64,000 nt of DNA, from contig JBKBNH010000002.1 of assembly GCA_046295395.1 (NCBI GenBank), positions 163,584 to 227,583 of the forward strand, given 5' to 3'. This DNA is from Flavobacteriales bacterium. Its GTDB lineage: Bacteria > Bacteroidota > Bacteroidia > Flavobacteriales_D > JBKBNH01. This document shows positions 1 through 64,000 of the stretch, piece after piece (the first letter of the stretch is position 1; each line of letters opens with the position of its first letter). The position numbers and the translations under genes are program-made. The notes below the pieces were generated by a model. The model saw only the letters and a program-made list of their open reading frames with translations, was not told where the DNA came from and ran no database searches.

Positions 1-1
1 A

Positions 2-133
2 CCCGTTGGTCAAGGAACAGGACTTGGGCTTTCTATCACCTACAAAATTATCGAAACACACGAGGGAAACATTTCTTTTGAAAGCTCTCCGGAAAAAGGC
101 ACCTCATTCACTGTATGTTTGCCTATTAAATAG
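2..133 (+). CDS. Sensor histidine kinase, C-terminal HATPase fragment (5' end lies outside the window)
   Basis: Frame 2 translates to [43 protein letters not shown], which is the G2 box and lid of an HATPase_c domain. The stop codon is at 131-133, 3 nt before the next gene. Confidence 0.6.
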
Positions 134-136
134 CCC

Positions 137-1513
137 ATGAAAAAAAAGAAAATAAACATTCTGTATGTTGATGACGAGCGCATAAACCTGCTGGCGCTAA
201 AATCTACCTTCAGAAATGAGTTTACTGTTTTTACAGCAACAGACACAAACGAAGCAACAAAAATTCTTACAAATGAACCTATTCATGTAGTTTTTGCCGA
301 CCAAAGAATGCCCATAAAAACCGGGGTTGAGTTTTTTGAGGAGATAAAAAACATTTTTCCGCTCCCTATCAGGGTCTTAATAACAGCATACAGCGACATG
401 CAAAGTGTTATAGACGGTATAAACAAGGGGCATGTGTATAAATACCTTAAAAAACCGTGGGATGTAAACGAAATTAGGCTCGTTGTTAAAGAGGCTCATG
501 AGGTGTACAGTCTTCGCCGACAAAACATCTCCCTAATTAAAAAATATAAAGAACTATTTAATCAATCTTATGAACCTATTCTTTTGGTTAATACCGAAGG
601 GAAAATCTCTGAATGCAACCGAGCCGCCGAAGACCTTTTTGGCAAACAGATAACGCCCATTAACGGCAGGCCGATTAACGAAATTCTAATCGAATCGCCC
701 AACAATTTTATAAACCTGATTGTTGACCCCGGAGAGAATAAAGAAACAATATGCCGACTTAACTTAACTGGGGCAGAAGAAATTCCTTTTTTAGCTACAA
801 TAAGCGAAATAATCCTGACAGAAGCAGAATATTACATTCAAGTTAAACTGCAGGACATTTCCCAAAGGGAGAATTTCAAAAAAAAAATGCTCAAGGCTAT
901 ATACGAAGCACAAGACTCTGAAAGGCAAAGAATTTCGGCAGAACTACACGACAGTCTGGGCCAAGTTATAGCATTCACCAAGCTAAAAATCGACACCATT
1001 CTACTCTCTCAGGATAACTTAGGCGTAGTTAAGCCCGAATTAAATCAAATTATCGGTGTACTCGAATCATCTTTAGCTGAGTTGAACTCTATTTGCAACA
1101 AAACATTTCCTATTATTCTTTCAGAGGCCGGTTTAATTCCATCGTTAGAGGAACTTTCGCTTATGTATCAAAGCGATTTATTTTACATGGAAATTAATTC
1201 TCCGGACGAGTATAAAATACTTGATAAAAATATTGCGTTTAGCTTATACCGAATTATTCAAGAATTTACCAATAACGCCATAATACATGGCCAAGCAACA
1301 TGCGTTAGGATAAACTTCGAAAAAATCGCTGACACACAAAAAATTATCCTACACAATAACGGAAAACCATTTAATACGGAAAAAATAAAAAGCTATTCGA
1401 GTAGAGGATTAAAAAACATCTTGTCCAGAGCTGCTTCAATCAACGCCGAATTGAGTTTTATCAGCAGCGCAAAAGAAGGAACAACACTTACAATAGCCGT
1501 ACCCTTGGCTTAA
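137..1513 (+). CDS. Receiver-PAS-HisKA_3-HATPase hybrid kinase (REC domain N-terminal to the kinase)
   Basis: ATG start. N-terminal CheY-like receiver (ILYVDDE...VFADQRMP...KKPW). A PAS-like middle region. HisKA_3 H-box ELHDSLGQ. C-terminal HATPase. Confidence 0.85.
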   Translation: MKKKKINILYVDDERINLLALKSTFRNEFTVFTATDTNEATKILTNEPIHVVFADQRMPIKTGVEFFEEIKNIFPLPIRVLITAYSDMQSVIDGINKGHVYKYLKKPWDVNEIRLVVKEAHEVYSLRRQNISLIKKYKELFNQSYEPILLVNTEGKISECNRAAEDLFGKQITPINGRPINEILIESPNNFINLIVDPGENKETICRLNLTGAEEIPFLATISEIILTEAEYYIQVKLQDISQRENFKKKMLKAIYEAQDSERQRISAELHDSLGQVIAFTKLKIDTILLSQDNLGVVKPELNQIIGVLESSLAELNSICNKTFPIILSEAGLIPSLEELSLMYQSDLFYMEINSPDEYKILDKNIAFSLYRIIQEFTNNAIIHGQATCVRINFEKIADTQKIILHNNGKPFNTEKIKSYSSRGLKNILSRAASINAELSFISSAKEGTTLTIAVPLA

Positions 1514-1799
1514 TCAATCCTCTTTTCTGTAAATTATAATAGGGTCGACTAATCGATTCGAAAAAACATCGCCTTCAACAATCATTTTGTTAACCCTGAA
1601 GGCATTAATCGGATTTTTATCTCTCAGAAATGTACTGTCAATAAAGCAATACACAACGTTTGGCAAATAGGCGCAGGCAGGGATTTTCACCACTGAACTT
1701 CATACGAAGAACTGGACTTTCAACAATCCATTTCCCTGTCCTACGAAGCACGAAAACCCTGCTTGAGCTTATTTGTTGTTGTGTACAGTGCTTCTTTTT

Positions 1800-2567
1800 T
1801 CATCGTCCAAGTTTGAGGTACGTCCCGAAGTAGAACCCTGAAAAGTCGAGATTGATTGGATATTGTCCAAGCACCTCCCAATCTCTTCCAAGTCTGTCTT
1901 TTACTGTTTTTGTTCTAAAATATTGATAACCAAAACGTATTCCTAATGTTGTAAATAAAGGAGATTTTGTAAAATCGTATTCCGCTTTTAAGCCTACCTG
2001 ACCTTGAAAATCTCTGCTTGAAAAATATTCGTAAAAAGAACCTATTGGAAAAGTTTCATAACGAATATCAGCGATAGCTTTAGAAAATCCAACTCCTCCA
2101 TTTAATTCTATTCCTAAATGAAATCTGTTTAGGGTGTTTTCCTTGTCTTGAAACTTAAGCAAATGACTCACATACCAAGTAGTGTTAATACCAACTGAAA
2201 TGGCTTCTGTGCGTAATTCAAAGCTGCCTCTGTGTTCTTGTATTGGCCAACCAAATTCATCTGTTTCAGTCAATAATGGACGAGATTTTGAATTTCCATA
2301 TTGATAGTTACCATACAAACCAAAGTCAAATAAGCCAATTGGTTTGTAGTTGATGCCTAATCGGAATTGTTGACCTGATTTAATATGTTCTTGCAATACA
2401 TTGACGTGAGGTTTCAATGCAAAAGAATCAATATAAAATTCATTGAGTTTCCCCATACAATAGCTGTTTATTCCGTAACCAAATTCAAATGAAAGACGGT
2501 TTTGGTTGTCTTGTGCGCTTATTGTTCCACACAAAAGCGAGAGAGAGATTATGATTATATTTTTCAT
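1800..2567 (-). CDS. Outer-membrane beta-barrel-like protein, hypothetical
   Basis: Signal peptide MKNIIIISLSLLCGTISAQ. Alternating aromatic beta-strand-like composition and a C-terminal aromatic. Last gene of a three-gene minus-strand operon. Confidence 0.5.
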   Translation of the reverse strand: MKNIIIISLSLLCGTISAQDNQNRLSFEFGYGINSYCMGKLNEFYIDSFALKPHVNVLQEHIKSGQQFRLGINYKPIGLFDFGLYGNYQYGNSKSRPLLTETDEFGWPIQEHRGSFELRTEAISVGINTTWYVSHLLKFQDKENTLNRFHLGIELNGGVGFSKAIADIRYETFPIGSFYEYFSSRDFQGQVGLKAEYDFTKSPLFTTLGIRFGYQYFRTKTVKDRLGRDWEVLGQYPINLDFSGFYFGTYLKLGR

Positions 2568-2568
2568 T

Positions 2569-3609
2569 TTAGTCTAAATCAATTTTTGTTTCTTTTAAAG
2601 TGCCTAAGTCAATTAAATAAATACTTGATTTTTCAATTATTTTACCAGTAGGTTGTCCATCTGTGTTTAATTCTAAACGGCTGTCAATTCGTTCTCCAAT
2701 TAAAAATTTGCCATCGGCAGAACAAGAAATTGTTTCGTATCGTTTGCTGTTACAAAATGGAATTAAAAGTGTTAGTTGCCCATTACTGGTATTTAACTTA
2801 TATAAACCATTGTTGTAAAATGAAATATATGCTTCAAAATTATTATTACTAAAGGAAATACCGGATAAACCAGCATATTGCGTATTATCAACATTCAAAA
2901 CTTTTGAAAATGTAAGAGGTGATGAATTTAGGTTTGACATACCAATATAAGGCTTGTTTTCGATTAGTGTTGCAGACAACAATAAATCATTGTTCGAAAC
3001 ATCATTGTATGTAGAAACTCCTCCGTGTGCATCACCGTCTCTCAAAATCGTATCATTTTCGATTCCATAGAGTGATTTTTTTAAGAAAAAATAGGGGACG
3101 CCTAAAACTGGAGAATGTGCCCAATACAAATTTTCTCCGCTTGAATCCCAAACAGGGTCGTGATTTGCAGTTGTTGTAGTAAATTGTTTCAAACTGTCGC
3201 CATTTTCTTTAACTATAAAAATGTGGTCAACATATCCTGATTGAGAATTAATTCGTGTGAAAGCTATCCAACCTCCTGTATTCCATTTGGGTTGCCCCCA
3301 TATTTTATGATTGTTACTTTGATACAATATAGTTTTCTGCTTTGTGCTAATGTTATATTTAACAAGTTGGAAACTATTTTGCGAATAATCTTGAAAGTGA
3401 AACACAAATTCATTTTGATTGTTTGGGTTGAAGCAAGGTTGCTTAAACATAAATGTTTCAGAAACAAAATAAGATTGTAGTAGCATGGGGAATGTGTGAC
3501 ATTCTGAATCTTCTCCCAAATGAATGGGAGGTGTCTTGTCTTTACGACAAGACACCAAACCCAAAATCATTAGGAGAATGAGTAAATTATATGTTCTCAT
3601 TCTACTCAA
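2569..3609 (-). CDS. Lipoprotein, hypothetical (possible beta-propeller)
   Basis: Lipobox LGLVSC after an N-terminal signal peptide. 2-nt gap to the downstream gene. No confident family assignment. Confidence 0.5.
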   Translation of the reverse strand: MSRMRTYNLLILLMILGLVSCRKDKTPPIHLGEDSECHTFPMLLQSYFVSETFMFKQPCFNPNNQNEFVFHFQDYSQNSFQLVKYNISTKQKTILYQSNNHKIWGQPKWNTGGWIAFTRINSQSGYVDHIFIVKENGDSLKQFTTTTANHDPVWDSSGENLYWAHSPVLGVPYFFLKKSLYGIENDTILRDGDAHGGVSTYNDVSNNDLLLSATLIENKPYIGMSNLNSSPLTFSKVLNVDNTQYAGLSGISFSNNNFEAYISFYNNGLYKLNTSNGQLTLLIPFCNSKRYETISCSADGKFLIGERIDSRLELNTDGQPTGKIIEKSSIYLIDLGTLKETKIDLD

Positions 3610-3612
3610 AGT

Positions 3613-4240
3613 TTAATTTTTAATTATTCGCTTAGAAATCACAGTTTCACCCGCCTTAATGTTGCACAAATATAAGCCATTTGGCAAATTGCCTAAATTG
3701 TGTAATGCTACAACTCTACCAGTTGCATCGAAAATTTCAAATGAAACTTCAGTTGCATCGAGTAAATTGAAATCAATGGTGATTTGATTGTTTGTTGGAT
3801 TTGGGTAGATATTAACCCCCAAATCTAACTCATTTTCATCAATTCCTGTAACAGAATTATCTTTAACGTAAAGCGAATATGCTGTTTTTAGTTGGCTAGG
3901 TGGTGCAGGAATCCATTTGTTAACTGTTTGACCAAGCATATTGGTTTTTATCCACCAAGCAAAAGTGTAAACACTGAATACCGCTGCATTGCCAAGCGAT
4001 TGTTCCATTTGGGTGAATACAAGATAATAAAATACCCGTATTACTCCCGTTACTATGATTACTAATGTAAACCAAATTCCCATTTGGGTCAATGGCAGAA
4101 GAAACATAGTCATAATTACTAGAATCTCTATTTGAAATAACCCAGTCTATGTTTATAAATGTTTGACTTTGTGCTTGCGCTGTTGATTTTATTGCAAGCA
4201 ACGCAGTCAATACTAAGATATATTTAATTATTTTTTTCAT
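3613..4240 (-). pseudogene. T9SS type-A cargo protein (Por_Secre_tail), reading frame broken by an apparent frameshift
   Basis: ORF 3920..4303 carries the signal peptide MKKIIKYILVLTALLAIKSTAQA. The overlapping ORF 3613..4113 in another frame ends in a Por_Secre_tail-like C-terminal domain (NIYPNPTNNQITIDFNLLDATEVSFEIFDATGRVVAL...). The N-terminal stretch of the second ORF is hydrophobic nonsense. A frameshift near 3920-4000 explains both. Confidence 0.5.
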
Positions 4241-4544
4241 TGTTTTACGTTTTAAAATTACAAAAATTACTTTTCCATAAAGCAGGGTGTTTACTAAAAC
4301 CATTTGTAAGTAAAAAAACGCCCGAAGTTGTACTATGGAAAATACTAACTTTCGGGCATTTTAAGCGGAAACACAGGGATGGACAAATTTCTTTATTTTG
4401 ATTTTAATCGCTCGCAAGGAAAACCCTAATTTTTACTATGTTTTCCCTATATTGAAATTAGGGAATTCCCTAGCCGTTGTGCAATATTCTGCAGCCATGT
4501 TCAACATTTAACACAAGTGGTGGTTGGTGTAATTTTTAATACAT

Positions 4545-5216
4545 TTGTATTCATTCAAAGTTGTGTTAATGAAAATAGGTATTGCAGATGATCATCCTTT
4601 GTACAGAAAAGGTTTAATCGATTTCTTAAAATCTAGCCTTAACCCGAGTGTTTTGTTCGAAGTTGACCGTTTAAATCTAGTTCTAAAGAATGTTTCAGTG
4701 CACAAGCCCGATGTTTTACTTCTAGACTTAAGCATGCCCGGAGATCCTTCTGTTTTTAAAATCATCGAACGATTAAAAAAAGATTTTACGTTGATGAAAA
4801 TAGTTGTGCTAACACTAAAAGAAGATGGAGAAACAGTGAGAAAGTGCTTTCAGAGTGGTGTAGACTCTTTTGTTTGCAAAAGCTCCTCCTCCAAAGAAAT
4901 AGTAAAGGCAATAACCACTGTGACTAATGGTAAAAAATACATTTGTAGCAAAATTACTAGTGATGTTGTTTCTACATTCAGTGATTATTTTGAAGAGCGA
5001 GCCGGCGAAATGAAATTAACAGAAGTTGAAAAAACCCTAATTACACTGGTTTGTGAGGAAAAAACCAATAAAGAGATTGCCGACGAACTCCAATTAAGTT
5101 CTAAAAGTATAGAGTTTAAAAAGCGGCTTTTGTTTAAAAAAATCGGTTGCAAAACTACCGTGGGACTTGTTAAATACGCTGTAACAAACAATCTGTTAAA
5201 AGCTAACCTTTCCTAA
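4545..5216 (+). CDS. NarL/FixJ (LuxR) family response regulator
   Basis: REC domain with acceptor Asp in LLLDLSMPG. C-terminal LuxR helix-turn-helix (KEIADELQLSSKSIEFKKRLLFKKIG). The true start is probably MKIGIADDH at 4569. Confidence 0.85.
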   Translation: MYSFKVVLMKIGIADDHPLYRKGLIDFLKSSLNPSVLFEVDRLNLVLKNVSVHKPDVLLLDLSMPGDPSVFKIIERLKKDFTLMKIVVLTLKEDGETVRKCFQSGVDSFVCKSSSSKEIVKAITTVTNGKKYICSKITSDVVSTFSDYFEERAGEMKLTEVEKTLITLVCEEKTNKEIADELQLSSKSIEFKKRLLFKKIGCKTTVGLVKYAVTNNLLKANLS

Positions 5217-6159
5217 ACCTCAACAAGTGCCCTAAGGGAATATTTTTACCCGATTTTGAATGCAGATGAAGCTCTCCGGATTCGCAGTTAGTTGTGTTTA
5301 TATAATCGCGCAAGCAATTTTCCATAACCAAGGCCGACAATCCGGCAGAGTAGGTGTTGATAACAAAAAAATGCTCTTTGCTGTCGAGTAGGGCGGCGGC
5401 TGTTTGCAGAAGTTCATTCAACTTATCCTCCAGCTTCCATTTTTCGGCATTTTTCCCCAAACCAAAACTTGGAGGATCCATGATAATTCCATTGTATTTT
5501 TTTCTGCGCTTTACTTCTTTTTGGGCAAAACTAAGCGCATCTTCCACTACCCAACGAATATCTTCGAGTTTACTGAGTTGGCGGTTTTCGTTTGCCCAAC
5601 TGACAACTTGTTTTATAGAATCAACATGATAGACCTCTGCTCCTGCCGCCTTCGCCGCCAAAGAAGATGCCCCGGTATAAGCAAAAAGATTTAATATTTT
5701 AGGTTGGGATGATTTCATTCTTTTCACCGAGTCGTAAATAAAATTCCAGTTAACCTGCTGTTCGGGAAACAACCCAATGTGTTTGAAGCGGGTTAGCTCC
5801 AATTTAAAATTTAATTGCAATTTGGGATAAGCAATGTGCCATAGGCGGGGTGCTTTTTTAAGCTCTATCCACCGCCCATCTTTTGCTCCCGAAGCATCAA
5901 AAAAGAAATGCGCCTGCTTTTTCCACACTAAAAGCGGCTGTTCGGGTTGCCATATAGCCTGCTGCTCTGGTCTTATAAGTATAATTTCTCCAAAACGCTC
6001 AAGTTTTAATCTATTTCCCGAATCTATAAGCTCGTAATCGGACCAGGGGTTTGCTAAAAATATTTGCACTTGCTTGGTTTTCTGTTGTTGTCTATCTTGC
6101 CAAAGGTATATAAATATTATGTTGTGGGCTTTAATCGCCCGGATAAGCTGTTTATCCAT
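5203..6159 (-). CDS. Class I SAM-dependent methyltransferase, RlmI-like without a PUA domain
   Basis: SAM fold motifs LFAYTGASS and IIMDPPSFG (the DPPxF motif of RlmI/RlmK-type RNA m5C methyltransferases). Overlaps the convergent LuxR gene by 14 nt. Confidence 0.7.
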   Translation of the reverse strand: MDKQLIRAIKAHNIIFIYLWQDRQQQKTKQVQIFLANPWSDYELIDSGNRLKLERFGEIILIRPEQQAIWQPEQPLLVWKKQAHFFFDASGAKDGRWIELKKAPRLWHIAYPKLQLNFKLELTRFKHIGLFPEQQVNWNFIYDSVKRMKSSQPKILNLFAYTGASSLAAKAAGAEVYHVDSIKQVVSWANENRQLSKLEDIRWVVEDALSFAQKEVKRRKKYNGIIMDPPSFGLGKNAEKWKLEDKLNELLQTAAALLDSKEHFFVINTYSAGLSALVMENCLRDYINTTNCESGELHLHSKSGKNIPLGHLLRFRKG

Positions 6160-6211
6160 TGTATTACTTACTTTTGCCGCTTTAACACGTACAATATTTT
6201 AGAAAAGAAAC

Positions 6212-7729
6212 ATGTCAGAAAGAAGAGTTAGAGTAAGATTTGCGCCAAGTCCTACCGGCCCGCTTCATATGGGGGGTGTTAGAACTGCGCTTTATAACTA
6301 TCTGCTTGCCAAAAAACACGGCGGCGATTTTATTCTTCGTATAGAAGATACCGACCAAACCCGTTATGTACCCGGTGCCGAAGAATACATCATTGAATCG
6401 CTAAAATGGTGCGGCCTTATTGCGGATGAAGGAGTAGGTTTTGGCGGAGAATACGGCCCATATCGGCAATCTGAAAGAAAGCCCATGTACCGTCAGTTTG
6501 TAGACCAGATGATAGAAAGCGGGCATGCGTATTATGCGTTTGATACCGCCGAAGAGCTGGATGATATGCGCGACAGACTAAAGGCCGCCGGAACGGCAGC
6601 ACCACAATACAACAACATTACCCGAAACTCGATGAAAAACTCGCTCACGCTCTCTGCTGACGAGGTAAAAGAACGGCTTGAAAAAGGCGAAGCTTACGTA
6701 GTGCGAATAAAGGTTCCGCGCAACGAAGAAATTCGATTTCACGACGAAATAAGAGGGTGGGTTGTGGTAAACAGCAACAACATTGATGATAAAGTACTTT
6801 TCAAGTCTGATGGAATGCCAACCTACCATATGGCAAACGTTGTTGACGACTACCTGATGAAAGTAAGCCACGTGATAAGGGGCGAGGAATGGTTACCTTC
6901 CGCGCCACTACATGTCTTGTTGTACCGTTATCTAGGGTGGGAAGAGGTGATGCCAAAATTTGCGCATTTGCCTCTAATTCTGAAGCCCGATGGCAATGGA
7001 AAACTGAGCAAGCGCGATGGCGACAGGTTGGGCTTTCCGGTTTTTCCGCTAGAATGGAAGGACCCTTCGAGTGGCGAAATTTCTTCGGGCTACCGAGAGA
7101 AGGGCTATTTCCCTGAGGCGTTTATCAATATGCTAGCGTTTTTAGGGTGGAATCCGGGTACCCCTAAAGAACTTTACTCGGTAGATGAACTTATACAAGA
7201 TTTTACTCTGGAAAGGGTTGGAAAAAGTGGTGCTAAATTCGATCCTGAAAAAACAAAATGGTTCAATCAACAATACTTAAGAGCTAAGAGCAATAGTGAG
7301 CTGGCGCAGTTAATAAAACCTTTGGTAAATAACTCATTCGAAGAGGAATACCTTACGAAAGTTGTCGGGCTAATGAAAGAGCGCGCCTCCTTCGTCCCCG
7401 ACTTATTAGAAGACGATTTTTTGTTTACCACTCCCGGAGAATTTGACGAAACGGTAATAAGCAAAAAATGGAATACAGAAAGCCCTGCAATTGTAAAAGA
7501 ACTAGCTTCTAGATTCAAAGGTATTAGCGACTTTAGCCCGGAAAATATTGAGGCTTCTTTCAAACAATTTTTGGCAGATAAATCGTTGGGAATGGGTGCC
7601 GTTTTGCCTTTGTTTAGGGTTTTGGTAACCGGCAAAGGGATGGGGCCCTCTATGTTTGATATTGCTGCTCTGCTCGGTAAAACAGAAACCTTGAAAAGAA
7701 TAGAAAAAGGGCTTAAAAAACTCGCCTGA
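6212..7729 (+). CDS. gltX: Glutamate--tRNA ligase
   Basis: Class I signature HMGG in RFAPSPTGPLHMGGVRTALYNY. KLSKR (KMSKS motif). Typical length. Confidence 0.95.
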   Translation: MSERRVRVRFAPSPTGPLHMGGVRTALYNYLLAKKHGGDFILRIEDTDQTRYVPGAEEYIIESLKWCGLIADEGVGFGGEYGPYRQSERKPMYRQFVDQMIESGHAYYAFDTAEELDDMRDRLKAAGTAAPQYNNITRNSMKNSLTLSADEVKERLEKGEAYVVRIKVPRNEEIRFHDEIRGWVVVNSNNIDDKVLFKSDGMPTYHMANVVDDYLMKVSHVIRGEEWLPSAPLHVLLYRYLGWEEVMPKFAHLPLILKPDGNGKLSKRDGDRLGFPVFPLEWKDPSSGEISSGYREKGYFPEAFINMLAFLGWNPGTPKELYSVDELIQDFTLERVGKSGAKFDPEKTKWFNQQYLRAKSNSELAQLIKPLVNNSFEEEYLTKVVGLMKERASFVPDLLEDDFLFTTPGEFDETVISKKWNTESPAIVKELASRFKGISDFSPENIEASFKQFLADKSLGMGAVLPLFRVLVTGKGMGPSMFDIAALLGKTETLKRIEKGLKKLA

Positions 7730-8079
7730 TGAACTGCGTAAAAGTAACCGGTATTCGCTGCTACGGCCACCACGGCTGCCTGCCATCAGAAACACTTGTG
7801 GGGCAAGAGTACGTTGTTAATGTATGGCTATACACCGATTTTGCTAAGGCCGCAAAAACCGACAATCTGCAAAAAACAATCGACTATGTTACGGTAAATC
7901 AAATTGTTACCGAAGAGGTTAAAAAGCCATCGAAACTAATTGAAGCCGTGGGCTACCGAATTATTTCGAGGCTTAAAAATGAATTTGACTCGGTTGAAAA
8001 AATCACTGTAGAGGTAATTAAACCAAACCCGCCCATAAATGGCGATGTACAATCCGTTTCAATAATTATCGAAGAATAG
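7729..8079 (+). CDS. folB: Dihydroneopterin aldolase
   Basis: N-terminal VKVTGIRCYGHHGCLPSE...YVVNV, the FolB motif. 116 aa. Start overlaps the gltX stop. Confidence 0.85.
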   Translation: MNCVKVTGIRCYGHHGCLPSETLVGQEYVVNVWLYTDFAKAAKTDNLQKTIDYVTVNQIVTEEVKKPSKLIEAVGYRIISRLKNEFDSVEKITVEVIKPNPPINGDVQSVSIIIEE

Positions 8080-8177
8080 CGCTTTAATTATTGGATTTTA
8101 CTAATTTTGCCACTCGTTAATCAAAAGCCTTGTTCATTTCTGCGGAAATTTAAGATTGGCAATGGTTAAAGAAAAGT

Positions 8178-8248
8178 GGTCTCGTGGCCGAGTGGCTAGG
8201 CAGAGGTCTGCAAAACCTTGTACAGCGGTTCGAATCCGCTCGAGACCT
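8178..8248 (+). tRNA. tRNA-Cys (GCA)
   Basis: Acceptor stem GGTCTCG/CGAGACC. Anticodon loop cTGCAaa. T-arm GGTTCGAATCC. Discriminator t. CCA not encoded. Confidence 0.9.
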
Positions 8249-8250
8249 CA

Positions 8251-8290
8251 ACAAAAAACCCGCTTGAAATTCAAGCGGGTTTTTTGTTTT
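8251..8290 (+). terminator. Rho-independent terminator after tRNA-Cys
   Basis: aaaaaaCCCGCTTGaaatTCAAGCGGGtttttt is a GC stem followed by a T-run. Confidence 0.6.
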
Positions 8291-8304
8291 AATTTCTTTT
8301 ACAT

Positions 8305-8574
8305 TCAATCCCTAAACAGCATCAGAGCTCCGGTATAATCGTGTTTATCGCCCGCTACAGCGACTTTAACCAGATAATAATACGTTACCGAAGAAGAAGG
8401 TTTTCCATTTATTTGTCCGTTCCAAGAGCCGTTCATATTGTCGTACTCATACACAAGAGCTCCCCGGCTATTGTATATGTACACCCTCAACGATTCGATG
8501 CCTTCTGCGTTAATTTTAAATACATCATTTATCCCATCACCGTTGGGTGTAAATACATTAGGGATAGAAATTAC
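8305..8574 (-). pseudogene. Truncated CHU_C / T9SS type-B C-terminal-domain gene remnant (no start codon, no signal peptide)
   Basis: The minus-strand frame reads FFVISIPNVFTPNGDGINDVFKINAEGIESLRVYIYNSRGALVYEY...GALMLFRD. It is paralogous to the C-terminal domain of gene 9175..9573. The frame runs directly into the T-tract of the ferritin terminator with no ATG/GTG and no leader peptide. Confidence 0.5.
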
Positions 8575-8599
8575 AAAAAAGCCCTCAGATGAAGAGGGC
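8575..8599 (-). terminator. Rho-independent terminator of the ferritin gene
   Basis: GCCCTCagatgaaGAGGGC hairpin followed, on the minus strand, by a TTTTTT tract. Confidence 0.6.
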
Positions 8600-8624
8600 T
8601 TTGGGAGTTCGTGTCGTCTTTTGG

Positions 8625-9134
8625 TTATTGAGCAGCCTCATCCTTGGGCATGTAGTTTTCCAATTCGGTATCGAAAATGTACATCCCCGAATTGTCGTTG
8701 CCAATAAGATTAAGTTTATCCATAATCTTACGGGCCAAAGCTTCTTCTTCCAGCTGCTCGGATACGTACCACTGCATAAAATTGTGAGTGGTGTAGTCTT
8801 TTTCCTGCAAACAGATATGTACTACATTATTTATACTTTCGGTGACAGCTATTTCATGCTCTAGCAGACTTTTAAAAATTTCTTTTATGTTTTTAAATTC
8901 CTTTTTGGGTTGTTTCAACGCCGGAATTACCGCTTTTCCGCCACGCTCGTTTATAAATTTTACCAGCTTAAGCATGTGCGTGCGTTCTTCATCTGAATGT
9001 AAATAAAGAAATGAGGCTGTCCCGGCAAAACCGGCAGTCTCTGCCCACGAAGCCATCGCAAGGTAAAACTGCGAAGATTGTGCCTCCATGAGTACTTGAT
9101 TGTTTAGTGCGTCTTCTACTTTCTTGTTTAGCAT
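8625..9134 (-). CDS. ftn: Non-haem bacterial ferritin
   Basis: Ferritin-like di-iron motifs (LMEAQSSQFYLAMASWAE...HSDEERTHMLKLVKF). 169 aa. Confidence 0.85.
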   Translation of the reverse strand: MLNKKVEDALNNQVLMEAQSSQFYLAMASWAETAGFAGTASFLYLHSDEERTHMLKLVKFINERGGKAVIPALKQPKKEFKNIKEIFKSLLEHEIAVTESINNVVHICLQEKDYTTHNFMQWYVSEQLEEEALARKIMDKLNLIGNDNSGMYIFDTELENYMPKDEAAQ

Positions 9135-9174
9135 GATTGTTTTTCTTTTATAAACCCTTTTCGAGGGTGATTGT

Positions 9175-9573
9175 TTATCGTTTTAACAGCAGCGCCCCGG
9201 TAAAAACTCGCTCTTCGTCACCATCGTCAGACAAAGCTTTAATGATGTAATAATACACCCCGGTAGAGCAAACTTCTCCGGCAGGCCAGGTTCTACCGTC
9301 CCAAAAACCATTCACACCCCAGAAATAATAAACAATATTTCCCCAGCGGTCGTAAATATAAGCCTGAATATCTATTACATTTGTTGTGGATACTTTGAAC
9401 ACATCATTTATCCCATCACCATTAGGCGAAAAAACATTGGGTATTTCGATTACGGGCTCGTTAGCCGGGGCCTGACCGAAAGAAGTTTTAGCCAACACCA
9501 TGTTGAATAAAATAAACACAGCGATTAAAATCGCCTTGTTATTCTCTGTTATTTTGATGATGTTCCTCAACAT
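9175..9573 (-). CDS. Mini-protein made of a signal peptide plus a CHU_C / T9SS type-B C-terminal domain only
   Basis: Probable start is the internal Met MLRNIIKITENNKAILIAVFILFNMVLAKTSFGQAP, a signal peptide. This is followed by IEIPNVFSPNGDGINDVFKV...YIYDRWGNIVYY...GVYYYII...GALLLKR, which matches the gliding-motility-associated C-terminal domain pattern. Confidence 0.6.
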   Translation of the reverse strand: MLRNIIKITENNKAILIAVFILFNMVLAKTSFGQAPANEPVIEIPNVFSPNGDGINDVFKVSTTNVIDIQAYIYDRWGNIVYYFWGVNGFWDGRTWPAGEVCSTGVYYYIIKALSDDGDEERVFTGALLLKR

Positions 9574-9589
9574 TAAACTGTAATTTACA

Positions 9590-11734
9590 ATGGCCAAAAG
9601 ACATAAATCCGTTGACCGCAAGGGTAAAGTTAAATCTTTTTTGCGAAATAACACCGTAGAACTCTACAGCAAAAACCCAAATAAAGTATTCAACTACAAG
9701 CAAATTTGCGCATTATTTGACATAAACGATAGCTCGCTGCGCAAATTAATTAACGACATATTGTTCGAATTGCGCGATGAGGGGCTGTTAACACAGGTAG
9801 AAAGAGGTAAATACAAGTGGAAAGGAAGCTCTGCAAAACTGAAAGGAGTGATACAGTTTACCCAACGGGGCTCGGCTTATGTAATACCCGACAATCCCGA
9901 TGAAGAAGACGTATTTATTTCTGCCGAAAACACCGGCATAGCCTTTAATGGCGACCGAGTATTGGTGGAGCTGTTGCGCTCTAAACGCAGCAAGCCCGAA
10001 GGCATGGTAGATAGCGTGCTGGAAAGGGGACGCAGGGTATACGTGGGAACTATTGACCGCAAAAAAGATTTTGCCTTTTGTGTGTGTGACAAAAAGCACG
10101 TGCACGTGGACTTTTACATCGACAAAGAAAAACTGAAAGGCGCCGCGCATGGCGACAAGGTGATTGTGGAGCTTACAGGTTGGCCCAATCCCAAAGCAAG
10201 CCCCTTTGGCGAAGTGATGGAAATACTGGGAAAAACCGGCGAAAACAATGCTGAAATTCACGCCATACTTGCTGAATACGGATTGCCTTACAAATTTCCT
10301 TATGCCGTAGAAAAAGAAGCCGAAAAGATAAGCCGAAAAATAACCGGCCGCGACCGCGAGGAACGGGAAGACTTTACCGATCGGGTTTTATTTACCATTG
10401 ACCCCGAAGATGCCAAAGATTTTGACGATGCTCTTTCGGTGAAAAAACTCGAAAACGGCAACTACGAAATAGGCGTTCATATTGCCGATGTTTCTCACTT
10501 TGTACGCCCCGGCTCTATTATCGACGAAGAGGCGAGGGTGCGGGGCAACTCGGTGTATCTGGTAGACCGCGTGGTGCCTATGCTGCCCGAGGTGCTGTCG
10601 AACAATGTGTGCTCGCTTCGCCCAAACGAAGACCGCTTGGCTTTTTCGGCGGTATTTGAAATGGACACACAAAGCAAAGTGCATAAGGCGCATTTTGCCA
10701 AAACAATCATACACTCTAAACGACGGTTTACTTACGAAGAAGCTCAGGAAATTATAGAAAAAGGCGAGGGCGAGCTGAGTGAAGAAATTCTACTGCTGGA
10801 CAACCTTGCCAAACAATTGCGTGCCAAACGACTGGAAAAAGGCGCCATGGAGGTAGACAGCGTAGAGGTAAAGTTTAAGCTAGACGAAAAAGGCAAACCA
10901 CTGGGCGTGTATACCAAAATATCGAAAGATGCACACAAGCTGATTGAAGAATTTATGCTGCTGGCAAATCGTGCAGTTTCCGAATATATCGGCAGACCGG
11001 AAAAAGGAAAAAGAGAAATACCTTTCGTTTACCGCGTTCACGACACGCCTGACGAACAAAAACTGGACGACCTGAAGAAATTCATCTTTCGGTTTGGATA
11101 TAAGCTGAGGCAGGAGAAAAACAAGCCTATTTCTTATGCCCTCAACAAGGTGCTGGAAGAGGCGCGCGAAAACGGCGACTCGGCACTCATCAGCCCTATG
11201 ATTGTTCGATCTATGGCCAAGGCGATTTATACCACCGAAAACATTGGGCATTACGGGCTTGGTTTTAGCCACTATACACACTTTACCTCGCCTATAAGGC
11301 GCTACCCCGATCTACTTGTGCACCGTATACTGGAGCACGTACTGATAAAATGGAAGCCGCTCTATGAGGAAAAAATCCTGGAAGAAATGTGCAAAGCCTG
11401 CTCGCAAACCGAGCGCAAAGCTGCTGAAGCCGAGCGCTCCTCTACCAAATACATGCAGGTAGTGTATCTGAGCGACAAGGTGGGCGAAGTTTTTGACGGA
11501 ACCATAAGCGGAGTTACCGACTGGGGCATATATGTTGAGCTGAATGAAAACCGATGCGAAGGGCTGGTGCACATTAAGACCCTGCGCGATGACTCGTATT
11601 ACTTCGATAGCGACAAGTTTATGATTGTGGGCCGCAAACACAAGCAAACCTTCTCGCTAGGCGACCAAGTAACCGTAAAAATAAAAGGCGTAGATCAATT
11701 GGCACGAACCATAGACCTAGTGTTGATGGAATAA
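9590..11734 (+). CDS. rnr: Ribonuclease R
   Basis: N-terminal HTH/cold-shock domain. RNB catalytic core (FTIDPEDAKDFDDALS). C-terminal S1 domain. 714 aa. Confidence 0.9.
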   Translation: MAKRHKSVDRKGKVKSFLRNNTVELYSKNPNKVFNYKQICALFDINDSSLRKLINDILFELRDEGLLTQVERGKYKWKGSSAKLKGVIQFTQRGSAYVIPDNPDEEDVFISAENTGIAFNGDRVLVELLRSKRSKPEGMVDSVLERGRRVYVGTIDRKKDFAFCVCDKKHVHVDFYIDKEKLKGAAHGDKVIVELTGWPNPKASPFGEVMEILGKTGENNAEIHAILAEYGLPYKFPYAVEKEAEKISRKITGRDREEREDFTDRVLFTIDPEDAKDFDDALSVKKLENGNYEIGVHIADVSHFVRPGSIIDEEARVRGNSVYLVDRVVPMLPEVLSNNVCSLRPNEDRLAFSAVFEMDTQSKVHKAHFAKTIIHSKRRFTYEEAQEIIEKGEGELSEEILLLDNLAKQLRAKRLEKGAMEVDSVEVKFKLDEKGKPLGVYTKISKDAHKLIEEFMLLANRAVSEYIGRPEKGKREIPFVYRVHDTPDEQKLDDLKKFIFRFGYKLRQEKNKPISYALNKVLEEARENGDSALISPMIVRSMAKAIYTTENIGHYGLGFSHYTHFTSPIRRYPDLLVHRILEHVLIKWKPLYEEKILEEMCKACSQTERKAAEAERSSTKYMQVVYLSDKVGEVFDGTISGVTDWGIYVELNENRCEGLVHIKTLRDDSYYFDSDKFMIVGRKHKQTFSLGDQVTVKIKGVDQLARTIDLVLME

Positions 11735-12010
11735 TTTCTTTGAATACAACGAACCAATCAAAACTTGAAAAAAACTAAAAAGTCAACCCCCTGCTTTCTT
11801 CTAACTTCAAATCTTGCAAGAAAAAAAGCAAAAGAACATAGTAGGTTAAAATCCTACAATCAAATGACTGCTGCCAATAAGGGTTTATTAGCTCAATAAT
11901 TTGATTTTAAAAACTACCGTCTTCTTTTTGAGATAAGGTATTGCTCGTCTCAACTACGTTGTTTAACAAAAACACAGATAAAAAATAACAATAAACAACT
12001 GCACGCAACT

Positions 12011-12085
12011 GGCGGCTTGGCGTAATGCATCAAACCGTTCTGTATATTTGTAAGTGTAGGTGGTTTGGCACTACGCCAAGCCGCC
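12011..12085. other. Long imperfect stem-loop (14-bp perfect inverted repeat GGCGGCTTGGCGTA, extendable to about 23 bp) inside a 1-kb non-coding gap
   Basis: 12011-12024 GGCGGCTTGGCGTA pairs with 12072-12085 TACGCCAAGCCGCC. Inner CAAACC pairs with GGTTTG. The loop is about 25 nt. The flanks are not T-rich, so this is not a canonical terminator. Confidence 0.4.
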
Positions 12086-12775
12086 GTGATGTTATAGCCC
12101 ATTTTAAAAAGACGACTTCAACGACTGTTCAGAAATATTAATATTTATTGATGCAACAAATGTAAATTTATTTATTTCAGGTTTTAATTCTAAGACCGAA
12201 GAAGTGTTTGATGAAAAAGGTATTACTGTTCAACTGACAGAATTTTGGGAAGAAAATCAAGACGCATACGACTTTGACGATATAATAAAAAGTGTATTAA
12301 AAACAGCTTACAAAGAGAGCGAAAAGACATTATTAAAATCAAAGTATAAAGTGTTCTACCAGACGGAAGACGAAAGTGAATATAAACGACTATGAAAAGA
12401 AAAACGGGCTATAACACGGGTAGCCGTTGCACAACCTCTATAAAACCATAAAAAGTCGAGATTTTTACCCGAAAAACAAGTGGCTTATAATGGCTTGTTT
12501 GAGTTCATATAATAGTGCTTGCAATGAAGCTGCGCTCTTTTCTATTTTAGGGAGTTTGGGTTGCTTCTTTAACTTTTTTGGACTTGAATTTTAGGTATTT
12601 CTTTAGGTTGTAAACCAAAGCACTCATCAACACCTATTTATTGGCTGCCTTTATCCCCTTTGTGTTTACTCTTTTGAGGTTAATAAAATTGGGCGTGGTG
12701 CCAAGCACGGGTTCACTGCTTCGGCAAAGCAACAGAATTTACAAAGGCCTAAATCAATATATTCGGTTACGTTTG

Positions 12776-13528
12776 TTAAATCAGGTTTAGTCTATTCACC
12801 AAATCGTCTTTATAAGAACCACCAATTGGAATTACTTTTTTGTCGTTTTCCATAATGATGTTTGGCTGGTCTATGCTGGCTATTTTATCTAAACGCACAA
12901 TAAAAGAACGGTGTACACGAATAAAGTCGCGTTCGCTGAGTTTTTTCTCAATATCTTTCATGGTAGAATGGATGGTGTAGCGGGTATTGAGGGTATTTAT
13001 AACCACATAATCCTTGAGCGCCTCTATAAAAAATATGTCTTTAGAGTTGATTTTAACCAGCTTACTGTTGGCTTTTACAAATATAAACTCGTTACTCTCT
13101 TTATTATCTACAATGCTGTAAAGCAAATCTCGCTGCTTGAGCACCTCCTGCTCGCGACTGTGCTTATAAAGTGCCATTTCTATGGAAGTGTGCAGATCTA
13201 TTTCTTTAAAAGGCTTAATGATGTAGCCGTAGGGCTCAGTAACTTTGGCTTTCGCTAGGGTGCTCTCGTCGGCATAGGCCGTAAGGTAAATTACCGGAAT
13301 TCTATTGTTTTGCCTAATAGCTTCTGCGGCCTCTATACCATTCATTTGGCCTTTAAGCATGATGTCCATCAACACAATTTGCGGCTGTAGTTCGTTGGCA
13401 AGCTCGACAGCTTTTTCGCCCGTTGCTGCGCTGCCTACAACACTGTATCCGAGCTTCTTCAGGCTCATTTGTATGTCTTTAGATACGATGCTTTCGTCTT
13501 CTACTACAAGTACGTTTGCTAATGCCAT
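12776..13528 (-). CDS. LytTR-family response regulator
   Basis: REC domain (VLVVEDE...VLMDIMLKG). C-terminal LytTR DNA-binding domain (FIRVHRSFIVRLDKI). Confidence 0.85.
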   Translation of the reverse strand: MALANVLVVEDESIVSKDIQMSLKKLGYSVVGSAATGEKAVELANELQPQIVLMDIMLKGQMNGIEAAEAIRQNNRIPVIYLTAYADESTLAKAKVTEPYGYIIKPFKEIDLHTSIEMALYKHSREQEVLKQRDLLYSIVDNKESNEFIFVKANSKLVKINSKDIFFIEALKDYVVINTLNTRYTIHSTMKDIEKKLSERDFIRVHRSFIVRLDKIASIDQPNIIMENDKKVIPIGGSYKDDLVNRLNLI

Positions 13529-13549
13529 TAAAGTTTGATTTTTTTGTTT

Positions 13550-16500
13550 TTAACTAGCTGGTGCAAAGGTAATCAAATATTTGGTGCCTTTTTTAGAATT
13601 TACCTTTATCGTGCCGTCCAGTTGCTCTATAAGTGTATAAACAAGCTGTAGCCCGAGCGATGATGAGTTTTCTACATCAAAGTTTTTGGGTAGCCCTATT
13701 CCATTGTCCTCTATTCTTATTTGTATCTGGTTGTGTTCTTGTTTCAGGCTCAAGAATATTTCACCTTTGGCGTTGTTTGGAAAAGCATATTTGAGCGCGT
13801 TGGAAATTATTTCGTTGACAATTAATCCGCAAGGAATGGCCTGATCCAAAGAAACACGAATATTATCTATGTCTTTCACTAATTTAATGTTTGATGAATT
13901 AATGGCGTAAGTGTGAAAAAGATTGGTAATTAAATTATTGAGGTAGTCGGCAAAATTAACTTCCGAAAAATTTTTGGTTTGATACAGGATTTCGTGAATG
14001 AACGACATGCTTTTAATTCGGTTTTGCCCTTCTTTTAGTATACTGATGGTGTCTTTGTCGGTAACAAATGACGATTGCAAGTTAAGTATACTAGAAATTA
14101 CTTGTAGGTTGTTTTTCACCCTGTGGTGAACTTCTTTTAAGAGTATTTCTTTTTCCTTTAGTGATTCTAGAAGCTTAGTTTCTGCCGTTTTTTGTTCGGT
14201 TATATCGCGAATAATTACCAACACTTCTTTGTTGTTTATGTTTACATATCGGGCTTCAAAAAAGCCTTGTTTACCATTAACTTTAAGCGAATATTCGAAT
14301 GGGATTATTTCGTCTGTTTTAACCGCCTTTTTAATGTTTTTCAAAAATTGTTTACCCAGCTCTGGGTTAATAAGATCTGTTACTCTTCCGCCTATAAACT
14401 TCTCAGGTTTTATAGCAAGCTGATCTTCTGATTTGTAAAACACATCTAGATAGTATCCGTCTGCGGTCATTCTGAATATTAAATCAGGTAGCGCATTTAT
14501 CATTGCCTTGTTGTACTCTTCACTTTTTTTGAGTTTTATTTCGGCAACTTTTTTTTCTGTTATTTCGTGAATTAAGCCTGCTATTTCTATAATTTTTTGT
14601 CCTTTTACCCGAATGGGGGTTAAGAACATTTCTAGCCAGATTGGTTTACCGTATAATCCGTTTATACTACCCTGAAATTCTTGTACCTCACCATTTAAAG
14701 CGGTTAGGTAAATTTCTTTCATTGCCTTAAATTTATTGTTATTCATAAACGGTTTCAGGTATTCCAAAATTTTATCTCCGTTTTTAATATCAATATTTAT
14801 GTGTTTTTTCATTATGTCTATCAAGGCCGAATTGAACGATGTTAACTCCATGTTTTTATTCATGGTAAACATCATCATGTTTGAGGTATTCTCAAAGAAT
14901 GACTGAATTTTGGAAGATTGTTGTTTTACGAGTTCTTCGCTTTCTATTATTTTGGTTATATCTCTTAATACATCTCGCGAACCGACATATTTACCTTCTT
15001 CATAAACTGCCGTAGAAGACAGTTCTACAAATCGGTTATTTCCTTTTGCTGTAGTAATTTGAATGGTAAAGCGCTGTATAAATCCTTCTTTTCTGAGAAT
15101 TTTACTGTATTTAAGGCAATATTCAAGCGAATTGGGATGAACAAAGTCGTATAAATTTCCGGTGTGTACATTTTCGTTGAGTTCAAAAAGTTTTCTCGCT
15201 GCCTGATTTATGTCAATAAAATTATTTTTTTCATCCAACAGCAAAATAGCATCATACATATTTTCGAAAAGGCTACGAAACTTCTTTTCGCTTTCGATAA
15301 GTCCTTCTTCTGCTTTTTTCAATTCGGAAATATCTCTGGAAATTCCCATATATCCCACTATATTTCCTTTATTGTCCTTAATGGTAGTAGCGGACAAGTA
15401 TGAGGTAAAAAGTGTCTTATCTTTTCTAATATTAGTAATCTCTCCGAGAAATAAACCATGCTTGGTAATTGAACTTATTACTTTTTCAAAATCTTCGTAA
15501 TAATAATATAGGTCTGTGGCAGATAGGTTTATCATTTCTTCCTTGGTATAGCCAAATGCTAAAAGCGAAGAAGGACTTATTTGAGTTATCTTATTATTGA
15601 TATCGGTTGCCATAATCATGTCTAGAGAGGAATTAATCATGTTTTTTGTAAACTCTTGATTTTTAATTAATTCCTGCTGAGTTTTCTTATGATTCTCTAT
15701 TTCTTTGATAAGCTTTTTATTTGCCTCCTCGGCTAATTCCGCCCGTATAGTTTCGTCTTTTAGTTTTTTAGTTTGGGTTATATCTATGAGTGTGCCTTCT
15801 ATAAATGTGTCTTTTCCCTTTTCGTTTTTAACTATATAAACATTGTTTAAGGTAAAAATTTCTTTACCTGCTTTTGTTTTGTATCGTGCTTCGTAGTTAA
15901 ATAAAGATCGCTCTTTAAGTAATTTTTTTACGTAGTTATCTCTTTCTTTTTTAGAAAAATAAAAAGATTCTGATTTTACACTTTTCATTTCTTCGAAAGA
16001 CTTGTATCCAAAAATATTTGCAAAAGCAGTATTGCAAATTACCATTTCTCCATTAAGTCTAGTTCTGAAAACCCCCGTAATGTTGTTTTCAAAAAGACTT
16101 CGGTATCTTTCTTCTGATTCTTTGAGGTAATTTTTATAATGTGCTTCATCGGTAACATTACGCGCAATGCCAAAATTTCCAATGTGTTTTTTATTTACAT
16201 CGAATTGAGGAATAATTGTTTCTTCGATATAGATGTAATTAGAACTATTTCCCGGTAAAAAACGATAAGTGTGTTTTATTGGTTTTGTTGTATGCTTTAT
16301 GCTTTTAGAAATTTCTAAAATAGAGGATAAATCATTGGGATGATAGTATCTTATAAGTTTATTGGATTTTGAAAGGGTGATAAATTCGTCAACTGAAAAA
16401 CCAAATAATTGTTCTATATAAGGAGATACATAACGTATATATTTGTTACCCTTATCATCTATGGTAATATTGTAAACTACGTTATCTATGTTGTTAAGTA

Positions 16501-16897
16501 TAGTGGTTAGTTTTTCATTTGTTTCATTTATTTGTTTGAAAGCTTTTAAAGACTCTGAATTATCTATAATTCTGATTATAAAATAATCTTTTTTGTTTTC
16601 GTTAACAACGTTGATATGAAAATCAACCAAGCTTTTATTACCGTTAAAATCCGAAAGCAGTTTTACGCCTTTCCAATTTTTATAATTAATTAGTTGTTCA
16701 GTAATATCTTTAATATCGTTTTCATCTAAATGGATAAGGTTTTTTTCCCACCAGTTTTGGTTAAGTAAATTGTTTTCAGCACAAGCTAATAGCTTACACA
16801 CATAAGGATTAATAGCTAAAATTTTATAAGAATTCGCGTCAATAAGAAAAATAGCATCTGAAGAGGAACCGAAATATAAATTAAATTTAGACAGCAT
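13550..16897 (-). CDS. Multi-PAS/PAC sensor histidine kinase, HisKA_2 type
   Basis: About 890 aa of repeated PAS/PAC-like modules. H-box HHRVKNNLQVISSILNLQSS (HisKA_2). HATPase C-terminus. 22 nt upstream of the LytTR regulator gene. Confidence 0.85.
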   Translation of the reverse strand: MLSKFNLYFGSSSDAIFLIDANSYKILAINPYVCKLLACAENNLLNQNWWEKNLIHLDENDIKDITEQLINYKNWKGVKLLSDFNGNKSLVDFHINVVNENKKDYFIIRIIDNSESLKAFKQINETNEKLTTILNNIDNVVYNITIDDKGNKYIRYVSPYIEQLFGFSVDEFITLSKSNKLIRYYHPNDLSSILEISKSIKHTTKPIKHTYRFLPGNSSNYIYIEETIIPQFDVNKKHIGNFGIARNVTDEAHYKNYLKESEERYRSLFENNITGVFRTRLNGEMVICNTAFANIFGYKSFEEMKSVKSESFYFSKKERDNYVKKLLKERSLFNYEARYKTKAGKEIFTLNNVYIVKNEKGKDTFIEGTLIDITQTKKLKDETIRAELAEEANKKLIKEIENHKKTQQELIKNQEFTKNMINSSLDMIMATDINNKITQISPSSLLAFGYTKEEMINLSATDLYYYYEDFEKVISSITKHGLFLGEITNIRKDKTLFTSYLSATTIKDNKGNIVGYMGISRDISELKKAEEGLIESEKKFRSLFENMYDAILLLDEKNNFIDINQAARKLFELNENVHTGNLYDFVHPNSLEYCLKYSKILRKEGFIQRFTIQITTAKGNNRFVELSSTAVYEEGKYVGSRDVLRDITKIIESEELVKQQSSKIQSFFENTSNMMMFTMNKNMELTSFNSALIDIMKKHINIDIKNGDKILEYLKPFMNNNKFKAMKEIYLTALNGEVQEFQGSINGLYGKPIWLEMFLTPIRVKGQKIIEIAGLIHEITEKKVAEIKLKKSEEYNKAMINALPDLIFRMTADGYYLDVFYKSEDQLAIKPEKFIGGRVTDLINPELGKQFLKNIKKAVKTDEIIPFEYSLKVNGKQGFFEARYVNINNKEVLVIIRDITEQKTAETKLLESLKEKEILLKEVHHRVKNNLQVISSILNLQSSFVTDKDTISILKEGQNRIKSMSFIHEILYQTKNFSEVNFADYLNNLITNLFHTYAINSSNIKLVKDIDNIRVSLDQAIPCGLIVNEIISNALKYAFPNNAKGEIFLSLKQEHNQIQIRIEDNGIGLPKNFDVENSSSLGLQLVYTLIEQLDGTIKVNSKKGTKYLITFAPAS

Positions 16898-18432
16898 TAA
16901 GGTATATCGAGTTTCGGGGTAATTTTTAAACCGTCTAATTTATGTTCTATTCCATTTTTATACAACACAGTCATTATGGGAGTTCCATATTCATCATATT
17001 TTTTCCACTCTCCATCTTTATTTCCGTTTCTGTAAGAGCCCTCCCACATCACCTGTCCTGAATTATAGTAATACTTGTGCTTATTAATCGGTATTCCGTT
17101 TATATATTCTCCTTTAAAACTTAGTTTTCCATTATCAAAATAGTGTTCCCACACACCATGAAGCAAACCATCTCTGTATCCACCTATTTCTTTGTGATCA
17201 CCAAGCTCATAAAACCAATTTCCCTCTCTTACTCCACCAACATATTCTCCTTTAGTTATTACTGTTCCAAGAGAATCATATTCTATTACTTCTCCTTCTT
17301 CTCTTCCTTTTATAAAAGTTTCTTCTCGCCAAAGTTGTTTGTTAATATACCATTTTTTCCAAAGGCCATGGGGTAGATTATTAACATATTTTCCTTTCTG
17401 TTGAATCATCCCGTTTTTGTAATAAAAAATCCATTCTCCAACTTTATTTCCACTAGAAAAATCACCTTCAGATTGTAATTCACCGGTAGAAAAGTAATAT
17501 TTCCATCTACCTTCTTCTCTATCTAGCGAATCTCTTCTTCCTTGGGCAATCATAACATCATCTTTATAAAGATAAGTCACTAGCACTGTTTCTGTTGTAT
17601 CAAAATGCCTAAATATTCCGTGTTTTTTATCTTGTTTTAAACCTCCCAATATTTTAAGTTTACCGTTAGGATGGTATTCTCTATACAGTTCTAAAAATAT
17701 TGTTTCTTCAGATTCTTCATCAATAACACCTTCAGTAAATTTATCCATACTCTTCAGGCCGCCATCACTATTATATTGTTTAATCAATCCATCAATTTCT
17801 CCATTTTTAAAAGATCCCTCCCATTTTACCTTTCCATCAGGATAAAACTCTTTCCAAACTCCTGTTTTGCTTCCTTTCTCATCGTATCGATTAATTTTTT
17901 CTTCACTCCTTAAAAATCCGGCTAAATACGTCCTTAGAGTTATTATATTTCCGGTGGTGTCGTATTCTATTTCTTTGCCGTCTTTGTTGCCATCTTTGTA
18001 AATATAAGCAGTTTTAATCCTTCCATTTTGATGAAACTCAAAAGCTTCACCCTGTTTTACGTTGTTTATGTAATTTATTTTTTCTACCAAACAACCCAAG
18101 GTATCATATGTCCTAGAAACACCGTTTTTTTTATCTTCCTCGTAGTTTATTTCATACAAAAGTTGTTCATGTTCAGTATAAAAATACCAGATACCGGTTA
18201 GTTTGTGATTTATTCTGTTTCCTGCACTTTTTTTGTTTCCGTTGTCGAAATATGTAATCCAAAAACCTTCAGGTTTTCCATTTTTCATAATTCCTTCACT
18301 ACTTTTTACTCCATTAGGATAATAAAATACAGTATAACCATCAGAATTTATTTTCTGTGAAAAAGAAAATAAAGCAAAAAAAACAATTCCAAAACAAAAA
18401 ACGGTTTTCAACATATATCTATAAAAAATCAT
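16897..18432 (-). CDS. MORN-repeat (YwqK-family) exported protein
   Basis: Signal peptide. More than 15 tandem repeats of YxNGKxKxEGxYKNGKxDGxW type. Its stop overlaps the HK start (TAATG). Confidence 0.7.
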   Translation of the reverse strand: MIFYRYMLKTVFCFGIVFFALFSFSQKINSDGYTVFYYPNGVKSSEGIMKNGKPEGFWITYFDNGNKKSAGNRINHKLTGIWYFYTEHEQLLYEINYEEDKKNGVSRTYDTLGCLVEKINYINNVKQGEAFEFHQNGRIKTAYIYKDGNKDGKEIEYDTTGNIITLRTYLAGFLRSEEKINRYDEKGSKTGVWKEFYPDGKVKWEGSFKNGEIDGLIKQYNSDGGLKSMDKFTEGVIDEESEETIFLELYREYHPNGKLKILGGLKQDKKHGIFRHFDTTETVLVTYLYKDDVMIAQGRRDSLDREEGRWKYYFSTGELQSEGDFSSGNKVGEWIFYYKNGMIQQKGKYVNNLPHGLWKKWYINKQLWREETFIKGREEGEVIEYDSLGTVITKGEYVGGVREGNWFYELGDHKEIGGYRDGLLHGVWEHYFDNGKLSFKGEYINGIPINKHKYYYNSGQVMWEGSYRNGNKDGEWKKYDEYGTPIMTVLYKNGIEHKLDGLKITPKLDIP

Positions 18433-18873
18433 AAAAAAGAAAAGTTATTTAAAAATCTATATTGTTATTATTAGCTTATTCATACTGTTTAATAATTATA
18501 CCACTTTTATTTGTTAGGATCACTTATTAGTTTTAAGTAACACGTTATTAACACCTTTTAAATACATAATCACTTAATATATAAACACATGACACCTAAT
18601 GAACATTTTAGGTGATTGGTTATCATTGTTCAAATTTACTGTATTTTTTTTGGTTATTTATTGTTAGAATGATGCTCACAAGTATTGCATTAAAACTTTC
18701 TAAGTATTTTGGTTGTTAAACCTATAATATACATCTGATAAATAAACTCGACTTAACAAGAAAAAGTTCTACACTTTTTGAACAACGGTACTGACAAATT
18801 AGTAACAGGTTATAAACGCTTTTTAAGTTCTTATAATTATACTTATTTTTATACCGCATAAAAAAAATAAAAA

Positions 18874-19305
18874 ATGAAAATTGCTATCGGTTCAGATCAT
18901 GCAGGTTTTGAAAGAAAACAAACAGTTATTAAAACACTAGAAAAAAAAGGAATAGGAATTAAGGATTTTGGTTGTTATTCTAATGATAGTGTAGACTATC
19001 CTGATTTTGCTCATGCGGTAGCATCGGGAGTTGAAAAAAAGGAGTTTGATTTGGGTATTTTACTTTGTGGCAGTGGTAATGGAATTAATATGACAGCCAA
19101 TAAACATAGTGGAATTAGAGCAGCTTTATGCTGGAAAGCGGAAATAGCGTCTTTAGCAAGACAACACAATAATGCTAATATACTTACTTTGCCTGCCCGA
19201 TTTATTTCTGATGATGAAGCAATAGAAATAACAGCGGCTTTTTTGTCGGCATCTTTTGAGGGGGGTAGACACCAAAACAGAGTAAATAAAATTGCTTGTA
19301 TATAA
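18874..19305 (+). CDS. rpiB: Ribose-5-phosphate isomerase B
   Basis: MKIAIGSDHAGFERK...LCGSGNGINMTANKH. 143 aa. Confidence 0.85.
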   Translation: MKIAIGSDHAGFERKQTVIKTLEKKGIGIKDFGCYSNDSVDYPDFAHAVASGVEKKEFDLGILLCGSGNGINMTANKHSGIRAALCWKAEIASLARQHNNANILTLPARFISDDEAIEITAAFLSASFEGGRHQNRVNKIACI

Positions 19306-20846
19306 ATAAATTAAGATATAAATTAATAAGTAAACCCGGTATTTTTTTTATCGGGTTTGTTTTTACTTTAATTAGCTGCCACTCTTCCAAAAAGATAAGG
19401 ATAGCTTATAGCGAAAACGCTGCAAAATATGCGGATATAATTAATAAAGAGGAATTAAAAAACGTGGTTTATGAAATTTCTTCTGACGATTATGAAGGAA
19501 GAGAAACAGGAAAGCGCGGACAAAAAAAAGCAGCGGATTTTATAGCAGCATTTTATAAAAACAATCAATTTTCACACCCTAGTGGATTGTCCGGATTTTT
19601 TCATGAATATCCACTAGAGATTCACCAACCAACAAAAGTAAATTTGTGTTTAAATGATGAGGTATACCCTTTTTTCTCAGAGTTTTACTGTTTTGGAGAC
19701 TTAAAAGACACAACGTACCAATGGAATGAAATAATTTATGTTGGCTATGGAATAGAAGAGGACGCATATTCTGACTACAAAGAACTAAATATAAAAGGAA
19801 AAGTAGTAGTGATAAAAGAGGGTGTGCCTGATGGGGTGAATTTTAAAAATGATTGGGAAAACTGGAGGGTAAAGTATAAGCTCGCCCAGGAAAAAGAGGC
19901 CGCTGCTGTGTTTGTAGTAAAAGATAAGTTTTATGATAATGCAAATGTACTTTCGGCTTTATATACAAGTAATAAGGTAAAATTGCCAGAAAAGTTTAAA
20001 AAACCCACATTCTTTTCTATTCCCAATGTGTACATAAGTAAAAAGCTTTTCGAAGAATTTTTTAAAACAAAAGAAGTAACAACGGGCACAATTAGTAATA
20101 CAATAATAGAACTTATCGCCTCAACCAAAATAGAAACCCTAACAGCAGAAAACATAATTGCAACTATAGGAGGAACAGATCTAAAAGAGGAGGTGGTAGT
20201 TATTTCATCCCATTATGACCATATAGGTTTTGATGATTTTGGAAATGTGTGCAATGGAGCCGACGACAACGCTACAGGCACGTCGGCAACCATGCAAATA
20301 GCTAAAGCATTTAAAGAGGCAGAAAAAGCAGGAATAAAACCTAGAAGAACTCTCGTTTTTATTCATTTTTCAGGCGAAGAAAAGGGACTGTTAGGCTCAA
20401 CCTATTATGCTTCTTCGCCTTTATATAGTATGAATAAAACAACAGCCAATTTGAATATAGATATGGTTGGCCGAACAGATAACCAGCACACGAACCCAAA
20501 CTATGTTTACCTTATAGGCTCGGATAAAATAAGTTCTAATTTAGATAAGATATGTAAAGAAGTAAAAACAACGTATGAGTATAATCTAAACTTAGACTAT
20601 ACCTACAACAAGCCCAACGAACCCAATAGGTTTTATTATCGCTCAGACCATTACAACTTTGCTAAATTTGGTGTTCCAGCGGTGTTCTTTTTTACCGGTA
20701 TACACGAAGATTACCACAAACACACAGACACGGCAGAGAAAATAGATTACGATAAACTGGAAATTATTTCGAAATATGTTTTTACCGTTGCTTGGAACCT
20801 TGCTTATTCAAATGTTTCTTTGAGAAAAGACAACCTGGAAAAATAG
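19296..20846 (+). CDS. M28-family zinc aminopeptidase lipoprotein with a PA domain
   Basis: Lipobox LISC. M28 metal ligands HYDHIGFDD...NGADDNATG...FSGEEKGLLGS. Confidence 0.8.
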   Translation: MYINKLRYKLISKPGIFFIGFVFTLISCHSSKKIRIAYSENAAKYADIINKEELKNVVYEISSDDYEGRETGKRGQKKAADFIAAFYKNNQFSHPSGLSGFFHEYPLEIHQPTKVNLCLNDEVYPFFSEFYCFGDLKDTTYQWNEIIYVGYGIEEDAYSDYKELNIKGKVVVIKEGVPDGVNFKNDWENWRVKYKLAQEKEAAAVFVVKDKFYDNANVLSALYTSNKVKLPEKFKKPTFFSIPNVYISKKLFEEFFKTKEVTTGTISNTIIELIASTKIETLTAENIIATIGGTDLKEEVVVISSHYDHIGFDDFGNVCNGADDNATGTSATMQIAKAFKEAEKAGIKPRRTLVFIHFSGEEKGLLGSTYYASSPLYSMNKTTANLNIDMVGRTDNQHTNPNYVYLIGSDKISSNLDKICKEVKTTYEYNLNLDYTYNKPNEPNRFYYRSDHYNFAKFGVPAVFFFTGIHEDYHKHTDTAEKIDYDKLEIISKYVFTVAWNLAYSNVSLRKDNLEK

Positions 20847-20848
20847 AG

Positions 20849-22114
20849 CTATTCTTTTAACAGCAACTCTATAAAACGAATGGTTTCTTTAGTATAATCG
20901 GTGTAGTGTTTTCCGGTTCCCGGGCCAGTAAAACCCGTGTGAATTTTTCTGACGTTGCCTTTTTTGTCAATAAACATGGAGGTAGGAAAACTCATTACAT
21001 GGTTTAACTGAGGAAAAGCCGCCCCCGCCGAAGCCTTGCTCGCCCCCCCACCCACAACAAAATCATATTTCGCACCAGTAAACGAAATAAGATCGTTTAT
21101 TCGCTCCTTCTTCTTTTCTAAAGAATCAGGCAATTCAAAACCTACCCCCAATATTCGCAGCCCGGATTTGTGGTAGGTCTCGTGAAGCTCCGTATAAAAA
21201 CGAGTTTCGTCTAGGCAGTTAGGACACCACGAACCCAACAACTGAATAATAACCACTTTGTTTTCATATTCTTTCGAAGGAAAAACAAGACTATCCGCTC
21301 CCCCAACCCTTGGTAAAGCAAAATAAATATTGCGGTACTCAGGTTTTAGAAAGGTTAATTTATAAGGATTTTCGAGCTGGAAAAGATCATTTTTAAAAGC
21401 GTTCCACTTTATATGGTAATGATTGCCAGAATAAAAATTACCCCGAAGAGTGTCATTAATCATTTCAGCATCAAACATAAAAGCATGAGAGCCGTCAAAA
21501 GTGGATAAAAATATTTTATTACCACTCACGCCCCCCTCCAAATATCGATAATCTCCTGTTTTTGTTAAGAAAGTTCCTGAAATTTTATTACCCTCTTGAA
21601 AAAATTCCCCGATTGCTTTTTCGCTGCGGCAATTATAAGAACCATCCCCAAAAAAGACCTCATATTTTCCACTGAAATTAAAAGTATCGGCATTCTCGAC
21701 GCCCAATAAAATCCTCCCGGTTCTTTTACCGGAATATTGACCATAAACCGGAATAAAATAATCAACGCCTTTCTGCTTGTTAAGCCAACGACCATCTAAA
21801 GTTGTTTTTGAGCTAATGCGCAACCCTAACCAGGAATCAAATACCGCAATTTTGCAAAAAAGAGAATCGCCTCGCACCCAATATTGACTTCCTAATCGTT
21901 CATCTGCATTTAATAAAAACAGAGAATCAGACGTAAACTCAACATGAAAAGGTAAAATCACACTGTCGTTTAGAGGCATTTCCATTCGCCAAATACCCAC
22001 ACCAATTCTTGTAAAATCGATATCATTTTTTTCTTTGTTTTTCTTTGATAAACAAGATGTTAAAATAAAAACAACAATAATAAAAATACCCGAAAACCGT
22101 CCTAATATTTGCAT
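20849..22114 (-). CDS. TlpA/ResA-like thiol-disulfide oxidoreductase lipoprotein with an N-terminal extra domain
   Basis: Lipobox LTSC. Thioredoxin-fold active site WCPNC in VVIIQLLGSWCPNCLDE. Convergent with the peptidase gene across a 2-nt gap. Confidence 0.75.
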   Translation of the reverse strand: MQILGRFSGIFIIVVFILTSCLSKKNKEKNDIDFTRIGVGIWRMEMPLNDSVILPFHVEFTSDSLFLLNADERLGSQYWVRGDSLFCKIAVFDSWLGLRISSKTTLDGRWLNKQKGVDYFIPVYGQYSGKRTGRILLGVENADTFNFSGKYEVFFGDGSYNCRSEKAIGEFFQEGNKISGTFLTKTGDYRYLEGGVSGNKIFLSTFDGSHAFMFDAEMINDTLRGNFYSGNHYHIKWNAFKNDLFQLENPYKLTFLKPEYRNIYFALPRVGGADSLVFPSKEYENKVVIIQLLGSWCPNCLDETRFYTELHETYHKSGLRILGVGFELPDSLEKKKERINDLISFTGAKYDFVVGGGASKASAGAAFPQLNHVMSFPTSMFIDKKGNVRKIHTGFTGPGTGKHYTDYTKETIRFIELLLKE

Positions 22115-22204
22115 CTAACTCGTAAATTCGGGTGAAAATGTAATAAAAACTTGCATTATATTTTGACTATAATGCAACTATTTGTCGAAATTTAATGTCT
22201 TGAA

Positions 22205-22756
22205 ATGGCGGTGAACGAAAAATATAAGGACGACAAAGCTCTAGTTGAAGGCTGCGCAAAAGGCGAAAGGTTGGCACAACAAGAGTTGTTTAGTCGTTTT
22301 TCGGGAAAAATGCTCTCGGTTTGTAAGCGATATGCAGAAAATCAAGAAGAGGCAGAAGATATGTTGCAAGAAGGGTTTTTAAAAACATTTGTAAAAATAG
22401 AGTTCTTTAAAAACGAAGGGTCGCTAGAGGGGTGGATTAGAAGAATAATGGTTAATACAGCGTTGGATTTATTAAGAAAAAACAAAAACTTAAAAAACAA
22501 CGTTGACCTAGAAACCACCTATAACCTTTCTTCGAACCAGGAAAATGCCCTTCAAAGCTTAGGGGCGGAGGAGTTGATGAAAATGTTAAATGAAATGCCG
22601 GTGGGTTACAGAACTGTTTTTAACCTGTTTGTAATAGAAGGATACAGCCACAAAGAAATAGGAGAAATGCTGGAAATATCTGAAAACACGTCAAAATCAC
22701 AATTTTCGCGAGCCCGGGCACACTTAAAGAACCTTTTGGAAAAATATTACGTCTAG
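22205..22756 (+). CDS. ECF-type RNA polymerase sigma-70 factor
   Basis: Region 2 (QEGFLKTFVKI...WIRRIMVNTALDLLRK) and region 4 HTH (YRTVFNLFVIEGYSHKEIGEMLEISENTSKSQFSRARAHLK). Confidence 0.85.
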   Translation: MAVNEKYKDDKALVEGCAKGERLAQQELFSRFSGKMLSVCKRYAENQEEAEDMLQEGFLKTFVKIEFFKNEGSLEGWIRRIMVNTALDLLRKNKNLKNNVDLETTYNLSSNQENALQSLGAEELMKMLNEMPVGYRTVFNLFVIEGYSHKEIGEMLEISENTSKSQFSRARAHLKNLLEKYYV

Positions 22757-22763
22757 TAGTAAA

Positions 22764-23858
22764 ATGGAAAAATATTACGATATAGAAAATCTTTTTAAAG
22801 AGGCTCTTCAAAATCATGAAAGCCCTGTTAACCCCGATTTATGGGTCAACTTATCGAATTCTTTAAGCGCGGGAGCAACAACAACTTCTGCCGCAGGCGC
22901 AGTCGTTGCAAAATCGTCGTTGATTAAATCCATCATCATGGGAGTTTCGGCAACAGCCGCAGTGGCAACCTCCGCTTATTTTATCGCAACCTCTTTTGCA
23001 GAAAAATCAGCGAATCAGCCGAAGGAGGAAATAGCACAAACAATTTTACCGGAACAAAACACTCCAAACAAAGAGGAAAATATAGCTGAAACAGAAAAAA
23101 TTGAGGAAAACAAAACACAAAAAAATCAGGAAAATAACCCCCTTTTAACGGGCTATCAACCAACTCATAAATCGGCCGCAGAATCTTTTAGCACGCCAAA
23201 ACACAAAAGAGATTTTGGCTACACGCCAAGCAGATTGCCGGATAAAAAACCAGATACCGCCCCTTCTGCAAAAGAAAGCCCAAAGCAGGAAAACGAAAAG
23301 CCACAAACAGAAGCCCAAGCCAACGAAAAGCCGGCCTTACCAAAATCGGTAGACATACACATAAGCAAAAACAAACCGGACGCTTTTGAAGAGGTTGTTA
23401 TAAAAAGTAGCCTGCCACAGGCTGAAAATACGTGGTCCTTGCCTGATGGAACCATAAAAATCGGCCCGGAACTAACCGTTTCCTTCGAAAAATATGGAGC
23501 AAATAAAATACAGCTTATTTCGACTCTTGAAAACGGTGAAGAACTAAACCAAACACGAATTATTCAGGTAAATCCAATATCCTCGATAGGAGAATTGCCC
23601 AATATCATTACGCCAAATAACGATGGCATAAATGATGAATATGTTGTAAGAATATACAATATTCAAGAATGGAGCTTGGTTGTTTTAAACACAAACGGAG
23701 CCGAAACGTTTAAGTCTTTCGATATTAACGATACGTGGAAAGGAACAGACCAAGCCGGAAACAGGCTGCCAATAGGATCATACCAGATAATAATCAAAGC
23801 CATAGGCACTGACGGTAAAATACATAAAGCTTACCAGATAGTTAAGCTCACGTATTAA
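22764..23858 (+). CDS. Anti-sigma-like membrane protein with a C-terminal CHU_C / T9SS type-B domain
   Basis: 8 nt downstream of the ECF sigma gene. About 50-aa cytoplasmic N-terminus. One TM segment (IIMGVSATAAVATSAYFIATSF). A P/E/K/Q-rich linker. C-terminal PNIITPNNDGINDEYVVRIYNIQEWSLVVLNTNG...GSYQIIIKA, matching the gliding-motility-associated C-terminal domain. Confidence 0.55.
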   Translation: MEKYYDIENLFKEALQNHESPVNPDLWVNLSNSLSAGATTTSAAGAVVAKSSLIKSIIMGVSATAAVATSAYFIATSFAEKSANQPKEEIAQTILPEQNTPNKEENIAETEKIEENKTQKNQENNPLLTGYQPTHKSAAESFSTPKHKRDFGYTPSRLPDKKPDTAPSAKESPKQENEKPQTEAQANEKPALPKSVDIHISKNKPDAFEEVVIKSSLPQAENTWSLPDGTIKIGPELTVSFEKYGANKIQLISTLENGEELNQTRIIQVNPISSIGELPNIITPNNDGINDEYVVRIYNIQEWSLVVLNTNGAETFKSFDINDTWKGTDQAGNRLPIGSYQIIIKAIGTDGKIHKAYQIVKLTY

Positions 23859-23861
23859 TTT

Positions 23862-24989
23862 TTAAGGCTTTTGATTAAAACCCAATAGGCGTATCATTTT
23901 TTGGTGTACTGTTGTGTTGTCCATAATACCACTAAACTGTTCAGATCCCGGGCCGTAAGCAAATATAGGAACCATTACCCCGGTGTGGTAATCAGTTGTA
24001 AAAGCGGGCTTAATAATTCCGGTCTCTAAACTACCCTCATTAATAGCATACCCCCCGGTTTCGTGGTCGGCTACAACCAACACAAGGGTATTTCCATCCT
24101 TTTCTGCAAAATCCAAAGCCTTTCCAATAGCTTTATCAAAATCTATAAGCTCAGTAATGATATACTCTGAACGATTGTCGTGACCTCCCCAGTCTATTTG
24201 AGAGCCTTCAATCATAATGAAAAACCCCCCCTCATTCTTATGGTTTAAATTTTTAAGCGCAACATCTGTGGCTTGCGGTAAAAAATCGCCCCTACCATCT
24301 ATTATAGAAGGTTGGTGCTTGTTGTGCGCCATGAACATTAGTTTTTCTGAAAAAACCCAATCTCCCGGTTGACTAAGGCTGTCAATCATCACATATCCTT
24401 TTTCTTTCAGCTCTTTAATTAAATTTCTTTGATCTCTACGCTTGTAAAAATGCTCTTTTCCCCCCGCCATCAATAAATTAACTCCCGACTCTAAAAACTG
24501 TAATGCCAAAGATTCATCAACAAAATTTCTTCTGTTTTGATGACCGTAAAAAGCAGCCGGAGTGGCATGGGTAAATGAACAAGTGGCGATAATCCCGGTT
24601 TTAAAACGATTCTCTACCGCATACTCCAGAATTGTCTTCAGGTCGCTACTGTCAACAGGAGATTGAGAAAGCATGCCGTTTCTCGTTTTTTTACCTGTAG
24701 CATAAGCTGTTGCCCCCGCAGCAGAGTCGGTTATCATGTCATCGTAAGCATGAGTGGTTACCAACCCCGTAACAGGAAAACGACCATAATTTAAAACCCC
24801 GCCATTAGCATACCATCCTGCCGTTATGTGTGTTAAACCCGTACCATCGGCAATCATCAAAATAATATTTTTCGGGGTTTTTACACCCTCCTTTTGAGGG
24901 GCAGGTTCTTTAACGGCTGAGCCAGAACAACTCATTAACAATAGACATCCCCAAATAAAACCGCTGTGTGTTTTCATAAAAACTGACAT
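23862..24989 (-). CDS. Alkaline phosphatase (PhoA family)
   Basis: NIILMIADGTGLTH...DSAAGATAYATGKKT, the active-site Ser motif. Signal peptide. Confidence 0.85.
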   Translation of the reverse strand: MSVFMKTHSGFIWGCLLLMSCSGSAVKEPAPQKEGVKTPKNIILMIADGTGLTHITAGWYANGGVLNYGRFPVTGLVTTHAYDDMITDSAAGATAYATGKKTRNGMLSQSPVDSSDLKTILEYAVENRFKTGIIATCSFTHATPAAFYGHQNRRNFVDESLALQFLESGVNLLMAGGKEHFYKRRDQRNLIKELKEKGYVMIDSLSQPGDWVFSEKLMFMAHNKHQPSIIDGRGDFLPQATDVALKNLNHKNEGGFFIMIEGSQIDWGGHDNRSEYIITELIDFDKAIGKALDFAEKDGNTLVLVVADHETGGYAINEGSLETGIIKPAFTTDYHTGVMVPIFAYGPGSEQFSGIMDNTTVHQKMIRLLGFNQKP

Positions 24990-25052
24990 TTCAGCAAAGT
25001 TAGCTTAATCATAAGAGAATAGAAAAAACAAAATTTCACCTGTTAATTTTTC

Positions 25053-25060
25053 TACTTTTG
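25053..25060 (+). promoter_or_regulatory. Candidate Bacteroidota -7 promoter element (TAnnTTTG) upstream of the MscS gene
   Basis: TACTTTTG is an exact match to the Bacteroidota sigma-A -7 consensus, about 27 nt upstream of the ATG. No clear -33 TTTG. Confidence 0.25.
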
Positions 25061-25086
25061 CTGACGGAATTAAAAAACAAAAAACC

Positions 25087-25899
25087 ATGAATGAAGAATT
25101 GGTGGATAAGCTGCTTCACTATGCTGAGATTTACGGAATGAACCTGCTTACAGCGTTAGTCACACTACTTGTCGGGCTTTATGTGATAAAACTCATAAAA
25201 AGAGGAATCGATTCTTTATTACAAAAGAGAAACATCGACACTTCTTTAAGGCCATTTTTGGTTGGTATTCTAGACGTGGCCCTTAAACTTATGCTTATTG
25301 TTGCTGTAATAGGTATGGTGGGCGTTCAAACGAGCTCATTTTTAGCCCTTCTGGGCGCGGCGGGTATAGCTGTGGGTATGGCTTTATCAGGCACTTTACA
25401 AAACTTCGCCGGAGGCGTTGTACTTTTAATCCTTAAACCATTTAAGGCAGGAGATTTTATTGAAGCACAGGGCTTTACCGGAAGAATAAGTGAAATCAGA
25501 ATTTTTAATACAATCTTAAAAACAACAGATAATAAAACAGTAATTATCCCAAACGGAGCCCTATCAAATGGCTCTATAATTAATTACACCATGGAAGAAA
25601 CCAGAAGGGTTGATTTTACAGTAGGAATTAGCTACGACTCAGACATGGATAAAGCAAAAACACTGGTAAATGAACTGATTAATAAAAACAAACTCATTTT
25701 AAGAGAACCCGAGCCATTTGTTGATATTATCAGCCTGAATAACAGTTCTGTAGATATTGTAATGAGAGTTTGGACAAAAACAGAAGACTATTGGAAAGTG
25801 TATTTCTACCTACCGCAAAACATCAAAAAAAGTTTCGATGCAAATGGTATAGAAATACCATTTCCGCACACTCAAGTAATAATGAAAAACAGAAACTAA
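25087..25899 (+). CDS. Small-conductance mechanosensitive channel (MscS family)
   Basis: Three TM helices, then the MscS beta-domain motif GDFIEAQGFTGRISEIRIFNTILKTTDNKTVIIPNG. Confidence 0.85.
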   Translation: MNEELVDKLLHYAEIYGMNLLTALVTLLVGLYVIKLIKRGIDSLLQKRNIDTSLRPFLVGILDVALKLMLIVAVIGMVGVQTSSFLALLGAAGIAVGMALSGTLQNFAGGVVLLILKPFKAGDFIEAQGFTGRISEIRIFNTILKTTDNKTVIIPNGALSNGSIINYTMEETRRVDFTVGISYDSDMDKAKTLVNELINKNKLILREPEPFVDIISLNNSSVDIVMRVWTKTEDYWKVYFYLPQNIKKSFDANGIEIPFPHTQVIMKNRN

Positions 25900-25906
25900 C
25901 AAAAAA

Positions 25907-26893
25907 ATGAAAAAAGTATACTTTGTCTTCTTGGCGGCAATTTCCACTTTTAATATATACGCACAGGTAAACCCTTTAACCGAAAAAGAAAAAGAAGAAC
26001 TAGAAAAAAAACTACAAGCACAAGCGTTGATAAATGACTCGCTTGTTTGGAAAAAAGGCGGGCTGTTGGGGTTAAACTTTTCTCAAGTACAATTGGTTAA
26101 TTGGGCTGGAGGAGGAAACAGTACAATGGCTGCGACAGGAATTTTAAACTTATATGCAGGCTATAAGAAAAACAACACAACATGGGACAGTTCGCTCGAC
26201 ATGGCATATGGACTTATTAGCCAAAACAACGCCCCCTTTTTTAAGAGTGACGATCGAATAGAGATTAACTCAAAATATGGCCATAAAGCCTCTGAAAAAC
26301 TATATTATGCAGGACTTTTTAACCTTAGAACACAGTTCGCCCCGGGATATAATACACCAGCCGACACAGTATTCATTTCAAATTTTCTAGTCCCGGCATT
26401 TTCAATTCTGGCTCTTGGCTTTGACTATAAACCAACCAAGCACCTAACGTTTTTCTTGTCTCCGGCAACCATTAAAACAACGGTAGTAAATGACCAAAGA
26501 TTAGCAGATGCCGGAGCATTTGGTGTTCAAAAAGCAGAGATTGACTCGTTTGGAGTAAAAATAGTTGACGGAAAAAAAATCAGACATGAAGCTGGGGCTT
26601 TTTTCAAAATGATGTACAAGAAAGAGGATATAGTTAAGAATGTTAATTTAATGACAAGAATAGACTTGTTTTCTAATTATTTCAACAATCCGCAAAATAT
26701 TGATGTCAATTGGGAGCTTTTAATTTCTATGAAAGTCAATAAATATTTATCAGCGAGTATTTCAACGCTATTAATTTACGATGATGATATACAGATTGCC
26801 GTTGACACAAACAACGACGGAATTCTTGATGGATCAGGCCCTCGCATACAATTTCGAGAGGTTTTGTCTATAGGTCTTTCTTATAAATTCTGA
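25907..26893 (+). CDS. DUF3078-like outer-membrane beta-barrel protein
   Basis: Signal peptide, then W.KGGLLGLNFSQVQLVNWAGGGNS, which I recall as the DUF3078 opening. C-terminal F. Confidence 0.5.
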   Translation: MKKVYFVFLAAISTFNIYAQVNPLTEKEKEELEKKLQAQALINDSLVWKKGGLLGLNFSQVQLVNWAGGGNSTMAATGILNLYAGYKKNNTTWDSSLDMAYGLISQNNAPFFKSDDRIEINSKYGHKASEKLYYAGLFNLRTQFAPGYNTPADTVFISNFLVPAFSILALGFDYKPTKHLTFFLSPATIKTTVVNDQRLADAGAFGVQKAEIDSFGVKIVDGKKIRHEAGAFFKMMYKKEDIVKNVNLMTRIDLFSNYFNNPQNIDVNWELLISMKVNKYLSASISTLLIYDDDIQIAVDTNNDGILDGSGPRIQFREVLSIGLSYKF

Positions 26894-26976
26894 TACAGAA
26901 ATTGATTTAGAGGAAATGCAGCGCATTGTGCCGCATTTTATTTACTTTAGCTGCTTAAATTACTGAGGGTAAAAAC

Positions 26977-27330
26977 TTGAAAATTCTCAAAGCGATATTA
27001 ATAATTTTTTCATTGTTTCTGTTTTCTGAAGCAAACGCCCAGTACAGAGATCCGTCAAAAAATAAAGCAAAAAAAGAAAAAAACCGGCAGGGCTCTCCAG
27101 TTTCTTTCAGAAAGAAAAATGCAGAACGAGCACTCCAAGCAGAATCAGACCCCTTTAAAAGCAAAAAACGAAAATCGAACAAGGATAAAACAAAAGAATC
27201 AGACCCTTTTAAATCTGGAGGAAAAAGAAAGAAGAAAAAGGAAAAAAAATATAAGAACTCATCAAAAGTTAGAAAAACACAAAAAACAAAAGACCCCTTT
27301 AAAAAACCTAAAAAAAACCAAAAAGGATAA
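26977..27330 (+). CDS. Secreted, very basic Lys-rich low-complexity protein with DPFK repeats
   Basis: Signal peptide MKILKAILIIFSLFLFSEANAQ. The mature region is about 45% Lys/Arg, with DPFKS twice and DPFKK once. The DNA shows a gaccc(c)ttttaaa repeat. Confidence 0.45.
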   Translation: MKILKAILIIFSLFLFSEANAQYRDPSKNKAKKEKNRQGSPVSFRKKNAERALQAESDPFKSKKRKSNKDKTKESDPFKSGGKRKKKKEKKYKNSSKVRKTQKTKDPFKKPKKNQKG

Positions 27331-27430
27331 CTTTGTAAAAAATGTATTTGGCACGATTTTTAGCCGAACGTGCTTCAAAAGCAAAATAATTCATAAATTG
27401 CGTAACTTCAGAAGGAAAACAAAAGTATAA

Positions 27431-27955
27431 GTGACCTGTTTAAACAAAATATTGGTTTTAGTCCTATCCTTTGTGGTATTTAACACACGAGGGCAGCAGG
27501 ATTTTAAAACGAATAATAATCTTAAAGCAATTTATGTATACAATTTTACCACACTGGTTGATTGGCCTAAAGAATTTAAGCAAAACGATTTTGTGATAGG
27601 GGTGCTTGGCGATCAGGGTTTAGTGGATGTTTTGACACAAAAATATTCATCAAAAAATGTAGGCGCACAGCCTATAAAAATCAAAGCATACAAAAACGAG
27701 ACAGAAGTTGATCAGTGTCATATCTTGTTTATTGCCAACAGCCAGTCGGCAACCGTAACGAGGCTTTCAAAAAAACTGACCAAATACAGCACACTTATAG
27801 TAGCGGAGTCTGCAGGGGCACTAGAATCAGGGGCTTGTATTAATTTTACAGCAAAAGATAATAAATTAGCGTACGAATTGAGTAAATCAAACACAGAACG
27901 AATCAAATTAATATTGGGCAAAACCATATTAGAATTGGCGGTAAAAGTTAGTTAA
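27431..27955 (+). CDS. YfiR-like periplasmic regulator (DUF4154)
   Basis: GTG start plus a signal peptide. LKAIYVYNFTTLVDWP...CHILFI...LIVAESAGALESGACINF, which matches the YfiR pattern (LKAAFLYNFAKF.EWP ... INF). Confidence 0.65.
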   Translation: MTCLNKILVLVLSFVVFNTRGQQDFKTNNNLKAIYVYNFTTLVDWPKEFKQNDFVIGVLGDQGLVDVLTQKYSSKNVGAQPIKIKAYKNETEVDQCHILFIANSQSATVTRLSKKLTKYSTLIVAESAGALESGACINFTAKDNKLAYELSKSNTERIKLILGKTILELAVKVS

Positions 27956-28854
27956 TGAGCAAAAAGCTTTACATAGCGATCATATTTTGTTTACTGATGG
28001 TTTCAGGAGCTTATGCACAGTCTAAAAACTGGGAAAAAGCACTTAAGGCATATCAGGAAGAAAACTTTGATGACGCCATAAAGTTCAGTGATAATTCTAT
28101 TATGGATGATGCTGAAAGTAAAGACGCTTACACTTGGCATGTTCGTGGATTTATTTACAGAGCCGCACACAAAAAACTTGATGACAGCAGCCCAGCCTCT
28201 AAACTAAGAGAAACATCGATAGAATCCTTTCTCAAAAGTATTGAGCTTGATTCGAATAAAGAATTTGAAATTAAGAACAAAAGCGCAGTAATTAATTTAG
28301 CAAAAACCTATTTTAATGACGCCGTAAGAGCATTAAGCGCTGAAACTTTTGAAGACGCTATTGAATATTATGCCAAATACAAGGACGTTACCCGCCGGGT
28401 AGAGCCTGATTTCAGCTTTAAACAAACCGATATAGACTTTAACAACACCCTTGGCGCAGTATACCAAAACATATATGAAAATGATAAGGGCGCAAACCAA
28501 AATTTTATGCAAAAAGCCATTGATGTATATAAGACCACTATAGAAATAGACTCGCTTAACTATAATGCGAACTACAATATAGGGGTTTTATATTACAATC
28601 AGGGTGTAGATTTAATTTTGTCTATTGACCCGGAAGCACCACTTCCTATTGTAATAGAAACTCAAGAAATGTGTGCAGAGTTATTTATACGGTCTTTACC
28701 ATATATGAAAAGAGCGTATAATTTAAAACCAACAAATAGAGAAACCATCATTGGTCTTGCGGGCATTTATTTTAACTTGAATGATAACGAAAAGTCTAAA
28801 TTTTTTAGCGACCTTTTGAAGGAGGTAGAAGATAACGACTCACCAAACAGATAG
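27955..28854 (+). CDS. Secreted hypothetical protein (possibly helical, TPR-like)
   Basis: Signal peptide MSKKLYIAIIFCLLMVSGAYAQ. 1-nt overlap with the upstream gene. No confident family. Confidence 0.5.
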   Translation: MSKKLYIAIIFCLLMVSGAYAQSKNWEKALKAYQEENFDDAIKFSDNSIMDDAESKDAYTWHVRGFIYRAAHKKLDDSSPASKLRETSIESFLKSIELDSNKEFEIKNKSAVINLAKTYFNDAVRALSAETFEDAIEYYAKYKDVTRRVEPDFSFKQTDIDFNNTLGAVYQNIYENDKGANQNFMQKAIDVYKTTIEIDSLNYNANYNIGVLYYNQGVDLILSIDPEAPLPIVIETQEMCAELFIRSLPYMKRAYNLKPTNRETIIGLAGIYFNLNDNEKSKFFSDLLKEVEDNDSPNR

Positions 28855-28866
28855 GAAAAAAACAAA

Positions 28867-30720
28867 ATGAGGTTTACTATAGGCAGACGTATAGGTCTTG
28901 GTTTCGGAATAGTGATATTTCTCATTTTGATTATTTTCTATTTTACCTTCAATACCCTTCGTCAGGGCTCAGATACGTTAAACGAAAGTATCGAAAAAAA
29001 CAAACGATTTAATGATGTAACTCAACCAACTATAGAGTTGCTCATTCGTTTGAAAGAAACCATTTTTGAGACTAAAACACTTATTAATAAGTGGGCAACA
29101 GAACAAACGCGCGAAGACGATCAAAGCAAAATCAGACTTAAGAAAATCACCACAGAAATAGTTCCCTCAACAGTTAGACGATTAGAATCGCTTGCCTCGG
29201 AATGGTCTTCAGAAGAAGACAAGGGTCGGCTACAGCAGAACATCTTCAAAAACATAGAAGAGCTTTTTTCCATGCACGAAACTTACGTTACTTCTATTTT
29301 GGTAGACTTCGATAGTTATAACGACCCATCAGCCTTGTTTTTGGCCAGGCCGGCAGTGCAGCCCGATGGAGAAATTAGCAAAAAAACCCAGCAAATTACA
29401 AACGAGCTTGATGATTTCATCAACAGAAAAAACGCCGAAGCGGCAAGTCAAAAAGATGAAATGAATAAATCTTTTGAGGTAACCGAAACAGGATTTGCTT
29501 GGTTGAAACTTTTAGTTGTTTTTTTTGGTTTAGCCTTATTTATAGGCACGGTTGTGATAGCCACCCTAACCTCTAGGTCTATTGTGGGGCCGGTTAACGA
29601 ACTTAAGTTAATACTTTTTGATTTAGGGAAAGGAATTTTCCCAAAGACAAAAATGAAAGCAAGAAATGACGAAATCGGAGAAATGACTCTTGCGCTGGAT
29701 AACTTAGTTGAAGGCCTGAAAAGAACAACCGACTTTTCTAGAGAGGTTGGTTCCGGCAACTTCGAATACGACTATCAACCACTTTCAGAAGAAGATGTTT
29801 TGGGACATGCATTGCTAAAAATGCGTGATGAACTAGCTGAAAACGAAAGAGTTCTTGAGCAAAAAGTGGTAGAAAGAACCGAAGAGGTCGTTCGGCAGAA
29901 AGAAGAAATCGAAAACCAACGACAAAAACTGGAAGAGCTATACAAAGACGTAACAGATAGCATTAGGTATGCAAAACGCCTTCAGGACTCTATTCTTCCA
30001 CCAGATTCTTTTGTAAAACAATTATTGCCGGAATCTTTCGTTTTATTCAGACCAAAAGACATCGTAAGCGGCGATTTTTACTGGATGGAAGAAACAAATA
30101 ACAAAATACTTTTTTCGGCGGTAGATTGCACCGGACATGGTGTTCCTGGAGCATTTATGAGTATAGTTGGAGCAAATGCTTTAAATCAGGCGGTTGCTGC
30201 TTCAAAACTAGATACTCCCGGATTAATTTTAGACGAATTACACCGGCTGTCTTCAGAAGCGCTGAATAAAACTTCAGATGAAAAATCTGTGAGGGACGGT
30301 ATGGACTTAGCCATGTGCGCTCTTTCTAAAGATTACAAAACATTAGAATATGCCGGAGCAAATAATCCGCTTTACATATTAAGAAAAGATGAAATTATAC
30401 AGACTAAAGCGGATAAATTTCCAATAGGAGGCTTCGAAGTAGGCCAGCATAACTATGCTACCCACACATTTGACCTGCAGGATGGCGACATGATATACAT
30501 ATTTTCTGATGGTTACGCAGATCAGTTTGGAGGCTCAAAAGGTAAAAAATTCATGTATCGCCAGTTCAGGGAGGTGCTTATGGAAATAAGACATTTACCC
30601 ATGAACAAACAAAGGCAAGAGCTTGAGCGAATCATGGAAGAATGGAAAGGAGTCTACGAACAGGTGGATGATGTGTTGGTAATAGGAGTGAAAATTAACT
30701 TAAATCAAACTAAACCATGA
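28867..30720 (+). CDS. Membrane HAMP-domain PP2C (SpoIIE/RsbU-type) Ser/Thr phosphatase
   Basis: N-terminal TM. About 180-aa extracytoplasmic region. Second TM. HAMP. Coiled coil. PP2C motifs (SGDFYWMEE...FSAVDCTGHGVPGAFMS...DGYADQFGG). Confidence 0.8.
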   Translation: MRFTIGRRIGLGFGIVIFLILIIFYFTFNTLRQGSDTLNESIEKNKRFNDVTQPTIELLIRLKETIFETKTLINKWATEQTREDDQSKIRLKKITTEIVPSTVRRLESLASEWSSEEDKGRLQQNIFKNIEELFSMHETYVTSILVDFDSYNDPSALFLARPAVQPDGEISKKTQQITNELDDFINRKNAEAASQKDEMNKSFEVTETGFAWLKLLVVFFGLALFIGTVVIATLTSRSIVGPVNELKLILFDLGKGIFPKTKMKARNDEIGEMTLALDNLVEGLKRTTDFSREVGSGNFEYDYQPLSEEDVLGHALLKMRDELAENERVLEQKVVERTEEVVRQKEEIENQRQKLEELYKDVTDSIRYAKRLQDSILPPDSFVKQLLPESFVLFRPKDIVSGDFYWMEETNNKILFSAVDCTGHGVPGAFMSIVGANALNQAVAASKLDTPGLILDELHRLSSEALNKTSDEKSVRDGMDLAMCALSKDYKTLEYAGANNPLYILRKDEIIQTKADKFPIGGFEVGQHNYATHTFDLQDGDMIYIFSDGYADQFGGSKGKKFMYRQFREVLMEIRHLPMNKQRQELERIMEEWKGVYEQVDDVLVIGVKINLNQTKP

Positions 30721-31304
30721 ATGAATGGTGGATTGAACTTTCCGGCACAGAAAAAGTATTTTGGATAATAGCTATTCCGGCTACTATCATTTTTCTTTTT
30801 GTTTTGGTTATCAACCTAATTGCCGGCATCGATAGCGGAGACCTCGACTCCTCTGACGGGTCTTTTGATGCAGACATGGCCGATGGCATAGGGTTTCAGT
30901 TCATTACATTTAAAACACTCCTAGCCTTTTTTACCATTTTTGCTTGGACAGGTATCGCGTGCCTTGATGCTCAATTTTCAACCACAGTATCTGTTTTAAT
31001 AGCAACCGGAGCAGGAACGGTAATGATGGCGCTTACCGCTTGGTTTTATTATTTTATGGCTAAAATGTCTGAGAGCGGAACACTTAAAATAAACAAGGCC
31101 ATTGGCGCAATAGGCGAGGTATATTTAACCATACCAGCCAATGCCCAAACGGTAGGAAAAGTACAAATAAAACTCCAAGGCTCACTCCATGAATTAGACG
31201 CCATAACAGACGATGAAAAAGATATAACCAGAGGCAAATTAGTAAGAGTAACCGATGTTGTAAACAACACCATATTAAAAGTAACCCTTAACACAAACAC
31301 ATAA
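30717..31304 (+). CDS. NfeD-family membrane protein (flotillin partner)
   Basis: Three TM segments plus a C-terminal OB-fold-like domain. 4-nt overlap with the upstream gene. Immediately precedes the SPFH gene, the usual NfeD position. Confidence 0.65.
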   Translation: MNEWWIELSGTEKVFWIIAIPATIIFLFVLVINLIAGIDSGDLDSSDGSFDADMADGIGFQFITFKTLLAFFTIFAWTGIACLDAQFSTTVSVLIATGAGTVMMALTAWFYYFMAKMSESGTLKINKAIGAIGEVYLTIPANAQTVGKVQIKLQGSLHELDAITDDEKDITRGKLVRVTDVVNNTILKVTLNTNT

Positions 31305-31309
31305 AAATC

Positions 31310-32692
31310 ATGTTTGAAGACTTAAATTACATTACCATTCTCATCGCCATTGTGGTGGGATTTTTCTTCATTTTTGTATTAACCTTCATAAGAAGATATA
31401 GAAGGTGTCCTTCGGACAAAATTTTGGTTGTTTATGGCAAAGTAGGCGGGGGCTCAGCTAAGTGTATTCACGGAGGAGCGGCATTTATATGGCCGCTTAT
31501 ACAAGATTATTCCTATTTGGATTTAACACCGATTTCTATCGAGGTGAACCTTGCTAATGCACTCTCCAAACAAAACATTCGGGTTGATGTACCCTCTCGT
31601 TTTACCGTAGGTATTTCCACAGAGCCTGTAATTATGAACAATGCTGCAGAGCGTTTGTTGGGATTAAAACAACAGCAAATCTACGACATAGCCAGAGATA
31701 TCATTTTTGGTCAGTTGAGGTTAGTTGTTGCCACCATGGATATAGAAGAAATTAATAGCAATAGGGATAAATTTTTGGCAAACGTGTCTGCCAACGTGGA
31801 GGCAGAGCTTAAAAAAATAGGCCTCCGCCTAATTAACGTAAACGTAACCGACATTAAAGATGAATCCGGCTATATCGAAGCATTAGGCAAGGAGGCTGCA
31901 GCTAAAGCCATCAACGATGCCAGACAGAGCGTAGCAGAGAAAAACAGAGACGGCTCCGTGGGAGAGGCCAATGCCGTACAAGAGCAGCGGGTAAAGGTAG
32001 CCCAAGCTAACGCTACAGCAGTAGAAGGAGAGAACCTCTCGAAAATATTAATTGCTAATTCTGATGCTTTAAGACGAGAAAAGGAGGCCGAAGCTGAAAA
32101 AATAGCCATTGCCGCTGAAAAAGTACAAACAGCCAAAGCCCTCGAAGAGTCTTATGCAGCAGAAAGAGAAGCAGAAACAGCCAGGGCACAAAGAGACAAA
32201 GCCTCTCAGGTCGCAGACGTTATAGTTCCTTCTCAAATCGAAAAAGAAAGAATAGAAATACAAGCCGAAGCGCAGGCAGAGCAAATAAGAAGAATTGCAA
32301 AAGGAGAGGCCGACGCAATCTTATTTAGAAAACAAGCCGAAGCACAGGGATTACTCGAAATTCTTACTAAACAAGCCGAAGGTCTGGACCGAATTGTGAA
32401 AGCCGCAGGAAATAATTCCAGAGATGCCGTCCTATTGCTTATAGCAGATAAGTTGCCAGAAATTATTAAAACACAAGCCGAAGCAATTAAAAACATAAAA
32501 ATTGATAAAGTAACCGTGTGGGAAGGAGGAACAAATGCAGATGGCAAGACATCTACAGCAAACTTTATCTCAGGTTTATACAAATCTGTTCCGCCGCTTG
32601 ACGACATGTTTAAAATGGCAGGAATGGAATTGCCATCGTATTTAAAAGGAAAAACAGAAGACCCAGCAAACAATAATGACCAAGCCGAATAA
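31310..32692 (+). CDS. Flotillin-like SPFH (band 7) domain protein
   Basis: N-terminal TM. SPFH domain (KILVVYGKVGGG...NVNVTDIKDESGYIEALGKEAAAKA). Long Ala/Glu-rich coiled coil. Confidence 0.85.
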   Translation: MFEDLNYITILIAIVVGFFFIFVLTFIRRYRRCPSDKILVVYGKVGGGSAKCIHGGAAFIWPLIQDYSYLDLTPISIEVNLANALSKQNIRVDVPSRFTVGISTEPVIMNNAAERLLGLKQQQIYDIARDIIFGQLRLVVATMDIEEINSNRDKFLANVSANVEAELKKIGLRLINVNVTDIKDESGYIEALGKEAAAKAINDARQSVAEKNRDGSVGEANAVQEQRVKVAQANATAVEGENLSKILIANSDALRREKEAEAEKIAIAAEKVQTAKALEESYAAEREAETARAQRDKASQVADVIVPSQIEKERIEIQAEAQAEQIRRIAKGEADAILFRKQAEAQGLLEILTKQAEGLDRIVKAAGNNSRDAVLLLIADKLPEIIKTQAEAIKNIKIDKVTVWEGGTNADGKTSTANFISGLYKSVPPLDDMFKMAGMELPSYLKGKTEDPANNNDQAE

Positions 32693-35600
32693 AATAAATA
32701 GTTCAATAAAAAGAGCCTTGATTAATCTAATCAGGGCTTTTGTTTTTATTGGCCTAGCATGCGGACAAGCACAGCACAGTATTAAGTTCGACAACATCTC
32801 CCTGAATGAAGGGCTCTCTCAGAGCACTATTTCTGCAATAATTCAGGACTCGCAAGGCTACATGTGGTTTGGCACACAAGACGGATTAAATCGTTACGAC
32901 GGATACAGATTCAAAATATATAAACACGACCCAGATATTTCAACCTCCATCTCCGGAAATTTTATAAAATGTATAATGGAAGACGGAGACTATCTTTGGA
33001 TAGGAACCGAAACAGGGGGGGTAAATCGTTATGAAAAAAGCAGAGATGTTTTCCGAACATTTGATCATATAGACCAATTAAGACACTCTGCTGTTACCGC
33101 TCTTGCCAAAGATAAAAGCGGTAAGATATGGATAGGGACAGATGATAATGGATTGATAAGTTTTTCTCCAAAAGAAGGAAGAGTAGAACATTTTAACGAA
33201 AACAACGGGCTAATGTCCAACAACATTAAGGGGCTTAAATTTTTACCCGAAGGATTTTTGTTAATCGGCCAGCTAGATGGCCAATTACAATATTTGAATG
33301 TAAAGGAAAACAAACTTAAAACTGTAAAGGACAACAAAATATACGGCTCAAATTTTTATTCGTTCGAAACTTCTAAAAATGGGCAAACCCTAGTCGGAAC
33401 AGATAGAGGAGTAATTACTTTGCAAATAGAAAATAACGAACCGACCATAAAAAAAAGAATCTATCCGGTAGAACAAGCCTCTTCTCTTTTACTTCAGAAC
33501 GATTCAACCCTTTGGGCAGCCACAGAAGGGTTTGGCTTATTTAAAATTGATCTGAACAAATCCAAAACAAATAATTACAGATATGACCCGTTGAATAGAA
33601 AGAGTATTGCCGAAAACCTCATTTTCAGCGTATTTCAAGACAGGAGCGGCTGTATTTGGATAGGCACAAACAACGGGCTAAGTAAGTTCGACCCTATTAA
33701 GCAATTTTTCAACCACATAGCACCCGAGCCCGACAATCCTAAAGGACTAAACGACAAAACAATCTGGGCAATAGCTAAAGACAAACGAAACCGGCTTTGG
33801 GTGGCCACGAGCAAGGGGCTTAGCCGAGTAGATGAAAACTCTTTGGTTGCTGTAAATTATCCATTTGTTGGCAACAACCCCAACTTGCCCAACAACAACA
33901 ATGTATACAGTGTTCTACCAGAAGATGATTTTCTGTGGCTTGGAACGGTAGATGGATTTTATAAACTCAATTTTTCAAACGACAAGCTAGAAAAGGTAAA
34001 CCTTGGAGAGTTTGAGCAAACCGCAGACAAAAGAATTTACCACATAACAAAAGACAAAAATGGCAACATATGGCTTGGCGCTAAAGAAGGTCTATGTTTT
34101 TATAACGTAAAAGACAGAACAACGGCACATTTTAAGAGCAGCCCATCAAAAAACAAATCCCTTCCGGGAAGAACGGTAAGAGCCGTTCATGTGGACAGCA
34201 AGGGAAACTTGTGGGTCGGAACCGAAGGCGGAGGTCTGGGGTTTGTTTCAAGCGATCAGATTACAACACAGCCAAAAGAACTTTCTTTTGATGTGTATAG
34301 CGCAAGTTCGGCAGACTATAAAGCCTTAAACAACAATATTATAACAACAATTTTTGAAGACCAAGACGGCACGCTTTGGCTTGGCACATACGGCGGCGGA
34401 TTAAATGCGTTAAACCCAAAAACAGGAAAATTCAGGCGTTACACGGAAAAAGAAGGCCTGTCAAACAATGTTGTTTATGCCATTCTTTCCGAGAACGAAA
34501 ATGCACTTTGGATGAGCACCAACTTTGGTTTGTCAAGGCTAGAAAAAGCAACCGGAGCCTTTAAAGTTTTTCTAGAAAAAGACGGCCTTCAGAGTAACGA
34601 GTTTAATATAGGCGCCGCATATAGAGCGAAAGATGGAAAATTATATTTTGGTGGAATAAACGGGTTAAATAGCTTTTATTCGACACAAATAACAGAAAAC
34701 AGAATTCCACCGGAAGTATTAATTACCGGAATTTTATTGTTTAATCAACCTATAAAAATAGGCCCGTCATCGCCACTTCAAACGGACGTTTCATTTGCGC
34801 AAGAAATTGCTCTAAAACACAGACAAAATAATCTTACAATAGAATACGCAGCACTACACTTTTCTAATTCGGCAAACAATAAATACAAGTTTATTTTAGA
34901 GGGATACGAGGAACAAATGAATTATGTGAGTGATGTAAAAAGAGCACATTACAGTAATCTTCCTCCCGGAGAATACACGTTCAAAGTGTTCGGGTCTAAT
35001 AGCGACGGTATTTGGAGCCAATCTCCGGCAAAACTGCGGATAGTAATACTTCCTCCCTATTATGCAACTTGGTGGTTTAGAGGAATTTTAGGCATTGTCT
35101 TGCTTTTAGTTGTTTATACCTTTTACCAGCTAAGGATAAGAACCATCCGTCTTCAAAAACAAAAACTATCCGAACTAGTTGAAAAACGAACAGCAACCAT
35201 CAGAAAACAAAAAGAAATGATGGAAGAACAAAAACTACAGCTTGAACTGGAAAAAGAAAAAAGCGACAAACTGCTAATAAATATTCTTCCGGCAGAAACA
35301 GCAGAGGAACTAAAAAATCACGGAAAAGCAACAACAAGAACATATCGCTTAGTCACAGTAATGTTTACAGACATTATAGGGTTTACCCAAATTGCCGAAA
35401 AAATGAATCCGGTAGATCTCGTAAAAAGACTAGATGAGTATTTCAGGGAGTTTGACAAAATAATAGAGCGAAATAAAATTGAAAAAATAAAAACAATTGG
35501 TGATTCATATATGGCCGCAGGCGGAGTGCCAATAAGAAATAAAGAAAACCCCGTGTATACAGTTTTGGCGGCACTTCAGATTCAAAAGTTAATGCGGGAT

Positions 35601-36572
35601 AAAAAAGAAGAAGCGATAACCAAAGGAGAAGCAGACCCTTGGGATCTCAGGGTGGGCATTCATACAGGAGATGTAATTGCAGGAGTAATCGGAGAAAAGC
35701 GAATTGCATACGACATTTGGGGCAACACAGTAAACGTGGCAAGTCGGATGGAAAGCAGCGGAATGCTCGGAAAGGTAAACATATCGGGGGCAACCTACGA
35801 ACACATAAAACCCTATTTTGATGTAGTATACAGGGGTAAGATTATGGCCAAAAATAAAGGCCATATCGACATGTACTTTGTTGAGCGAATTAAGCCGGGG
35901 CTTTCGGAAGACGAGGGGGGCACTGTTCCAAACGCTAAGTTTTGGGAATACCTGAATTTACATGTGTTCAGCAGTATAAACTACCACAAGGCAGAAAGGC
36001 ATATTATGAAAATATTGGTAGAAAAATTATCACCAAATCTTCATTATCATGGCATTCATCATACGGCAGATGTTGTTCAGGCTGTTGAAAGAATTGCCAT
36101 AATGGAAGGGGTGGTAGACGAACATATATTTGTTTTGAAATCAGCAGCAACATACCATGACGCCGGTTTTGTAGAACAATACGAACACAACGAACCTGTA
36201 GGGGCAAAAATGGCCGAAGAAATCTTGCCTCTTTATGGATACACAAAAGAACAAATCCAACAGGTAAAAGAGTTAATTTATTCAACCATTATACCCCATA
36301 ACCCCAAAAATAAACTGGAAGAAATTATCTGCGATGCAGATTTAGACTATCTGGGAAGAGATGATTTTCACGATATAGCCGATTCTTTAAGGCGTGAATT
36401 GAGAGATCATGGAAAATTAAACAGTGATAGACTTTGGGATGAGATTCAGGTGAAATTTTTAACCGCACATAAATACTTTACAGACTCTGCAAAAAGACTC
36501 AGAGATCCAAAAAAACAAAAGCATCTGGAAGAAATAAAACAACGCTTAATAGAAAACAAGTACAACGATTAG
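32676..36572 (+). CDS. Fusion of a periplasmic two-component-regulator propeller/Y_Y_Y sensor with a class III adenylyl cyclase and a C-terminal HD domain
   Basis: Signal peptide. Repeated WIGTxxGLxxYD propeller blades. Y_Y_Y region. TM (WWFRGILGIVLLLVVYTFYQL). Coiled coil. CHD domain (VTVMFTDIIGFT...KIKTIGDSYMAAGG...YDIWGNTVNVASRMESSG) with Lys/Asp at the adenine-specifying positions. HD motif set H..HH, YHDAGF, CDADLDYLGRDDF. 17-nt overlap with the flotillin gene. Confidence 0.85.
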   Translation: MTKPNKINSSIKRALINLIRAFVFIGLACGQAQHSIKFDNISLNEGLSQSTISAIIQDSQGYMWFGTQDGLNRYDGYRFKIYKHDPDISTSISGNFIKCIMEDGDYLWIGTETGGVNRYEKSRDVFRTFDHIDQLRHSAVTALAKDKSGKIWIGTDDNGLISFSPKEGRVEHFNENNGLMSNNIKGLKFLPEGFLLIGQLDGQLQYLNVKENKLKTVKDNKIYGSNFYSFETSKNGQTLVGTDRGVITLQIENNEPTIKKRIYPVEQASSLLLQNDSTLWAATEGFGLFKIDLNKSKTNNYRYDPLNRKSIAENLIFSVFQDRSGCIWIGTNNGLSKFDPIKQFFNHIAPEPDNPKGLNDKTIWAIAKDKRNRLWVATSKGLSRVDENSLVAVNYPFVGNNPNLPNNNNVYSVLPEDDFLWLGTVDGFYKLNFSNDKLEKVNLGEFEQTADKRIYHITKDKNGNIWLGAKEGLCFYNVKDRTTAHFKSSPSKNKSLPGRTVRAVHVDSKGNLWVGTEGGGLGFVSSDQITTQPKELSFDVYSASSADYKALNNNIITTIFEDQDGTLWLGTYGGGLNALNPKTGKFRRYTEKEGLSNNVVYAILSENENALWMSTNFGLSRLEKATGAFKVFLEKDGLQSNEFNIGAAYRAKDGKLYFGGINGLNSFYSTQITENRIPPEVLITGILLFNQPIKIGPSSPLQTDVSFAQEIALKHRQNNLTIEYAALHFSNSANNKYKFILEGYEEQMNYVSDVKRAHYSNLPPGEYTFKVFGSNSDGIWSQSPAKLRIVILPPYYATWWFRGILGIVLLLVVYTFYQLRIRTIRLQKQKLSELVEKRTATIRKQKEMMEEQKLQLELEKEKSDKLLINILPAETAEELKNHGKATTRTYRLVTVMFTDIIGFTQIAEKMNPVDLVKRLDEYFREFDKIIERNKIEKIKTIGDSYMAAGGVPIRNKENPVYTVLAALQIQKLMRDKKEEAITKGEADPWDLRVGIHTGDVIAGVIGEKRIAYDIWGNTVNVASRMESSGMLGKVNISGATYEHIKPYFDVVYRGKIMAKNKGHIDMYFVERIKPGLSEDEGGTVPNAKFWEYLNLHVFSSINYHKAERHIMKILVEKLSPNLHYHGIHHTADVVQAVERIAIMEGVVDEHIFVLKSAATYHDAGFVEQYEHNEPVGAKMAEEILPLYGYTKEQIQQVKELIYSTIIPHNPKNKLEEIICDADLDYLGRDDFHDIADSLRRELRDHGKLNSDRLWDEIQVKFLTAHKYFTDSAKRLRDPKKQKHLEEIKQRLIENKYND

Positions 36573-36577
36573 TAAAC

Positions 36578-36603
36578 AAAAAAGCCTTTATAGGCTTTTT
36601 ATT
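36578..36603 (+). terminator. Rho-independent terminator of the signalling operon
   Basis: aaaAAGCCTttatAGGCTTttt followed by a T-rich run, 6 nt after the cyclase stop. Confidence 0.55.
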
Positions 36604-36825
36604 TCTTTACGGTTACTAAGGCCATTACGTTGCCCAAGTGGTTGGTGAGTTCGTATTCTTTGAGCCCTAATTTACGCTTATATTTTAAAAAAGGTTGTTC
36701 GTCTAAAGCAATAAATCCATATTGAGTCTTTTTTGCCAAGGTGGCGTTGGCTCGCCTTAGACCCAGCCGACTGCTGCCGTAGAGGTGCTGCTCGGCTATT
36801 ACAATGGCAAACAGAGGTTTTTTAT
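36597..36825 (-). pseudogene. Rhs/YD-repeat family gene remnant (about 75 codons, no start)
   Basis: The minus strand reads KKPLFAIVIAEQHLYGSSRLGLRRANATLAKKTQYGFIALDEQPFLKYKRKLGLKEYELTNHLGNVMALVTVKK*. The YGSSRLG and YELTNHLGNV..VT motifs are ones I associate with Bacteroidota Rhs-repeat proteins. The frame is closed upstream by TGA. Confidence 0.35.
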
Positions 36826-37035
36826 CATATTACACACGAAGACAAGAGGGCAACGGGAAAATTGGTGATTTCGGCAAGGCAGACTGTTAGACACATCGCA
36901 GCAGTAATTACATTAGTTAAACAGCAATTTAAATTACTGTTTTTGCTCAAGGCTTTTTAACCATCGAATACCGAAACGTGATATTTTTAATAAATTAGCA
37001 TTGGCAAATGTTGTGGTTTAGCACAAAAAACGCCA

Positions 37036-37989
37036 ATGAAAAAATGGATAGAAAAACGGCTTCCCGATAACGATTTCGAGAGATTCTGGAAAGTTGTTGT
37101 TGCTATAGCAATAATTGCGTTGGCGCTAACGCTGATTGGAATCTATGGGTTTAAACAATACGGCTTGGCTGTTTTTGTTGTTACACCTCTTTTTATCGGT
37201 TTGGGGTCTGCCATTTTATTTGGGCTTAAGAAAGGAATAATGTTTAATCAGTCATGGAAAATAGGTTTTTTGTCTTTAACCCTATTTATACTTTTCCTAT
37301 TAATTTTTGGTTTAGAAGGTTTAGTGTGCATTGCAATGGCTGCGCCTTTTGGTTTTATTATAACTTGGATTGGTAGCTCAATAGGCTTTTTCATCGTGAA
37401 CAAAAAACCTAAAAAAGGACCTTCTGCCCTGTTTCCATTAACGGCATTTATAGAAAAAAATCAAAAACCAGCACTTACTTCAGTAGTTACATCAATAGAA
37501 ATAGGTGCCGACATACACACGGTATGGAAAAACGTGATAGAATTTCCGCAGCTTGATGAGCCAACAGAATTTATTTTTAAAACAGGGATTGCCTATCCCA
37601 TTGATGCGAAAATTGAAGGAGCAGGAGTTGGAGAAATTAGACATTGCAATTTTACCACAGGAAGTTTTGTAGAGCCGATTACTGTTTGGGATGAACCAAG
37701 TCTTCTGAAATTCGACGTGGTTGAGCAGCCCGAACCCATGAAAGAATTAAGTTTTTGGGATATAGATGCCCCACATCTACATGATTATTTCGTCTCAAAC
37801 CAAGGCCAGTTTAAATTGACGAAACTGCCCGGCGAGAATACACTTTTAGAAGGCACAACGTGGTATTACCACAATATTAGCCCGGCATTTTATTGGCAAT
37901 TTTGGAGCGACTATATTATTCACAAAATTCATTTTAGAGCATTGACCCACATTAAGAAAAACGCAGAAAAGGAAGCGAAAGAAAATTAG
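37036..37989 (+). CDS. Membrane protein: four N-terminal TM helices plus a soluble C-terminal domain (possibly SRPBCC-like)
   Basis: Four hydrophobic helices within aa 20-120. The C-terminal 190 aa has mixed alpha/beta character. No confident family. Confidence 0.5.
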   Translation: MKKWIEKRLPDNDFERFWKVVVAIAIIALALTLIGIYGFKQYGLAVFVVTPLFIGLGSAILFGLKKGIMFNQSWKIGFLSLTLFILFLLIFGLEGLVCIAMAAPFGFIITWIGSSIGFFIVNKKPKKGPSALFPLTAFIEKNQKPALTSVVTSIEIGADIHTVWKNVIEFPQLDEPTEFIFKTGIAYPIDAKIEGAGVGEIRHCNFTTGSFVEPITVWDEPSLLKFDVVEQPEPMKELSFWDIDAPHLHDYFVSNQGQFKLTKLPGENTLLEGTTWYYHNISPAFYWQFWSDYIIHKIHFRALTHIKKNAEKEAKEN

Positions 37990-38033
37990 TTTAACCCAAA
38001 TTATGCAGTTTCTACTGCATAATTTGGGTTAAA
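37990..38033. terminator. Perfect 20-bp inverted repeat with a 4-nt loop (bidirectional terminator or operator)
   Basis: TTTAACCCAAATTATGCAGT-ttct-ACTGCATAATTTGGGTTAAA, starting 1 nt after the stop codon at 37987-37989. Confidence 0.45.
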
Positions 38034-38390
38034 GGTGGGAATGATTTGCGAGGCATTTAATCCCTTAAACCCAGAACAAAATCATATTCAATTACACACG
38101 CAATTATTTGAAGAGTGGGAAAAAGTTGACTATACCGTTGGTCAAACTATTGCTATATATGGAACGAGATAGTTTTGAAATAATAAGATTGCGCTTTAGA
38201 ATGTCTATTAATGGAAAAAATTATAGAGGCATTCAAAATCCTTTTGTATTTACAAAAGGATTTACCCCAAAAGATTGGGTCAAGCACTCTCAAGAGAGGA
38301 TATTCGAAATCCGAGATTCGAGTTTTAAATATCTATTGGCTACTCATTCCCCCTGTGGGGGGATAAAGGGGGCTATTCGCTTCTCCGAAG

Positions 38391-39188
38391 CTACGTCGCT
38401 TTTTGTTTGGCAATCATTTTAAAGAAGTAGCGAGGAAAAAAACGTTTGATTTTTACAGCGAAGAGTTCTTTTCCGCCGGCAAAAATTTCCGGGCGGTTTT
38501 TTTCCATTCCCGCCAGTATTTGTCGGGCGCAGCGTTCGGCAGAAATGCCGCCGGCCTGTTTTTCATCCATTTGCCCGTGAACTTCGCCACTAGCGGTAAG
38601 AGCGCTTAGCGAAATGGGCGTGTTAATTATACCCGGATAAATCGTATTTACTTTTAGTCCGTTGGGCAATTCTTCCAGTCGCAGCGACTCGTAAAACCCT
38701 TGCAGGGCGTGTTTACTGGCTGCATAAGCCGAACGTAGAAAAAACCCGAATTTTCCCGATATACTGCTTACCACGGCTATTTGTCCCGAGCCATTTGCGC
38801 GAAAATGAGGCAGCAGGGCTTTGGTGAGGGCTATGTTTCCAAAATAATTCACCTCCATAATTTGGCGGTCAATTTCAACCGGGGTTTCGTGAGCAGCGCT
38901 CCGTTGGCTGATGCCTCCGTTGTTTATCAGGACATCCACTTTTCCGCTAAACGAAATGGCCTTTTCTGTTTGCGCACCAAAAGAGGGGATATCGGTAAGG
39001 TCGAATGGCAAAACAAAAGCCTTATCGGGTTGAGTGCAATTGTTTTTTACAGCTTGTAACTTGTCTTTGCTGCGGGCAGAAAGTATAACGCTTGCTCCCC
39101 GCTTGCTTAGTTCAAGCGCCAATGCTTGCCCTATCCCTGAGCCTGCTCCGGTAATCCACACGGTTTTATTTTTCCAATATGCCGACAT
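38391..39188 (-). CDS. Short-chain dehydrogenase/reductase (SDR)
   Basis: TGAGSGIGQA Rossmann motif. NNGG. Catalytic YAASK. Confidence 0.85.
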   Translation of the reverse strand: MSAYWKNKTVWITGAGSGIGQALALELSKRGASVILSARSKDKLQAVKNNCTQPDKAFVLPFDLTDIPSFGAQTEKAISFSGKVDVLINNGGISQRSAAHETPVEIDRQIMEVNYFGNIALTKALLPHFRANGSGQIAVVSSISGKFGFFLRSAYAASKHALQGFYESLRLEELPNGLKVNTIYPGIINTPISLSALTASGEVHGQMDEKQAGGISAERCARQILAGMEKNRPEIFAGGKELFAVKIKRFFPRYFFKMIAKQKAT

Positions 39189-39398
39189 AGTGTTTGTGTT
39201 TTGTCTCTGCGGTAAAATTTGCCTTTCTCGATACTTTTTCCGTAGAAAAAAACTCGAACGGACATTTTTTTAGTAGCATAAGAGGGTTTATTTTTCTTGT
39301 ATTACATTAAAAAGGGGTCATATTTTCCTCCTCAAATCGAAAATTATTATCGTTTTTTTCGATTTCAATCGCTAAACGTTATGTTTTTCAAACGAAAG

Positions 39399-41408
39399 TT
39401 ACAACAGTCCTTCATCCACCATATTGGGCAAGGTGATTTTCAATCCGGGCGTGCGCTCCATTTCCCGTTTGATGGTAAAAATGGCTTCGTCGTTTCTTGC
39501 CCAAGCACGGCGAGCAATTCCGTTATTCACATCCCAAAACAGCATTTGTTTCAGCCTTCTGTTGCTATCGGCAGAGCCGTCTAGCAACATTCCGAAGCCG
39601 CCGTTAATCACTTCGCCCCAACCTACACCACCACCGTTGTGCAGCGAAATCCAAGTAGCGCCTCGAAATCCGTCGCCCACAAAATTCTGAACGGCCATAT
39701 CGGCAGTAAAACGGGAGCCGTCGTATATATTGCTTGTTTCACGGTAGGGCGAGTCGGTACCCGACACATCGTGGTGGTCGCGCCCCAATACTACCGGGCC
39801 TATTTTTCCGGCGGCAATGGCTTTGTTAATGGCCTCGGCAATTTTTACCCTTCCTTCGGCATCGGCATACAAAATTCGGGCTTGCGAGCCCACTACCATT
39901 TTGTTTTTTCCGGCTTCTTTTATCCATTTTATGTTGTCGGCCATTTGTTGTTTAATTTCCTGAGGAGCGGTTTGCATCATCTCTTCCAGTACTTGAGCGG
40001 CGATGGCATCGGTAGCTTGCAAATCCTCCGGTTTACCCGAGCAGCACACCCAGCGGAAGGGGCCAAACCCGTAGTCGAAGCACATCGGACCCAATATATC
40101 TTGCACGTAAGAGGGATATCTAAACTCCTTTCCACTGCCTTTTACATTAGCTCCTGCACGGGATGCTTCCAGTAAGAAAGCATTGCCATAGTCGAAAAAG
40201 TACATTCCTTTTGTCGTAAGCTTATTGATGGCGGCGGCGTGCCTGCGCAGCGATTCTTCCACGACGGCTTTGAATTTTTCGGGCTTCTCGGCCATCATAC
40301 GGTTGCTTTCTTCGTACGAATAACCCACCGGATAATAGCCCCCTGCCCACGGGTTGTGCAGCGAGGTTTGGTCGGAACCCAACTCTACGTGAAAATCGGC
40401 TTCTGCTAGTTTTTCCCAAAGGTCAACCACGTTGCCTAGGTAAGCAATGGACACAATTTCGTTGTTTTCACGGGCTTTTTTCACCCGGTTCATCACGGCA
40501 TCTATATCTTCAATTACTTCGTCCACCCAGCCCTGTTCGTGGCGTTTATAAGCCGCTTTGGGGTTCACTTCGGCAGTAATGCTGATTACTTCGGCAATAT
40601 TTCCGGCCTTGGGTTGCGCCCCACTCATTCCGCCCAACCCTGCGGTAACGAAAAGCGTTCCTTTTGGTGCGGAGGCACTGCGGGAAATCATTCTCGTGGC
40701 ATTCATCACGGTGATGGTGGTGCCGTGTACGATGCCTTGCGGGCCTATGTACATATAGCTTCCGGCGGTCATTTGTCCGTATTGGGTTACGCCCAAAGCA
40801 TTGTATTTTTCCCAGTCATCGGGTTTGGAATAGTTAGGAATCATCATCCCGTTGGTTACTACAACTCGCGGGGCATCCTTGTGTGAAGGGAAAAGTCCCA
40901 TAGGGTGGCCGCTGTACATAACCAGGGTTTGCTCTTCGGTCATCTCGGCCAGGTATTTCATTGTGAGCAGGTACTGCGCCCAGTTTTGAAAAACAGCGCC
41001 GTTGCCACCGTAAGTAATCAACTCGTAAGGATGTTGTGCTACGGCGGGGTCGAGGTTGTTTTGTATCATCAGCATAATGGCTTTAGCCTGCTGACATTGA
41101 CCCGGATATTCCTCTATGGGGCGAGCAAATATTTCGTAATCGGGGCGGAAACGGTACATATAAATGCGGCCGTACTTTTCCAACTCCTCGGCAAATTCTG
41201 TAGCTAAAGTAGCGTGGTGTTTTTTATCGAAATAGCGCAAGGCGTTGCGCAGGGCGAGTTTTTTCTCCTCGGCATTGAGTATTTCTTTGCGTTTTGGAGC
41301 GCGGTTTATGGTTGGGTCAAAGGGTTTTGGCGGTGGCAATTCAGCAGAGATACCCGCTAATATTTGCTTTTGAAAGTCTGTTTGTGAAATAGTGTTGGCT
41401 GTATTCAT
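39399..41408 (-). CDS. hutU: Urocanate hydratase (long form)
   Basis: GGMSGAQPKA and DHHDVSGTDSPYRETSNI urocanase motifs. 669 aa, the long Bacteroidota/eukaryote-like form. Confidence 0.9.
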   Translation of the reverse strand: MNTANTISQTDFQKQILAGISAELPPPKPFDPTINRAPKRKEILNAEEKKLALRNALRYFDKKHHATLATEFAEELEKYGRIYMYRFRPDYEIFARPIEEYPGQCQQAKAIMLMIQNNLDPAVAQHPYELITYGGNGAVFQNWAQYLLTMKYLAEMTEEQTLVMYSGHPMGLFPSHKDAPRVVVTNGMMIPNYSKPDDWEKYNALGVTQYGQMTAGSYMYIGPQGIVHGTTITVMNATRMISRSASAPKGTLFVTAGLGGMSGAQPKAGNIAEVISITAEVNPKAAYKRHEQGWVDEVIEDIDAVMNRVKKARENNEIVSIAYLGNVVDLWEKLAEADFHVELGSDQTSLHNPWAGGYYPVGYSYEESNRMMAEKPEKFKAVVEESLRRHAAAINKLTTKGMYFFDYGNAFLLEASRAGANVKGSGKEFRYPSYVQDILGPMCFDYGFGPFRWVCCSGKPEDLQATDAIAAQVLEEMMQTAPQEIKQQMADNIKWIKEAGKNKMVVGSQARILYADAEGRVKIAEAINKAIAAGKIGPVVLGRDHHDVSGTDSPYRETSNIYDGSRFTADMAVQNFVGDGFRGATWISLHNGGGVGWGEVINGGFGMLLDGSADSNRRLKQMLFWDVNNGIARRAWARNDEAIFTIKREMERTPGLKITLPNMVDEGLL

Positions 41409-41553
41409 GGGTTTTTATTTCTGAGGGGTAAAGATAAGAAGTAATTCATGGAAAGCGGGAGCAATTTTACAACTAACCTTAGGTAATTCTGCCTGAAACA
41501 ATTCGTGTTTTTTATCGGTAAATTTCTATTTTTGATAGACAAAACACAACCTT

Positions 41554-44502
41554 ATGCAAAGAGTTCTCGGACTATTTTTTTTACTTTTTCTAGTAAAACA
41601 TACACAAAGTCAAACCATTAAGTCTGTTCATCAGGAGCAAGCAGAAGAATATACTTCTTTGGGTTTTGACGATATGTATTACGAGTCCAATAATCAGGCG
41701 GCTACGATACAAAAATCAGCAAGAAATTGCTCTGCAAACAAAGTTGTATACGGCTGGCACCCTTACTGGAGTAATGGATTGCAAATAAATTACGATTGGA
41801 ACCTATTATCGCATTTGTGTTATTTTTCTTACGAAGTAGATGCCAATACGGGAAACGCCATTAACACCTATAATTTTGCCACTACGCCGGTTGTGACTAC
41901 TGCGCTAAACAATGGAGTGAAGGTACACCTGTGTGTTACGCTTTTTTCAAATCATACTACTTTTTTTGGTAATCCCACAGCTCGACAAACGCTTATTACA
42001 AACCTGATTAATATGATACAGGCAAGGGGTGCGCATGGGGTAAACATTGACTTTGAAAGCATGGCATCGTCTCAGTCGGCAAATTACACGGCATTTATGA
42101 TTGACCTATGCAACCAAATGCACGCTGCCATTCCGGGTTCAGAAGTAACTACCGCACTTCACGCAGTAGATTGGAGCGGTTTTTACGACATGGCTGTTTT
42201 AAATAATTATGTAGACTACTTCATGATTATGGGCTACGATTATTATTGGAGTGGAAGCAATCCCGCCGGGCCTAATGATCCGCTGTTTCATTTTGGCAGC
42301 ACCTACGATTACAATTTATCTAAGTCTACTACTTACTACCAGCATCAAGGGGCATCTTTATCAAAACTAGTGATGGGGCTTCCTTACTATGGCAGAGACT
42401 GGCCGGTGAGCTCCTTTTCGCTGCCCGCGCCAACCACGGGCACAGGTGTTTCAAGAACCTACAAGGTAGTGAAGGACAATACCAGCGGTAATTTTTCACC
42501 GACAAATCGAAACTACGAATCGGCAAGCAGAAGCACCTATTACAACTATACGGCCTCGGGAGTAATGAGGCAATGCTTCATTTCTGAAGAAAATGATTTG
42601 CGTGAAAGAATGGATTTTATAAACAAAAGAGGGCTTGCCGGAGTGGGAGTCTGGGCCTTGGGCTACGATGATGGTTACACCGAACTTTGGGATGCAATTG
42701 CCGAGTATTTTTCAGATTGTAGTGAAACGCCTTGTTCGGGAGTTTTAACAGATATAGGCGGAGGGCCCTTGAAAAATTATTACAACAACGAAAACTATAC
42801 ATTTACGCTTTCTCCTCCCGGCGCACAAAGTATCACAGTAAATTTTTCTTCGTTTAGCACGGAGGCAAATTACGATTTTCTCCATATTTATGATGGGCCA
42901 TCTACAGCTTCGCCTCAAATTCCCGGCAGTCCTTTTCACGGAACAAATAGCCCTGGCTCATTCACAAGTTCTTCAGGGCATTTAACCTTCAGATTTATTT
43001 CAGACAATGCCACTGTAAGCCCTGGGTGGAATGCAACTTATACTTGCCAGCAAGACAACATCCCGCCCACTACGGCGGTTTTAGCACCAAACGGATGGGT
43101 TACCGAGGATTTTACGGTAAACTTTACCGATGCGGATAATGTTGGGGGCTCGGGGGTAGACAAGAGTTTTTATCAAGTGTTGGAATTTGAGGGCACAGAA
43201 TGGCGCGCAAATACACAAAGAGGGTTCTTTAGCGACAACTTCGATCAAGCGGCGATACATCCCGATTGGACTAGTGTCACGGGAACTTGGCAAATTACAA
43301 ATGGCTATTTACACCAGTCAAATCAAGGTGTCGGAAACACCAACATTTATGCTTACCTAAAGCAAGATTTATCCAACCGTTATCTATACCACTGGGCCGG
43401 AAAAATGGATGGAACAGGCTCTAACAGAAGAGCGGGCTTTCATTTTTTCTGCGATAATCCAACTTTGCCTAATAGGGGAAACTCATACTTTGTATGGTTC
43501 AGGCTCGATAATAACCGCATACAAATATACAAGGTAGTAAACGACAATTTTGGGACACCGGTTTTGGATATACCCTACTCATTTTCTAATCAGTGGACCG
43601 ACTATAAAGTAACCTACGACCGCATTTTGGGTTCAATGAATGTGTATGTAAACGATATTTTGGCCGCTCAGTGGACTGACGGAGCTCCCTATCAAACGGG
43701 AGATTATATTTCTTTTAGAAGCGGCGATTGTGATTTCATGGCCAACAACTTAAAAGTATACCGAACAAGATTTCCATCGGTAAATGTTACCGTGGGGCTC
43801 GGGTCTTCTAACGAGATTCGCTATGAAAACATTAATCCGACTCAGCCCGCCGGACGAATAAAATCTATTGTTCAGGATGTTGCCGGAAACCTTTCCGTGG
43901 TTGCATCACAAGATGTTAATGTAGACTGGACACCTCCGGTGATGAGCTTTATACACGATGGGTTATCACAAGACGTGGACACCATATTTGCTCCCGATGC
44001 AGCAGAAGCAAACTGGAGTTTTTTAGACACCAACAGTCATGTGGCCGAATACTTTTTTTCAATGGGTACTCAGCCTTTGTTGGACGATGTTTACCCATAC
44101 ACATCAAATATGCTATCTACATCGGCTTCAGTTAGCTCAGGAATTCTTCAATCAGGAACTTGGTACTATTTCAACATAATTGCCGAAAACAATGCCGGGC
44201 TCAGAGATACTTTAAGCTCAAATGGATTCAGGTTTGTTTCACTTTTAGGTGTTGGCGAATTGGTGTTAACCGAAATTCCCCGATTATTTCCTAATCCTGC
44301 GCAGACATCTGCCACGGTAGGCTCGAAAAAAAATATTTCAGTAATTACTGTTTATGATGTGCTGGGCAGACAGGTTTTTTCTTCAACACCCAATGGAACC
44401 TCGGCACATCTTCCAGTGTATTTGTGGGCAGACGGAATTTATGTGGTAAGAATATTTTCAGAAGGCAGAGAGATTGACTTAAAACTGATTAAAAAACAGT
44501 AA
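41554..44502 (+). CDS. GH18-like glycoside hydrolase with CUB-like and lectin-like domains, secreted by T9SS (type-A CTD)
   Basis: Signal peptide. GH18 (beta/alpha)8 region whose catalytic motif is HGVNIDFE in place of the canonical DGxDxDWE. CUB-like domain (YDFLHIYDGPS...GWNATYTC). Por_Secre_tail C-terminus (LFPNPAQTSATV...VYDVLGRQVF...GIYVVRI). Confidence 0.8.
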   Translation: MQRVLGLFFLLFLVKHTQSQTIKSVHQEQAEEYTSLGFDDMYYESNNQAATIQKSARNCSANKVVYGWHPYWSNGLQINYDWNLLSHLCYFSYEVDANTGNAINTYNFATTPVVTTALNNGVKVHLCVTLFSNHTTFFGNPTARQTLITNLINMIQARGAHGVNIDFESMASSQSANYTAFMIDLCNQMHAAIPGSEVTTALHAVDWSGFYDMAVLNNYVDYFMIMGYDYYWSGSNPAGPNDPLFHFGSTYDYNLSKSTTYYQHQGASLSKLVMGLPYYGRDWPVSSFSLPAPTTGTGVSRTYKVVKDNTSGNFSPTNRNYESASRSTYYNYTASGVMRQCFISEENDLRERMDFINKRGLAGVGVWALGYDDGYTELWDAIAEYFSDCSETPCSGVLTDIGGGPLKNYYNNENYTFTLSPPGAQSITVNFSSFSTEANYDFLHIYDGPSTASPQIPGSPFHGTNSPGSFTSSSGHLTFRFISDNATVSPGWNATYTCQQDNIPPTTAVLAPNGWVTEDFTVNFTDADNVGGSGVDKSFYQVLEFEGTEWRANTQRGFFSDNFDQAAIHPDWTSVTGTWQITNGYLHQSNQGVGNTNIYAYLKQDLSNRYLYHWAGKMDGTGSNRRAGFHFFCDNPTLPNRGNSYFVWFRLDNNRIQIYKVVNDNFGTPVLDIPYSFSNQWTDYKVTYDRILGSMNVYVNDILAAQWTDGAPYQTGDYISFRSGDCDFMANNLKVYRTRFPSVNVTVGLGSSNEIRYENINPTQPAGRIKSIVQDVAGNLSVVASQDVNVDWTPPVMSFIHDGLSQDVDTIFAPDAAEANWSFLDTNSHVAEYFFSMGTQPLLDDVYPYTSNMLSTSASVSSGILQSGTWYYFNIIAENNAGLRDTLSSNGFRFVSLLGVGELVLTEIPRLFPNPAQTSATVGSKKNISVITVYDVLGRQVFSSTPNGTSAHLPVYLWADGIYVVRIFSEGREIDLKLIKKQ

Positions 44503-44503
44503 A

Positions 44504-46615
44504 ATGAACTGGGGTGTAAAACCTTTTGTTCGCCTTCTGCCGCCGTTTATTATCGGAATAGTGCTTGGCATTTTTATTCCGTACACACCTATAGTAATTG
44601 CGGCTTGTTTTTATGTTTTTCTTTTGCTGCTGCTGGTGTTGTGGTTCACTCCCGTTTTTGCTAATTATCGCTGGCGATATGTTTTCGGAATTGTAATCAA
44701 TTTTGCCTTGATTTTTGGCGGCTGGCAGTTGACTGTAAATAAAAATCAGTCGGCAACGTTGGGGGCTGTTGCCAAAGAGGGTAAAGCCATTGTGGCAGAA
44801 ATTATAAAAGAGCCGAAAAAGAAAGCCAACAAGGTGGTAATAGAGGTTGCTGTAAGAGCGGTGAAAACGCCTGATTCGTGGGAAACCACACAAGGAAATG
44901 TGCTGCTCTCTTTGCCTACGGACGAAAACAGCTTTGCACTGGAAAAAGGAGACATTATCGCTTTTACCCCATCAATTAAAGAAGTGAAAAGCACAGCTAA
45001 TCCGGGGCAGTTTGATTATGCGCAGTATTTGCAGTTTCACTTAATCAAGAGCCAAGGGTTTTTAAGAAGCTATAACTGGACTCTGCTAGAAAAAAGCAGC
45101 TCAGGAATTTGGAACTGGGCGACAGAAATACGCAAATATGGTATACAAAAACTCGACAAGACACTAAAACCTAAAGAGGCGGCTGTTGCAGAAGCACTCA
45201 TATTCGGATACAAAAATAACCTTGATGCAGAAACTCAACAGGCTTTTTCATCGTCGGGGGCGATGCACGTGCTGGCAGTGTCGGGACTACACGTGGGTAT
45301 AATATTTATGCTTTGCGGGTTAATTTTTAAGCCTTTCAAGGGTTCAAAATACTTTTGGATAGCTACAATTATCACCTTGTTTATAATTTGGGGATATGCA
45401 ATGGTTACCGGCTTATCGCCTTCTGTTATGCGCGCGTCTACCATGTTTACCTTTATGGCGGTAGGAAAAAATCTTAACCGGCACACCAACATATACAACT
45501 CCATAGCCGCATCGGCGTTTTTATTGCTTCTTATAAACCCCTACATAATTACCGAAACAGGTTTTCAACTGTCTTATTTTGCGGTGATAGGAATAGTTTG
45601 GCTTCAGCCGATGATAAATGCGTGGTATCATTCTGGAAAGAAAATTCTCGACAAACTTTGGGAACTGACTTCAGTATCCATTGCGGCACAAACCGCTACC
45701 TTTCCTTTGGGAATGCTTTATTTCAATATGTTTCCCAATTATTTTCTATTGAGCAACCTCATAGTGATTCCTGCGGCTTTTACTATACTTATTTCCGGTC
45801 TCGCTTTTGTTGGTTTTTCTGAAATTCCATATCTCGGAGATTGGTTGGGGGTTCTTTTACAGTACGAAGTGTCCGCTCTCAACATGGCGGTATCATATAT
45901 TGAGCAAATGCCCAACGCCATTTCTGTATGGGTTATTTCTGCTTTTGAGGCGGTACTGATTTATGTTGTTTTTATTCAGCTAATAAGGTGGCTTAAAACT
46001 CCTTCCGGTAAAAAATTAGCGTTATGCCTTTCTTTGGTTGTCGTTCTTTGCTGTTCTTTTTCTTTCAGAAAGTTTAAAAACGACACACAACGGGAAATAG
46101 TAGTTTATAACGTGCCTTATCATTCGGCATTTAGTTTTATTCAAGGCAGAAGCCAAATTTTAATTACGAGTTTAAATCCAAAAGAGGATGATAAATCTAT
46201 ACGGTACAATTTAAAACCACACTGGCTTCAGGCTGGGCTTAACGGCGAAAAATACATAAGCACGAAAAAACTTAAACGGGAAAACACGCTTATTAATTTA
46301 TATAAATCCTTCGACCAGAACCTGCTCATAAGAAGAAACTATTTTCATTTTCATGGAAAGGACGTTGCATACGTGAACTCACAAACGAAATTGGCGCAGA
46401 GTAAGCAAAAGTTTTCGCCTCATTTGCTTATTGTTTCTGGGCGGCCTAATCTTACTCCTGCACAATTAATCCATTTGTTTTCTCCACAATTGGTGGTTTG
46501 TGATTCGGCTTGCTCGGGTGTTTTTGCTGCTGAGGTAGAAAAATTAGCACATGAAAAGGGAATACCATTTCACAACGTTAAAGAGCAGGGGGCCCTAAAA
46601 ATTAATTGTAAGTAA
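44504..46615 (+). CDS. comEC: ComEC/Rec2-family DNA internalisation membrane protein
   Basis: Polytopic membrane protein. Competence-domain motif HVLAVSGLHVGIIFM. C-terminal region related to metallo-beta-lactamases. Confidence 0.85.
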   Translation: MNWGVKPFVRLLPPFIIGIVLGIFIPYTPIVIAACFYVFLLLLLVLWFTPVFANYRWRYVFGIVINFALIFGGWQLTVNKNQSATLGAVAKEGKAIVAEIIKEPKKKANKVVIEVAVRAVKTPDSWETTQGNVLLSLPTDENSFALEKGDIIAFTPSIKEVKSTANPGQFDYAQYLQFHLIKSQGFLRSYNWTLLEKSSSGIWNWATEIRKYGIQKLDKTLKPKEAAVAEALIFGYKNNLDAETQQAFSSSGAMHVLAVSGLHVGIIFMLCGLIFKPFKGSKYFWIATIITLFIIWGYAMVTGLSPSVMRASTMFTFMAVGKNLNRHTNIYNSIAASAFLLLLINPYIITETGFQLSYFAVIGIVWLQPMINAWYHSGKKILDKLWELTSVSIAAQTATFPLGMLYFNMFPNYFLLSNLIVIPAAFTILISGLAFVGFSEIPYLGDWLGVLLQYEVSALNMAVSYIEQMPNAISVWVISAFEAVLIYVVFIQLIRWLKTPSGKKLALCLSLVVVLCCSFSFRKFKNDTQREIVVYNVPYHSAFSFIQGRSQILITSLNPKEDDKSIRYNLKPHWLQAGLNGEKYISTKKLKRENTLINLYKSFDQNLLIRRNYFHFHGKDVAYVNSQTKLAQSKQKFSPHLLIVSGRPNLTPAQLIHLFSPQLVVCDSACSGVFAAEVEKLAHEKGIPFHNVKEQGALKINCK

Positions 46616-46650
46616 TAAATAGAACAAAAGAAATTTGTAAGTTCGCATTA

Positions 46651-47025
46651 GTGAGAGCGCTCGTTTCAATACTGTTAGTTATTGCTTTATCCTTTCCTTT
46701 TGGGATGAAAACAGCTTTGGTTTTGAATTATTTGACTAATACGAATTATTATTCCACAGAGCTTTGCGAGAATAAAAATACCCCCGAGTTAAACTGTAAC
46801 GGCAAGTGTCATTTATCCAAAGAGATAAGGGCGATTGAGCGGTCGGCAGAGGATGTTCCGGGACTACCTGAATTGGTTAAAGTAGAAATTTCGCCATTCA
46901 TCACATCTGCTTGGAACTTTAACTTGAGCAACCAAACTTATTCCGAGCAACAAAGATATAATGCTTACCTCTTTGTTGCTTCTACATCTTACATTAAAGG
47001 CATATTCCACCCTCCCCGGAGTTAA
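46651..47025 (+). CDS. Small secreted Cys-containing protein, hypothetical (CNGKCH motif)
   Basis: Non-ATG start plus a signal peptide. CX3CH and ELC motifs. Sits directly upstream of the MbnP/MbnH-like pair. No family assignment. Confidence 0.35.
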   Translation: MRALVSILLVIALSFPFGMKTALVLNYLTNTNYYSTELCENKNTPELNCNGKCHLSKEIRAIERSAEDVPGLPELVKVEISPFITSAWNFNLSNQTYSEQQRYNAYLFVASTSYIKGIFHPPRS

Positions 47026-47141
47026 TTGTTACTAATCTAATTTTTAGGCGTAGTCTGAAATAAAATTTGCAACCGGATTCTTTAATTTGCAATCCAGTTG
47101 CAACCTCTTTTATGTATTAAAAACAATTAAAACCCAAAAAC

Positions 47142-48002
47142 ATGAAAACGTTAAAATTTAACTTATTTACGATTGTCCTAATTGTTCTTTTCGGAGGAAT
47201 AGCCACAACAACCACATCTTGTAAAAAGAAAAAAGGATGTACGGATCCTAAAGCTAAAAATTATAAGGCAGAAGCCACCAAAGACGATGGCTCTTGCGAA
47301 TATGACCAACCTGCACCAACGCCCACAACGGGAACGCTTGAATTAAAATTTGAGCACGTTTGGGGGCCTTCCGGCGCAACATTCAGCATGAATACTGCGC
47401 TTGTTCATCCAAGCACATCTGAAGAGCTCACTTTTCAAACGCTTAAGTACTATATCACCAATATTAAACTTAAGAAAACAGATGGTACCTGGTGGACTCA
47501 AACCGAAAGCTACTACCTAGTGGATGCATCTAGTGCGGCTATTCCGAGTTTTACCATACAGGGGGTTCCGGCAGGGGACTATACCGATATCAAATACATG
47601 ATAGGGGTAGACAGTACTAGAAACGTTTCAGGAGCTCAATCCGGAGCTTTATCTACATCTAACGGAATGTTTTGGAGCTGGAATTCAGGATACATCTTCA
47701 TTAAGGCAGAAGGCTTATCTCCCGATTCGCCAAACGGAGCATTCACCTATCACATTGGAGGATTCAGAGACGCAAACAACACGAATGCCATAAGAATAAA
47801 TAGCCAAAACTTAGCAGCGGCTACCCTTGCAGTAGCACCAAATGCAAGTCCTTCTGTTCATTTTAAAGTAAATGTAGCCCGATTCTGGCATGGTGGATTA
47901 AGCGTGTCAACACTTAATAACGTTCACATGCCAGGAGCAAATGCCTTAATTCTGGCGGACAATTTTCAGGGAGCAATTAATGTAGATCACATTCACAATT
48001 AA
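47142..48002 (+). CDS. MbnP-like periplasmic (lipo)protein, a putative copper-binding partner of the di-haem peroxidase
   Basis: Lipobox TTTSC. Beta-rich 286-aa protein. Sits 13 nt upstream of a di-haem CCP-family gene, the conserved mbnP-mbnH arrangement. The family call rests on recollection of MbnP features and gene context. Confidence 0.5.
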   Translation: MKTLKFNLFTIVLIVLFGGIATTTTSCKKKKGCTDPKAKNYKAEATKDDGSCEYDQPAPTPTTGTLELKFEHVWGPSGATFSMNTALVHPSTSEELTFQTLKYYITNIKLKKTDGTWWTQTESYYLVDASSAAIPSFTIQGVPAGDYTDIKYMIGVDSTRNVSGAQSGALSTSNGMFWSWNSGYIFIKAEGLSPDSPNGAFTYHIGGFRDANNTNAIRINSQNLAAATLAVAPNASPSVHFKVNVARFWHGGLSVSTLNNVHMPGANALILADNFQGAINVDHIHN

Positions 48003-48015
48003 TTGAATTGGCAAT

Positions 48016-49029
48016 ATGTTGCCTTTTAGAATTGCACTAATTACTGTTTTGCTTTTTGCTTGTAAAAAAAATAAGCCGGACGAACCACAACCCGCTTTTC
48101 GTGGGTTTGTGGCGCCCGGTCATTTTCCAAGCCCGGTTTATAATTTCAACAACAACCCTGTTACCGGACCAGGGCTTGAGTTGGGTAGAAAACTGTTTTA
48201 CGACCCCTTCCTTTCCAAAGACAACACAGTGTCTTGTGCTAGTTGCCATTTTCAAAGCGAAGCATTTTCTGACCCCGGAATGATGGTGAGCATGGGGGTA
48301 GATGGAAAAGTTGGAGCCAGAAATTCGCCTGCCCTTTTTAACCTTGCCTGGCATAGTTCCTTTATGTGGGATGGCGGAATAAATCATATAGAAATAATGC
48401 CTTTGGCGCCGATTACGGATTCCCTTGAAATGGATATTTCTATAGTTGATTTGCTGCAAAAATTAAATAATCATCCGCAATATCCGGCATTATTCAAAAA
48501 GGCCTTTAATGTTGACATTATTGATGATCAAAAGCTTTTTTATGCGCTTACTCAGTTTATGGGAATGTTGATTTCGGCCAACTCGAAATACGACCGCTAC
48601 GTGAAAGGAGTGGGCTCTTTTACACAGGCCGAAAAAAACGGGTACGACTTGTTTCGGCTACATTGCGAATCATGCCATAAGGAGCCTCTATTCACCTCTC
48701 ACCAATTTGAAAATAACGGACTAGATAATGTTTTTTTCGACCTGGGCAGAATGAGAATTACGTTGTTACCCCAAGACGAGGGGAAGTTTAAAATACCCAG
48801 CCTTCGAAATGTAGCGCTTACTTATCCCTATATGCACGATGGCAGATTTGCCAGCTTAGACCAGGTGCTAGACCACTACGCTTCAGGAATAAAGCAAAGT
48901 GCCACACTGTCTCCAAAACTTCAACAAGGCATTCCTCTTACTAATCAGGAAAAGGACGAGCTTAAGCAATTCCTGTACACCTTAACCGACCACCAGTTTG
49001 TTACAAACCCAAGATTTTCGCAACCATAA
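48016..49029 (+). CDS. Di-haem cytochrome c peroxidase family enzyme (MbnH/MauG-like)
   Basis: Two c-type haem motifs, CASCH (aa about 75) and CESCH (aa about 218). Lipoprotein-type signal (LFAC). About 337 aa, typical of bacterial CCPs. Confidence 0.8.
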   Translation: MLPFRIALITVLLFACKKNKPDEPQPAFRGFVAPGHFPSPVYNFNNNPVTGPGLELGRKLFYDPFLSKDNTVSCASCHFQSEAFSDPGMMVSMGVDGKVGARNSPALFNLAWHSSFMWDGGINHIEIMPLAPITDSLEMDISIVDLLQKLNNHPQYPALFKKAFNVDIIDDQKLFYALTQFMGMLISANSKYDRYVKGVGSFTQAEKNGYDLFRLHCESCHKEPLFTSHQFENNGLDNVFFDLGRMRITLLPQDEGKFKIPSLRNVALTYPYMHDGRFASLDQVLDHYASGIKQSATLSPKLQQGIPLTNQEKDELKQFLYTLTDHQFVTNPRFSQP

Positions 49030-49940
49030 TGAAATACATAATCACCACCTTTTTTTTCTTAATTTTTGTAAATAGCACCTCTGCTTGCGATGTGTGTGGT
49101 TGCTCAGCTGGGGGAAGTTATTTGGGAATATTGCCACAGTTTCAGAAAAATCTTTTTGGTATGCGCTATAATTACCAAACGTTTTCTCATCCCAATAGCG
49201 AAACCAGTTTTAATGGGGCGAGCAAGGCATTAAGTGATGAGTTTCATAATACGGATACCTGGGTGAGGTATTACCCGAGCAATCGAATTCAGTTGCTAGC
49301 TTTTGTGCCCTACAAGGTTCGCCAGCGTGTTGAAACTGAAAAAACAACAACCATACATGGGTTGGGCGACATAAGTTTTTTACTTAATTATGTATTGATT
49401 AATACCGGAGACAGCACCCACAAAGCCTGGAAAAACACCTTGTTAGTAGGGGGAGGCGTGAAGTTGCCAAATGCAAAATACCGCCAGCGAGATGCAAAAA
49501 AACAGTTGTTGCCCGCCGCATTTCAATTGGGAACAGGGGCTTATGCTTACACATTGGGAGCAACTTATACTACGCGATACAGAAACTGGGGGCTAAATAC
49601 GGATGCATACTACCGCATACAAACCGAAAACGAGTCAACTTATCAGTTTGGAAACCAATTTTCCGCATCAGCCGCTCTTTTTTACTGGAAAAACAAAGGA
49701 AAAACAACTATTTTGCCTCATGCCGGTGTTCAATACGAATCCTTTGATAAGGATTATGAATGGGCTTTTGTAAAGCCATACACCGGAGGCAGTTTGCTTA
49801 TGAGTAGTATGGGTATAGACCTTTACCACAAAAGAGCAGTATTTAGTTCTTCTTTTCAAATTCCTATGGCTCAGCAAATACCGTCTAATCAGCCTGCACC
49901 ACAATGGCGGGCATCGGTTGGATTGGCCGTCTTGTTCTGA
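49029..49940 (+). CDS. Outer-membrane beta-barrel protein with an N-terminal CxxCxC motif
   Basis: Signal peptide ending STSA, immediately followed by CDVCGCS. The rest is beta-strand-like with aromatic alternation and a C-terminal F. Its start overlaps the MbnH-like stop. Confidence 0.5.
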   Translation: MKYIITTFFFLIFVNSTSACDVCGCSAGGSYLGILPQFQKNLFGMRYNYQTFSHPNSETSFNGASKALSDEFHNTDTWVRYYPSNRIQLLAFVPYKVRQRVETEKTTTIHGLGDISFLLNYVLINTGDSTHKAWKNTLLVGGGVKLPNAKYRQRDAKKQLLPAAFQLGTGAYAYTLGATYTTRYRNWGLNTDAYYRIQTENESTYQFGNQFSASAALFYWKNKGKTTILPHAGVQYESFDKDYEWAFVKPYTGGSLLMSSMGIDLYHKRAVFSSSFQIPMAQQIPSNQPAPQWRASVGLAVLF

Positions 49941-50036
49941 TAATTATTTATCGGGGGCATCCATTCGTTATTCGGTTATAAAAAAGACCCCTTATTGCTT
50001 AACTTTGCAGAGTTGTTTTATCATTAAATTCTTTAT

Positions 50037-50447
50037 ATGCGTATATCAATTCTATTCCTAGCCGTATTATTTGTGGGCTGCTCTTCTCTAGAAAGCAACA
50101 ATGAATTAAATCAAGTTGAGAATAAGCCCGAAGTGCAGTCAGCCATACAGCAAAACAAAGAAGTTAGCCCAGATGGACCTTTTAAATTGCATTATCCCGA
50201 CGGCAAACTAAAGATAGAAGGTGTAATTACAGCCGGGAACAGAGATGGTGCATGGACATCTTACCACCCCAATGGGGTAAAAGCCAGTGAAAACCATTAT
50301 GTTTTAGGGCAATTAACCGGAAAAACCACTGCTTGGCACGAGAACGGACTATTGTTCTATATCGGGTATTATAAAAATGGGAATAAAGTCGGAAAATGGA
50401 TCTTCTTTGATAAAAACGGAGAGCCGGTTAGCGAAGAAACTTACTAA
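50037..50447 (+). CDS. MORN-repeat (YwqK-family) lipoprotein
   Basis: Lipobox FVGCSS. Repeats HYPDGKLKIEG...YHPNGVKASE...WHENGLL...YYKNGNKVGKW. Confidence 0.65.
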   Translation: MRISILFLAVLFVGCSSLESNNELNQVENKPEVQSAIQQNKEVSPDGPFKLHYPDGKLKIEGVITAGNRDGAWTSYHPNGVKASENHYVLGQLTGKTTAWHENGLLFYIGYYKNGNKVGKWIFFDKNGEPVSEETY

Positions 50448-50462
50448 TTCGAACCTAGGTAA

Positions 50463-51149
50463 CTAATCAGCAAGCACTTCATTTTCGTCCTTTTTTTCAG
50501 GCTCAATCGATGGATTTGAGTTTTCTAATTCCGGTTCATCTGTCGTTTTCACGGATTCTTGACGGCGCTTAAAGTACGAGCGTTGTTTAATAAAAATAAT
50601 ACCTATACCTAGGGTAATGGCGCTATCGGCGATGTTAAATATGGGGGGGAATACTTCGCCGCCGCCCAACCAAGGAACCCACTGAGGCCAGGTAAGGTCT
50701 ATGTGGAGCATATCTACTACATTTCCGGTAAGAAACCCGGCATATCCACCCCCTTCCGGCAGAAATTGAGCGGTTATAACGTAGCTGTCGCTGAATAAAA
50801 TGCCATAAAACGCAGAGTCGATTATGTTGCCAACAGCCCCGGCAAAAACCAAAGAAACACAAATAACAAGTCCTTGTGGGGCGCTTTCGCGAATCAATTT
50901 GCGGATATACCAAGCAATGGCAACTGCGGCAAAAATTCGGAATACACTTAAAAAGACCTTGCCGTATTCACCGGCAAATTCCCACCCGAAGGCCATCCCT
51001 CGGTTTTCAATAAAGTGAATTTTAAACCACCCCCAATCTAATCCTACTTCTCCGATAACCAACTTGGTTTTTACCCAAATCTTTACCGCTTGATCGACAA
51101 AGAGAATAAGGAAAATGGTTAGCAGCGAAAGTTTCGCGCTCTTGCTCAT
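50463..51149 (-). CDS. lspA: Lipoprotein signal peptidase II
   Basis: Four TM segments. Conserved NRGMAFGW and IADSAIT motifs. Acidic C-terminal tail. Confidence 0.85.
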   Translation of the reverse strand: MSKSAKLSLLTIFLILFVDQAVKIWVKTKLVIGEVGLDWGWFKIHFIENRGMAFGWEFAGEYGKVFLSVFRIFAAVAIAWYIRKLIRESAPQGLVICVSLVFAGAVGNIIDSAFYGILFSDSYVITAQFLPEGGGYAGFLTGNVVDMLHIDLTWPQWVPWLGGGEVFPPIFNIADSAITLGIGIIFIKQRSYFKRRQESVKTTDEPELENSNPSIEPEKKDENEVLAD

Positions 51150-51538
51150 TACTGCTCTCTTTTAGCTTCTATACTTAAAGTTGCGTGGGGCACCAAACGA
51201 AGTCTTTCCTTTGGAATAAGCTTTTTGGTTACTCGGCAAATTCCATAGGTTTTATTCTGAATGCGGATTAGTGCATTTTCAAGATTCATAATAAACTTTT
51301 CCTGACGTGCAGCCAACTGAGCAGTTTCTTCTCTCGAAAGCGTTTCAGAGCCATCTTCCATCATCTTAAAAGCTGCGCCGGTGTCATCGGTGCCGTTATA
51401 ATCGCTGTAAGAAAGCGTGCTTTTAAGCATTTCGTAATCTTCGCGAGCCTCGGTCAGTTTTTTTTCTATTAATTCTTTAAACTCAGCCAAATCAGCATCA
51501 CTGTATCTTGTTTTTTCTTTTTCGTCTGTTTTTGCCAT
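51149..51538 (-). CDS. DksA/TraR-family regulator (Cys-poor Bacteroidota variant)
   Basis: Coiled-coil N-terminus. C-terminal YGICRVTKKLIPKERLRLVPHATLSI resembling the DksA C4 region with the cysteines replaced. Conserved ileS-dksA-like-lspA gene order. Confidence 0.55.
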   Translation of the reverse strand: MAKTDEKEKTRYSDADLAEFKELIEKKLTEAREDYEMLKSTLSYSDYNGTDDTGAAFKMMEDGSETLSREETAQLAARQEKFIMNLENALIRIQNKTYGICRVTKKLIPKERLRLVPHATLSIEAKREQ

Positions 51539-51550
51539 AATCGTATCGTA

Positions 51551-54500
51551 TTAAATTGCTTTTTCTATTTCTATGGAGGTAAGAACGCCTTCTTCAACCT
51601 CTACTTCCTGAGCGTTTTCGCCTGTGGTTTCTACTAATTCCAGTGAACTCGCCAAGGTTTCCGAACAAATATAATTTAAATTATTATTGATAGCACCTTC
51701 AATGGCATTATGATTTTTAATTTTTAGCAGAATTTTATCGGTTACCTCCAATCCTAAGTCTTTTCTGAAGTTTTGTATCCTGTTTACAAATTCTCGGGCT
51801 ATTCCTTCGTCCTTAAGTTCGGGAGTAATGGTTATGTCCATTGCCACGGTTAAGGCATTTTCGGAAGCAACCAGCCATCCCGGTATGTCATCGGTAGTAA
51901 TTTCCACGTCTTCCGGCTCTAGGTTAACGTTTTCGCCGCCTACAGTCAATTGGTAGCTCTGTTCACGCTCCAGTTTCAAAATATCGTCCTGAGTAAATGC
52001 GTTTACCCGAGCGGCAATACTCTTCATTAATTTGGCATACTTTGGCCCAAGTGTTTTAAAATTAGGCTTTATTCGTTTTACCAATACGGCCGAAGAATCT
52101 TCCAAAAGCTCTAGTTCTTTCACATTTACTTCGGTCAATATCAAGTCCTTTACCTTCGAAATTTGCTCTGCAAAAGTTTGGTTTAAAACCGGAATCATTA
52201 GTTTTTGCAGGGGTTGGCGAACGCGGATTTGTTCTTTTTTTCTTAAACTAAGAACCAATGAGCAAACCTGTTGCGCAATATTCATCCGCTGCTCCAAGTC
52301 GACATCTATTGCATTTTTGTTTACCGAAGGGAAGTCGGTGTGATGAACTGATTTAACCTTATTTTTACTTGACACCTGATTCAGGTCATTGAAAAGTTGT
52401 TCGCTATAAAATGGCGCAATGGGTGAAGAAAGCACGGCCACCGTTTCCAAGCAAGTGTACAAGGTTTGGTAAGCGGCTATCTTATCTTCGGTGTAATCTC
52501 CTCTCCAGAAGCGTTTTCTACAAAGACGAACATACCAATTACTCAGGTGGTCGAGTACAAAATCCTGAATTTCGCGAGCCGCTTTTGTAGGCTCATATTC
52601 TGCATAATGCCTGTCTACCGATTTTATTAGCGAGTTTAATTTTGAAATAATCCAACGGTCAATTTCTTGGCGCTTTTCCATTGGAATATCTGCCTCGCTG
52701 TAAGAGAAATTATCCAAGTTGGCATACAGCGCAAAAAACGCATACGTATTGTGCAGCGCACGGAACATTTTGCGTTGGGTTTCGCTTATTCCTTCAAGGT
52801 CGAACTTTAGGTTGTCCCAAGGTTGGGCGTTGGAAATCATATACCAACGGGTGGCATCTGCACCGTAGGTTTTCAATGTTTCGAAAGGGTCTACAGCGTT
52901 GCCAAGGCGTTTCGACATTTTTTGCCCGTTTTTGTCCAATACCAGTCCGTTGGACACTACATTTTTATAGGCAACATTATCGAAACAGAGTGTTGCAATG
53001 GCGTGCAGTGTGTAGAACCACCCCCGGGTTTGGTCAACTCCTTCGGCAATAAAATCGGCAGTTTTTCCGGCAATTTCCACCCATTCTTTGTTTTCGAACG
53101 GATAGTGCCACTGTGCATAAGGCATCGCTCCCGAGTCGAACCACACATCAATAAGGTCTAATTCGCGTTTGAGCGGATTGCCCTTTTCAGAAACCAGTAT
53201 GATATTGTCAACGTGTGGGCGGTGCAAATCAAAGCGGTTGTAGTTTCTTTCCGAAAAATCTCCGGGAGCAAAATCAGCCAACGGATTTTTATCCATAAGT
53301 CCGGCTTTAACGGACTCATCACACTCTTTTTTGAGTTCTTCCATTGAACCGATACATTTTACTTCGCCTAGTTCGTTGCGCCAAATGGGAAGCGGAATAC
53401 CCCAAAATCGAGAACGGGAAAGATTCCAGTCGTTGGCGTTTTCCAGCCAGTTGCCAAAACGCCCCGTGCCGGTGCTTTCGGGTTTCCAGTTGATGGTTTT
53501 GTTTAGTTCGGCCATACGCGCTTTTACTTCTGTGATTTTTATAAACCACGAATCGAGCGGATAGTACAACACGGGCTTATCTGTGCGCCAACAATGCGGA
53601 TAGCTGTGCTCGTATTTTTCTTTTTTAAAGAGTTTGCCTTCGTTTTGCAACTTGAGTATAATTCGCTCGTCCACGCTTAGGTAAGACAGCTTACTGGTGT
53701 CGCTGATGATTCCCTGCAAGGACTGTTTTTGCTTTTCCAACTCGGCAGTTTTTTCTTTTTCGGCGAGGTAGGCTTCTTTCACGGGTTCGCCTCCCAGTCC
53801 GAAAACAGAATCCTGAATTTGTGAAACAAATCTTCCGCGCAAATCAACCAAAGGCACTAGGTTGCCTTTGTCGTCTTCAACAAGCATTGGCGGCACTCCA
53901 GCCTCTCGGGCTACGCGCATATCGTCTGCACCAAAGGTGGGGGCAATGTGCACAATACCGGTACCGTCTTCGGTGGTAACAAAATCTCCGGCTATTACCC
54001 GGAAGGCTTTTTCGGGATTTTCGACAGGCTGGGCGTAAGGAAGGAGTTGCTTATAAGACAATCCAATCAGGTCGCCGCCTTTAAATTCCTGAAGTATTTT
54101 GAAAGGAATTTTTTTATCAACGGATTGATATGTTTCAAACTCTTCATCCGATTGGGCCTCGGCGTATTTTCCACTAAGCTGCTTGGTAACCAAGGCTTTT
54201 GCCAAGATTATTTTTATGCGTTTGTGGTCGTATTGGTTAAATGTGTCCACCAATACATAGTCTATGTTGTTTCCAACGGCTAACGCCGTATTTGAGGGCA
54301 ATGTCCAAGGGGTTGTAGTCCAAGCTAACAGATGCGTGCCCTCTAAATCTGCCTTGGAGGAGCCACCTATTTTAAACATCGCCACGGCACTTGTATCTTT
54401 CACGTCGCGGTAGCACCCGGGTTGGTTTAACTCGTGCGAACTAAGCCCTGTGCCCGCAGCCGGGGAGTAAGGCTGTATGGTGTAGCCCTTGTAGAGCAAT

Positions 54501-55015
54501 CCCTTTTCGTGAATTTGCTTCAGCAGCCACCATACGGTTTCTATATACTTGTTTTCGTAGGTAATATAGGGGTTTTCCATATCTACCCAATAGCCCATTT
54601 TGTGGGTTAGGTCGTTCCACACATCTGTGTATTTCATCACCGCTTTGCGACAGGCATCGTTGTATTCGGCTACAGATATTTTTTTCCCAATGTCTTCTTT
54701 GGTAATGCCCAATTCCTTCTCCACACCAAGTTCTACGGGTAGCCCGTGGGTATCCCAGCCGGCCTTACGGTTTACCTGATAGCCTTTAAGCGTTTTATAC
54801 CGACAAAAAATATCTTTTATCGTACGCGCCATCACGTGGTGAATGCCGGGCATACCGTTGGCACTGGGAGGGCCTTCAAAAAACACAAAAGGCTCGGCTC
54901 CCTCACGAATCGCCACACTTTGCTCAAATGTTCTCTCCTCTTCCCATTTCCTCAGCACCTGCTCGGCCACATTAGGCAATTCCAGCGATTTGTATTCGGT
55001 ATATTTCTTTTGCAT
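51551..55015 (-). CDS. ileS: Isoleucine--tRNA ligase (type 2)
   Basis: PSANGMPGIHH (HIGH). KMSKR (KMSKS). CP1 editing domain. 1154 aa. Confidence 0.95.
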   Translation of the reverse strand: MQKKYTEYKSLELPNVAEQVLRKWEEERTFEQSVAIREGAEPFVFFEGPPSANGMPGIHHVMARTIKDIFCRYKTLKGYQVNRKAGWDTHGLPVELGVEKELGITKEDIGKKISVAEYNDACRKAVMKYTDVWNDLTHKMGYWVDMENPYITYENKYIETVWWLLKQIHEKGLLYKGYTIQPYSPAAGTGLSSHELNQPGCYRDVKDTSAVAMFKIGGSSKADLEGTHLLAWTTTPWTLPSNTALAVGNNIDYVLVDTFNQYDHKRIKIILAKALVTKQLSGKYAEAQSDEEFETYQSVDKKIPFKILQEFKGGDLIGLSYKQLLPYAQPVENPEKAFRVIAGDFVTTEDGTGIVHIAPTFGADDMRVAREAGVPPMLVEDDKGNLVPLVDLRGRFVSQIQDSVFGLGGEPVKEAYLAEKEKTAELEKQKQSLQGIISDTSKLSYLSVDERIILKLQNEGKLFKKEKYEHSYPHCWRTDKPVLYYPLDSWFIKITEVKARMAELNKTINWKPESTGTGRFGNWLENANDWNLSRSRFWGIPLPIWRNELGEVKCIGSMEELKKECDESVKAGLMDKNPLADFAPGDFSERNYNRFDLHRPHVDNIILVSEKGNPLKRELDLIDVWFDSGAMPYAQWHYPFENKEWVEIAGKTADFIAEGVDQTRGWFYTLHAIATLCFDNVAYKNVVSNGLVLDKNGQKMSKRLGNAVDPFETLKTYGADATRWYMISNAQPWDNLKFDLEGISETQRKMFRALHNTYAFFALYANLDNFSYSEADIPMEKRQEIDRWIISKLNSLIKSVDRHYAEYEPTKAAREIQDFVLDHLSNWYVRLCRKRFWRGDYTEDKIAAYQTLYTCLETVAVLSSPIAPFYSEQLFNDLNQVSSKNKVKSVHHTDFPSVNKNAIDVDLEQRMNIAQQVCSLVLSLRKKEQIRVRQPLQKLMIPVLNQTFAEQISKVKDLILTEVNVKELELLEDSSAVLVKRIKPNFKTLGPKYAKLMKSIAARVNAFTQDDILKLEREQSYQLTVGGENVNLEPEDVEITTDDIPGWLVASENALTVAMDITITPELKDEGIAREFVNRIQNFRKDLGLEVTDKILLKIKNHNAIEGAINNNLNYICSETLASSLELVETTGENAQEVEVEEGVLTSIEIEKAI

Positions 55016-55226
55016 ACGGTGTCCGTCTTTTTACAAGGCTGCGAAAATACTTAATTCCTTGTGGTTAGAAAAAGAAATTTGAACAATTGAATGATGGATG
55101 ATGGTGAATGGGGGGTAATTAATCAACGAGTAATTAACCAGCAACTTAACACCCAATAAGATTTTTTAAACCATAGGTAATAAAAAAACTTCTTTTTAAG
55201 CATTCTTTTTTCCGATATTTGAACTC

Positions 55227-56252
55227 TTGACAGCAAACAAAAAAATATTAGTTACCGGTGGAGCTGGATTTATAGGTTCTCATACTGTTCTGGCTCTTAT
55301 AGAGGCTGGCTACTTGCCTATTGTGATTGATAATTTTAGTAATTCGCACAGCTGGATAGCTATGGAGCTGGAGAATTTAGCCGGACAGGGCATCCCTGTT
55401 TATGAGGTGGATTGTACCGACGAAAAAAAACTGGCAGCTGTTTTTGATGAGGAAGGGCCATTTGAGGGGGTAATTCATTTTGCTGCGCTTAAAGCCGTTG
55501 GAGAGTCGATAGAGCAGCCGCTAAAGTACTACAAAAACAATTTGGAGAGTTTGATTCGATTGCTGGAGCAAATGGAAAGAACCGACACTAAAAATTTGGT
55601 TTTTTCTTCTTCCTGCACGGTTTATGGATTACCTTCCATTATTCCGATTACCGAAGACGAAGAAATCAAAGTCCCCCAATCGCCCTATAGTGCTACTAAA
55701 ATTATAGGAGAGCAAATTATAAGAGATGTTGTGATTCATGGAGGGAAAATAAATGGCGTGTTACTTCGTTATTTTAATCCAATCGGGGCACACCCGTCAG
55801 GCAAAATTGGCGAATTGCCCATGGGGGTGCCAAATAACCTAGTGCCTTATGTATCACAAACAGCGGCGGGTTGGAGAGACACCATAATTATTAATGGGAA
55901 TGACTACGATACTCCTGACGGGACGTGTATAAGGGATTATATTCATGTGGTTGATTTGGCCGAAGCGCATGTAAAAGCATTGTCTTGGCTCTCGAAGGGT
56001 AAAAGCTTGGATGTTTTTAATCTAGGAACGGGAAAAGGATCAAGTGTGGAAGAAGTTATTAGCTTGTTCGAAGAAGTGTCTGAAAAAACCATTATCAGGG
56101 TTATCGGCCCCAGAAGAAAAGGAGATGTTCCGGCTATTTGGGCTAATGCGGATAAGGCAAAAACAGAACTAGGCTGGGAGGCAAAATATTCACTAAAAGA
56201 AGCTTTACACCACGCATGGCTTTGGCAAGAAAATTTAAACAAGAAAAAATGA
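55227..56252 (+). CDS. galE: UDP-glucose 4-epimerase
   Basis: TTG start. VTGGAGFIGSH. Catalytic YSATK. 341 aa. Confidence 0.9.
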   Translation: MTANKKILVTGGAGFIGSHTVLALIEAGYLPIVIDNFSNSHSWIAMELENLAGQGIPVYEVDCTDEKKLAAVFDEEGPFEGVIHFAALKAVGESIEQPLKYYKNNLESLIRLLEQMERTDTKNLVFSSSCTVYGLPSIIPITEDEEIKVPQSPYSATKIIGEQIIRDVVIHGGKINGVLLRYFNPIGAHPSGKIGELPMGVPNNLVPYVSQTAAGWRDTIIINGNDYDTPDGTCIRDYIHVVDLAEAHVKALSWLSKGKSLDVFNLGTGKGSSVEEVISLFEEVSEKTIIRVIGPRRKGDVPAIWANADKAKTELGWEAKYSLKEALHHAWLWQENLNKKK

Positions 56253-56965
56253 TAGGGCGAATACTCTTATTTTTATGCTTATTGATTCCGGGGCTACTGA
56301 ATGCTCAGGGATTGTTTAGCTATTTTAAGCTTACTGCTGATGATTCTCGCTATGAACGTTTTGATCGCCTTGCAGTTGACCTCAACTACGACAATTGGGA
56401 TAATATGCCCAACGGAGTAAACTCCCGGCTGGTTTCGCTGGGAGTAAATGCTTATTTCTACAAAGACATTCCTTTTTCCCGATATAGCAACATGGCATTT
56501 GCCATAGGGTTAGGTATAAGCAGCCACAATGTTCACCACAATTCAGAAATTGTGTACCGTATATCGCCCGAGGGAAATTCCTATACGGCGTTTGAACCCT
56601 ATCCGGATGGCTATAAATACAGAAAAAACAAATTATCAACCAGTTACCTAGAGGTTCCGGTTGAATTTCGCTTTAGAACAAAATATAAAAAAGACGACAC
56701 GCCTTACAAGTTAAGATTCAGGTTTTATCCGGGATTTAAGGCAGGATACTTGCTGAGTTCGCATGTTAAATTAAAGGACGCCGACACGAAGGTAAAGATA
56801 TACAACATCAATAACTTGATGCAGTACCGCTATGGGCCCACATTACGCCTTACTTTTCATCGTTTAAGTGTGTATGGGTTTTATTCGCTAACTCCGTTGT
56901 TTACAGAAGGCCGCGGAGATGAGGTGTACCAGTATTCACTGGGCTTGTCGCTGATGATTTTTTAA
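56216..56965 (+). CDS. Outer-membrane beta-barrel protein (OMP_b-brl_2/PorT-like), hypothetical
   Basis: Probable start MIGRILLFLCLLIPGLLNAQ at 56249, a signal peptide. Amphipathic beta-strands. C-terminal F. Confidence 0.5.
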   Translation: MALARKFKQEKMIGRILLFLCLLIPGLLNAQGLFSYFKLTADDSRYERFDRLAVDLNYDNWDNMPNGVNSRLVSLGVNAYFYKDIPFSRYSNMAFAIGLGISSHNVHHNSEIVYRISPEGNSYTAFEPYPDGYKYRKNKLSTSYLEVPVEFRFRTKYKKDDTPYKLRFRFYPGFKAGYLLSSHVKLKDADTKVKIYNINNLMQYRYGPTLRLTFHRLSVYGFYSLTPLFTEGRGDEVYQYSLGLSLMIF

Positions 56966-57370
56966 TAAAGCGAGAGAATTGTTTTCTGCGTTGCGCATGG
57001 CTTTTACTTCACTTAGGGTTTTGTCTTTAAAACCAATTAAATGAAGTATGCCGTGAATTATTACCCGGAGAAGTTCTTCCTCAAAGGGTACGTTCAGTTT
57101 TTGGGCGTTTTCTTCTACACGGTCTACGCTGATTAATAAATCCCCGGAAATGGATTTCCCTTCACAATAATCGAAAGTAATAATATCTGTATAGAAGTCG
57201 TGTTGCAGGTACTGCCGATTTATTTCAAGCAGGTATTTGTCCGAACAAAAAACCAAAGACAAGTCTCCAGTTTTTTTATAGTGTTCAGCTATTACTGCTT
57301 TTATCCAGTTTTTAATATCGGCTTTATTCTGAAGTGAAAACTTCACATCAGCGTTTTGAAATTGAATCAC
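56936..57370 (-). CDS. ybeY: rRNA maturation endoribonuclease YbeY
   Basis: HGILHLIGFKD, a zinc-binding H..H....H motif. 144 aa. Confidence 0.85.
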   Translation of the reverse strand: MIQFQNADVKFSLQNKADIKNWIKAVIAEHYKKTGDLSLVFCSDKYLLEINRQYLQHDFYTDIITFDYCEGKSISGDLLISVDRVEENAQKLNVPFEEELLRVIIHGILHLIGFKDKTLSEVKAMRNAENNSLALLKNHQRQAQ

Positions 57371-57379
57371 AGCAGGACT

Positions 57380-57799
57380 TTAGTTGTAAGAAATACTAAA
57401 TAATAGTTCAACCCGCTTCCCTTCGTCTAGAAACGTCACTTCATCGGCCAAATTTTTCATAAGAAAAACGCCTCTTCCGTTGGGTTTTTCTATGTTTTCG
57501 GGGTCGGTTGGGTCAGGAAGTTTTTCATAATCGAATCCCGGACCTTCGTCTTCTACCAAAAAGGCAAGTTTGCTGTCTTTTTGTTCAAACGAAACCGTAA
57601 CGGATTTTTCGCTTATCATTTTGTTTCCGTGGCACATGGCGTTGTTTACGGCCTCTGTCATGGCGATAAGGATATTTCCGTAATAATCTTCCTTGACGTT
57701 GAGTTCTGCACAGACCTCGTCAATCATTTTTTCTACTAAGCTTATGTTCTCAGTTTTTGTAGGAAAGCTAATGCTTTGTGCGAGTAAAGATGATTCCAT
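57380..57799 (-). CDS. RsbW/SpoIIAB-like anti-sigma regulatory Ser-protein kinase (HATPase_c_2)
   Basis: 139 aa. N box EAVNNAMCHGN. G boxes VEDEGPGF and NGRGVFLM. Confidence 0.7.
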   Translation of the reverse strand: MESSLLAQSISFPTKTENISLVEKMIDEVCAELNVKEDYYGNILIAMTEAVNNAMCHGNKMISEKSVTVSFEQKDSKLAFLVEDEGPGFDYEKLPDPTDPENIEKPNGRGVFLMKNLADEVTFLDEGKRVELLFSISYN

Positions 57800-57808
57800 A
57801 ATTAAAGT

Positions 57809-60800
57809 TTAATCCACCTCATTGAAGTAGCCATTTACGAGATTCTTATAGTAAGGTTTCAAACTAGGCGGAATTGTTTTAAGAAGTTCAATTTCTTTTT
57901 CTTTTTTTCTTTTGTACTCTAGAAATTCTTTAGGGTCGGAAGCAATATCTTCGGCAGATTTCCCTTCTCGTTTGTTGTCAAATTCTCTTTCTCTTTCCGC
58001 TTTTTCATGCTCCAGAAGCCGGGTCATGATGTCGCGCTGTCTTTTCATGGTATTGTTGTCGATGCGTTTGTTCACGATGTCTTCTTCTAGTTTTTCCATC
58101 TCTTCAGCAATTTTTTTCAGGCTATTGCCTCTTCCGGTGCCGTCCTGATTTAACTCTTGGGCCAGACGCTGTAATTGTTCTCTGAGTGCGGCTTGTTGTG
58201 CTGCCAGTTTTGCTAGTCCTTCGCTCATTGAGGGCTGTCCTTCCCCCTCGCCTTCTCCGTTTGCGCCCCCGCTGCCGCCTTTTCCTCCTAGTTTTTGTCC
58301 ACCGGATTTGTTACTTTCACCTTCTTCTCCCTCGCCTTTTTTCCCCGGACTTTTTCCGCCTTCCTGTTCCCCTTTTTCCATCTGTTGTTTCATTTTTTCG
58401 AGTTGCTGCGAAAGTTGTTGCTGCATATCTTTTAGCGTAGGGATACTCATGGGCTTGGTTTTGGAAGACCCGCTTCCACCCGGCTTGTCGCACGAGCCTG
58501 AGCCCGATGCCATGCTCATGGAGTTTTGCATTTGTTCCATCGCTTCGTTCAACATGAGAGCCAGATTGTTAGCATGCATCATGATACTTTGTTGTTTGCG
58601 CCGCACTTCGGAAGTTCTTCTTTCTGTTAGGTCTTCCGGGAGTTTGCTGAAATAGCGCTGAATTTCGCCCATTTCGCGAGAGATGTATGAACTCAGTTGT
58701 GGTACTCGCTTAGCAAGGGCTTCGAGTGAGTCGGCCAAAACTTTTGAATCGTTTTGCAGTTTACGTTGTTGTTGACCCAGGCCCACGTAAGCGGGGTCGC
58801 GATCGTTCAGAAATTTGAATTTTTCCATCAGCTCTTCCTGCTGAAAGCTAAATTCGATGAGGTTGGCAAGCAGTAAGCGCAGCGACTTCAGGTCTTCTTG
58901 TATACTTTGCTGCTGATCTTCCCGTTGCATTTGTTTCATCTTATTAGCCATTTCCTGCATTTTTTCAGCGGCCTTTTTTTGGTTTTGTGCTGCTTTTTTC
59001 TGATTGTTTTTTTGCAGGTTGTCCATGCTGTTTTGCTGCTCTTGATCTATCTGCTGGTTTTCTTCCTTAAAGTCGTCGGTAGTTCGTTTGTTTTCGAGTT
59101 CTTCGTTTAGTTGCAGCAATTCTTTTTGATCTTCTTTCAGTTTATCAAACTTATCATTTAGTGCTTTTTGTTTCTGTTCAGCCTGTTCTTTAGAAAACGC
59201 CTTATTTTCGATTTGCTTGCTGAGTTCTTCTTGCTGTTTTGCTAAAGCTTCTGTTTTTTGAATTAGGTTTTCCAGTTTTTGGTCAAACTCTACCTGCTTG
59301 AAAATTTCGAGGCTACGATCAAGTTGTTTTTTCAGGCCTTCGTTAGAGAAGTCAAAATTTTCTAGCTTTTCCAGAAGTTTATCTTTATTCAGCTTATCCA
59401 TAAGTTGCTGAAGTTCTTCGAAAAGTTTTTTCATTTCGTCACTCATCAACTCATCAAAGAGTTTTTGAAGCTCTTCTTGTTTTTTCAGTAGTTCGGGGTC
59501 TGGTTCGGTAAAGTCTTTTTGCTGGTTGAAGTTTTTCTCGGTCTGTTGTTTTATTTTTTCCAAGTCGTTCTGAACAGACTGGTGCTTGTTCAGCAAGTCC
59601 TCTAGTTTTGCTCGGTCTTGCCAATCGGTGTTTTTCTTTTGCAGCAGGTCGTTTTTCAGATTTTGAAAATCTTTTTGCAGTTGCGAAGCCTTGCTTAGCG
59701 TAGAAGCCAAGTTTTCTTTAATTTCCTTATTCCCTTTTTCGGTGTTTTCGGCTATTTCATCCAGCGAAGGGGCTTGAAAAACTTTTACGGGCGAGCGGCA
59801 AACTTTAGCACCATTCACCCCGTCGTTGTCCCACACCTGAAAGAAATATTCCACAGACTCTTCGGGTTTTAGCTCGAGTTCGTCCATTTTCCAGTAGTAG
59901 AAAAACTCTTCCCGATTAAAAGAGCGATTCAGTTTTATTTCTATCGATTTAAAAGGCTCTGCTTTCCGGTCTCTGTTAAGTTTTCGGAAGTTGAAGGTAA
60001 GCCGGGTAAAGCCATAGTCATCTGAAATGGCTCCACTAAAATACCTTTGTTTTACTGAGTTACTGTCTATTTTTTCTTCTACGGTAATTCGAGGATATTC
60101 GTCTTTAACCACGGTTAAGGAGTATTTAACCGTGTCCGGATTTTTTACCAAATTATTCTCGGTGTGTATAGCATATCGGATAGAGCGATGTGCCTTGTAA
60201 GCCGACTCAAATGTTTTGTCCGAAACTTTTTTTACAACGAGTGCAGAGTCTCCTGCCTGAAGGTATAAGTTTGCCGTGTTTACAGTAAGAAACCGCCAGT
60301 TTATTTGTGTGCCCTCAGGGATAATTAAATCTCCGGTATTTTTCAGAATTTCTTTTTGTCTGTTTATGTAAGCCGGATAAACCAGTTGCGCCTCAAAATT
60401 CATAAGTACAGGCTTGGGTAAAACGACAAGCTCAAAGGTTGATGAATGAACTTCGTCTGCTTTAAGAATGAATTTTTGATTGACGTTTACATTTCTGAAT
60501 CGGTAGGAGAAGGTGGTTTTATTCTGTTTGTCAAGTTTAAAATTGTTTTCGTCTATTTGCACGTATACGCGCTCGGGAATTTCTTTTCCGCTAAGAGTCA
60601 CTTCCAGTAAAAAATCCTCGTTTTGAATCACCGTTAACTCATCATTCAGCACTTCAAACTTGAATGGGGCAGGGGTTTCGAAATAGGTTCCGTGATACAT
60701 TAGCCGTTTTGTTGGCTCTTTTATCATGTCGGAGTTGTATATCCATATACCCAAAAACAGTAATAGGGGCAACAAAAAGTACTTAAGCTGCCGGCGGTTT

Positions 60801-61264
60801 TCGCTTAGGTTAATTACCGAGGCAAAAGGCACAGGAGAGAGAGTTTTGATGCGCTGATTGATGCTCGCATAAACCAGTTCCATATGCTCCAGGGGCAGTG
60901 CATGGGCGTTGCTGGTTAGTTGCAGGGTGTTTAGCAGTTTGTCTTTTACGTCGGTTAATTTGCCACCTATAAGCGAAGCAGCGTCTTCGTAAGACATTCT
61001 TTTGCCAATACCAAACAGTCCGGAGAAGGGTTTTATGATATACCGAAATAAAATGTACGATGTAGAGACCAAGAAAAAGTAAAACAAAATTGTTCTTACA
61101 GGGGTGCCGAATCGACCAAAGTACTCTGATAGCAGCAGTGTAATGAACAGGGCAAGGGTTATTCCGCCAAATAGAATAGAACCTTTAATGAGTTCATTCT
61201 TGTAGTATTTGCGAATAAACTCATCAAGTTTTTGGTATAATATTTCTTTTTTGTCGCTGCTCAC
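57809..61264 (-). CDS. Large membrane-anchored coiled-coil protein of unknown function
   Basis: Two or three N-terminal TM helices. About 450-aa mixed domain. About 450-aa Q/E/K-rich coiled coil. G/S/E-rich disordered segment. C-terminus ...IPPSLKPYYKNLVNGYFNEVD. Confidence 0.6.
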   Translation of the reverse strand: MSSDKKEILYQKLDEFIRKYYKNELIKGSILFGGITLALFITLLLSEYFGRFGTPVRTILFYFFLVSTSYILFRYIIKPFSGLFGIGKRMSYEDAASLIGGKLTDVKDKLLNTLQLTSNAHALPLEHMELVYASINQRIKTLSPVPFASVINLSENRRQLKYFLLPLLLFLGIWIYNSDMIKEPTKRLMYHGTYFETPAPFKFEVLNDELTVIQNEDFLLEVTLSGKEIPERVYVQIDENNFKLDKQNKTTFSYRFRNVNVNQKFILKADEVHSSTFELVVLPKPVLMNFEAQLVYPAYINRQKEILKNTGDLIIPEGTQINWRFLTVNTANLYLQAGDSALVVKKVSDKTFESAYKAHRSIRYAIHTENNLVKNPDTVKYSLTVVKDEYPRITVEEKIDSNSVKQRYFSGAISDDYGFTRLTFNFRKLNRDRKAEPFKSIEIKLNRSFNREEFFYYWKMDELELKPEESVEYFFQVWDNDGVNGAKVCRSPVKVFQAPSLDEIAENTEKGNKEIKENLASTLSKASQLQKDFQNLKNDLLQKKNTDWQDRAKLEDLLNKHQSVQNDLEKIKQQTEKNFNQQKDFTEPDPELLKKQEELQKLFDELMSDEMKKLFEELQQLMDKLNKDKLLEKLENFDFSNEGLKKQLDRSLEIFKQVEFDQKLENLIQKTEALAKQQEELSKQIENKAFSKEQAEQKQKALNDKFDKLKEDQKELLQLNEELENKRTTDDFKEENQQIDQEQQNSMDNLQKNNQKKAAQNQKKAAEKMQEMANKMKQMQREDQQQSIQEDLKSLRLLLANLIEFSFQQEELMEKFKFLNDRDPAYVGLGQQQRKLQNDSKVLADSLEALAKRVPQLSSYISREMGEIQRYFSKLPEDLTERRTSEVRRKQQSIMMHANNLALMLNEAMEQMQNSMSMASGSGSCDKPGGSGSSKTKPMSIPTLKDMQQQLSQQLEKMKQQMEKGEQEGGKSPGKKGEGEEGESNKSGGQKLGGKGGSGGANGEGEGEGQPSMSEGLAKLAAQQAALREQLQRLAQELNQDGTGRGNSLKKIAEEMEKLEEDIVNKRIDNNTMKRQRDIMTRLLEHEKAEREREFDNKREGKSAEDIASDPKEFLEYKRKKEKEIELLKTIPPSLKPYYKNLVNGYFNEVD

Positions 61265-61471
61265 GTTGCTACATACAACCCAAAATACATTCCGTTTAAT
61301 GCTATGGTATGATTAAAACGTAAAGTTAAGCGAAAAAGTTTGTTTCTGTGAGGGATTAAAAGTATTCCCAAAAAATTCTTATCCCGAATTCAGGTTAGTT
61401 AGGATTAAAAATTTCTTTTTCGCTCATATTTTTCGCAACTTTAGCCGCTCATTATTTAACACCACACCCCC

Positions 61472-62764
61472 ATGAAATACGACAGAATCAGCAGTCAGTT
61501 GTTTATTGATGCCCGCAGCAAATTTACGGCGGCCATGGAGCCTAAGTCGCTGGCCGTTTTCAATTCTAACGACATATATCCAGCCGGAGCGGACGGCACA
61601 TTACCCTTCAGGCAGCACGGTGACATATTTTACCTGAGCGGCGCCAATCAAGAAGAAACTATACTGGTGCTTTTTCCTGATGCTTTTCAGCCCGAATACC
61701 GCGAAATACTTTTTGTAAAAGAAACCAGCGATTTGATTCGCGTTTGGGAAGGAGAAAAACTCGACAAGAAATCAGCCACAGAGGTCTCGGGAATAAAAAC
61801 GATACTTTGGTTGGACCAATTTCCTACGGTGTTTAAAACGCTTATGGCACAGGCCGAAAAGGTGTATATAAATACCAATGAACACCTTAGGGCATCAACC
61901 GAAGTGCAAACTCGAGAAGACCGTTTTGTAAAATGGCTGAAAGAAAATTATCCCGCACACAGATACAGAAAAAGCGCCCCCATCTTGCACAAAATAAGAA
62001 GCGTGAAGCACGCTGTTGAGCTGGAGCTTTTGCAAAAAGCCTGCGACATTGCCGAAAAAGGTGTTAGAAGAATTTTGCCTTTTATTAAACCTGGGGTTTG
62101 GGAATATGAAATAGAGGCAGAAATTATTCATGAGTTTATTCGCAATCGCTCCAAAGGCTTTGCCTATACGCCAATTATTGCTTCGGGCAAAAACGCCTGT
62201 GTGTTGCATTATATAGAAAACAATGCTCAATGTAAAGATGGTGAAGTAATACTGATGGATTTTGGTGCCGAGTATGCCAATTATGCCAGCGATCTTACCC
62301 GTTGTTTTCCGGTGAACGGAAAATTTACCGACAGACAAAAAGCCGTTTATAATGCTGTGCTGCGGGTAAAAAACGAGGCGACTAAGTTGCTTCGTCCGGG
62401 CACTATGCTTAGTGAATACCACAAAGAGGTGGGCAAGATTATGGAAAGTGAATTGCTGGGACTGGGGCTGATAGATCAAACCGACATCAACAATCAGGAT
62501 CCTGCCTGGCCAGCCTACAAAAAATACTTTATGCACGGAACATCGCACTATCTTGGGCTGGATGTTCACGATGTGGGCTTGTGGACAGAACCTATTCAGT
62601 CGAATATGGTGTTTACCGTAGAGCCGGGAATTTATATTCCGGCTGAAAACTTGGGGATACGTTTGGAAGACGATGTGGTGGTTCAGGCAAATGGCGCGCC
62701 TTTTAACCTGATGCGCAATATTCCCATAGAGGTCGACGAGATAGAAGACCTGATGAACAAGTAA
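61472..62764 (+). CDS. pepP: Xaa-Pro aminopeptidase (M24B)
   Basis: AMP_N N-terminal domain. M24 metal ligands (DFGAEYANYASDLTR...HGTSHYLGLDVHD...EPGIY). Confidence 0.85.
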   Translation: MKYDRISSQLFIDARSKFTAAMEPKSLAVFNSNDIYPAGADGTLPFRQHGDIFYLSGANQEETILVLFPDAFQPEYREILFVKETSDLIRVWEGEKLDKKSATEVSGIKTILWLDQFPTVFKTLMAQAEKVYINTNEHLRASTEVQTREDRFVKWLKENYPAHRYRKSAPILHKIRSVKHAVELELLQKACDIAEKGVRRILPFIKPGVWEYEIEAEIIHEFIRNRSKGFAYTPIIASGKNACVLHYIENNAQCKDGEVILMDFGAEYANYASDLTRCFPVNGKFTDRQKAVYNAVLRVKNEATKLLRPGTMLSEYHKEVGKIMESELLGLGLIDQTDINNQDPAWPAYKKYFMHGTSHYLGLDVHDVGLWTEPIQSNMVFTVEPGIYIPAENLGIRLEDDVVVQANGAPFNLMRNIPIEVDEIEDLMNK

Positions 62765-62772
62765 GTAAGAAG

Positions 62773-63507
62773 TTGAAGCCTACGGTTGTTTTATTGCACG
62801 GTTTTTTGGGAGACCATACGGTGTGGGGTGAAATAACGGCATCGCTTGGTAAAACGCATTCCGTTTTTACACCCGATTTACTTGGGCATGGAAAGCGTCC
62901 CGTTGTTGCCAAAATTCATACCATGGAGATGATGGCTGAAGATGTCAAGAATCAGCTTGGCGAAGGTAATTCAGAACGGTTTTTTTTGGTGGGGCACAGT
63001 ATGGGCGGATATGTTGCTTTGGCTTTTGCCAAGCTTTTTCCTCAAAAAGTAAGCGGATTGTGTTTGTTCAACTCTACGGCTTACCCTGATTCGCCGCAAC
63101 GCCAAAAAGATAGGCTGAGGGCAGCCAAAATTGTGGAGCAAAACCCCGAAATCTTCATTCGGGAGGCCATTCCGGCGTTGTATTACGAAAAAAATCATCG
63201 GGCACTTAAAAACAAAATAGAGCAGTACAAAGAAATTGCCATGAGCACCCCCCGCAAAGGAATTATTGCTGCTATTCTAGGGATGAAAGACCGGCAAGAT
63301 CAAACAGAGTTGATTCTAAACGGTAGGTTTCCGGTGCTTTATTTGGCAGGAGAACACGACCAGTCGGTAACTGCAGAATCGGTAATAGAGCAAACCCTTG
63401 ACACTCCGGCAGAGGTGCATATTTTTGAAAACTGTGCACACATGGGGTTTGATGAACGCCCTGCGGAGTATCTAAAAGCGCTGGAGGGGTTTTTAAATCA
63501 GATATAA
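62773..63507 (+). CDS. Alpha/beta-fold hydrolase
   Basis: LLHGFLG oxyanion region. Nucleophile elbow GHSMGG. 244 aa. Confidence 0.75.
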   Translation: MKPTVVLLHGFLGDHTVWGEITASLGKTHSVFTPDLLGHGKRPVVAKIHTMEMMAEDVKNQLGEGNSERFFLVGHSMGGYVALAFAKLFPQKVSGLCLFNSTAYPDSPQRQKDRLRAAKIVEQNPEIFIREAIPALYYEKNHRALKNKIEQYKEIAMSTPRKGIIAAILGMKDRQDQTELILNGRFPVLYLAGEHDQSVTAESVIEQTLDTPAEVHIFENCAHMGFDERPAEYLKALEGFLNQI

Positions 63508-63847
63508 AAAAGAGCAAGATTTTTCCTCCTCTTTTTTATTTAGAAATTCGGCTTGCTTATTGTCTTACCAACATCATATTGACAGTCAGTTTTACTCCGT
63601 CACCTACTACAATTCCACCGGCTAAGGTAGTGGTTCCCTACATTAAGCCAAGGGGACGTTACCATTATAGGGTGGAGCCGAGAAAAGAGGGGGTGGATTC
63701 TGGGAATTTCGAAATCCTAATAATTCAACAACCAATGTTTGCTAACACTTTTTTCTTATTACGCGTAAAGAAAAGTAAACAGCATAATACAAGGCTTCTA
63801 GTAATGAAAAATCATTTACTTTAGCAAAAAAACCAGTTTATATTTTT

Positions 63848-64000
63848 TTGAATACTTGGTTTCGCATACAATCTTTCTTAGCATTCAGGCGAAAAGCGTT
63901 TTATTTGCACGGCATTCACTCGCCGTTTGTTTATCGTTTGGCGGAGTTTACGCTCAAGCACGATGGAGTTTTTTATGCTTTTGAGCCAATTGAGCAGGAA
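63848..64000 (+). CDS. Class I SAM-dependent methyltransferase, N-terminal fragment (3' end lies outside the window)
   Basis: TTG-initiated frame MNTWFRIQSFLAFRRKAFYLHGIHSPFVYRLAEF... The HG[IV]HSPFV[YF] N-terminal motif is one I recognise from a Bacteroidota methyltransferase family. The start codon is uncertain. Confidence 0.35.
   Translation, partial: MNTWFRIQSFLAFRRKAFYLHGIHSPFVYRLAEFTLKHDGVFYAFEPIEQE

Follow-up and report, generated by a model that had tools for sequence, protein, structure and literature searches.

A Flavobacteriales gene cluster combining a DUF4154/HAMP-PP2C sensor core, an adenylyl cyclase and an NfeD-flotillin cassette as probably separable modules

The gene cluster described here is, with a little better than even confidence, best explained as three separable modules: a sensor core, a cAMP cyclase and a flotillin cassette. 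Taken by analogy with known systems, the whole would be a composite envelope-signaling cluster with YfiBNR-like logic and a phosphatase as its output. The six co-directional ORFs reported in the first-pass annotation, with gaps of -1, +12, -4, +5 and -17 nt, were all reproduced on the + strand of the window (the whole 64-kb stretch of DNA that was analyzed): a periplasmic DUF4154 (YfiR/HmsC-like) protein (g1, 27431-27955), a secreted TPR protein (g2, 27955-28854), a two-TM HAMP/coiled-coil/PP2C (SpoIIE) phosphatase (g3, 28867-30720), a short putative NfeD-family membrane protein (g4, 30717-31304), a flotillin-type SPFH protein resembling FloT and YqiK (g5, 31310-32692), and a propeller/Y_Y_Y/class III adenylyl cyclase/HD protein (g6, 32676-36572). 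Translation also bears out the Lys-rich secreted ORF noted upstream (g0, 26977-27330, + strand), a Lys/Arg-rich disordered protein. The six-gene arrangement is beyond chance: the complete order is found again in five further genomes, at PP2C identities of 54-89%. Most of the earlier domain assignments hold, the exceptions being g2, called a “secreted unknown” but a TPR protein, and g4, which is NfeD by fold only.

Within the sensor core, g1 matches Pfam DUF4154 (PF13689, E 1.3e-30) over residues 30-170, behind a visible N-terminal signal peptide. The description of this protein as YfiR-like stands for the domain and fails on closer comparison. It scores 108.7 bits against the NCBIfam model YfiR_like_TOL0243, under the cutoff of 125, and 23 bits against the YfiR equivalog (NF053586), where the cutoff of 85 is not reached. 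YfiR has two conserved cysteine pairs, C71-C110 and C145-C152 (PMC4655355); the conserved pair is absent from g1, whose two mature cysteines are kept in 70% and 7% of 27 orthologs. The YfiB and YfiN partners are likewise missing, in that neither a GGDEF nor an OmpA domain was detected in the cluster by Pfam or NCBIfam. Lacking the conserved cysteine pairs and falling far under the YfiR cutoff, g1 supports the YfiR analogy at the superfamily level only.

The start of g2 overlaps the g1 stop (TAATG), and its product has a signal peptide (ending SGAYA, before Q) and above-cutoff Pfam matches to TPR_11 (33.4 bits) and TPR_19 (30.8 bits), on which its former status as an unknown was rejected; in every orthologous locus listed its place is between g1 and g3. 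The g3 PP2C domain, at about 30100-30696 (Pfam SpoIIE, 65.5 bits, E 7.8e-18), has metal-binding Asp motifs (SGDFY, DCTGHG, DGMD, SDG and DD) that are invariant in 20 orthologs, D403, D420, D477/D480, D548 and D601/D602 being unchanged in all of them. The best NCBIfam match is SiaA, at 229 bits against a cutoff of 700 and over residues 284-610 only, which cover the HAMP, coiled-coil and PP2C parts; HAMP is present in the precomputed matches of most g3 orthologs. The periplasmic loop of about 180 aa is poorly conserved among orthologs and matches no known family in Pfam, unlike the PAS domain of YfiN. In two paralogs (L050, L061) the same propeller/Y_Y_Y sensor as in g6 is fused directly to PP2C, showing that sensors of this kind and their outputs can be swapped as modules.

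The g0 protein has a signal peptide, a mature N-terminus QYRDPS, three D-P-F repeats and an extreme Lys/Arg content, and has no Pfam match. A signal-peptide ORF with Lys-rich D[PSA]F repeats lies directly 5′ of g1 in L001, L002, L008, L010, L011, L023, L163, L164 and L165, making 10 loci among those listed when the window is included, and g0 remained with g1-g6 in the window where the ferritin neighborhood upstream is rearranged. In Flavobacteriales it belongs to the g1-g3 unit.

The trio of g1, g2 and g3 is present in 27 of 27 PP2C-ortholog loci having upstream DNA, among the loci listed, and a literature search found no published description of a DUF4154-TPR-HAMP-PP2C trio. Since DUF4154 is always linked to HAMP-PP2C, a role as periplasmic gatekeeper of that sensor is a reasonable inference from the sequences compared. 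The first-pass annotation had proposed that it serves the cyclase as well, and this part does not stand: cyclase orthologs occur without DUF4154 (L166, L167) and the DUF4154 protein tracks the phosphatase in 27 of 27 loci, so nothing here indicates gating of both sensors. For the cytoplasmic side of the phosphatase, the 64-kb window yielded no STAS or SiaC-like substrate, and the sole candidate partner there is an RsbW-type kinase at 57380-57799, about 21 kb away; in L164, an RsbW-type kinase is encoded two genes downstream of PP2C.

The second module is g6 alone. Its signal/anchor is followed by a double beta-propeller with six Reg_prop repeats, Y_Y_Y (34860-35051, 56.4 bits), a TM helix, a signaling helix, a class III adenylyl cyclase domain (35340-35885; Pfam Guanylate_cyc, 174.7 bits, E 1.9e-51) and a C-terminal PDE-like HD domain of about 200 aa (about 35976-36569). 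All six catalytic residues are present, namely two metal-binding Asp, a Lys and an Asp that specify adenine, and the Asn and Arg of the transition state; they line up with those of mammalian C1 and C2 and are kept in 22 orthologs. As far as its residues can tell, g6 is an adenine-specific class III cyclase and should be catalytically competent; with the catalytic residues of PP2C also intact, neither enzyme looks like a pseudo-enzyme. Pfam detects no HD domain in the window protein. The HD domain named in the earlier annotation is nevertheless conserved in the family, which comprises more than 120 sequence clusters, and combines an HD helical fold with the H...HD...D metal motif. Class I cNMP phosphodiesterases are among the solved folds nearest to it, with the bacterial YpgQ/2pq7 hydrolases equally close; the modeled fold suggests that it may degrade the cyclase product.

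How firmly are these two modules associated? Orthologous loci were sampled with a similarity bias, and the counts given here are among the loci listed. The trio is widely conserved and the cyclase often accompanies it, adjoining it in 10 of 25 informative loci: at least six with the complete six-gene order (the window, L001, L002, L163, L168 and L169) and four trio-plus-cyclase loci without the cassette (L003, L010, L165 and L170). L011 has the cyclase at a distance of 6.5 kb from the trio, and 14 trio loci have neither cassette nor cyclase. Outside the cyclase clade no conserved gene is found downstream of the trio, where neighbors vary widely. One possibility is that three unrelated, co-directional sets of membrane or periplasmic genes, with no common pathway, are adjacent through vertical inheritance in one clade. 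That every module is also found alone in many genomes, that the genes downstream of the trio are so variable, that in L164, from this clade, the cyclase is no longer linked and that a hairpin interrupts the cluster would all fit such an incidental arrangement. On the other hand, PP2C and cyclase are neighbors in 10 loci with differing flanking genes on both sides, the gap 3′ of PP2C is short and terminator-free in every six-gene and trio-plus-cyclase locus, and the PP2C phylogeny matches that of the cyclase, both trees grouping L001, L163 and L165 (94% and 98% bootstrap) and L003 with L168 (69% and 66%). Adjacency, congruent trees and short gaps together imply selection for co-expression over long divergence, and we consider mere adjacency quite unlikely.

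The third module, g4 and g5, has a different distribution. The g5 protein matches Pfam Band_7 (E 1.4e-29) and has an Ala/Glu-rich C-terminal half, as expected of the long coiled-coil region of a flotillin; in NCBIfam its N-terminal half aligns with FloT at 164 bits, under the equivalog cutoff of 700. The g4 protein, with three TM helices and a C-terminal OB-like beta-barrel (AlphaFold model, pLDDT 81.6), has no above-threshold family: Pfam NfeD aligns at the C-terminal end, where it would be expected, with 14.2 bits (E 0.053; cutoff 29.1), and the best match of its profile among PDB sequences is YuaF, a weak one (E 0.11). The four best Foldseek matches of the model in the PDB are YuaF (2k14, E 1.8e-6), YbbJ (8z5g), PH1510-C (3wwv) and MTH693 (2k5h), and on this modeled structure g4 may be called an NfeD protein, by fold only. 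Among 80 listed Bacteroidota loci of metagenomic g5 orthologs (59-78% identity), g4 directly precedes the flotillin gene in 74, while g1, g2, g3 and g6 are absent from all 80. NfeD-flotillin is an autonomous two-gene cassette, found in some operons of the clade and absent from others; its slot, between PP2C and cyclase in some Flavobacteriales, is constant. Five of the six operon-embedded flotillins form one clade (72% support), and that of L168 joins the stand-alone flotillins with weak support (54%), a placement that may reflect another, independent insertion into this slot.

The earlier annotation suggested a flotillin raft that organizes both sensors; in this reading an NfeD-flotillin microdomain or cage would assemble the phosphatase and the cyclase into one signaling complex, with the DUF4154 protein as their common periplasmic gatekeeper and the six genes as one functional unit. 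The Bacillus subtilis sensor kinase KinC requires flotillin for activity, giving some precedent for such a dependence. The six-gene order is kept down to 54% PP2C and 46% cyclase identity (L168, L169), which together with the flotillin clade suggests that the flotillin linkage may be selected rather than incidental; an ATGA overlap of the g4 start with the g3 stop couples the two translationally; the invariant slot and the possible second insertion point the same way; and cages built of SPFH and NfeD proteins have been established structurally (8z5g). Against this stand the absence of sensor genes from all the close flotillin-ortholog loci, the 14 trio loci without cassette and cyclase, the cyclase orthologs found alone, the terminator-like hairpin between flotillin and cyclase, and the covariation of DUF4154 with PP2C only. 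Moreover, operons with and without flotillin are intermingled in the PP2C tree and in the cyclase tree alike, the four cassette-less trio-plus-cyclase operons branching within the six-gene ones (82-98% support), so that the sensors evidently work with no flotillin inserted in their operon. Given that the linkage has survived deep divergence, a flotillin raft organizing both sensors is possible, if weakly supported; we hold the raft reading as a whole to be unlikely.

Is the cluster read as one transcript, as the annotation also proposed? Gaps of 12 nt or less are in keeping with this. A candidate Bacteroidota-type -7 box, TAACTTTG (TAnnTTTG, a consensus match only; 27328-27335, + strand), lies 95 nt 5′ of the g1 start in the 100-nt g0-g1 gap; there are only 31 such sites on the + strand of the 64-kb window, five of them in 24.9-37.1 kb. 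The cluster is closed, as claimed, by a terminator-like hairpin with a 9-bp stem (36579-36600, AAAAAGCCTTTATAGGCTTTTT), bidirectional in having T runs on both strands. However, a terminator-like hairpin with a 14-bp stem and a GTTTTTATTG tail also occurs internally (32711-32751, + strand), 19 nt past the flotillin stop and within the g6 signal-peptide codons. Its stem is kept in L002 despite diverged flanks, and L001, L163 and L168 have an analogous hairpin and T-run 3′ of the flotillin stop; none follows the PP2C stop in the listed loci of either the six-gene or the trio-plus-cyclase type. With a hairpin 3′ of flotillin in five of six six-gene loci, one uniform transcript is doubtful.

Another possibility is that the HAMP-PP2C protein regulates the cyclase/HD protein directly, as SiaA does SiaD, either by dephosphorylation or through a small switch protein encoded elsewhere, carrying the DUF4154/TPR signal to cAMP. 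In its cytoplasmic part g3 comes closest to SiaA, which in Pseudomonas acts on a nucleotide cyclase by way of SiaC (PMC7647112); here the phosphatase and cyclase genes are neighbors inherited together, and an RsbW-type kinase is present in the same genome region and close to PP2C in L164. But no SiaB, SiaC or SiaD homologs were found in the cluster with Pfam or NCBIfam, most trio loci listed have no nearby cyclase, Pfam recognizes no phospho-acceptor domain in g6, and the large periplasmic sensor of the cyclase suggests autonomous control. Such direct control seems to us the least probable of the readings given here. Only slightly less doubtful is a combined version, in which a flotillin-NfeD cage corrals a YfiR-gated phosphatase and a bifunctional cyclase/phosphodiesterase, the phosphatase directly tunes cAMP, and the cassette has perhaps been recruited repeatedly into the same slot.

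Under the preferred three-module reading, the contacts, substrate and transcripts that we infer would be as follows. In YfiBNR, regulation is by periplasmic repression and sequestration (PMC4655355). By analogy, the DUF4154 protein would bind the fast-evolving periplasmic loop of g3 and set phosphatase activity, with the TPR protein controlling the amount of free DUF4154 protein, possibly through binding of the g0 D-x-F repeats. HAMP and coiled coil would relay the signal to the PP2C domain, which may dephosphorylate a cytoplasmic phospho-Ser/Thr switch protein (SiaC/STAS-like) encoded outside the cluster. A second, independent periplasmic sensor, g6, would drive its adenine-specific cyclase, and degradation of the product by the HD domain could make the cAMP output self-limiting. 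As the g6 module is co-inherited with g0-g3 in one Flavobacteriales clade, both probably feed one response. The cassette, normally alone, would in the window be read from the g0-g3 promoter by way of its ATGA overlap with g3, and its own retained terminator may attenuate read-through into g6.

The trio is a widespread Bacteroidota signaling module, and if our reading of it is correct, it would carry periplasmic gatekeeping of the YfiR type beyond c-di-GMP cyclases, to outputs that are Ser/Thr phosphatases. To our knowledge, cAMP signaling in Bacteroidota is poorly studied; the g6 family would be a candidate self-limiting cAMP generator, coupling a glycan-sensor-type periplasmic domain to a cyclase and a PDE-like HD domain. 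A variable cassette inside a conserved sensor operon is in itself a natural experiment on the specific clients of bacterial flotillins, and were the raft proposal true, the locus would be a raft-organized envelope-to-cAMP signaling hub. Parvicella tangerina, which is cultured, encodes all six genes, making these questions directly testable.

Among known systems, YfiBNR/HmsCDE of Pseudomonas, E. coli and Yersinia likewise combine a DUF4154 protein, a two-TM HAMP signaling enzyme and, as a third component, a secreted accessory. Their output is a GGDEF cyclase rather than a PP2C phosphatase, however, and their accessory is the OmpA-like lipoprotein YfiB rather than a soluble TPR protein (with a Lys-rich disordered one); the g3 sensor loop has no recognizable PAS domain, and g1 departs from YfiR in score and cysteines as described above. 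Pseudomonas aeruginosa SiaABCD shares with g3 the order of two TM, HAMP, coiled coil and PP2C and a position next to a nucleotide cyclase, but g3 is far under the SiaA equivalog cutoff, SiaB, SiaC and GGDEF are missing, and the neighboring cyclase is a class III adenylyl one with its own sensor. YuaF-FloT of B. subtilis, YqiJ-YqiK of E. coli and QmcA-YbbJ resemble the cassette in having a short NfeD gene directly 5′ of a flotillin-type SPFH gene, and YuaF and YbbJ in the fold of g4; embedding in a sensor operon sets the present pair apart from these and from the 80 solitary Bacteroidota loci. Bacteroides hybrid two-component sensors of the BT4663 type have the same periplasmic Reg_prop double propeller and Y_Y_Y followed by a single TM, with histidine kinase (HisKA/HATPase), receiver and AraC outputs in place of the adenylyl cyclase and HD of g6. 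CAPE, the combined adenylyl cyclase and phosphodiesterase of Marchantia and other streptophytes (PMC8115329), is eukaryotic and has an N-terminal, bona fide class I PDE, whereas the HD domain of g6 is C-terminal and PDE-like by fold alone; common to both is the union of a class III adenylyl cyclase and a class I PDE/HD fold in one polypeptide.

The most solid new item in this region is a conserved module in which a DUF4154 protein, a TPR protein and a HAMP-PP2C phosphatase (g1, g2 and g3) are encoded in that order and accompanied by a Lys-rich secreted protein (g0). The trio opens a run of six forward-strand ORFs (27431-27955, 27955-28854, 28867-30720, 30717-31304, 31310-32692 and 32676-36572), the last three encoding an NfeD-type protein (g4), a flotillin (g5) and a sensor cyclase with an HD domain (g6). 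These coordinates reproduce the intergenic gaps of -1, +12, -4, +5 and -17 nt claimed in the first-pass annotation, and its closing terminator-like hairpin was recovered at 36579-36600, with T runs on its flanks. Promoter and terminator calls in the window are pattern matches only, including a candidate Bacteroidota-type -7 box (TAACTTTG) in the gap between g0 and g1; a sigma-70 scan (41 sites, 34.5 expected) is uninformative, since that promoter type is wrong for Bacteroidota. An Rfam scan of the window returned one tRNA only, and no riboswitch or leader RNA. GC content along the cluster is evenly distributed at 0.35-0.40, inside the range of the flanks, and a horizontal-transfer island was rejected on that ground; antisense ORFs of 83-157 aa within the cluster were rejected as genes because they lie wholly inside conserved coding regions.

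Several secreted proteins in and near the cluster (25907-26893, 26977-27330, 27431-27955, 27955-28854 and 32676-36572) have Gln after the predicted signal-peptide cleavage site (AQ/V.., A/QYRDP, G/QQ, A/QSK, A/QHS; the slash marks cleavage), a pattern reported for Bacteroidota exported proteins. Elsewhere in the window, a chitinase-like protein of family GH18 (41554-44502) carries a CUB domain and, at its C-terminus, a T9SS sorting domain; further T9SS cargo tails lie at 3613-4113 and 22764-23858.

Scanning species-representative genomes with a PP2C alignment, together with look-ups of database homologues, gave at least 29 full-length PP2C orthologues. Genes for g1 and g2 lie directly 5' of the PP2C gene in 27/27 listed loci with enough upstream DNA, making the trio the invariant core of the locus. 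The expected synteny of all six genes was borne out in five other genomes (L001, which is Parvicella tangerina, and L002, L163, L168 and L169) but does not extend to at least 14 informative loci where the trio stands without cyclase or NfeD-flotillin pair; the locus sample is biased toward relatives of the window, and the counts are of loci listed. Four further loci (L003, L010, L165 and L170) have trio and cyclase without g4-g5, so that the cyclase is directly next in at least ten, six of them six-gene loci; in L011 it is 6.5 kb away from the trio. A search 3' of the trio for a conserved gene that might encode the PP2C substrate found none recurring outside one clade, the only shared gene being a convergent one of ~290 aa in six loci.

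Of the core proteins, g1 was described as YfiR-like, and its membership of the DUF4154 superfamily holds (Pfam E 1.3e-30), but identification as YfiR proper fails on equivalog score, Cys pairs and partners alike: in NCBIfam it reaches 108.7 bits against the TOL_0243 YfiR-like model (cutoff 125) and 23 bits against YfiR itself (cutoff 85). A comparison of its sequence with PDB chains gave no match. The second protein, previously a “secreted unknown,” is by Pfam a TPR protein with a signal peptide. The third has, as proposed, a SpoIIE/PP2C domain, along with two TM helices; HAMP is detected in most orthologues. Among named NCBIfam families it comes closest to SiaA, with 229 bits over residues 284-610, a score well short of the equivalog cutoff. 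Across 20 orthologues its cytoplasmic half hardly varies, all metal-binding aspartates included, and its periplasmic loop, for which a relaxed Pfam scan gave no meaningful match, is poorly conserved. Judged by sequence, neither the PP2C nor the cyclase is a pseudo-enzyme. Many Bacteroidota paralogues fuse a Reg_prop/Y_Y_Y sensor straight to PP2C (L050 7493-10849, L061 2918-6379, L026-L028 and others), and the sensor and output domains of g3 and g6 have therefore been shuffled among paralogues.

The companion protein (26977-27330), secreted, extremely Lys-rich and disordered, encoded directly 5' of g1 and noted earlier as a polylysine-like protein, proves to be no bystander: ORFs resembling it, with a signal peptide, repeated D-[P/S/A]-F motifs and a Lys/Arg content of 24-40%, immediately precede g1 at nine further loci (among them L001 7945-8364, L163 7964-8380, L165 8065-8487, L164 7829-8434 and L023 6906-8261), and in four of the nine the mature protein starts with QYRDP. 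Such a gene beside that of the DUF4154 protein is a conserved feature of many Flavobacteriales. In L023 the protein has ~450 aa and carries 9 exact D[PS]F motifs and additional D-A-F repeats. The protein matches no known family, a relaxed Pfam scan yielding no meaningful match; its role may be to bind the neighboring TPR protein, or else polyanions of the envelope. In relatives (L002 409-8005, L164 1-7811) it follows a series of PAS histidine kinase, LytTR regulator, RNase R, (CHU_C) and ferritin genes; in the window this block is inverted and ~18 kb farther upstream (8625-16897, with ferritin at 8625-9134), and MscS, DUF3078, alkaline phosphatase, ECF sigma factor and other genes intervene. 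Despite this rearranged upstream neighborhood, g0 has been kept beside g1.

The first-pass annotation's identification of the NfeD-flotillin pair stands as bona fide on the fold of g4 and the Band_7 (Pfam) assignment of g5, though g4 itself falls below the Pfam NfeD threshold (E 0.053; YuaF at E 0.11 in a profile search; no family above threshold). An AlphaFold model of g4, which is identical (100%) to database protein ACK4K0_02205, was built on 25 database homologues (pLDDT 81.6) and predicts a beta-barrel as well as three TM helices. Against PDB structures it is closest to four NfeD proteins: YuaF (E 1.8e-6), YbbJ from the QmcA cage, PH1510-C and MTH693. A metagenome scan on the flotillin found at least 80 loci at 59-78% identity to g5, as close as the other six-gene loci are; among the 80 listed, g4 is directly upstream of the flotillin in 74, and g1, g2, g3 and g6 occur near it in none, with flanks up to 10 kb. 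The pair is therefore an autonomous cassette.

Neighbor-joining trees on simple distances were built for PP2C, cyclase and flotillin. Those of PP2C and cyclase agree, grouping L001, L163 and L165 at 94% and 98% bootstrap, and operons with and without the cassette interleave (window, L002 and L170 together, 82% support), so the operon has acquired or lost the cassette several times. Of the six flotillins embedded in operons, five form one clade with one stand-alone copy (72% support), which fits one old insertion followed by relocations; that of L168 groups elsewhere, weakly, and may represent a second, separate insertion.

A further hairpin (14-bp stem, then GTTTTT; 32711-32751) lies 19 nt past the flotillin stop. 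Hairpins with T-runs occupy the same place in L002 (13846-13885), L001 (~14291-14318), L163 (~14060-14095) and L168 (~9916-9950), overlapping the cyclase signal-peptide codons in the window, L002 and L001; the stem is conserved in L002 though its flanks have diverged. After the PP2C stop, none of the six-gene or trio-plus-cyclase loci has a comparable hairpin with a T-run. The post-flotillin hairpin may be a terminator that belongs to the cassette and may now serve as an attenuator ahead of the cyclase. Three things weaken the earlier proposal that a flotillin raft organizes both PP2C and cyclase: this internal hairpin, the autonomy of the cassette, and the trio-plus-cyclase operons without a cassette. 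The proposal seems improbable.

The most intriguing single protein of the locus is the sensor cyclase with its PDE-like HD domain. Six Reg_prop repeats and a Y_Y_Y domain are followed by a TM helix and a class III cyclase domain. This cyclase domain can be aligned with each of the two halves of mammalian cyclases, and in it the two metal Asp, the Lys and Asp that specify adenine, and the catalytic residues Asn and Arg are all present. The last 200 residues of g6 have no meaningful Pfam match in the window protein, even in a relaxed scan, and no other part of the family is as well conserved: the motifs YHxxxH, HD and DADLD are invariant there; this HD subfamily (3,492 representative clusters at E 1e-3 or better) also occurs as stand-alone ~200-aa proteins and on other architectures. 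Distant cyclase orthologues (41-43% identity) stand alone. Genes for MbnP and a di-haem peroxidase (CCP_MauG) form a pair at 47142-49029, ~10 kb downstream of the window cyclase, and again at 19959-21757 in L167, ~6 kb downstream of a stand-alone cyclase orthologue, which may be loose neighborhood conservation or coincidence.

We infer a locus of three modules, and with it all contacts, the substrate and the transcripts. In YfiBNR a periplasmic DUF4154 protein governs a HAMP-linked enzyme, and a secreted accessory sets its availability (PMC4655355). By analogy, the DUF4154 protein of the first module (g0-g3) would control the HAMP-linked PP2C through its periplasmic loop, its own availability being set by secreted accessories: the TPR protein and possibly the D-x-F-repeat ligand. 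As with SiaA (PMC7647112), the PP2C would act by dephosphorylating a switch protein at Ser/Thr. The third module, g6, would be a sensor cyclase acting autonomously, probably with a hydrolase built in; it is co-inherited with the first module in one Flavobacteriales clade, so both probably contribute to a common response, and the cassette would be co-expressed with the first module in some lineages.

The PP2C substrate is not encoded in the cluster. A Pfam search across the whole window for STAS, SiaC and cNMP-binding genes found none, and the only related genes there are an RsbW-type kinase (57380-57799) and an ECF sigma factor (22205-22756). The kinase, sole candidate PP2C partner within the window, belongs to a reverse-strand DUF4175 - HATPase_c_2 (RsbW-type Ser kinase) - YbeY cluster (56936-61264) ~21 kb from the PP2C gene; in L164 the DUF4175 - HATPase_c_2 - YbeY cluster is immediately downstream of it (11907-16256).

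Searches of the literature gave no description of this operon, nor of the trio or any DUF4154-PP2C link. Its parts do recall known systems. The first protein shares a superfamily with YfiR without YfiR's equivalog score, Cys pairs or partners; the PP2C is similar in working to SiaA yet is no SiaA equivalog and is accompanied by no SiaB, SiaC or SiaD. The cassette is a genuine NfeD-flotillin pair. The cyclase has its periplasmic sensor in common with Bacteroides hybrid two-component systems but a different output, and the plant CAPE protein (PMC8115329) is the nearest precedent for joining a cyclase and a PDE-fold domain in one polypeptide.

Follow-up and report, generated by a model that had tools for sequence, protein, structure and literature searches.

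Can a periplasmic regulator of the YfiR type be coupled to a protein phosphatase rather than to a diguanylate cyclase? This question is raised by a locus of a Flavobacteriales bacterium that we analysed within a DNA stretch of 64,000 nucleotides (the window). The interval 27431-30720 comprises three co-directional genes, encoding a DUF4154 protein, a TPR protein and a membrane phosphatase (hereafter, the triad; Table 1). A preliminary description had paired the DUF4154 protein with the phosphatase, the latter taking the place of YfiN. The genetic coupling of the two proved real in related genomes, but their genes are not adjacent, the TPR gene between them having been overlooked. The stop codon of the DUF4154 gene and the start codon of the TPR gene overlap by 1 nt (TAATG), the TPR and phosphatase genes are 12 nt apart, and the phosphatase stop overlaps the start of the NfeD-like gene by 4 nt; no terminator-like sites were found between the three triad genes. 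Neighbouring genes among the six in 27431-36572 overlap or are separated by at most 12 nt, and a hairpin terminator-like site begins 7 nt past the cyclase stop codon. The transcription unit probably runs past 30720 and through six genes to 36572, with this hairpin as its likely end. Approximately 100 nt 5' of the DUF4154 start codon lies TAACTTTG, the sole match to TAnnTTTG in 26894-27431 (background in the window, 0.48 per kb), which is a putative promoter recognised solely by its fit to the consensus. The small lysine-rich ORF farther upstream had no Pfam match; homologs in the same orientation precede the triad in seven related loci, and it is possibly an accessory gene confined to the closest relatives.

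Table 1. Positions of the genes, protein domains and candidate signals at the triad locus (nt, position in the window; aa, residue of the phosphatase).
Feature	Position	Strand	Description
Small secreted lysine-rich ORF	26977-27330	+	117 aa; signal peptide, predicted mature N-terminus Q-YRDPS, DPFK repeats
Putative -7 promoter motif match, TAACTTTG	27328-27335	+	Bacteroidota consensus TAnnTTTG
DUF4154 (YfiR-family) periplasmic protein	27431-27955	+	174 aa; GTG start, predicted cleavable signal peptide
Periplasmic TPR protein	27955-28854	+	299 aa; predicted signal peptide ending AYA/Q, without lipobox
Membrane sensor Ser/Thr phosphatase	28867-30720	+	617 aa
Phosphatase TM1	aa ~9-30		hydropathy
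Phosphatase periplasmic four-helix bundle	aa 31-207; nt 28957-29487		~175 aa; from model
Phosphatase TM2	aa 208-232		hydropathy
Phosphatase HAMP	aa ~233-290, nt 29563-29736; also delimited as aa ~229-279
Phosphatase coiled-coil linker	aa 291-385
Phosphatase PP2C domain	aa 386-612; nt 30022-30702
Weakly NfeD-like membrane protein	30717-31304	+	195 aa
Flotillin / SPFH (Band_7) protein	31310-32692	+	460 aa
Sensor adenylate/guanylate cyclase	32676-36572	+	1298 aa
Bidirectional hairpin terminator-like site	36579-36600	.	nine-pair stem, then T-run on both strands

The first gene product is YfiR-like, in agreement with the preliminary description. It matched PF13689 ('YfiR/HmsC-like') over positions 2-142 of 143 (E=1.3e-30; 106.9 bits against a cutoff of 24.9), an NCBI protein 100% identical to it bears the name 'YfiR family protein', and the profile of its family matched YfiR in the PDB (E=5e-6). 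When the structural model (pLDDT 90.9) was compared with the PDB in Foldseek, the best 14 matches were YfiR chains (probability 1.0; TM up to 0.77). The N-terminus consists of a hydrophobic segment followed by TRG/QQ, and signal peptides were recognised by sequence in all DUF4154 and all TPR orthologs; export of the DUF4154 protein to the periplasm is predicted. It scored 23 bits with the NCBIfam equivalog 'regulatory sequestration protein YfiR', for which 85 are required, and 108.7 with the closest named subfamily, YfiR_like_TOL0243, for which the cutoff is 125. The cysteines of the YfiR disulfides (C71-C110 and C145-C152), which are tied to redox control and folding, are largely missing from the triad protein: in the profile-to-YfiR alignment, C110 has a conserved equivalent (C96), and C71, C145 and C152 face non-cysteine positions in the family. 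YfiR E163, a contact residue for YfiB that has also been implicated in binding YfiN (PMC4655355, PMC4887326), corresponds to the conserved E149, and F151 to a conserved hydrophobic residue, I137; I169 aligns with the non-conserved T155, and Q187 falls where the alignment ends.

The second gene product matched TPR_11 (E=3.6e-8) and TPR_19 (E=3.8e-7) in Pfam, the latter also being found in 15 of 19 orthologs, and the PDB matches of its profile were generic TPR proteins only. It bears a type I signal peptide without a conserved lipobox cysteine. In all complete triads the gene is flanked by those of the DUF4154 protein and of the phosphatase, and its conservation is as strict as that of the other two.

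In the phosphatase, two hydrophobic segments flank an external region of about 175 aa in the hydropathy profile. The HAMP domain is sub-threshold in the window's protein (19.5 bits against a cutoff of 25), precomputed Pfam matches to HAMP exist for most orthologs, and the model has a helix-loop-helix at this position. The order of TM, periplasmic region, TM and HAMP agrees with what had been described from the sequence, as does the output: a SpoIIE-type PP2C domain (PF07228; E=7.8e-18, 65.5 bits against a cutoff of 25), with no match to GGDEF in Pfam. Residues of the metal-binding motifs are invariant (D403 in SGDFYW, D420 in VDCTGHG, D548 and D552 in SDGYADQFGG, and D601/D602), and the catalytic motifs are intact. 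The closest solved structure is the PP2C domain of SiaA (6K4E; E=1.5e-35 over aa 330-608), whereas the relation to SpoIIE is weak (E=1.4e-3). SiaA is also the best NCBIfam match, at 228.8 bits against an equivalog cutoff of 700, with only the C-terminal half of the triad phosphatase (aa 284-610) aligning. As SiaA is a far closer match to the PP2C domain than SpoIIE is, a SiaC-type substrate is no less plausible than a STAS protein of the RsbV type.

The periplasmic domain matched neither CHASE8 nor any other Pfam sensor family, even at E<=10. Its model (pLDDT 87) is an all-helical four-helix bundle, for which the best matches were a sensor-TM-HAMP fragment of NarQ (probability 1.0) and chemoreceptor 4HB ligand-binding domains (Vc1313-LBD: TM 0.83, 2.5 A). 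The modelling points to a bundle of the NarQ/Tar type, unlike the Cache-like CHASE8 domain of YfiN, a member of the Cache-like, PAS-like clan (PMC8846402). [quoted passage not shown] As the sensor folds differ, YfiR-YfiN contacts cannot be carried over to the triad.

The linkage of the three genes is well supported. Their order was the same in 3/3 orthologs at 53-60% identity, and in the scan of species genomes, DUF4154 and TPR genes lay directly upstream of 18/18 phosphatases sharing the sensor, against 0/44 PP2C paralogs whose N-termini differ (Fisher p = 5e-16), a linkage far beyond chance. Among 80 metagenomic loci, 71 were complete triads, eight were cut by a contig end (six of them still with the TPR gene) and one was a true exception. 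The triad is known in about 90 loci, and carriers in the genome scan include Weeksellaceae, Vicingaceae, Crocinitomicaceae, Sphingobacteriaceae and Cytophagales MAGs. Cultured carriers exist, for example, Parvicella tangerina. The same sensor was also found on histidine kinases, in one case (a hybrid histidine kinase) with a DUF4154 gene directly upstream. DUF4154 coupling tracks the sensor domain and not the PP2C output domain, as would be expected if the proteins interacted in the periplasm. The divergence patterns of the DUF4154 protein, the TPR protein and the periplasmic bundle are mutually correlated (r=0.74-0.83; against the PP2C domain, r=0.54-0.61), and the correlation persists when PP2C divergence is controlled for (partial r 0.6-0.74), although it could reflect a shared faster evolution of periplasmic proteins. 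Conservation of the triad across Bacteroidota suggests an uncharacterised way of sensing the cell envelope.

On the basis of the domain identities, export signals, sensor fold, catalytic motifs and sensor-specific linkage computed here, we propose, at roughly even odds (probability of about 0.5), that the 4HB-HAMP-PP2C phosphatase and the DUF4154 and TPR proteins make up a single unit for sensing the envelope, conserved across Bacteroidota. Both secreted proteins would be exported to the periplasm and act on the four-helix-bundle sensor of the phosphatase. The YfiR-like protein would dock on the bundle and keep it in one signalling state, and the TPR protein would compete for, sequester or bridge the YfiR-like protein, as a functional, though unrelated, counterpart of YfiB in its action on YfiR. 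A periplasmic or envelope cue would alter these contacts, and the change would pass through TM2, HAMP and the coiled-coil to switch a dimeric SiaA-like PP2C, which would then dephosphorylate a switch protein carrying phospho-Ser/Thr, of the STAS/RsbV or the SiaC type, whose gene would lie elsewhere in the genome. At this locus, the output may feed membrane-microdomain and cAMP signalling by way of the NfeD-like/flotillin pair and the cyclase in the operon. Every mechanistic step is built on analogy: that the proteins physically bind one another, in which direction they regulate, what cue they respond to and which substrate is dephosphorylated are all inferred.

The bundle fold also accommodates a different role for the DUF4154 protein, as a periplasmic binder of a small molecule whose liganded form would dock on the bundle and activate signalling, as in MBP-Tar and TorT-TorS; the TPR protein would serve as a scaffold, and ligand presentation would replace repression and sequestration. 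Four-helix-bundle sensors of the Tar/NarQ type, to which the triad sensor would belong, are known to use periplasmic binding proteins as adaptors, and the gene linkage fits such a co-receptor as well as it fits our proposal. Besides YfiR, the DUF4154 model matched ABC-type binding proteins and a 'substrate-binding protein' of Rhodothermus marinus. YfiR itself has a fold similar to one half of a type I periplasmic binding protein (PMC4655355), and its hydrophobic pocket binds vitamin B6 and L-Trp, but with reported affinities in the ten-millimolar range (PMC4887326). Moreover, the DUF4154 protein is single-lobed and without a two-lobe ligand clamp, and the role of the TPR protein becomes no clearer. 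We regard a binding-protein co-receptor as possible but rather improbable.

Co-expression without contact appears unlikely. In that case, the DUF4154 and TPR proteins would belong to a separate envelope process, such as TonB-linked uptake or iron handling, and share an operon with a sensor of the same compartment. DUF4154 proteins are indeed not always sensor partners, because some of their genes occur without a sensor, beside those of TonB-dependent receptors (two loci) or alone in tandem (one locus), and a ferritin gene lies upstream of the triad in 11 loci. Conversely, homologs of the sensor lack a DUF4154 or TPR neighbour in five loci, and the bundle can therefore signal without them. Nevertheless, a fixed order of overlapping or nearly overlapping genes in about 90 loci of several families, with 0/44 among paralogs, would be unusual for such an arrangement, the periplasmic parts co-vary in divergence, and the sole characterised DUF4154 proteins, YfiR and HmsC, work by binding a sensor (PMC3375315).

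On the reading of the preliminary description, the signal would pass from a YfiR-gated YfiN analogue to an RsbW-like kinase and an RsbV-type STAS protein, and from there to a sigma factor. The RsbW-like gene exists (57380-57799, strand -), and its product is a good HATPase_c_2 match (E=4.3e-25), just as the DUF4154 protein, the membrane topology and the SpoIIE-type PP2C are real. Its candidacy as the downstream partner fares poorly: the gene is 27 kb from the triad, on the opposite strand and between a DUF4175 gene and ybeY, and RsbW-like genes were absent from about 170 related loci (1.75 Mb). STAS-like genes were found in only three of these loci (L062, L063 and L075), each near a PP2C paralog in related Flavobacteriales (L062 and L063 being from MAGs) and never beside a triad. 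The 64-kb window itself, part of a source contig of 317,749 bp, holds no STAS gene, as had been noticed before (best E=1.9, using a profile that included Bacteroidota STAS sequences), and triad loci contained no recurrent kinase or small switch protein and no linked substrate gene. The genome scan counted 58 PP2C paralog loci, and as genomes carry many such paralogs, nothing ties a single RsbW to the triad phosphatase in particular; the RsbW-like gene is no better a candidate than any other gene of the genome. With a sensor that is not YfiN-like, a TPR gene left out of account and a PP2C domain closer to SiaA than to SpoIIE, we regard this route as unlikely.

Our proposal of one envelope-sensing unit draws on several characterised systems. 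As in the YfiBNR/HmsCDE systems of Pseudomonas aeruginosa and Yersinia pestis, the gene of a secreted YfiR-fold protein adjoins that of a TM/periplasmic/TM/HAMP signalling protein, and three genes include a second periplasm-facing partner. The triad differs from YfiBNR in its sensor (a predicted four-helix bundle, whereas that of YfiN is CHASE8/PAS-like), its output (PP2C instead of a GGDEF diguanylate cyclase), its third partner (a soluble TPR protein, whereas YfiB is an OmpA/Pal-like outer-membrane lipoprotein) and its gene order (R-like, TPR, sensor). Reuse of the YfiR-sensor core with GGDEF-EAL, HPT, histidine kinase and MCP outputs has already been published (Malone et al. 2012, PMC3375315), and PP2C is not among the outputs listed in that paper or in the supplements consulted. 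The triad is a variant of this modular theme of YfiR-type periplasmic regulators. SiaA of the P. aeruginosa SiaABCD system, a membrane HAMP-PP2C phosphatase that acts on a switch protein, likewise has two TM segments, HAMP and PP2C (PMC7647112). Judged by the domains of neighbouring genes, no SiaB kinase, SiaC substrate or SiaD diguanylate cyclase is encoded near the triad. In the Sia system, siaA is followed by siaBCD and is not known to have a DUF4154 or TPR gene upstream. Partner-switching phosphatases of the RsbU/SpoIIE type share the SpoIIE-family PP2C domain, and chlamydial RsbU, which has a periplasmic sensor domain, is a precedent for periplasmic input to a membrane-bound sensor phosphatase; the triad differs in having no linked RsbV/RsbW genes and in its two accessory periplasmic proteins, which have no counterpart there. 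NarQ/NarX and Tar-type sensors share the predicted TM1/4HB/TM2/HAMP module, but the triad sensor has no sequence match to 4HB_MCP, CHASE3 or other Pfam sensor families, and its output is a phosphatase and not a kinase or a chemotaxis signalling domain.

The genes beyond the triad are less constant. The NfeD-like protein has three hydrophobic segments and a sub-threshold match to the NfeD C-terminal domain (E=0.053), and its gene is kept directly after that of the phosphatase in five loci only. The flotillin gene product matched Band_7 (E=1.4e-29) and scored 164 bits with NCBIfam FloT, under the cutoff of 700. The cyclase comprises a Reg_prop beta-propeller (E=5e-53), Y_Y_Y (E=2.7e-15), a TM segment, a cyclase catalytic domain (Guanylate_cyc, E=1.9e-51) and a C-terminal HD-type region, HD being seen in its orthologs; an ORF with the catalytic domain follows the phosphatase in 17/58 triad loci with enough downstream sequence. 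A broader reading, which we advance tentatively, is that DUF4154/YfiR proteins are general periplasmic regulators docking on non-homologous sensor folds (the Cache-like YfiN domain and the four-helix bundle) and that, with the TPR protein, they would constitute a portable Bacteroidota input module gating Ser/Thr-phosphatase and, in some lineages, histidine-kinase signalling; in this lineage, the shared operon would connect the module both with flotillin microdomains and with a sensor adenylate cyclase.

YfiR is known almost wholly from the control of c-di-GMP in proteobacteria, and DUF4154 is hardly named in the literature searched. If the YfiR-like protein gates the phosphatase, the family would reach another phylum, another sensor fold and another signalling chemistry (Ser/Thr dephosphorylation) and gain a new third component, with a TPR protein for YfiB. 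If the reading as a portable module is true, it would be the first case in which envelope sensing of the YfiR type is tied to protein-phosphatase or cAMP signalling and not to c-di-GMP. Bacteroidota possess many SpoIIE-type sensor phosphatases of largely unknown input and target, among which the triad is a well-defined and widespread case.

The core of the region is a triad of plus-strand genes encoding, in order, a DUF4154 (YfiR-family) protein, a TPR protein and a membrane-bound sensor phosphatase; the preliminary description had set out a two-gene interval (27431-30720) and left the TPR gene unmentioned. The first two genes overlap by one base (TAATG) and a 12-nt gap separates the second from the third, with no terminator-like sites seen between the three. 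From the sequence, a single transcription unit most likely extends from 27431 to about 36600, preceded by a TAACTTTG motif and closed by a hairpin terminator 3' of a cyclase gene. A sigma-70 promoter scan, which does not model Bacteroidota promoters, returned 28 sites against 24.7 expected and was set aside. Directly 5' of the DUF4154 gene lies a small secreted, extremely lysine-rich ORF (117-139 aa, counting its counterparts) without a Pfam match, with the mature N-terminus Q-YRDPS and repeated DPFK/DSFK motifs. Counterparts occur at related loci retrieved from other genomes and metagenomes (L001 5945-6364, L002 5964-6380), and homologues lie 5' of the triad in L092, L098, L107, L110 and L114. 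In this sub-clade the ORF may supply a fourth component in the periplasm.

Features of the window considered in this analysis
Feature	Coordinates or position	Strand	Details
Receiver-PAS-HisKA_3-HATPase kinase	137-1513	+	
LuxR-type response regulator	4545-5216	+	
Ferritin	8625-9134	-	
ECF sigma factor, then CHU_C (type IX secretion) protein	22205-23858	+	
Lysine-rich secreted ORF	26977-27330	+	No Pfam match
TAACTTTG motif, Bacteroidota -7 type	27328		~100 nt 5' of DUF4154 start
DUF4154 'YfiR/HmsC-like' protein	27431-27955	+	174 aa, GTG start; Pfam E=1.3e-30
TPR protein	27955-28854	+	299 aa; TPR_11 E=3.6e-8, TPR_19 E=3.8e-7
Sensor phosphatase	28867-30720	+	617 aa; SpoIIE-type PP2C domain E=7.8e-18
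Membrane protein, weakly NfeD-like	Start overlaps phosphatase end by 4 nt		195 aa; E=0.053
Flotillin/Band_7 protein	5 nt from weakly NfeD-like gene		
Reg_prop/Y_Y_Y/adenylate cyclase	Overlapped 17 nt by flotillin gene		1298 aa
NfeD-like, flotillin and cyclase genes together	30717-36572	+	
Hairpin terminator	36579-36600		3' of cyclase gene
YbeY	56936-57370		
RsbW-like protein	57380-57799	-	139 aa; HATPase_c_2 E=4.3e-25
DUF4175 protein	57809-61264		

The linkage of the triad was examined across genomes. Three orthologous loci with 53-60% phosphatase identity, including that of Parvicella tangerina, have a six-gene order identical to that of the window. Species-representative genomes were scanned with a phosphatase alignment (80 loci); every gene was given its own HMM, as were the sensor half and the catalytic half, and counts were limited to loci with at least 1.7 kb of upstream sequence. 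All 18 phosphatases sharing the sensor were immediately preceded, on their own strand, by DUF4154 and then TPR, against none of the 44 PP2C paralogs with other N-termini (Fisher exact p = 5e-16); many of these paralogs are fusions with Reg_prop/Y_Y_Y. The linkage of DUF4154 and phosphatase proposed at the outset is upheld in relatives, with the TPR gene between the two; the PP2C domain as its determinant is ruled out by the 44 paralogs, and the linkage follows the sensor, not the phosphatase domain. Scanning metagenomes with an alignment of the sensor alone gave 80 further loci, of which 71 were complete triads and eight ended at a contig edge within 1.1 kb, the TPR gene still being visible in six of the eight. 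The one genuine exception (L126) has its sensor gene directly after truA. Carriers are labelled Weeksellaceae, Vicingaceae, Crocinitomicaceae, Sphingobacteriaceae, Cytophagales and unclassified Bacteroidia, so the triad is spread across Bacteroidota. Triad or Bacteroidota-type PP2C genes with 45-48% identity to the window protein also occur under the labels Akkermansia sp. (L022) and Hydrocarboniphaga daqingensis (L064, L079), most likely reflecting binning contamination rather than horizontal transfer.

Searching for homologs of the sensor half alone by word index yielded only six proteins; an exhaustive profile search took its place and retrieved 2,419 cluster representatives. Among the best matches, the same sensor-HAMP module was fused to PP2C, PAS-PP2C, GAF-PP2C, GAF-histidine kinase, plain histidine kinase and a hybrid kinase with two receivers. 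At one locus (L087 180-4159), a gap of 8 nt separates a DUF4154 gene from the gene that follows it, which encodes a hybrid histidine kinase of 1141 aa with GAF, HisKA, HATPase and two receiver domains; the N-terminal sensor of this kinase is homologous to the four-helix bundle of the phosphatase. The TPR gene is absent there, and the locus provides direct evidence for reuse of the DUF4154-sensor pairing with a kinase as output. In L004, DUF4154 is followed directly by a sensor-bearing ORF, again with no TPR gene; a TonB-receptor/DUF4154 pair lies 2-5 kb from the L088 kinase on the opposite strand; and the GAF-kinase of L089 and the GAF-PP2C of L090/L091 have neither DUF4154 nor TPR gene. DUF4154 and the sensor are each modular, and one well-populated clade is defined by the three-gene combination. 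DUF4154 relatives at 41% identity or less occur as tandem pairs after truA (L006 5324-6510) or behind TonB-dependent receptors (L005 3944-6528). At these loci, and at L088 8572-11446 where DUF4154 likewise sits directly beside a TonB-dependent receptor (Plug domain), no signalling protein is adjacent, so the family probably has roles beyond sensor gating.

The DUF4154 product is 100% identical to an NCBI protein named 'MAG: YfiR family protein [Flavobacteriales bacterium]', so the individual annotations are not new. A single-sequence phmmer search of this protein against PDB gave no match, and it falls below both NCBIfam YfiR-type equivalog cutoffs. The top 14 PDB matches to its structural model (pLDDT 90.9) were YfiR crystal structures, and a 48-sequence DUF4154 profile aligned to YfiR residues 40-186 (E=5e-6). 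In this alignment, YfiR E163, a contact residue for R96 of YfiB that is also implicated in the binding of YfiN (PMC4655355, PMC4887326), corresponds to a conserved E149 and F151 to a conserved I137, whereas I169 corresponds to a non-conserved T155; of the four disulfide cysteines of YfiR, just the C110 equivalent is kept. Both the DUF4154 and TPR proteins start with a hydrophobic signal peptide. The latter is a TPR solenoid of generic type, its one canonical repeat lying near aa 185-217, and attempts to assign it to a named family (BamD, CpoB, YfiB-like or similar) gave generic and designed TPR matches only. Its orthologs have type I signal peptides ending in ...AQ or ...GQ with no lipobox, marking it as a predicted soluble periplasmic protein, in contrast to the lipoprotein YfiB.

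In the phosphatase, hydrophobic segments at aa 3-33 and 207-241 flank an external region of ~175 aa. The HAMP domain (aa ~229-279) is sub-threshold in the window protein (19.5 bits against a cutoff of 25); most orthologs have a precomputed Pfam HAMP match, and a helix-loop-helix is present in the structure model, as expected. The sensor-half model, built with 62 sequences (pLDDT 87), is all helical, with TM1 running into a long helix followed by three more periplasmic helices, TM2 and HAMP. In PDB it best matched NarQ (sensor-TM-HAMP fragment, probability 1.0) and two 4HB ligand-binding domains of chemoreceptors, Vc1313 (TM 0.83, 2.5 A) and MCP2201; no Pfam sensor family matched even at E<=10. 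The YfiN periplasmic domain is CHASE8, of a Cache-like, PAS-like Pfam clan (PMC8846402), and was treated as PAS by Malone et al. No CHASE8 match was obtained at E<=10 and the modelled fold is a four-helix bundle, which rules out a YfiN-type sensor. The analogy with YfiN first proposed therefore holds for the TM/periplasmic/TM/HAMP topology and fails for the sensor, which appears to be a different domain. For the catalytic half, the nearest match is the PP2C domain of SiaA (6K4E, E=1.5e-35), SpoIIE being much more distant (E=1.4e-3); the metal-binding motifs are all invariant across 38 orthologs. Many SpoIIE-type PP2C paralogs occur in Bacteroidota genomes (e.g., L030-L032, L035, L048, L061, L084). 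Fusions to Reg_prop/Y_Y_Y beta-propeller sensors are frequent among them, some lie two or three in tandem, and they look like a large, mostly unstudied sensor-phosphatase family.

We propose, with a probability of about 0.5, that the triad is a tripartite envelope-sensing unit. The YfiR-like protein would bind the four-helix bundle of the phosphatase, the TPR protein would modulate or sequester the YfiR-like protein, and the resulting state would pass via HAMP and a coiled coil to the PP2C domain, SiaA-like and dimeric, which would act on a remote phospho-switch protein. The main alternative, which we regard as rather unlikely, keeps the physical coupling and reverses the logic: DUF4154 would be a binding protein that presents a ligand to a bundle of the Tar/TorS style. 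In its favour, the DUF4154 fold is binding-protein-like and small-molecule binding has been reported for YfiR. Bearing on it, Foldseek matched the DUF4154 model to a solved Rhodothermus marinus 'substrate-binding protein' (6K1X, 5Z6V, 8WGL; E about 5e-5), which may be a DUF4154/YfiR-like protein under a different name. Mean pairwise identity was 39% for DUF4154, 32% for TPR and 30% for the periplasmic bundle, against 55% for PP2C and 63% for the linker; all three periplasmic parts are fast-evolving. Their pairwise divergences correlated with one another (r=0.74-0.83) and less with the PP2C domain (r=0.54-0.61), and partial correlations controlling for PP2C were 0.6-0.74. These values fit co-evolution and could also arise from a shared compartment effect. 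That the triad genes are merely co-expressed is improbable.

The preliminary description had named an RsbW-like gene as candidate downstream partner and seen no STAS gene in the window. The former does encode a good RsbW-type protein, and the latter absence is borne out: ten small ORFs were Pfam-scanned, and a STAS profile including Bacteroidota sequences, run on all window ORFs of at least 45 aa, gave a best E of 1.9. The RsbW-like gene lies 27 kb from the triad on the other strand, and related loci totalling 1.75 Mb yielded no gene of this type; nothing links it to the triad, and the specific RsbW circuit is quite improbable. Flanked by DUF4175 and YbeY genes, it sits in a housekeeping context as an orphan kinase of the anti-sigma type. 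Probe searches of the same 1.75 Mb found STAS genes at three paralog loci only, none beside the triad, and neighbour clustering revealed no recurrent small switch protein, kinase or other partner near it. The substrate would therefore be encoded elsewhere, and a SiaC-type substrate is as plausible as an RsbV-type one because the catalytic domain is SiaA-like.

A cyclase with a true catalytic domain lies 3' of the phosphatase in 17 of the 58 loci with enough downstream sequence (gap of 4 nt in seven), and the NfeD-like and flotillin genes are confined to the closest relatives. These genes are thereby ruled out as core members, which leaves the triad as the core and makes the cyclase link a lineage-specific feature. 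Downstream Reg_prop/Y_Y_Y adenylate cyclases with a C-terminal HD region occur in L001-L003, L007, L014, L097, L114, L135, L140, L145 and others; in the window and its closest relatives, the NfeD-like/flotillin pair is inserted between phosphatase and cyclase, which suggests a lineage-specific link of phosphatase signalling, membrane microdomains and cAMP. Neighbour clustering of related loci also returned ferritin (11 loci), a divergent ECF sigma factor (5 loci) and Usp (4-7 loci). The ferritin gene lies on the same strand 1.5-3 kb upstream of the phosphatase start in 11 triad loci (6.7 kb in one), namely L001 5425-5934, L002 5403-5909, L010 3502-4017 and eight others, and the window copy is distant; the proximity could reflect an iron or oxidative-stress connection or plain synteny. 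Other signalling genes of the window, the receiver-PAS kinase, the LuxR-type regulator and the ECF/CHU_C genes, showed no linkage to the triad in related loci.

A modular YfiR-sensor system with swapped outputs has already been published as an idea (Malone et al. 2012), and membrane HAMP-PP2C phosphatases are known in SiaA and chlamydial RsbU. In the literature searched, four features appear to be undescribed: the combination of a PP2C output with a YfiR-family protein, that of a YfiR-family protein with a non-homologous four-helix-bundle sensor, the obligatory TPR partner, and how widely and strictly the triad is kept in Bacteroidota. Collectively, the triad is a solid, testable comparative-genomics observation.

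Follow-up and report, generated by a model that had tools for sequence, protein, structure and literature searches.

Sensor adenylyl cyclase with a C-terminal HD domain, a possible built-in cAMP phosphodiesterase, in a Flavobacteriales bacterium

Introduction

A stretch of 64,000 nucleotides from the genome of a Flavobacteriales bacterium (assembly GCA_046295395.1, contig JBKBNH010000002.1, positions 163,584 to 227,583; hereafter, the window) contains a gene in which a periplasmic propeller sensor, a class III cyclase and a putative HD phosphohydrolase domain follow one another in a single reading frame. This raises the question of whether the fusion is real and whether one polypeptide could both synthesize and degrade its second messenger. 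Bacterial cAMP degradation is attributed mainly to CpdA-type metallophosphoesterases, and no bifunctional cAMP cyclase/phosphodiesterase was found in the literature searched. To our knowledge, cAMP signalling is essentially unexplored in the abundant aquatic Flavobacteriales of the Crocinitomicaceae/Vicingaceae. The original prediction, made from the DNA alone, took the architecture to match no known named family; only generic names were found in the databases, namely, ‘adenylate/guanylate cyclase domain-containing protein’ in NCBI and three generic COG names strung together in JGI, and the literature search returned no paper describing the cyclase-HD architecture.

Gene and domain architecture

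The reading frame starts with ATG, encodes 1298 aa followed by a stop codon and is uninterrupted in the window. Its position is exactly that of the original prediction, and all motif strings named there, VTVMFTDIIGF, IKTIGDSYM, YDIWGN, HYHGIHH, YHDAGF and CDADLDYLGRDDF, are present in the translation. The domains are arranged in the order signal peptide or anchor, double propeller, Y_Y_Y, TM helix, coiled coil, class IIIa cyclase and HD domain of about 200 aa (Table 1). A Pfam run on the 1298-aa protein recovered Reg_prop, Y_Y_Y and Guanylate_cyc, and no HD domain.

Table 1. Positions in the window of the cyclase-HD gene, its domains and a co-directional phosphatase gene.
Feature	Position	Strand	Basis
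Whole gene, sensor adenylyl cyclase with C-terminal HD domain	32676..36572	+	ORF, Pfam, collinear orthologues
Putative N-terminal signal peptide/membrane anchor, aa 1–33, MTKPNKINSSIKRALINLIRAFVFIGLACGQAQ	32676..32774	+	read from the sequence, without a predictor
Periplasmic Reg_prop beta-propeller region, aa ~35–725	32778..34850	+	Pfam Reg_prop, 4a2l match
Y_Y_Y (Ig-like) domain, aa 729–792	34860..35051	+	Pfam PF07495, E 2.7e-15
Single TM helix, aa 798–816, WWFRGILGIVLLLVVYTFY	35067..35123	+	hydropathy scan
Cytoplasmic coiled coil/signalling helix, aa ~820–888	35133..35339	+	weak HNOBA match
Class IIIa adenylyl cyclase catalytic domain, aa 889–1070	35340..35885	+	Pfam PF00211, PDB matches, conserved residues
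Cyclase-HD linker, aa 1071–1100, ..IKPxLS..G.G..PN..F..	35886..35975	+	alignment A1
HD-superfamily phosphohydrolase domain, aa 1101–1298	35976..36569	+	family, profile and structure level
SpoIIE/PP2C phosphatase with membrane sensor and weak HAMP, 617 aa	28867..30720	+	Pfam SpoIIE 7.8e-18; weak HAMP

The periplasmic region contains nine Reg_prop stretches (Pfam, E 5.1e-53), and its length is consistent with two propellers. In agreement with the predicted HTCS-type sensor, it matches the periplasmic domain of BT4663 (4a2l, E 3.5e-115), as well as 3v9f and 3ott. HisKA/HATPase, receiver and AraC-type output domains have no Pfam matches in the 1298-aa protein; judged by its domain content, the protein shares only the sensor with HTCS and is not itself an HTCS. 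No PUL was seen adjoining the gene. The extracellular ligand is probably sugar-like, and the analogy with HTCS sensors suggests an oligosaccharide or glycan fragment.

The segment after the TM helix is charged and heptad-like, with a weak HNOBA coiled-coil match at aa 832–879 (Pfam). It is closed by a cyclase-transducer-like motif, LLINILPAETAEELK, whose counterparts in the alignments lie ahead of C2 in AC8 and AC9 and at the beginning of Cya in 5o5k and 4p2f.

The cyclase domain scores 174.7 bits against the Guanylate_cyc cut-off of 21.9 (Pfam, E 1.9e-51) and matches AC8 (1.8e-55) and Cya (5o5k, 4e-41) in the PDB. Alignment to C1 and C2 of AC8 and AC9 places six catalytic residues on one chain, as in cyclases of the homodimer type: the metal-binding pair D899 and D943, the adenine-specifying pair K939 and D1013, and the transition-state pair N1020 and R1024; R992 is also listed among the key residues. 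Both the aspartate pair and the Lys/Asp pair on which the prediction of an adenylyl cyclase was based are thereby confirmed. The key residues are kept in 159–175 of 177 family cyclase domains (K939 in 175, D1013 in 170). By its residues the domain is a complete class IIIa cyclase domain, and since it carries the Lys/Asp pair, cAMP is its expected product. A defence role of the Pycsar/CBASS type was rejected in view of the purine-specifying Lys/Asp pair, the location of the sensor in the periplasm and a gene context of housekeeping type.

Identification of the HD domain

With the protein of the window as query, Pfam gave no HD match for its full length (E<=1) or for its last 221 aa (E<=10), NCBIfam gave none either, and a single-sequence phmmer search of the PDB found no HD relatives. 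The absence of an HD domain suggested by these blanks was overturned by family-level tests. PF01966 is matched by 21 of 30 homologues with 52–78% identity (best 6.7e-9), and the nearest solved relatives found with profile A2 in the PDB are 2pq7 (5.7e-9), YedJ (1.5e-6), BH2835 and YpgQ (2.2e-3). The AF2 model of the domain has a pLDDT of 95.2, and the domain combines an all-helical HD fold with the H...HD...D ligand set, represented by H1129, H1161-D1162 and D1222. The His that contacts phosphate in YpgQ (H25) has its counterpart in H1125, and E1173, D1220, E1241, W1254, Q1258, F1261 and H1265 are at least 93% conserved. All metal ligands and about 20 other positions are 90–100% conserved in 147 HD modules, both fused and free-standing, which is the signature of an active enzyme. 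The predicted C-terminal HD domain was thus retained at the family, profile and structure level, with intact catalytic residues, but the window sequence itself fails the Pfam HD threshold. The residues support a catalytically intact HD domain.

The profile similarity to the YpgQ/YedJ/AtCN-PDE1 subfamily is significant. However, the H-D-x-x-H-x-x-R-V signature is replaced by Y-H-G-I-H-H-T-A-D-V in the window; the R before V occurs in all four solved members of the YpgQ group and not in the HD clade of the window, and single-sequence searches do not connect the two.

The fold is similar to that of class I PDEs over the catalytic core. At the sequence level, PDEase_I was not matched at E<=0.1 by any of 30 HD-clade members, and hhalign of A1 against PDE4D, for which an approximate query sequence was used, aligned only the YH..H..DVV motif with a probability of 3%; membership of class I PDEs by sequence was rejected, and the fold resemblance was kept. 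Profile A2 reached class I PDEs in the PDB at E 0.02–1 and only over the first two motifs. In place of the HDxxH of class I PDEs, the window protein has HDAGF, in which the second His is absent. Q1258-x-x-F1261, conserved at 93% and 97%, could be the Gln/Phe purine clamp of PDEs, a correspondence without sequence support; the C-terminal sub-profile A3, covering the Q-x-x-F helix, gave no PDE matches.

In the linker between the cyclase and HD domains, P, N and F are invariant (alignment A1). The linker is found only in fused forms, and free-standing HD proteins begin after it, at about position 37 of the profile.

Distribution and genomic context

The cyclase-HD fusion was found in at least 573 species genomes of the Crocinitomicaceae/Vicingaceae; the architecture is common in one aquatic bacterial group, not rare. 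Eleven sensor-less forms of about 512–528 aa, with no propeller coding upstream, are genuine (loci L046, L051, L055, L057–L059, L062, L063, L067, L068 and L072). Two further proteins of 402 aa (L050 and L056) have no TM segment and are also without upstream propeller coding. The short ORFs of L003, L071, L074 and similar loci were rejected as true forms, being start-codon or frameshift effects of the ORF rule. Database entries of ‘233 aa’ and ‘274/325 aa’ were likewise rejected as free-standing or short proteins, and were assigned to truncated gene calls because their N-termini lie inside the last cyclase strands.

In the window, a gene for a 617-aa SpoIIE/PP2C phosphatase belongs to the same co-directional gene run as the cyclase-HD gene. 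Between its PP2C domain and that of P0167, an HD-cNMP_binding-SpoIIE fusion, the identity is 43.5% (E 1e-81), and the phosphatase and the cyclase-HD protein of the window possibly act in one signalling network. A TPR gene plus a SpoIIE gene directly upstream of the cyclase were found in 10 of 80 loci and form the sole recurring neighbourhood. An SPFH/NfeD-like pair lies near the cyclase in only one of the 80 loci (L002). A search with a small, purpose-built HMM, whose sensitivity is limited, found no cNMP-binding receiver in the window and one near the gene in only 1 of 80 loci.

An exhaustive HD profile search returned 5712 cluster representatives, including 1156 at E<=1e-30. Among the best 148 representatives, about 104 (about 70%) are fused to a class III cyclase; both domain orders occur, and the sensors include propeller/Y_Y_Y, TPR, 7TMR-DISM, MASE2, receiver and PAS. 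Four of the best 148 are fused to cNMP_binding, and two of these four also carry a SpoIIE PP2C domain. In three of five informative contexts, the gene for a free-standing HD copy of about 197 aa follows a class III cyclase gene after 8–63 nt; no cyclase is nearby in the other two. Loci L088 and L090 (Reg_prop-Y_Y_Y-cyclase, then HD) represent the window architecture split at the cyclase-HD junction. In L087 the gene order is propeller, Y_Y_Y-cyclase, HD and cNMP_binding-SpoIIE, and in L081 HAMP-cyclase and HD genes stand beside HEAT-cNMP_binding. Taken from these gene and domain associations, the HD clade appears to be a dedicated partner of cyclic-nucleotide signalling.

Proposed function and alternatives

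The protein is proposed to be a homodimeric, single-pass membrane receptor. Its periplasmic double-propeller and Y_Y_Y module would bind an extracellular ligand, by analogy a glycan fragment, and the resulting conformational change would be relayed by the TM helix and the following coiled-coil/cyclase-transducer segment to the class IIIa cyclase, which would convert ATP to 3',5'-cAMP. The HD domain would be a phosphohydrolase that depends on metal and belongs to the PDEase-like part of the HD superfamily, most likely turning cAMP into 5'-AMP. With the messenger made and broken by one polypeptide, the signal might be local and transient, or the two activities might switch reciprocally. This reading, in which a ligand controls the adenylyl cyclase and the HD domain serves as its cAMP phosphodiesterase, is given a probability of about 55%; it builds on the computed domain identities, the intact residues of both enzymes, the conserved fusion and the links of the HD clade with cyclases and cNMP-binding domains, and the ligand class, the HD substrate and the coordination of the two activities are predicted. 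Make-and-break is the best-supported reading because, in many architectures, HD domains of the clade are joined to cyclases and cNMP-binding domains or encoded next to them. AtCN-PDE1 and the metal-ligand set shared with class I PDEs provide precedents. Counted against it were the Pfam HD failure, the lack of a PDEase_I match, the missing second His of HDxxH, the (d)NTP pyrophosphohydrolase activity of YpgQ/YedJ as the nearest assayed bacterial relatives, the lack of a cNMP-binding receiver in the window, and the two of five free-standing HD copies with no cyclase nearby.

The fusion might be an artefact of assembly, frameshift or gene calling that joins two genes. Split versions do exist in other organisms, with the HD gene 8 nt downstream of the cyclase gene, and public protein sets are rich in truncated calls of the cyclase-HD gene, such as the ‘233 aa’ proteins. 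However, besides the unbroken ORF and the conserved linker, an identical 1298-aa protein is present on an independent contig and a near-identical one in an NCBI MAG, and full-length collinear orthologues (ORFs of ~1300 aa) occur in about 50 of 80 related loci from species genomes; the artefact is effectively refuted. It is also improbable that the HD domain has chiefly a regulatory or structural role, modulating the cyclase as a feedback sensor that binds nucleotide or metal, or as a module for dimerisation, with no meaningful turnover. The conserved linker would suit tight mechanical coupling, and there is a precedent in c-di-GMP proteins, among which the use of degenerate enzymatic domains as allosteric sites is common; but the conservation of the metal ligands and the other positions in the 147 modules argues for an enzyme, and the free-standing 197-aa copies cannot act allosterically on a cyclase in cis.

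More weight, although still on the unlikely side, is given to a YpgQ/YedJ-like nucleotide pyrophosphohydrolase or other nucleotide phosphohydrolase that does not act on 3',5'-cAMP. Such an enzyme could convert ATP or dNTPs to NMP and PPi, or act on 2',3'-cNMPs or on a linear or polyphosphorylated adenine nucleotide, tuning local substrate supply or processing a different nucleotide. The nearest solved relatives belong here by sequence, the ‘DADLDxLG’ motif is similar to the YedJ-type ‘DADrLDaiG’, YpgQ and YedJ are reported to be Mn-dependent (d)NTP pyrophosphohydrolases (PMC8177086, PMC6692503), and HD domains of other families hydrolyse 2',3'-cNMPs rather non-specifically (PMC13262624). On the other hand, the Arg of HDxxHxxRV is replaced in the HD clade (HTxDV), and the consistent fusion or adjacency to cyclases and cNMP-binding domains is left unexplained. 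The kcat/KM of the YpgQ NTPase is very low (281 M-1 s-1; PMC8177086), and the plant orthologue of YpgQ/YedJ, AtCN-PDE1, is an IBMX-sensitive cGMP phosphodiesterase (PMC6692503), so NTPase activity may not define even the YpgQ group.

For the clade as a whole, the chances are even that it represents an unrecognised, widespread class of bacterial 3',5'-cAMP phosphodiesterases that in structure come nearer to eukaryotic class I PDEs than any other prokaryotic proteins and are hard-wired, by fusion or through operons, to class III adenylyl cyclases. If so, it would be a new enzyme class in bacterial cAMP turnover, and the class I PDE fold, which is of pharmacological importance, would gain a compact relative of ~200 aa in prokaryotes. 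The make-and-break-in-one-protein design of c-di-GMP and (p)ppGpp would extend to cAMP, the cyclase-HD unit being a bifunctional cAMP output cassette equivalent to GGDEF-EAL for c-di-GMP, with cNMP-binding PP2C phosphatases as one type of downstream effector. It would also link HTCS-type propeller sensing to cAMP and possibly to PP2C partner-switching in the Crocinitomicaceae/Vicingaceae.

Comparison with known systems

The sensors of Bacteroides HTCS (BT4663, 4a2l/4a2m; 3v9f, 3ott) likewise consist of a double Reg_prop propeller and Y_Y_Y followed by a single TM helix, but their cytoplasmic output is a histidine kinase, a receiver and AraC, whereas in the window protein a coiled coil is followed by a class III cyclase and HD. 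With class IIIa membrane cyclases, namely, mycobacterial Cya/Rv1625c (5o5k/4p2f) and C1/C2 of mammalian AC, it shares the canonical residues and the preceding coiled-coil/transducer segment; the Cya/Rv1625c type has a 6-TM anchor in place of one TM helix and a large periplasmic sensor, and the C-terminal HD domain is an addition relative to both.

The H...HD...D ligand set is common to class I PDEs (PMC8177086). These enzymes (PDE1–11; PDEase_I) share Y-H-x3-H-x2-D-V with the HD clade, in contrast to H-D-x2-H-x2-R-V of the YpgQ group, but have about 330 aa and HDxxH, whereas the clade has about 200 aa and is missing the second His. YpgQ, YedJ, 2pq7 and AtCN-PDE1 are separate from the HD clade by motifs and single-sequence searches; unlike them, the clade has a distinct conserved C-terminal region, W..Q..F..H.Y.T..R..K, and is overwhelmingly fused to or encoded beside cyclases.

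Synthesis and degradation of a messenger are likewise joined in one sensor-controlled polypeptide in GGDEF-EAL and GGDEF-HD-GYP proteins for c-di-GMP and in Rel/SpoT for (p)ppGpp; in HD-GYP proteins and in Rel/SpoT, an HD hydrolase plus synthetase, the degrading domain is also HD. The window protein differs from them in its messenger, cAMP, its class III cyclase and its other HD clade, and its opposing activities are predicted.

Domain architecture of the cyclase–HD protein

The cyclase–HD protein is encoded by a single uninterrupted ORF, the translation of which contains all peptide strings quoted in the original prediction. Its domain identities, listed in the table, are assigned with high confidence. 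The periplasmic part matches the sensor domain of BT4663, a Bacteroides HTCS (4a2l, E 3.5e-115), as well as the structures 3v9f and 3ott; in terms of homology, therefore, its earlier designation as an HTCS-type sensor holds. The end of the coiled-coil stretch, LLINILPAETAEELK, aligns to the segment of AC8/AC9 preceding C2; in the Cya chains 5o5k/4p2f, its counterpart is the start of each chain.

Features of the window, domains of the cyclase–HD protein (aa) and related loci
Feature	Position	Strand	Remarks
tRNA gene	8178..8248	+	Only Rfam match at gathering threshold in 64 kb
Multi-PAS HisKA_2/HWE-type histidine kinase (1115 aa), then MORN-repeat protein (511 aa)	13550..18432	-	Within low-GC stretch
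Low-GC stretch	14–20 kb		GC 0.30–0.32; about 0.38–0.46 elsewhere in the window
YfiR-like DUF4154 protein	27431..27955	+	
TPR protein	27955..28854	+	
Membrane sensor–(weak HAMP)–SpoIIE/PP2C	28867..30720	+	
NfeD-like protein	30717..31304	+	195 aa
SPFH/Band 7 (flotillin-like) protein	31310..32692	+	460 aa; end overlaps cyclase start by 17 nt
Cyclase–HD protein	32676..36572	+	1298 aa
Signal/anchor-like segment	N-terminus		Hydropathy scan
Reg_prop	9 stretches		Pfam, E 5.1e-53
Y_Y_Y	aa 729–792		Pfam, E 2.7e-15
TM helix, one	aa 798–816		Hydropathy scan
Charged heptad-like stretch	TM helix to cyclase		Weak HNOBA (coiled-coil) match, Pfam
Guanylate_cyc	aa 889–1070		Pfam, E 1.9e-51
Q1258 codon	36447..36449	+	W-x-x-x-Q-x-x-F
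GH18 (chitinase-like) secreted protein	41554..44502	+	982 aa; CUB and T9SS C-terminal sorting domain
1151-aa ORF	57809..61264	-	DUF4175 the sole Pfam match; coincides with strong AT skew (-0.40 at 58–60 kb)
L087, propeller / Y_Y_Y-cyclase / HD / cNMP_binding-SpoIIE	1371..7097		Four consecutive genes
L088, Reg_prop-Y_Y_Y-cyclase (1101 aa), then free-standing HD (201 aa)	1082..5001		8 nt between genes
L090, same arrangement as L088	1687..5606		8 nt between genes
L081/L082, HAMP-cyclase, then HD			HEAT-cNMP_binding protein adjoins

Between the sensor gene and the GH18 gene, which is located 5 kb further downstream, are two divergent metabolic genes (SDR and urocanase); a chito-oligosaccharide is a conceivable candidate ligand of the sensor.

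Cyclase domain

The cyclase domain aligns to both mammalian AC halves and to mycobacterial-type Cya 5o5k/4p2f (E 4e-41). A single chain carries the metal-binding pair D899 (FTDIIGF) and D943 (IGDSYM), both present as anticipated; the pyrophosphate Arg R992; the transition-state residues N1020 and R1024; and the adenine-specifying Lys and Asp, now placed at K939 and D1013. These catalytic positions are kept in 159–175 of the 177 cyclase domains of the family. Judging from its residues, the domain is a class IIIa adenylyl cyclase with an intact catalytic site, predicted to work as a homodimer. The Lys/Asp pair marks a cyclase as adenine-specific, and by this rule the predicted product is cAMP.

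HD domain

No match to PF01966 was obtained for the whole protein (E<=1) or for the isolated 221-aa tail (E<=10), and the tail matched neither NCBIfam nor, by phmmer, the PDB; a miss at the HD threshold was an outcome that the original prediction had itself named as refuting. A word-indexed search returned 1577 homologues of the tail, many of which, at 53–78% identity, have precomputed matches to PF01966, and several also to PF00211. Individually, 21 of the 30 aligned members match PF01966 (best 6.7e-9). A profile built from a more diverse HD alignment matches the HD hydrolases 2pq7 (5.7e-9), YedJ (1.5e-6), BH2835 (4.8e-4) and YpgQ (2.2e-3), with PDE9A/PDEB1 trailing at 0.02–0.1. AlphaFold2, supplied with the alignment of tail homologues, gave an all-helical HD model (mean pLDDT 95.2, pTM 0.90), for which the top Foldseek matches are 2pq7 and YpgQ, with PDE4/PDE5 next in rank. 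The predicted HD domain therefore stands at the level of family, profile and structure, and these tests overturn the failure of the single sequence at the PF01966 threshold.

Every residue highly conserved among 147 modules from cluster representatives is retained, namely, Y1124, H1125, H1129, H1161, D1162, G1164, E1173, D1220, D1222, G1227, E1241, W1254, Q1258, F1261, H1265 and others. By alignment to YpgQ, the metal ligands are H1129, H1161, D1162 and D1222, and H1125 is the counterpart of the phosphate-contacting H25 (PMC8177086). Sequence and model together identify the C-terminal domain as an intact HD-superfamily hydrolase from a 'PDEase-like' corner of the superfamily. Its clade is distinct in sequence from YpgQ/YedJ: the first motif is Y-H-x3-H-x2-D-V, a form shared with class I PDEs, in contrast to H-D-x2-H-x2-R-V in each of the four YpgQ-group proteins of known structure. 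Membership of the tail in Pfam PDEase_I was rejected by Pfam and sequence-alignment tests.

In some free-standing HD proteins, Q1258 is replaced by Glu (or Leu/Thr), for example in WLEFEITF, as found in the diverse HD alignment and its C-terminal sub-profile. That a Q/E switch marks cAMP versus cGMP preference, if the residue contacts the base, is pure speculation.

Partners of the HD module

When 1.84 billion cluster representatives were searched exhaustively with the HD profile (hmmsearch), 5712 proteins scored E<=1e-3, of which 1156 reached E<=1e-30. Among the best 148, about 104 are fused to a class III cyclase, the HD module being mostly C-terminal and at times N-terminal; the cyclase–HD pair is preceded by propeller/Y_Y_Y sensors of the window type, TPR, 7TMR-DISM, MASE2, a receiver domain, PAS, AAA-TPR or a TM anchor alone. 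Four have a cNMP-binding domain in place of the cyclase (HD-cNMP_binding; HD-cNMP_binding-SpoIIE, n=2; MFS-HEAT-cNMP_binding-HD), and 32 are free-standing proteins of ~197 aa with a Met start at the domain boundary. A co-directional class III cyclase gene lies 8–63 nt upstream in three of the five free-standing HD genes with enough flanking DNA (L088/L090, L087 and L081/L082). At loci L088 and L090, the architecture of the window protein is divided between two genes precisely at the cyclase/HD junction; L087 is likewise a split version, and its propeller protein matches the window periplasmic part with E 9e-60. The linker ..IKPxLS..G.G..PN..F.. is conserved and limited to fused forms, which suggests a defined coupling of both catalytic domains.

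A sensor-less variant or paralogue of ~512–528 aa, comprising a 'WW'-TM anchor, coiled coil, cyclase and HD, recurs at loci L046, L051, L055, L057–L059, L062, L063, L067, L068 and L072, with no propeller coding upstream at these loci. Numerous protein records of 233, 274 or 325 aa in public databases (P0001, P0004, P0009 and others) are N-terminally truncated gene calls of the fusion, which begin at an internal Met in the last cyclase strands and are mistakable for small HD proteins.

Genomic context and distribution

The cyclase–HD gene is the last of a co-directional run. In 10 of the best 80 related loci (among them L001, L016, L027, L029–L032 and L049), genes for TPR and SpoIIE/PP2C proteins immediately precede the cyclase gene. 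The NfeD-like/SPFH pair is common to only one of these 80, L002, and is therefore probably an insertion into the SpoIIE–cyclase arrangement. The PP2C domains of the window and of the HD-cNMP_binding-SpoIIE fusion P0167 share 43.5% identity (E 1e-81), which hints, as a lead and no finding, that PP2C partner-switching may belong to the same cAMP network. No cNMP-binding protein was detected within the 64-kb window.

The HD module is encoded at no fewer than 573 loci in species-representative genomes. The best 80 are labelled Crocinitomicaceae, Vicingaceae, Fluviicola, Crocinitomix, Lishizhenia, Taishania, Brumimicrobium or unclassified Flavobacteriales; a few MAGs under unrelated names among them are probably mislabelled bins. 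A Logan contig encodes a protein identical to that of the window, and the NCBI protein MFN3916532.1, 'adenylate/guanylate cyclase domain-containing protein [Flavobacteriales bacterium]', falls into the same >=90% identity cluster. The JGI cluster label begins 'ligand-binding sensor domain-containing protein/class 3 adenylate cyclase/predicted ...', and other tail homologues are labelled 'predicted metal-dependent HD superfamily phosphohydrolase'; pipelines therefore recognise the components, yet family name and function are absent. The full-text literature searched contained no description of the cyclase–HD fusion or of the HD clade, in agreement with the earlier view that the architecture has no named family.

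Proposed function

Since the HD module is repeatedly fused or operon-coupled to cyclic-nucleotide synthase and receptor domains, and its fold is near cyclic-nucleotide PDEs, it is most simply read as a phosphodiesterase of that messenger. The neighbouring clade offers a precedent: the plant protein AtCN-PDE1, which has been described as orthologous to YpgQ/YedJ, is a cGMP phosphodiesterase that is stimulated by cGMP and sensitive to IBMX (PMC6692503). By analogy with BT4663, ligand would bind the periplasmic propeller/Y_Y_Y dimer; the signal would pass via the TM helix and the coiled-coil/transducer segment and switch on the class IIIa cyclase dimer for conversion of ATP to cAMP, which the tethered HD domain would cut to 5'-AMP, so that the cAMP signal may be local, self-limiting or reciprocally switched. 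We give this full reading, ligand-gated synthesis and hydrolysis of cAMP by one protein, a probability of about 0.55.

The closest sequence neighbours of the HD module would instead favour a YpgQ-like NTP pyrophosphohydrolase or other nucleotide hydrolase; this is rather unlikely, as the YpgQ-group Arg is lost, the kcat/KM of YpgQ is very low (PMC8177086) and the associations with cNMP domains are left unexplained. A regulatory, non-catalytic HD domain is improbable, given the almost complete conservation of catalytic residues and the occurrence of free-standing copies. An artefactual fusion can be practically dismissed in view of ~50 collinear orthologues of ~1300 aa in species genomes and of independent contigs that encode the same or almost the same protein.

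Overall, the original observation of a sensor–cyclase–HD protein was confirmed, and its interpretation, with a putative make-and-break function, is supported and strengthened. A widespread, uncharacterised candidate cassette for making and breaking cAMP, together with a PDE-like bacterial HD clade, is of note to second-messenger specialists and immediately testable, but is not paradigm-breaking. The building blocks are all known, and since GGDEF-EAL and Rel/SpoT proteins are precedents for the make-and-break logic, the system is not categorically new.
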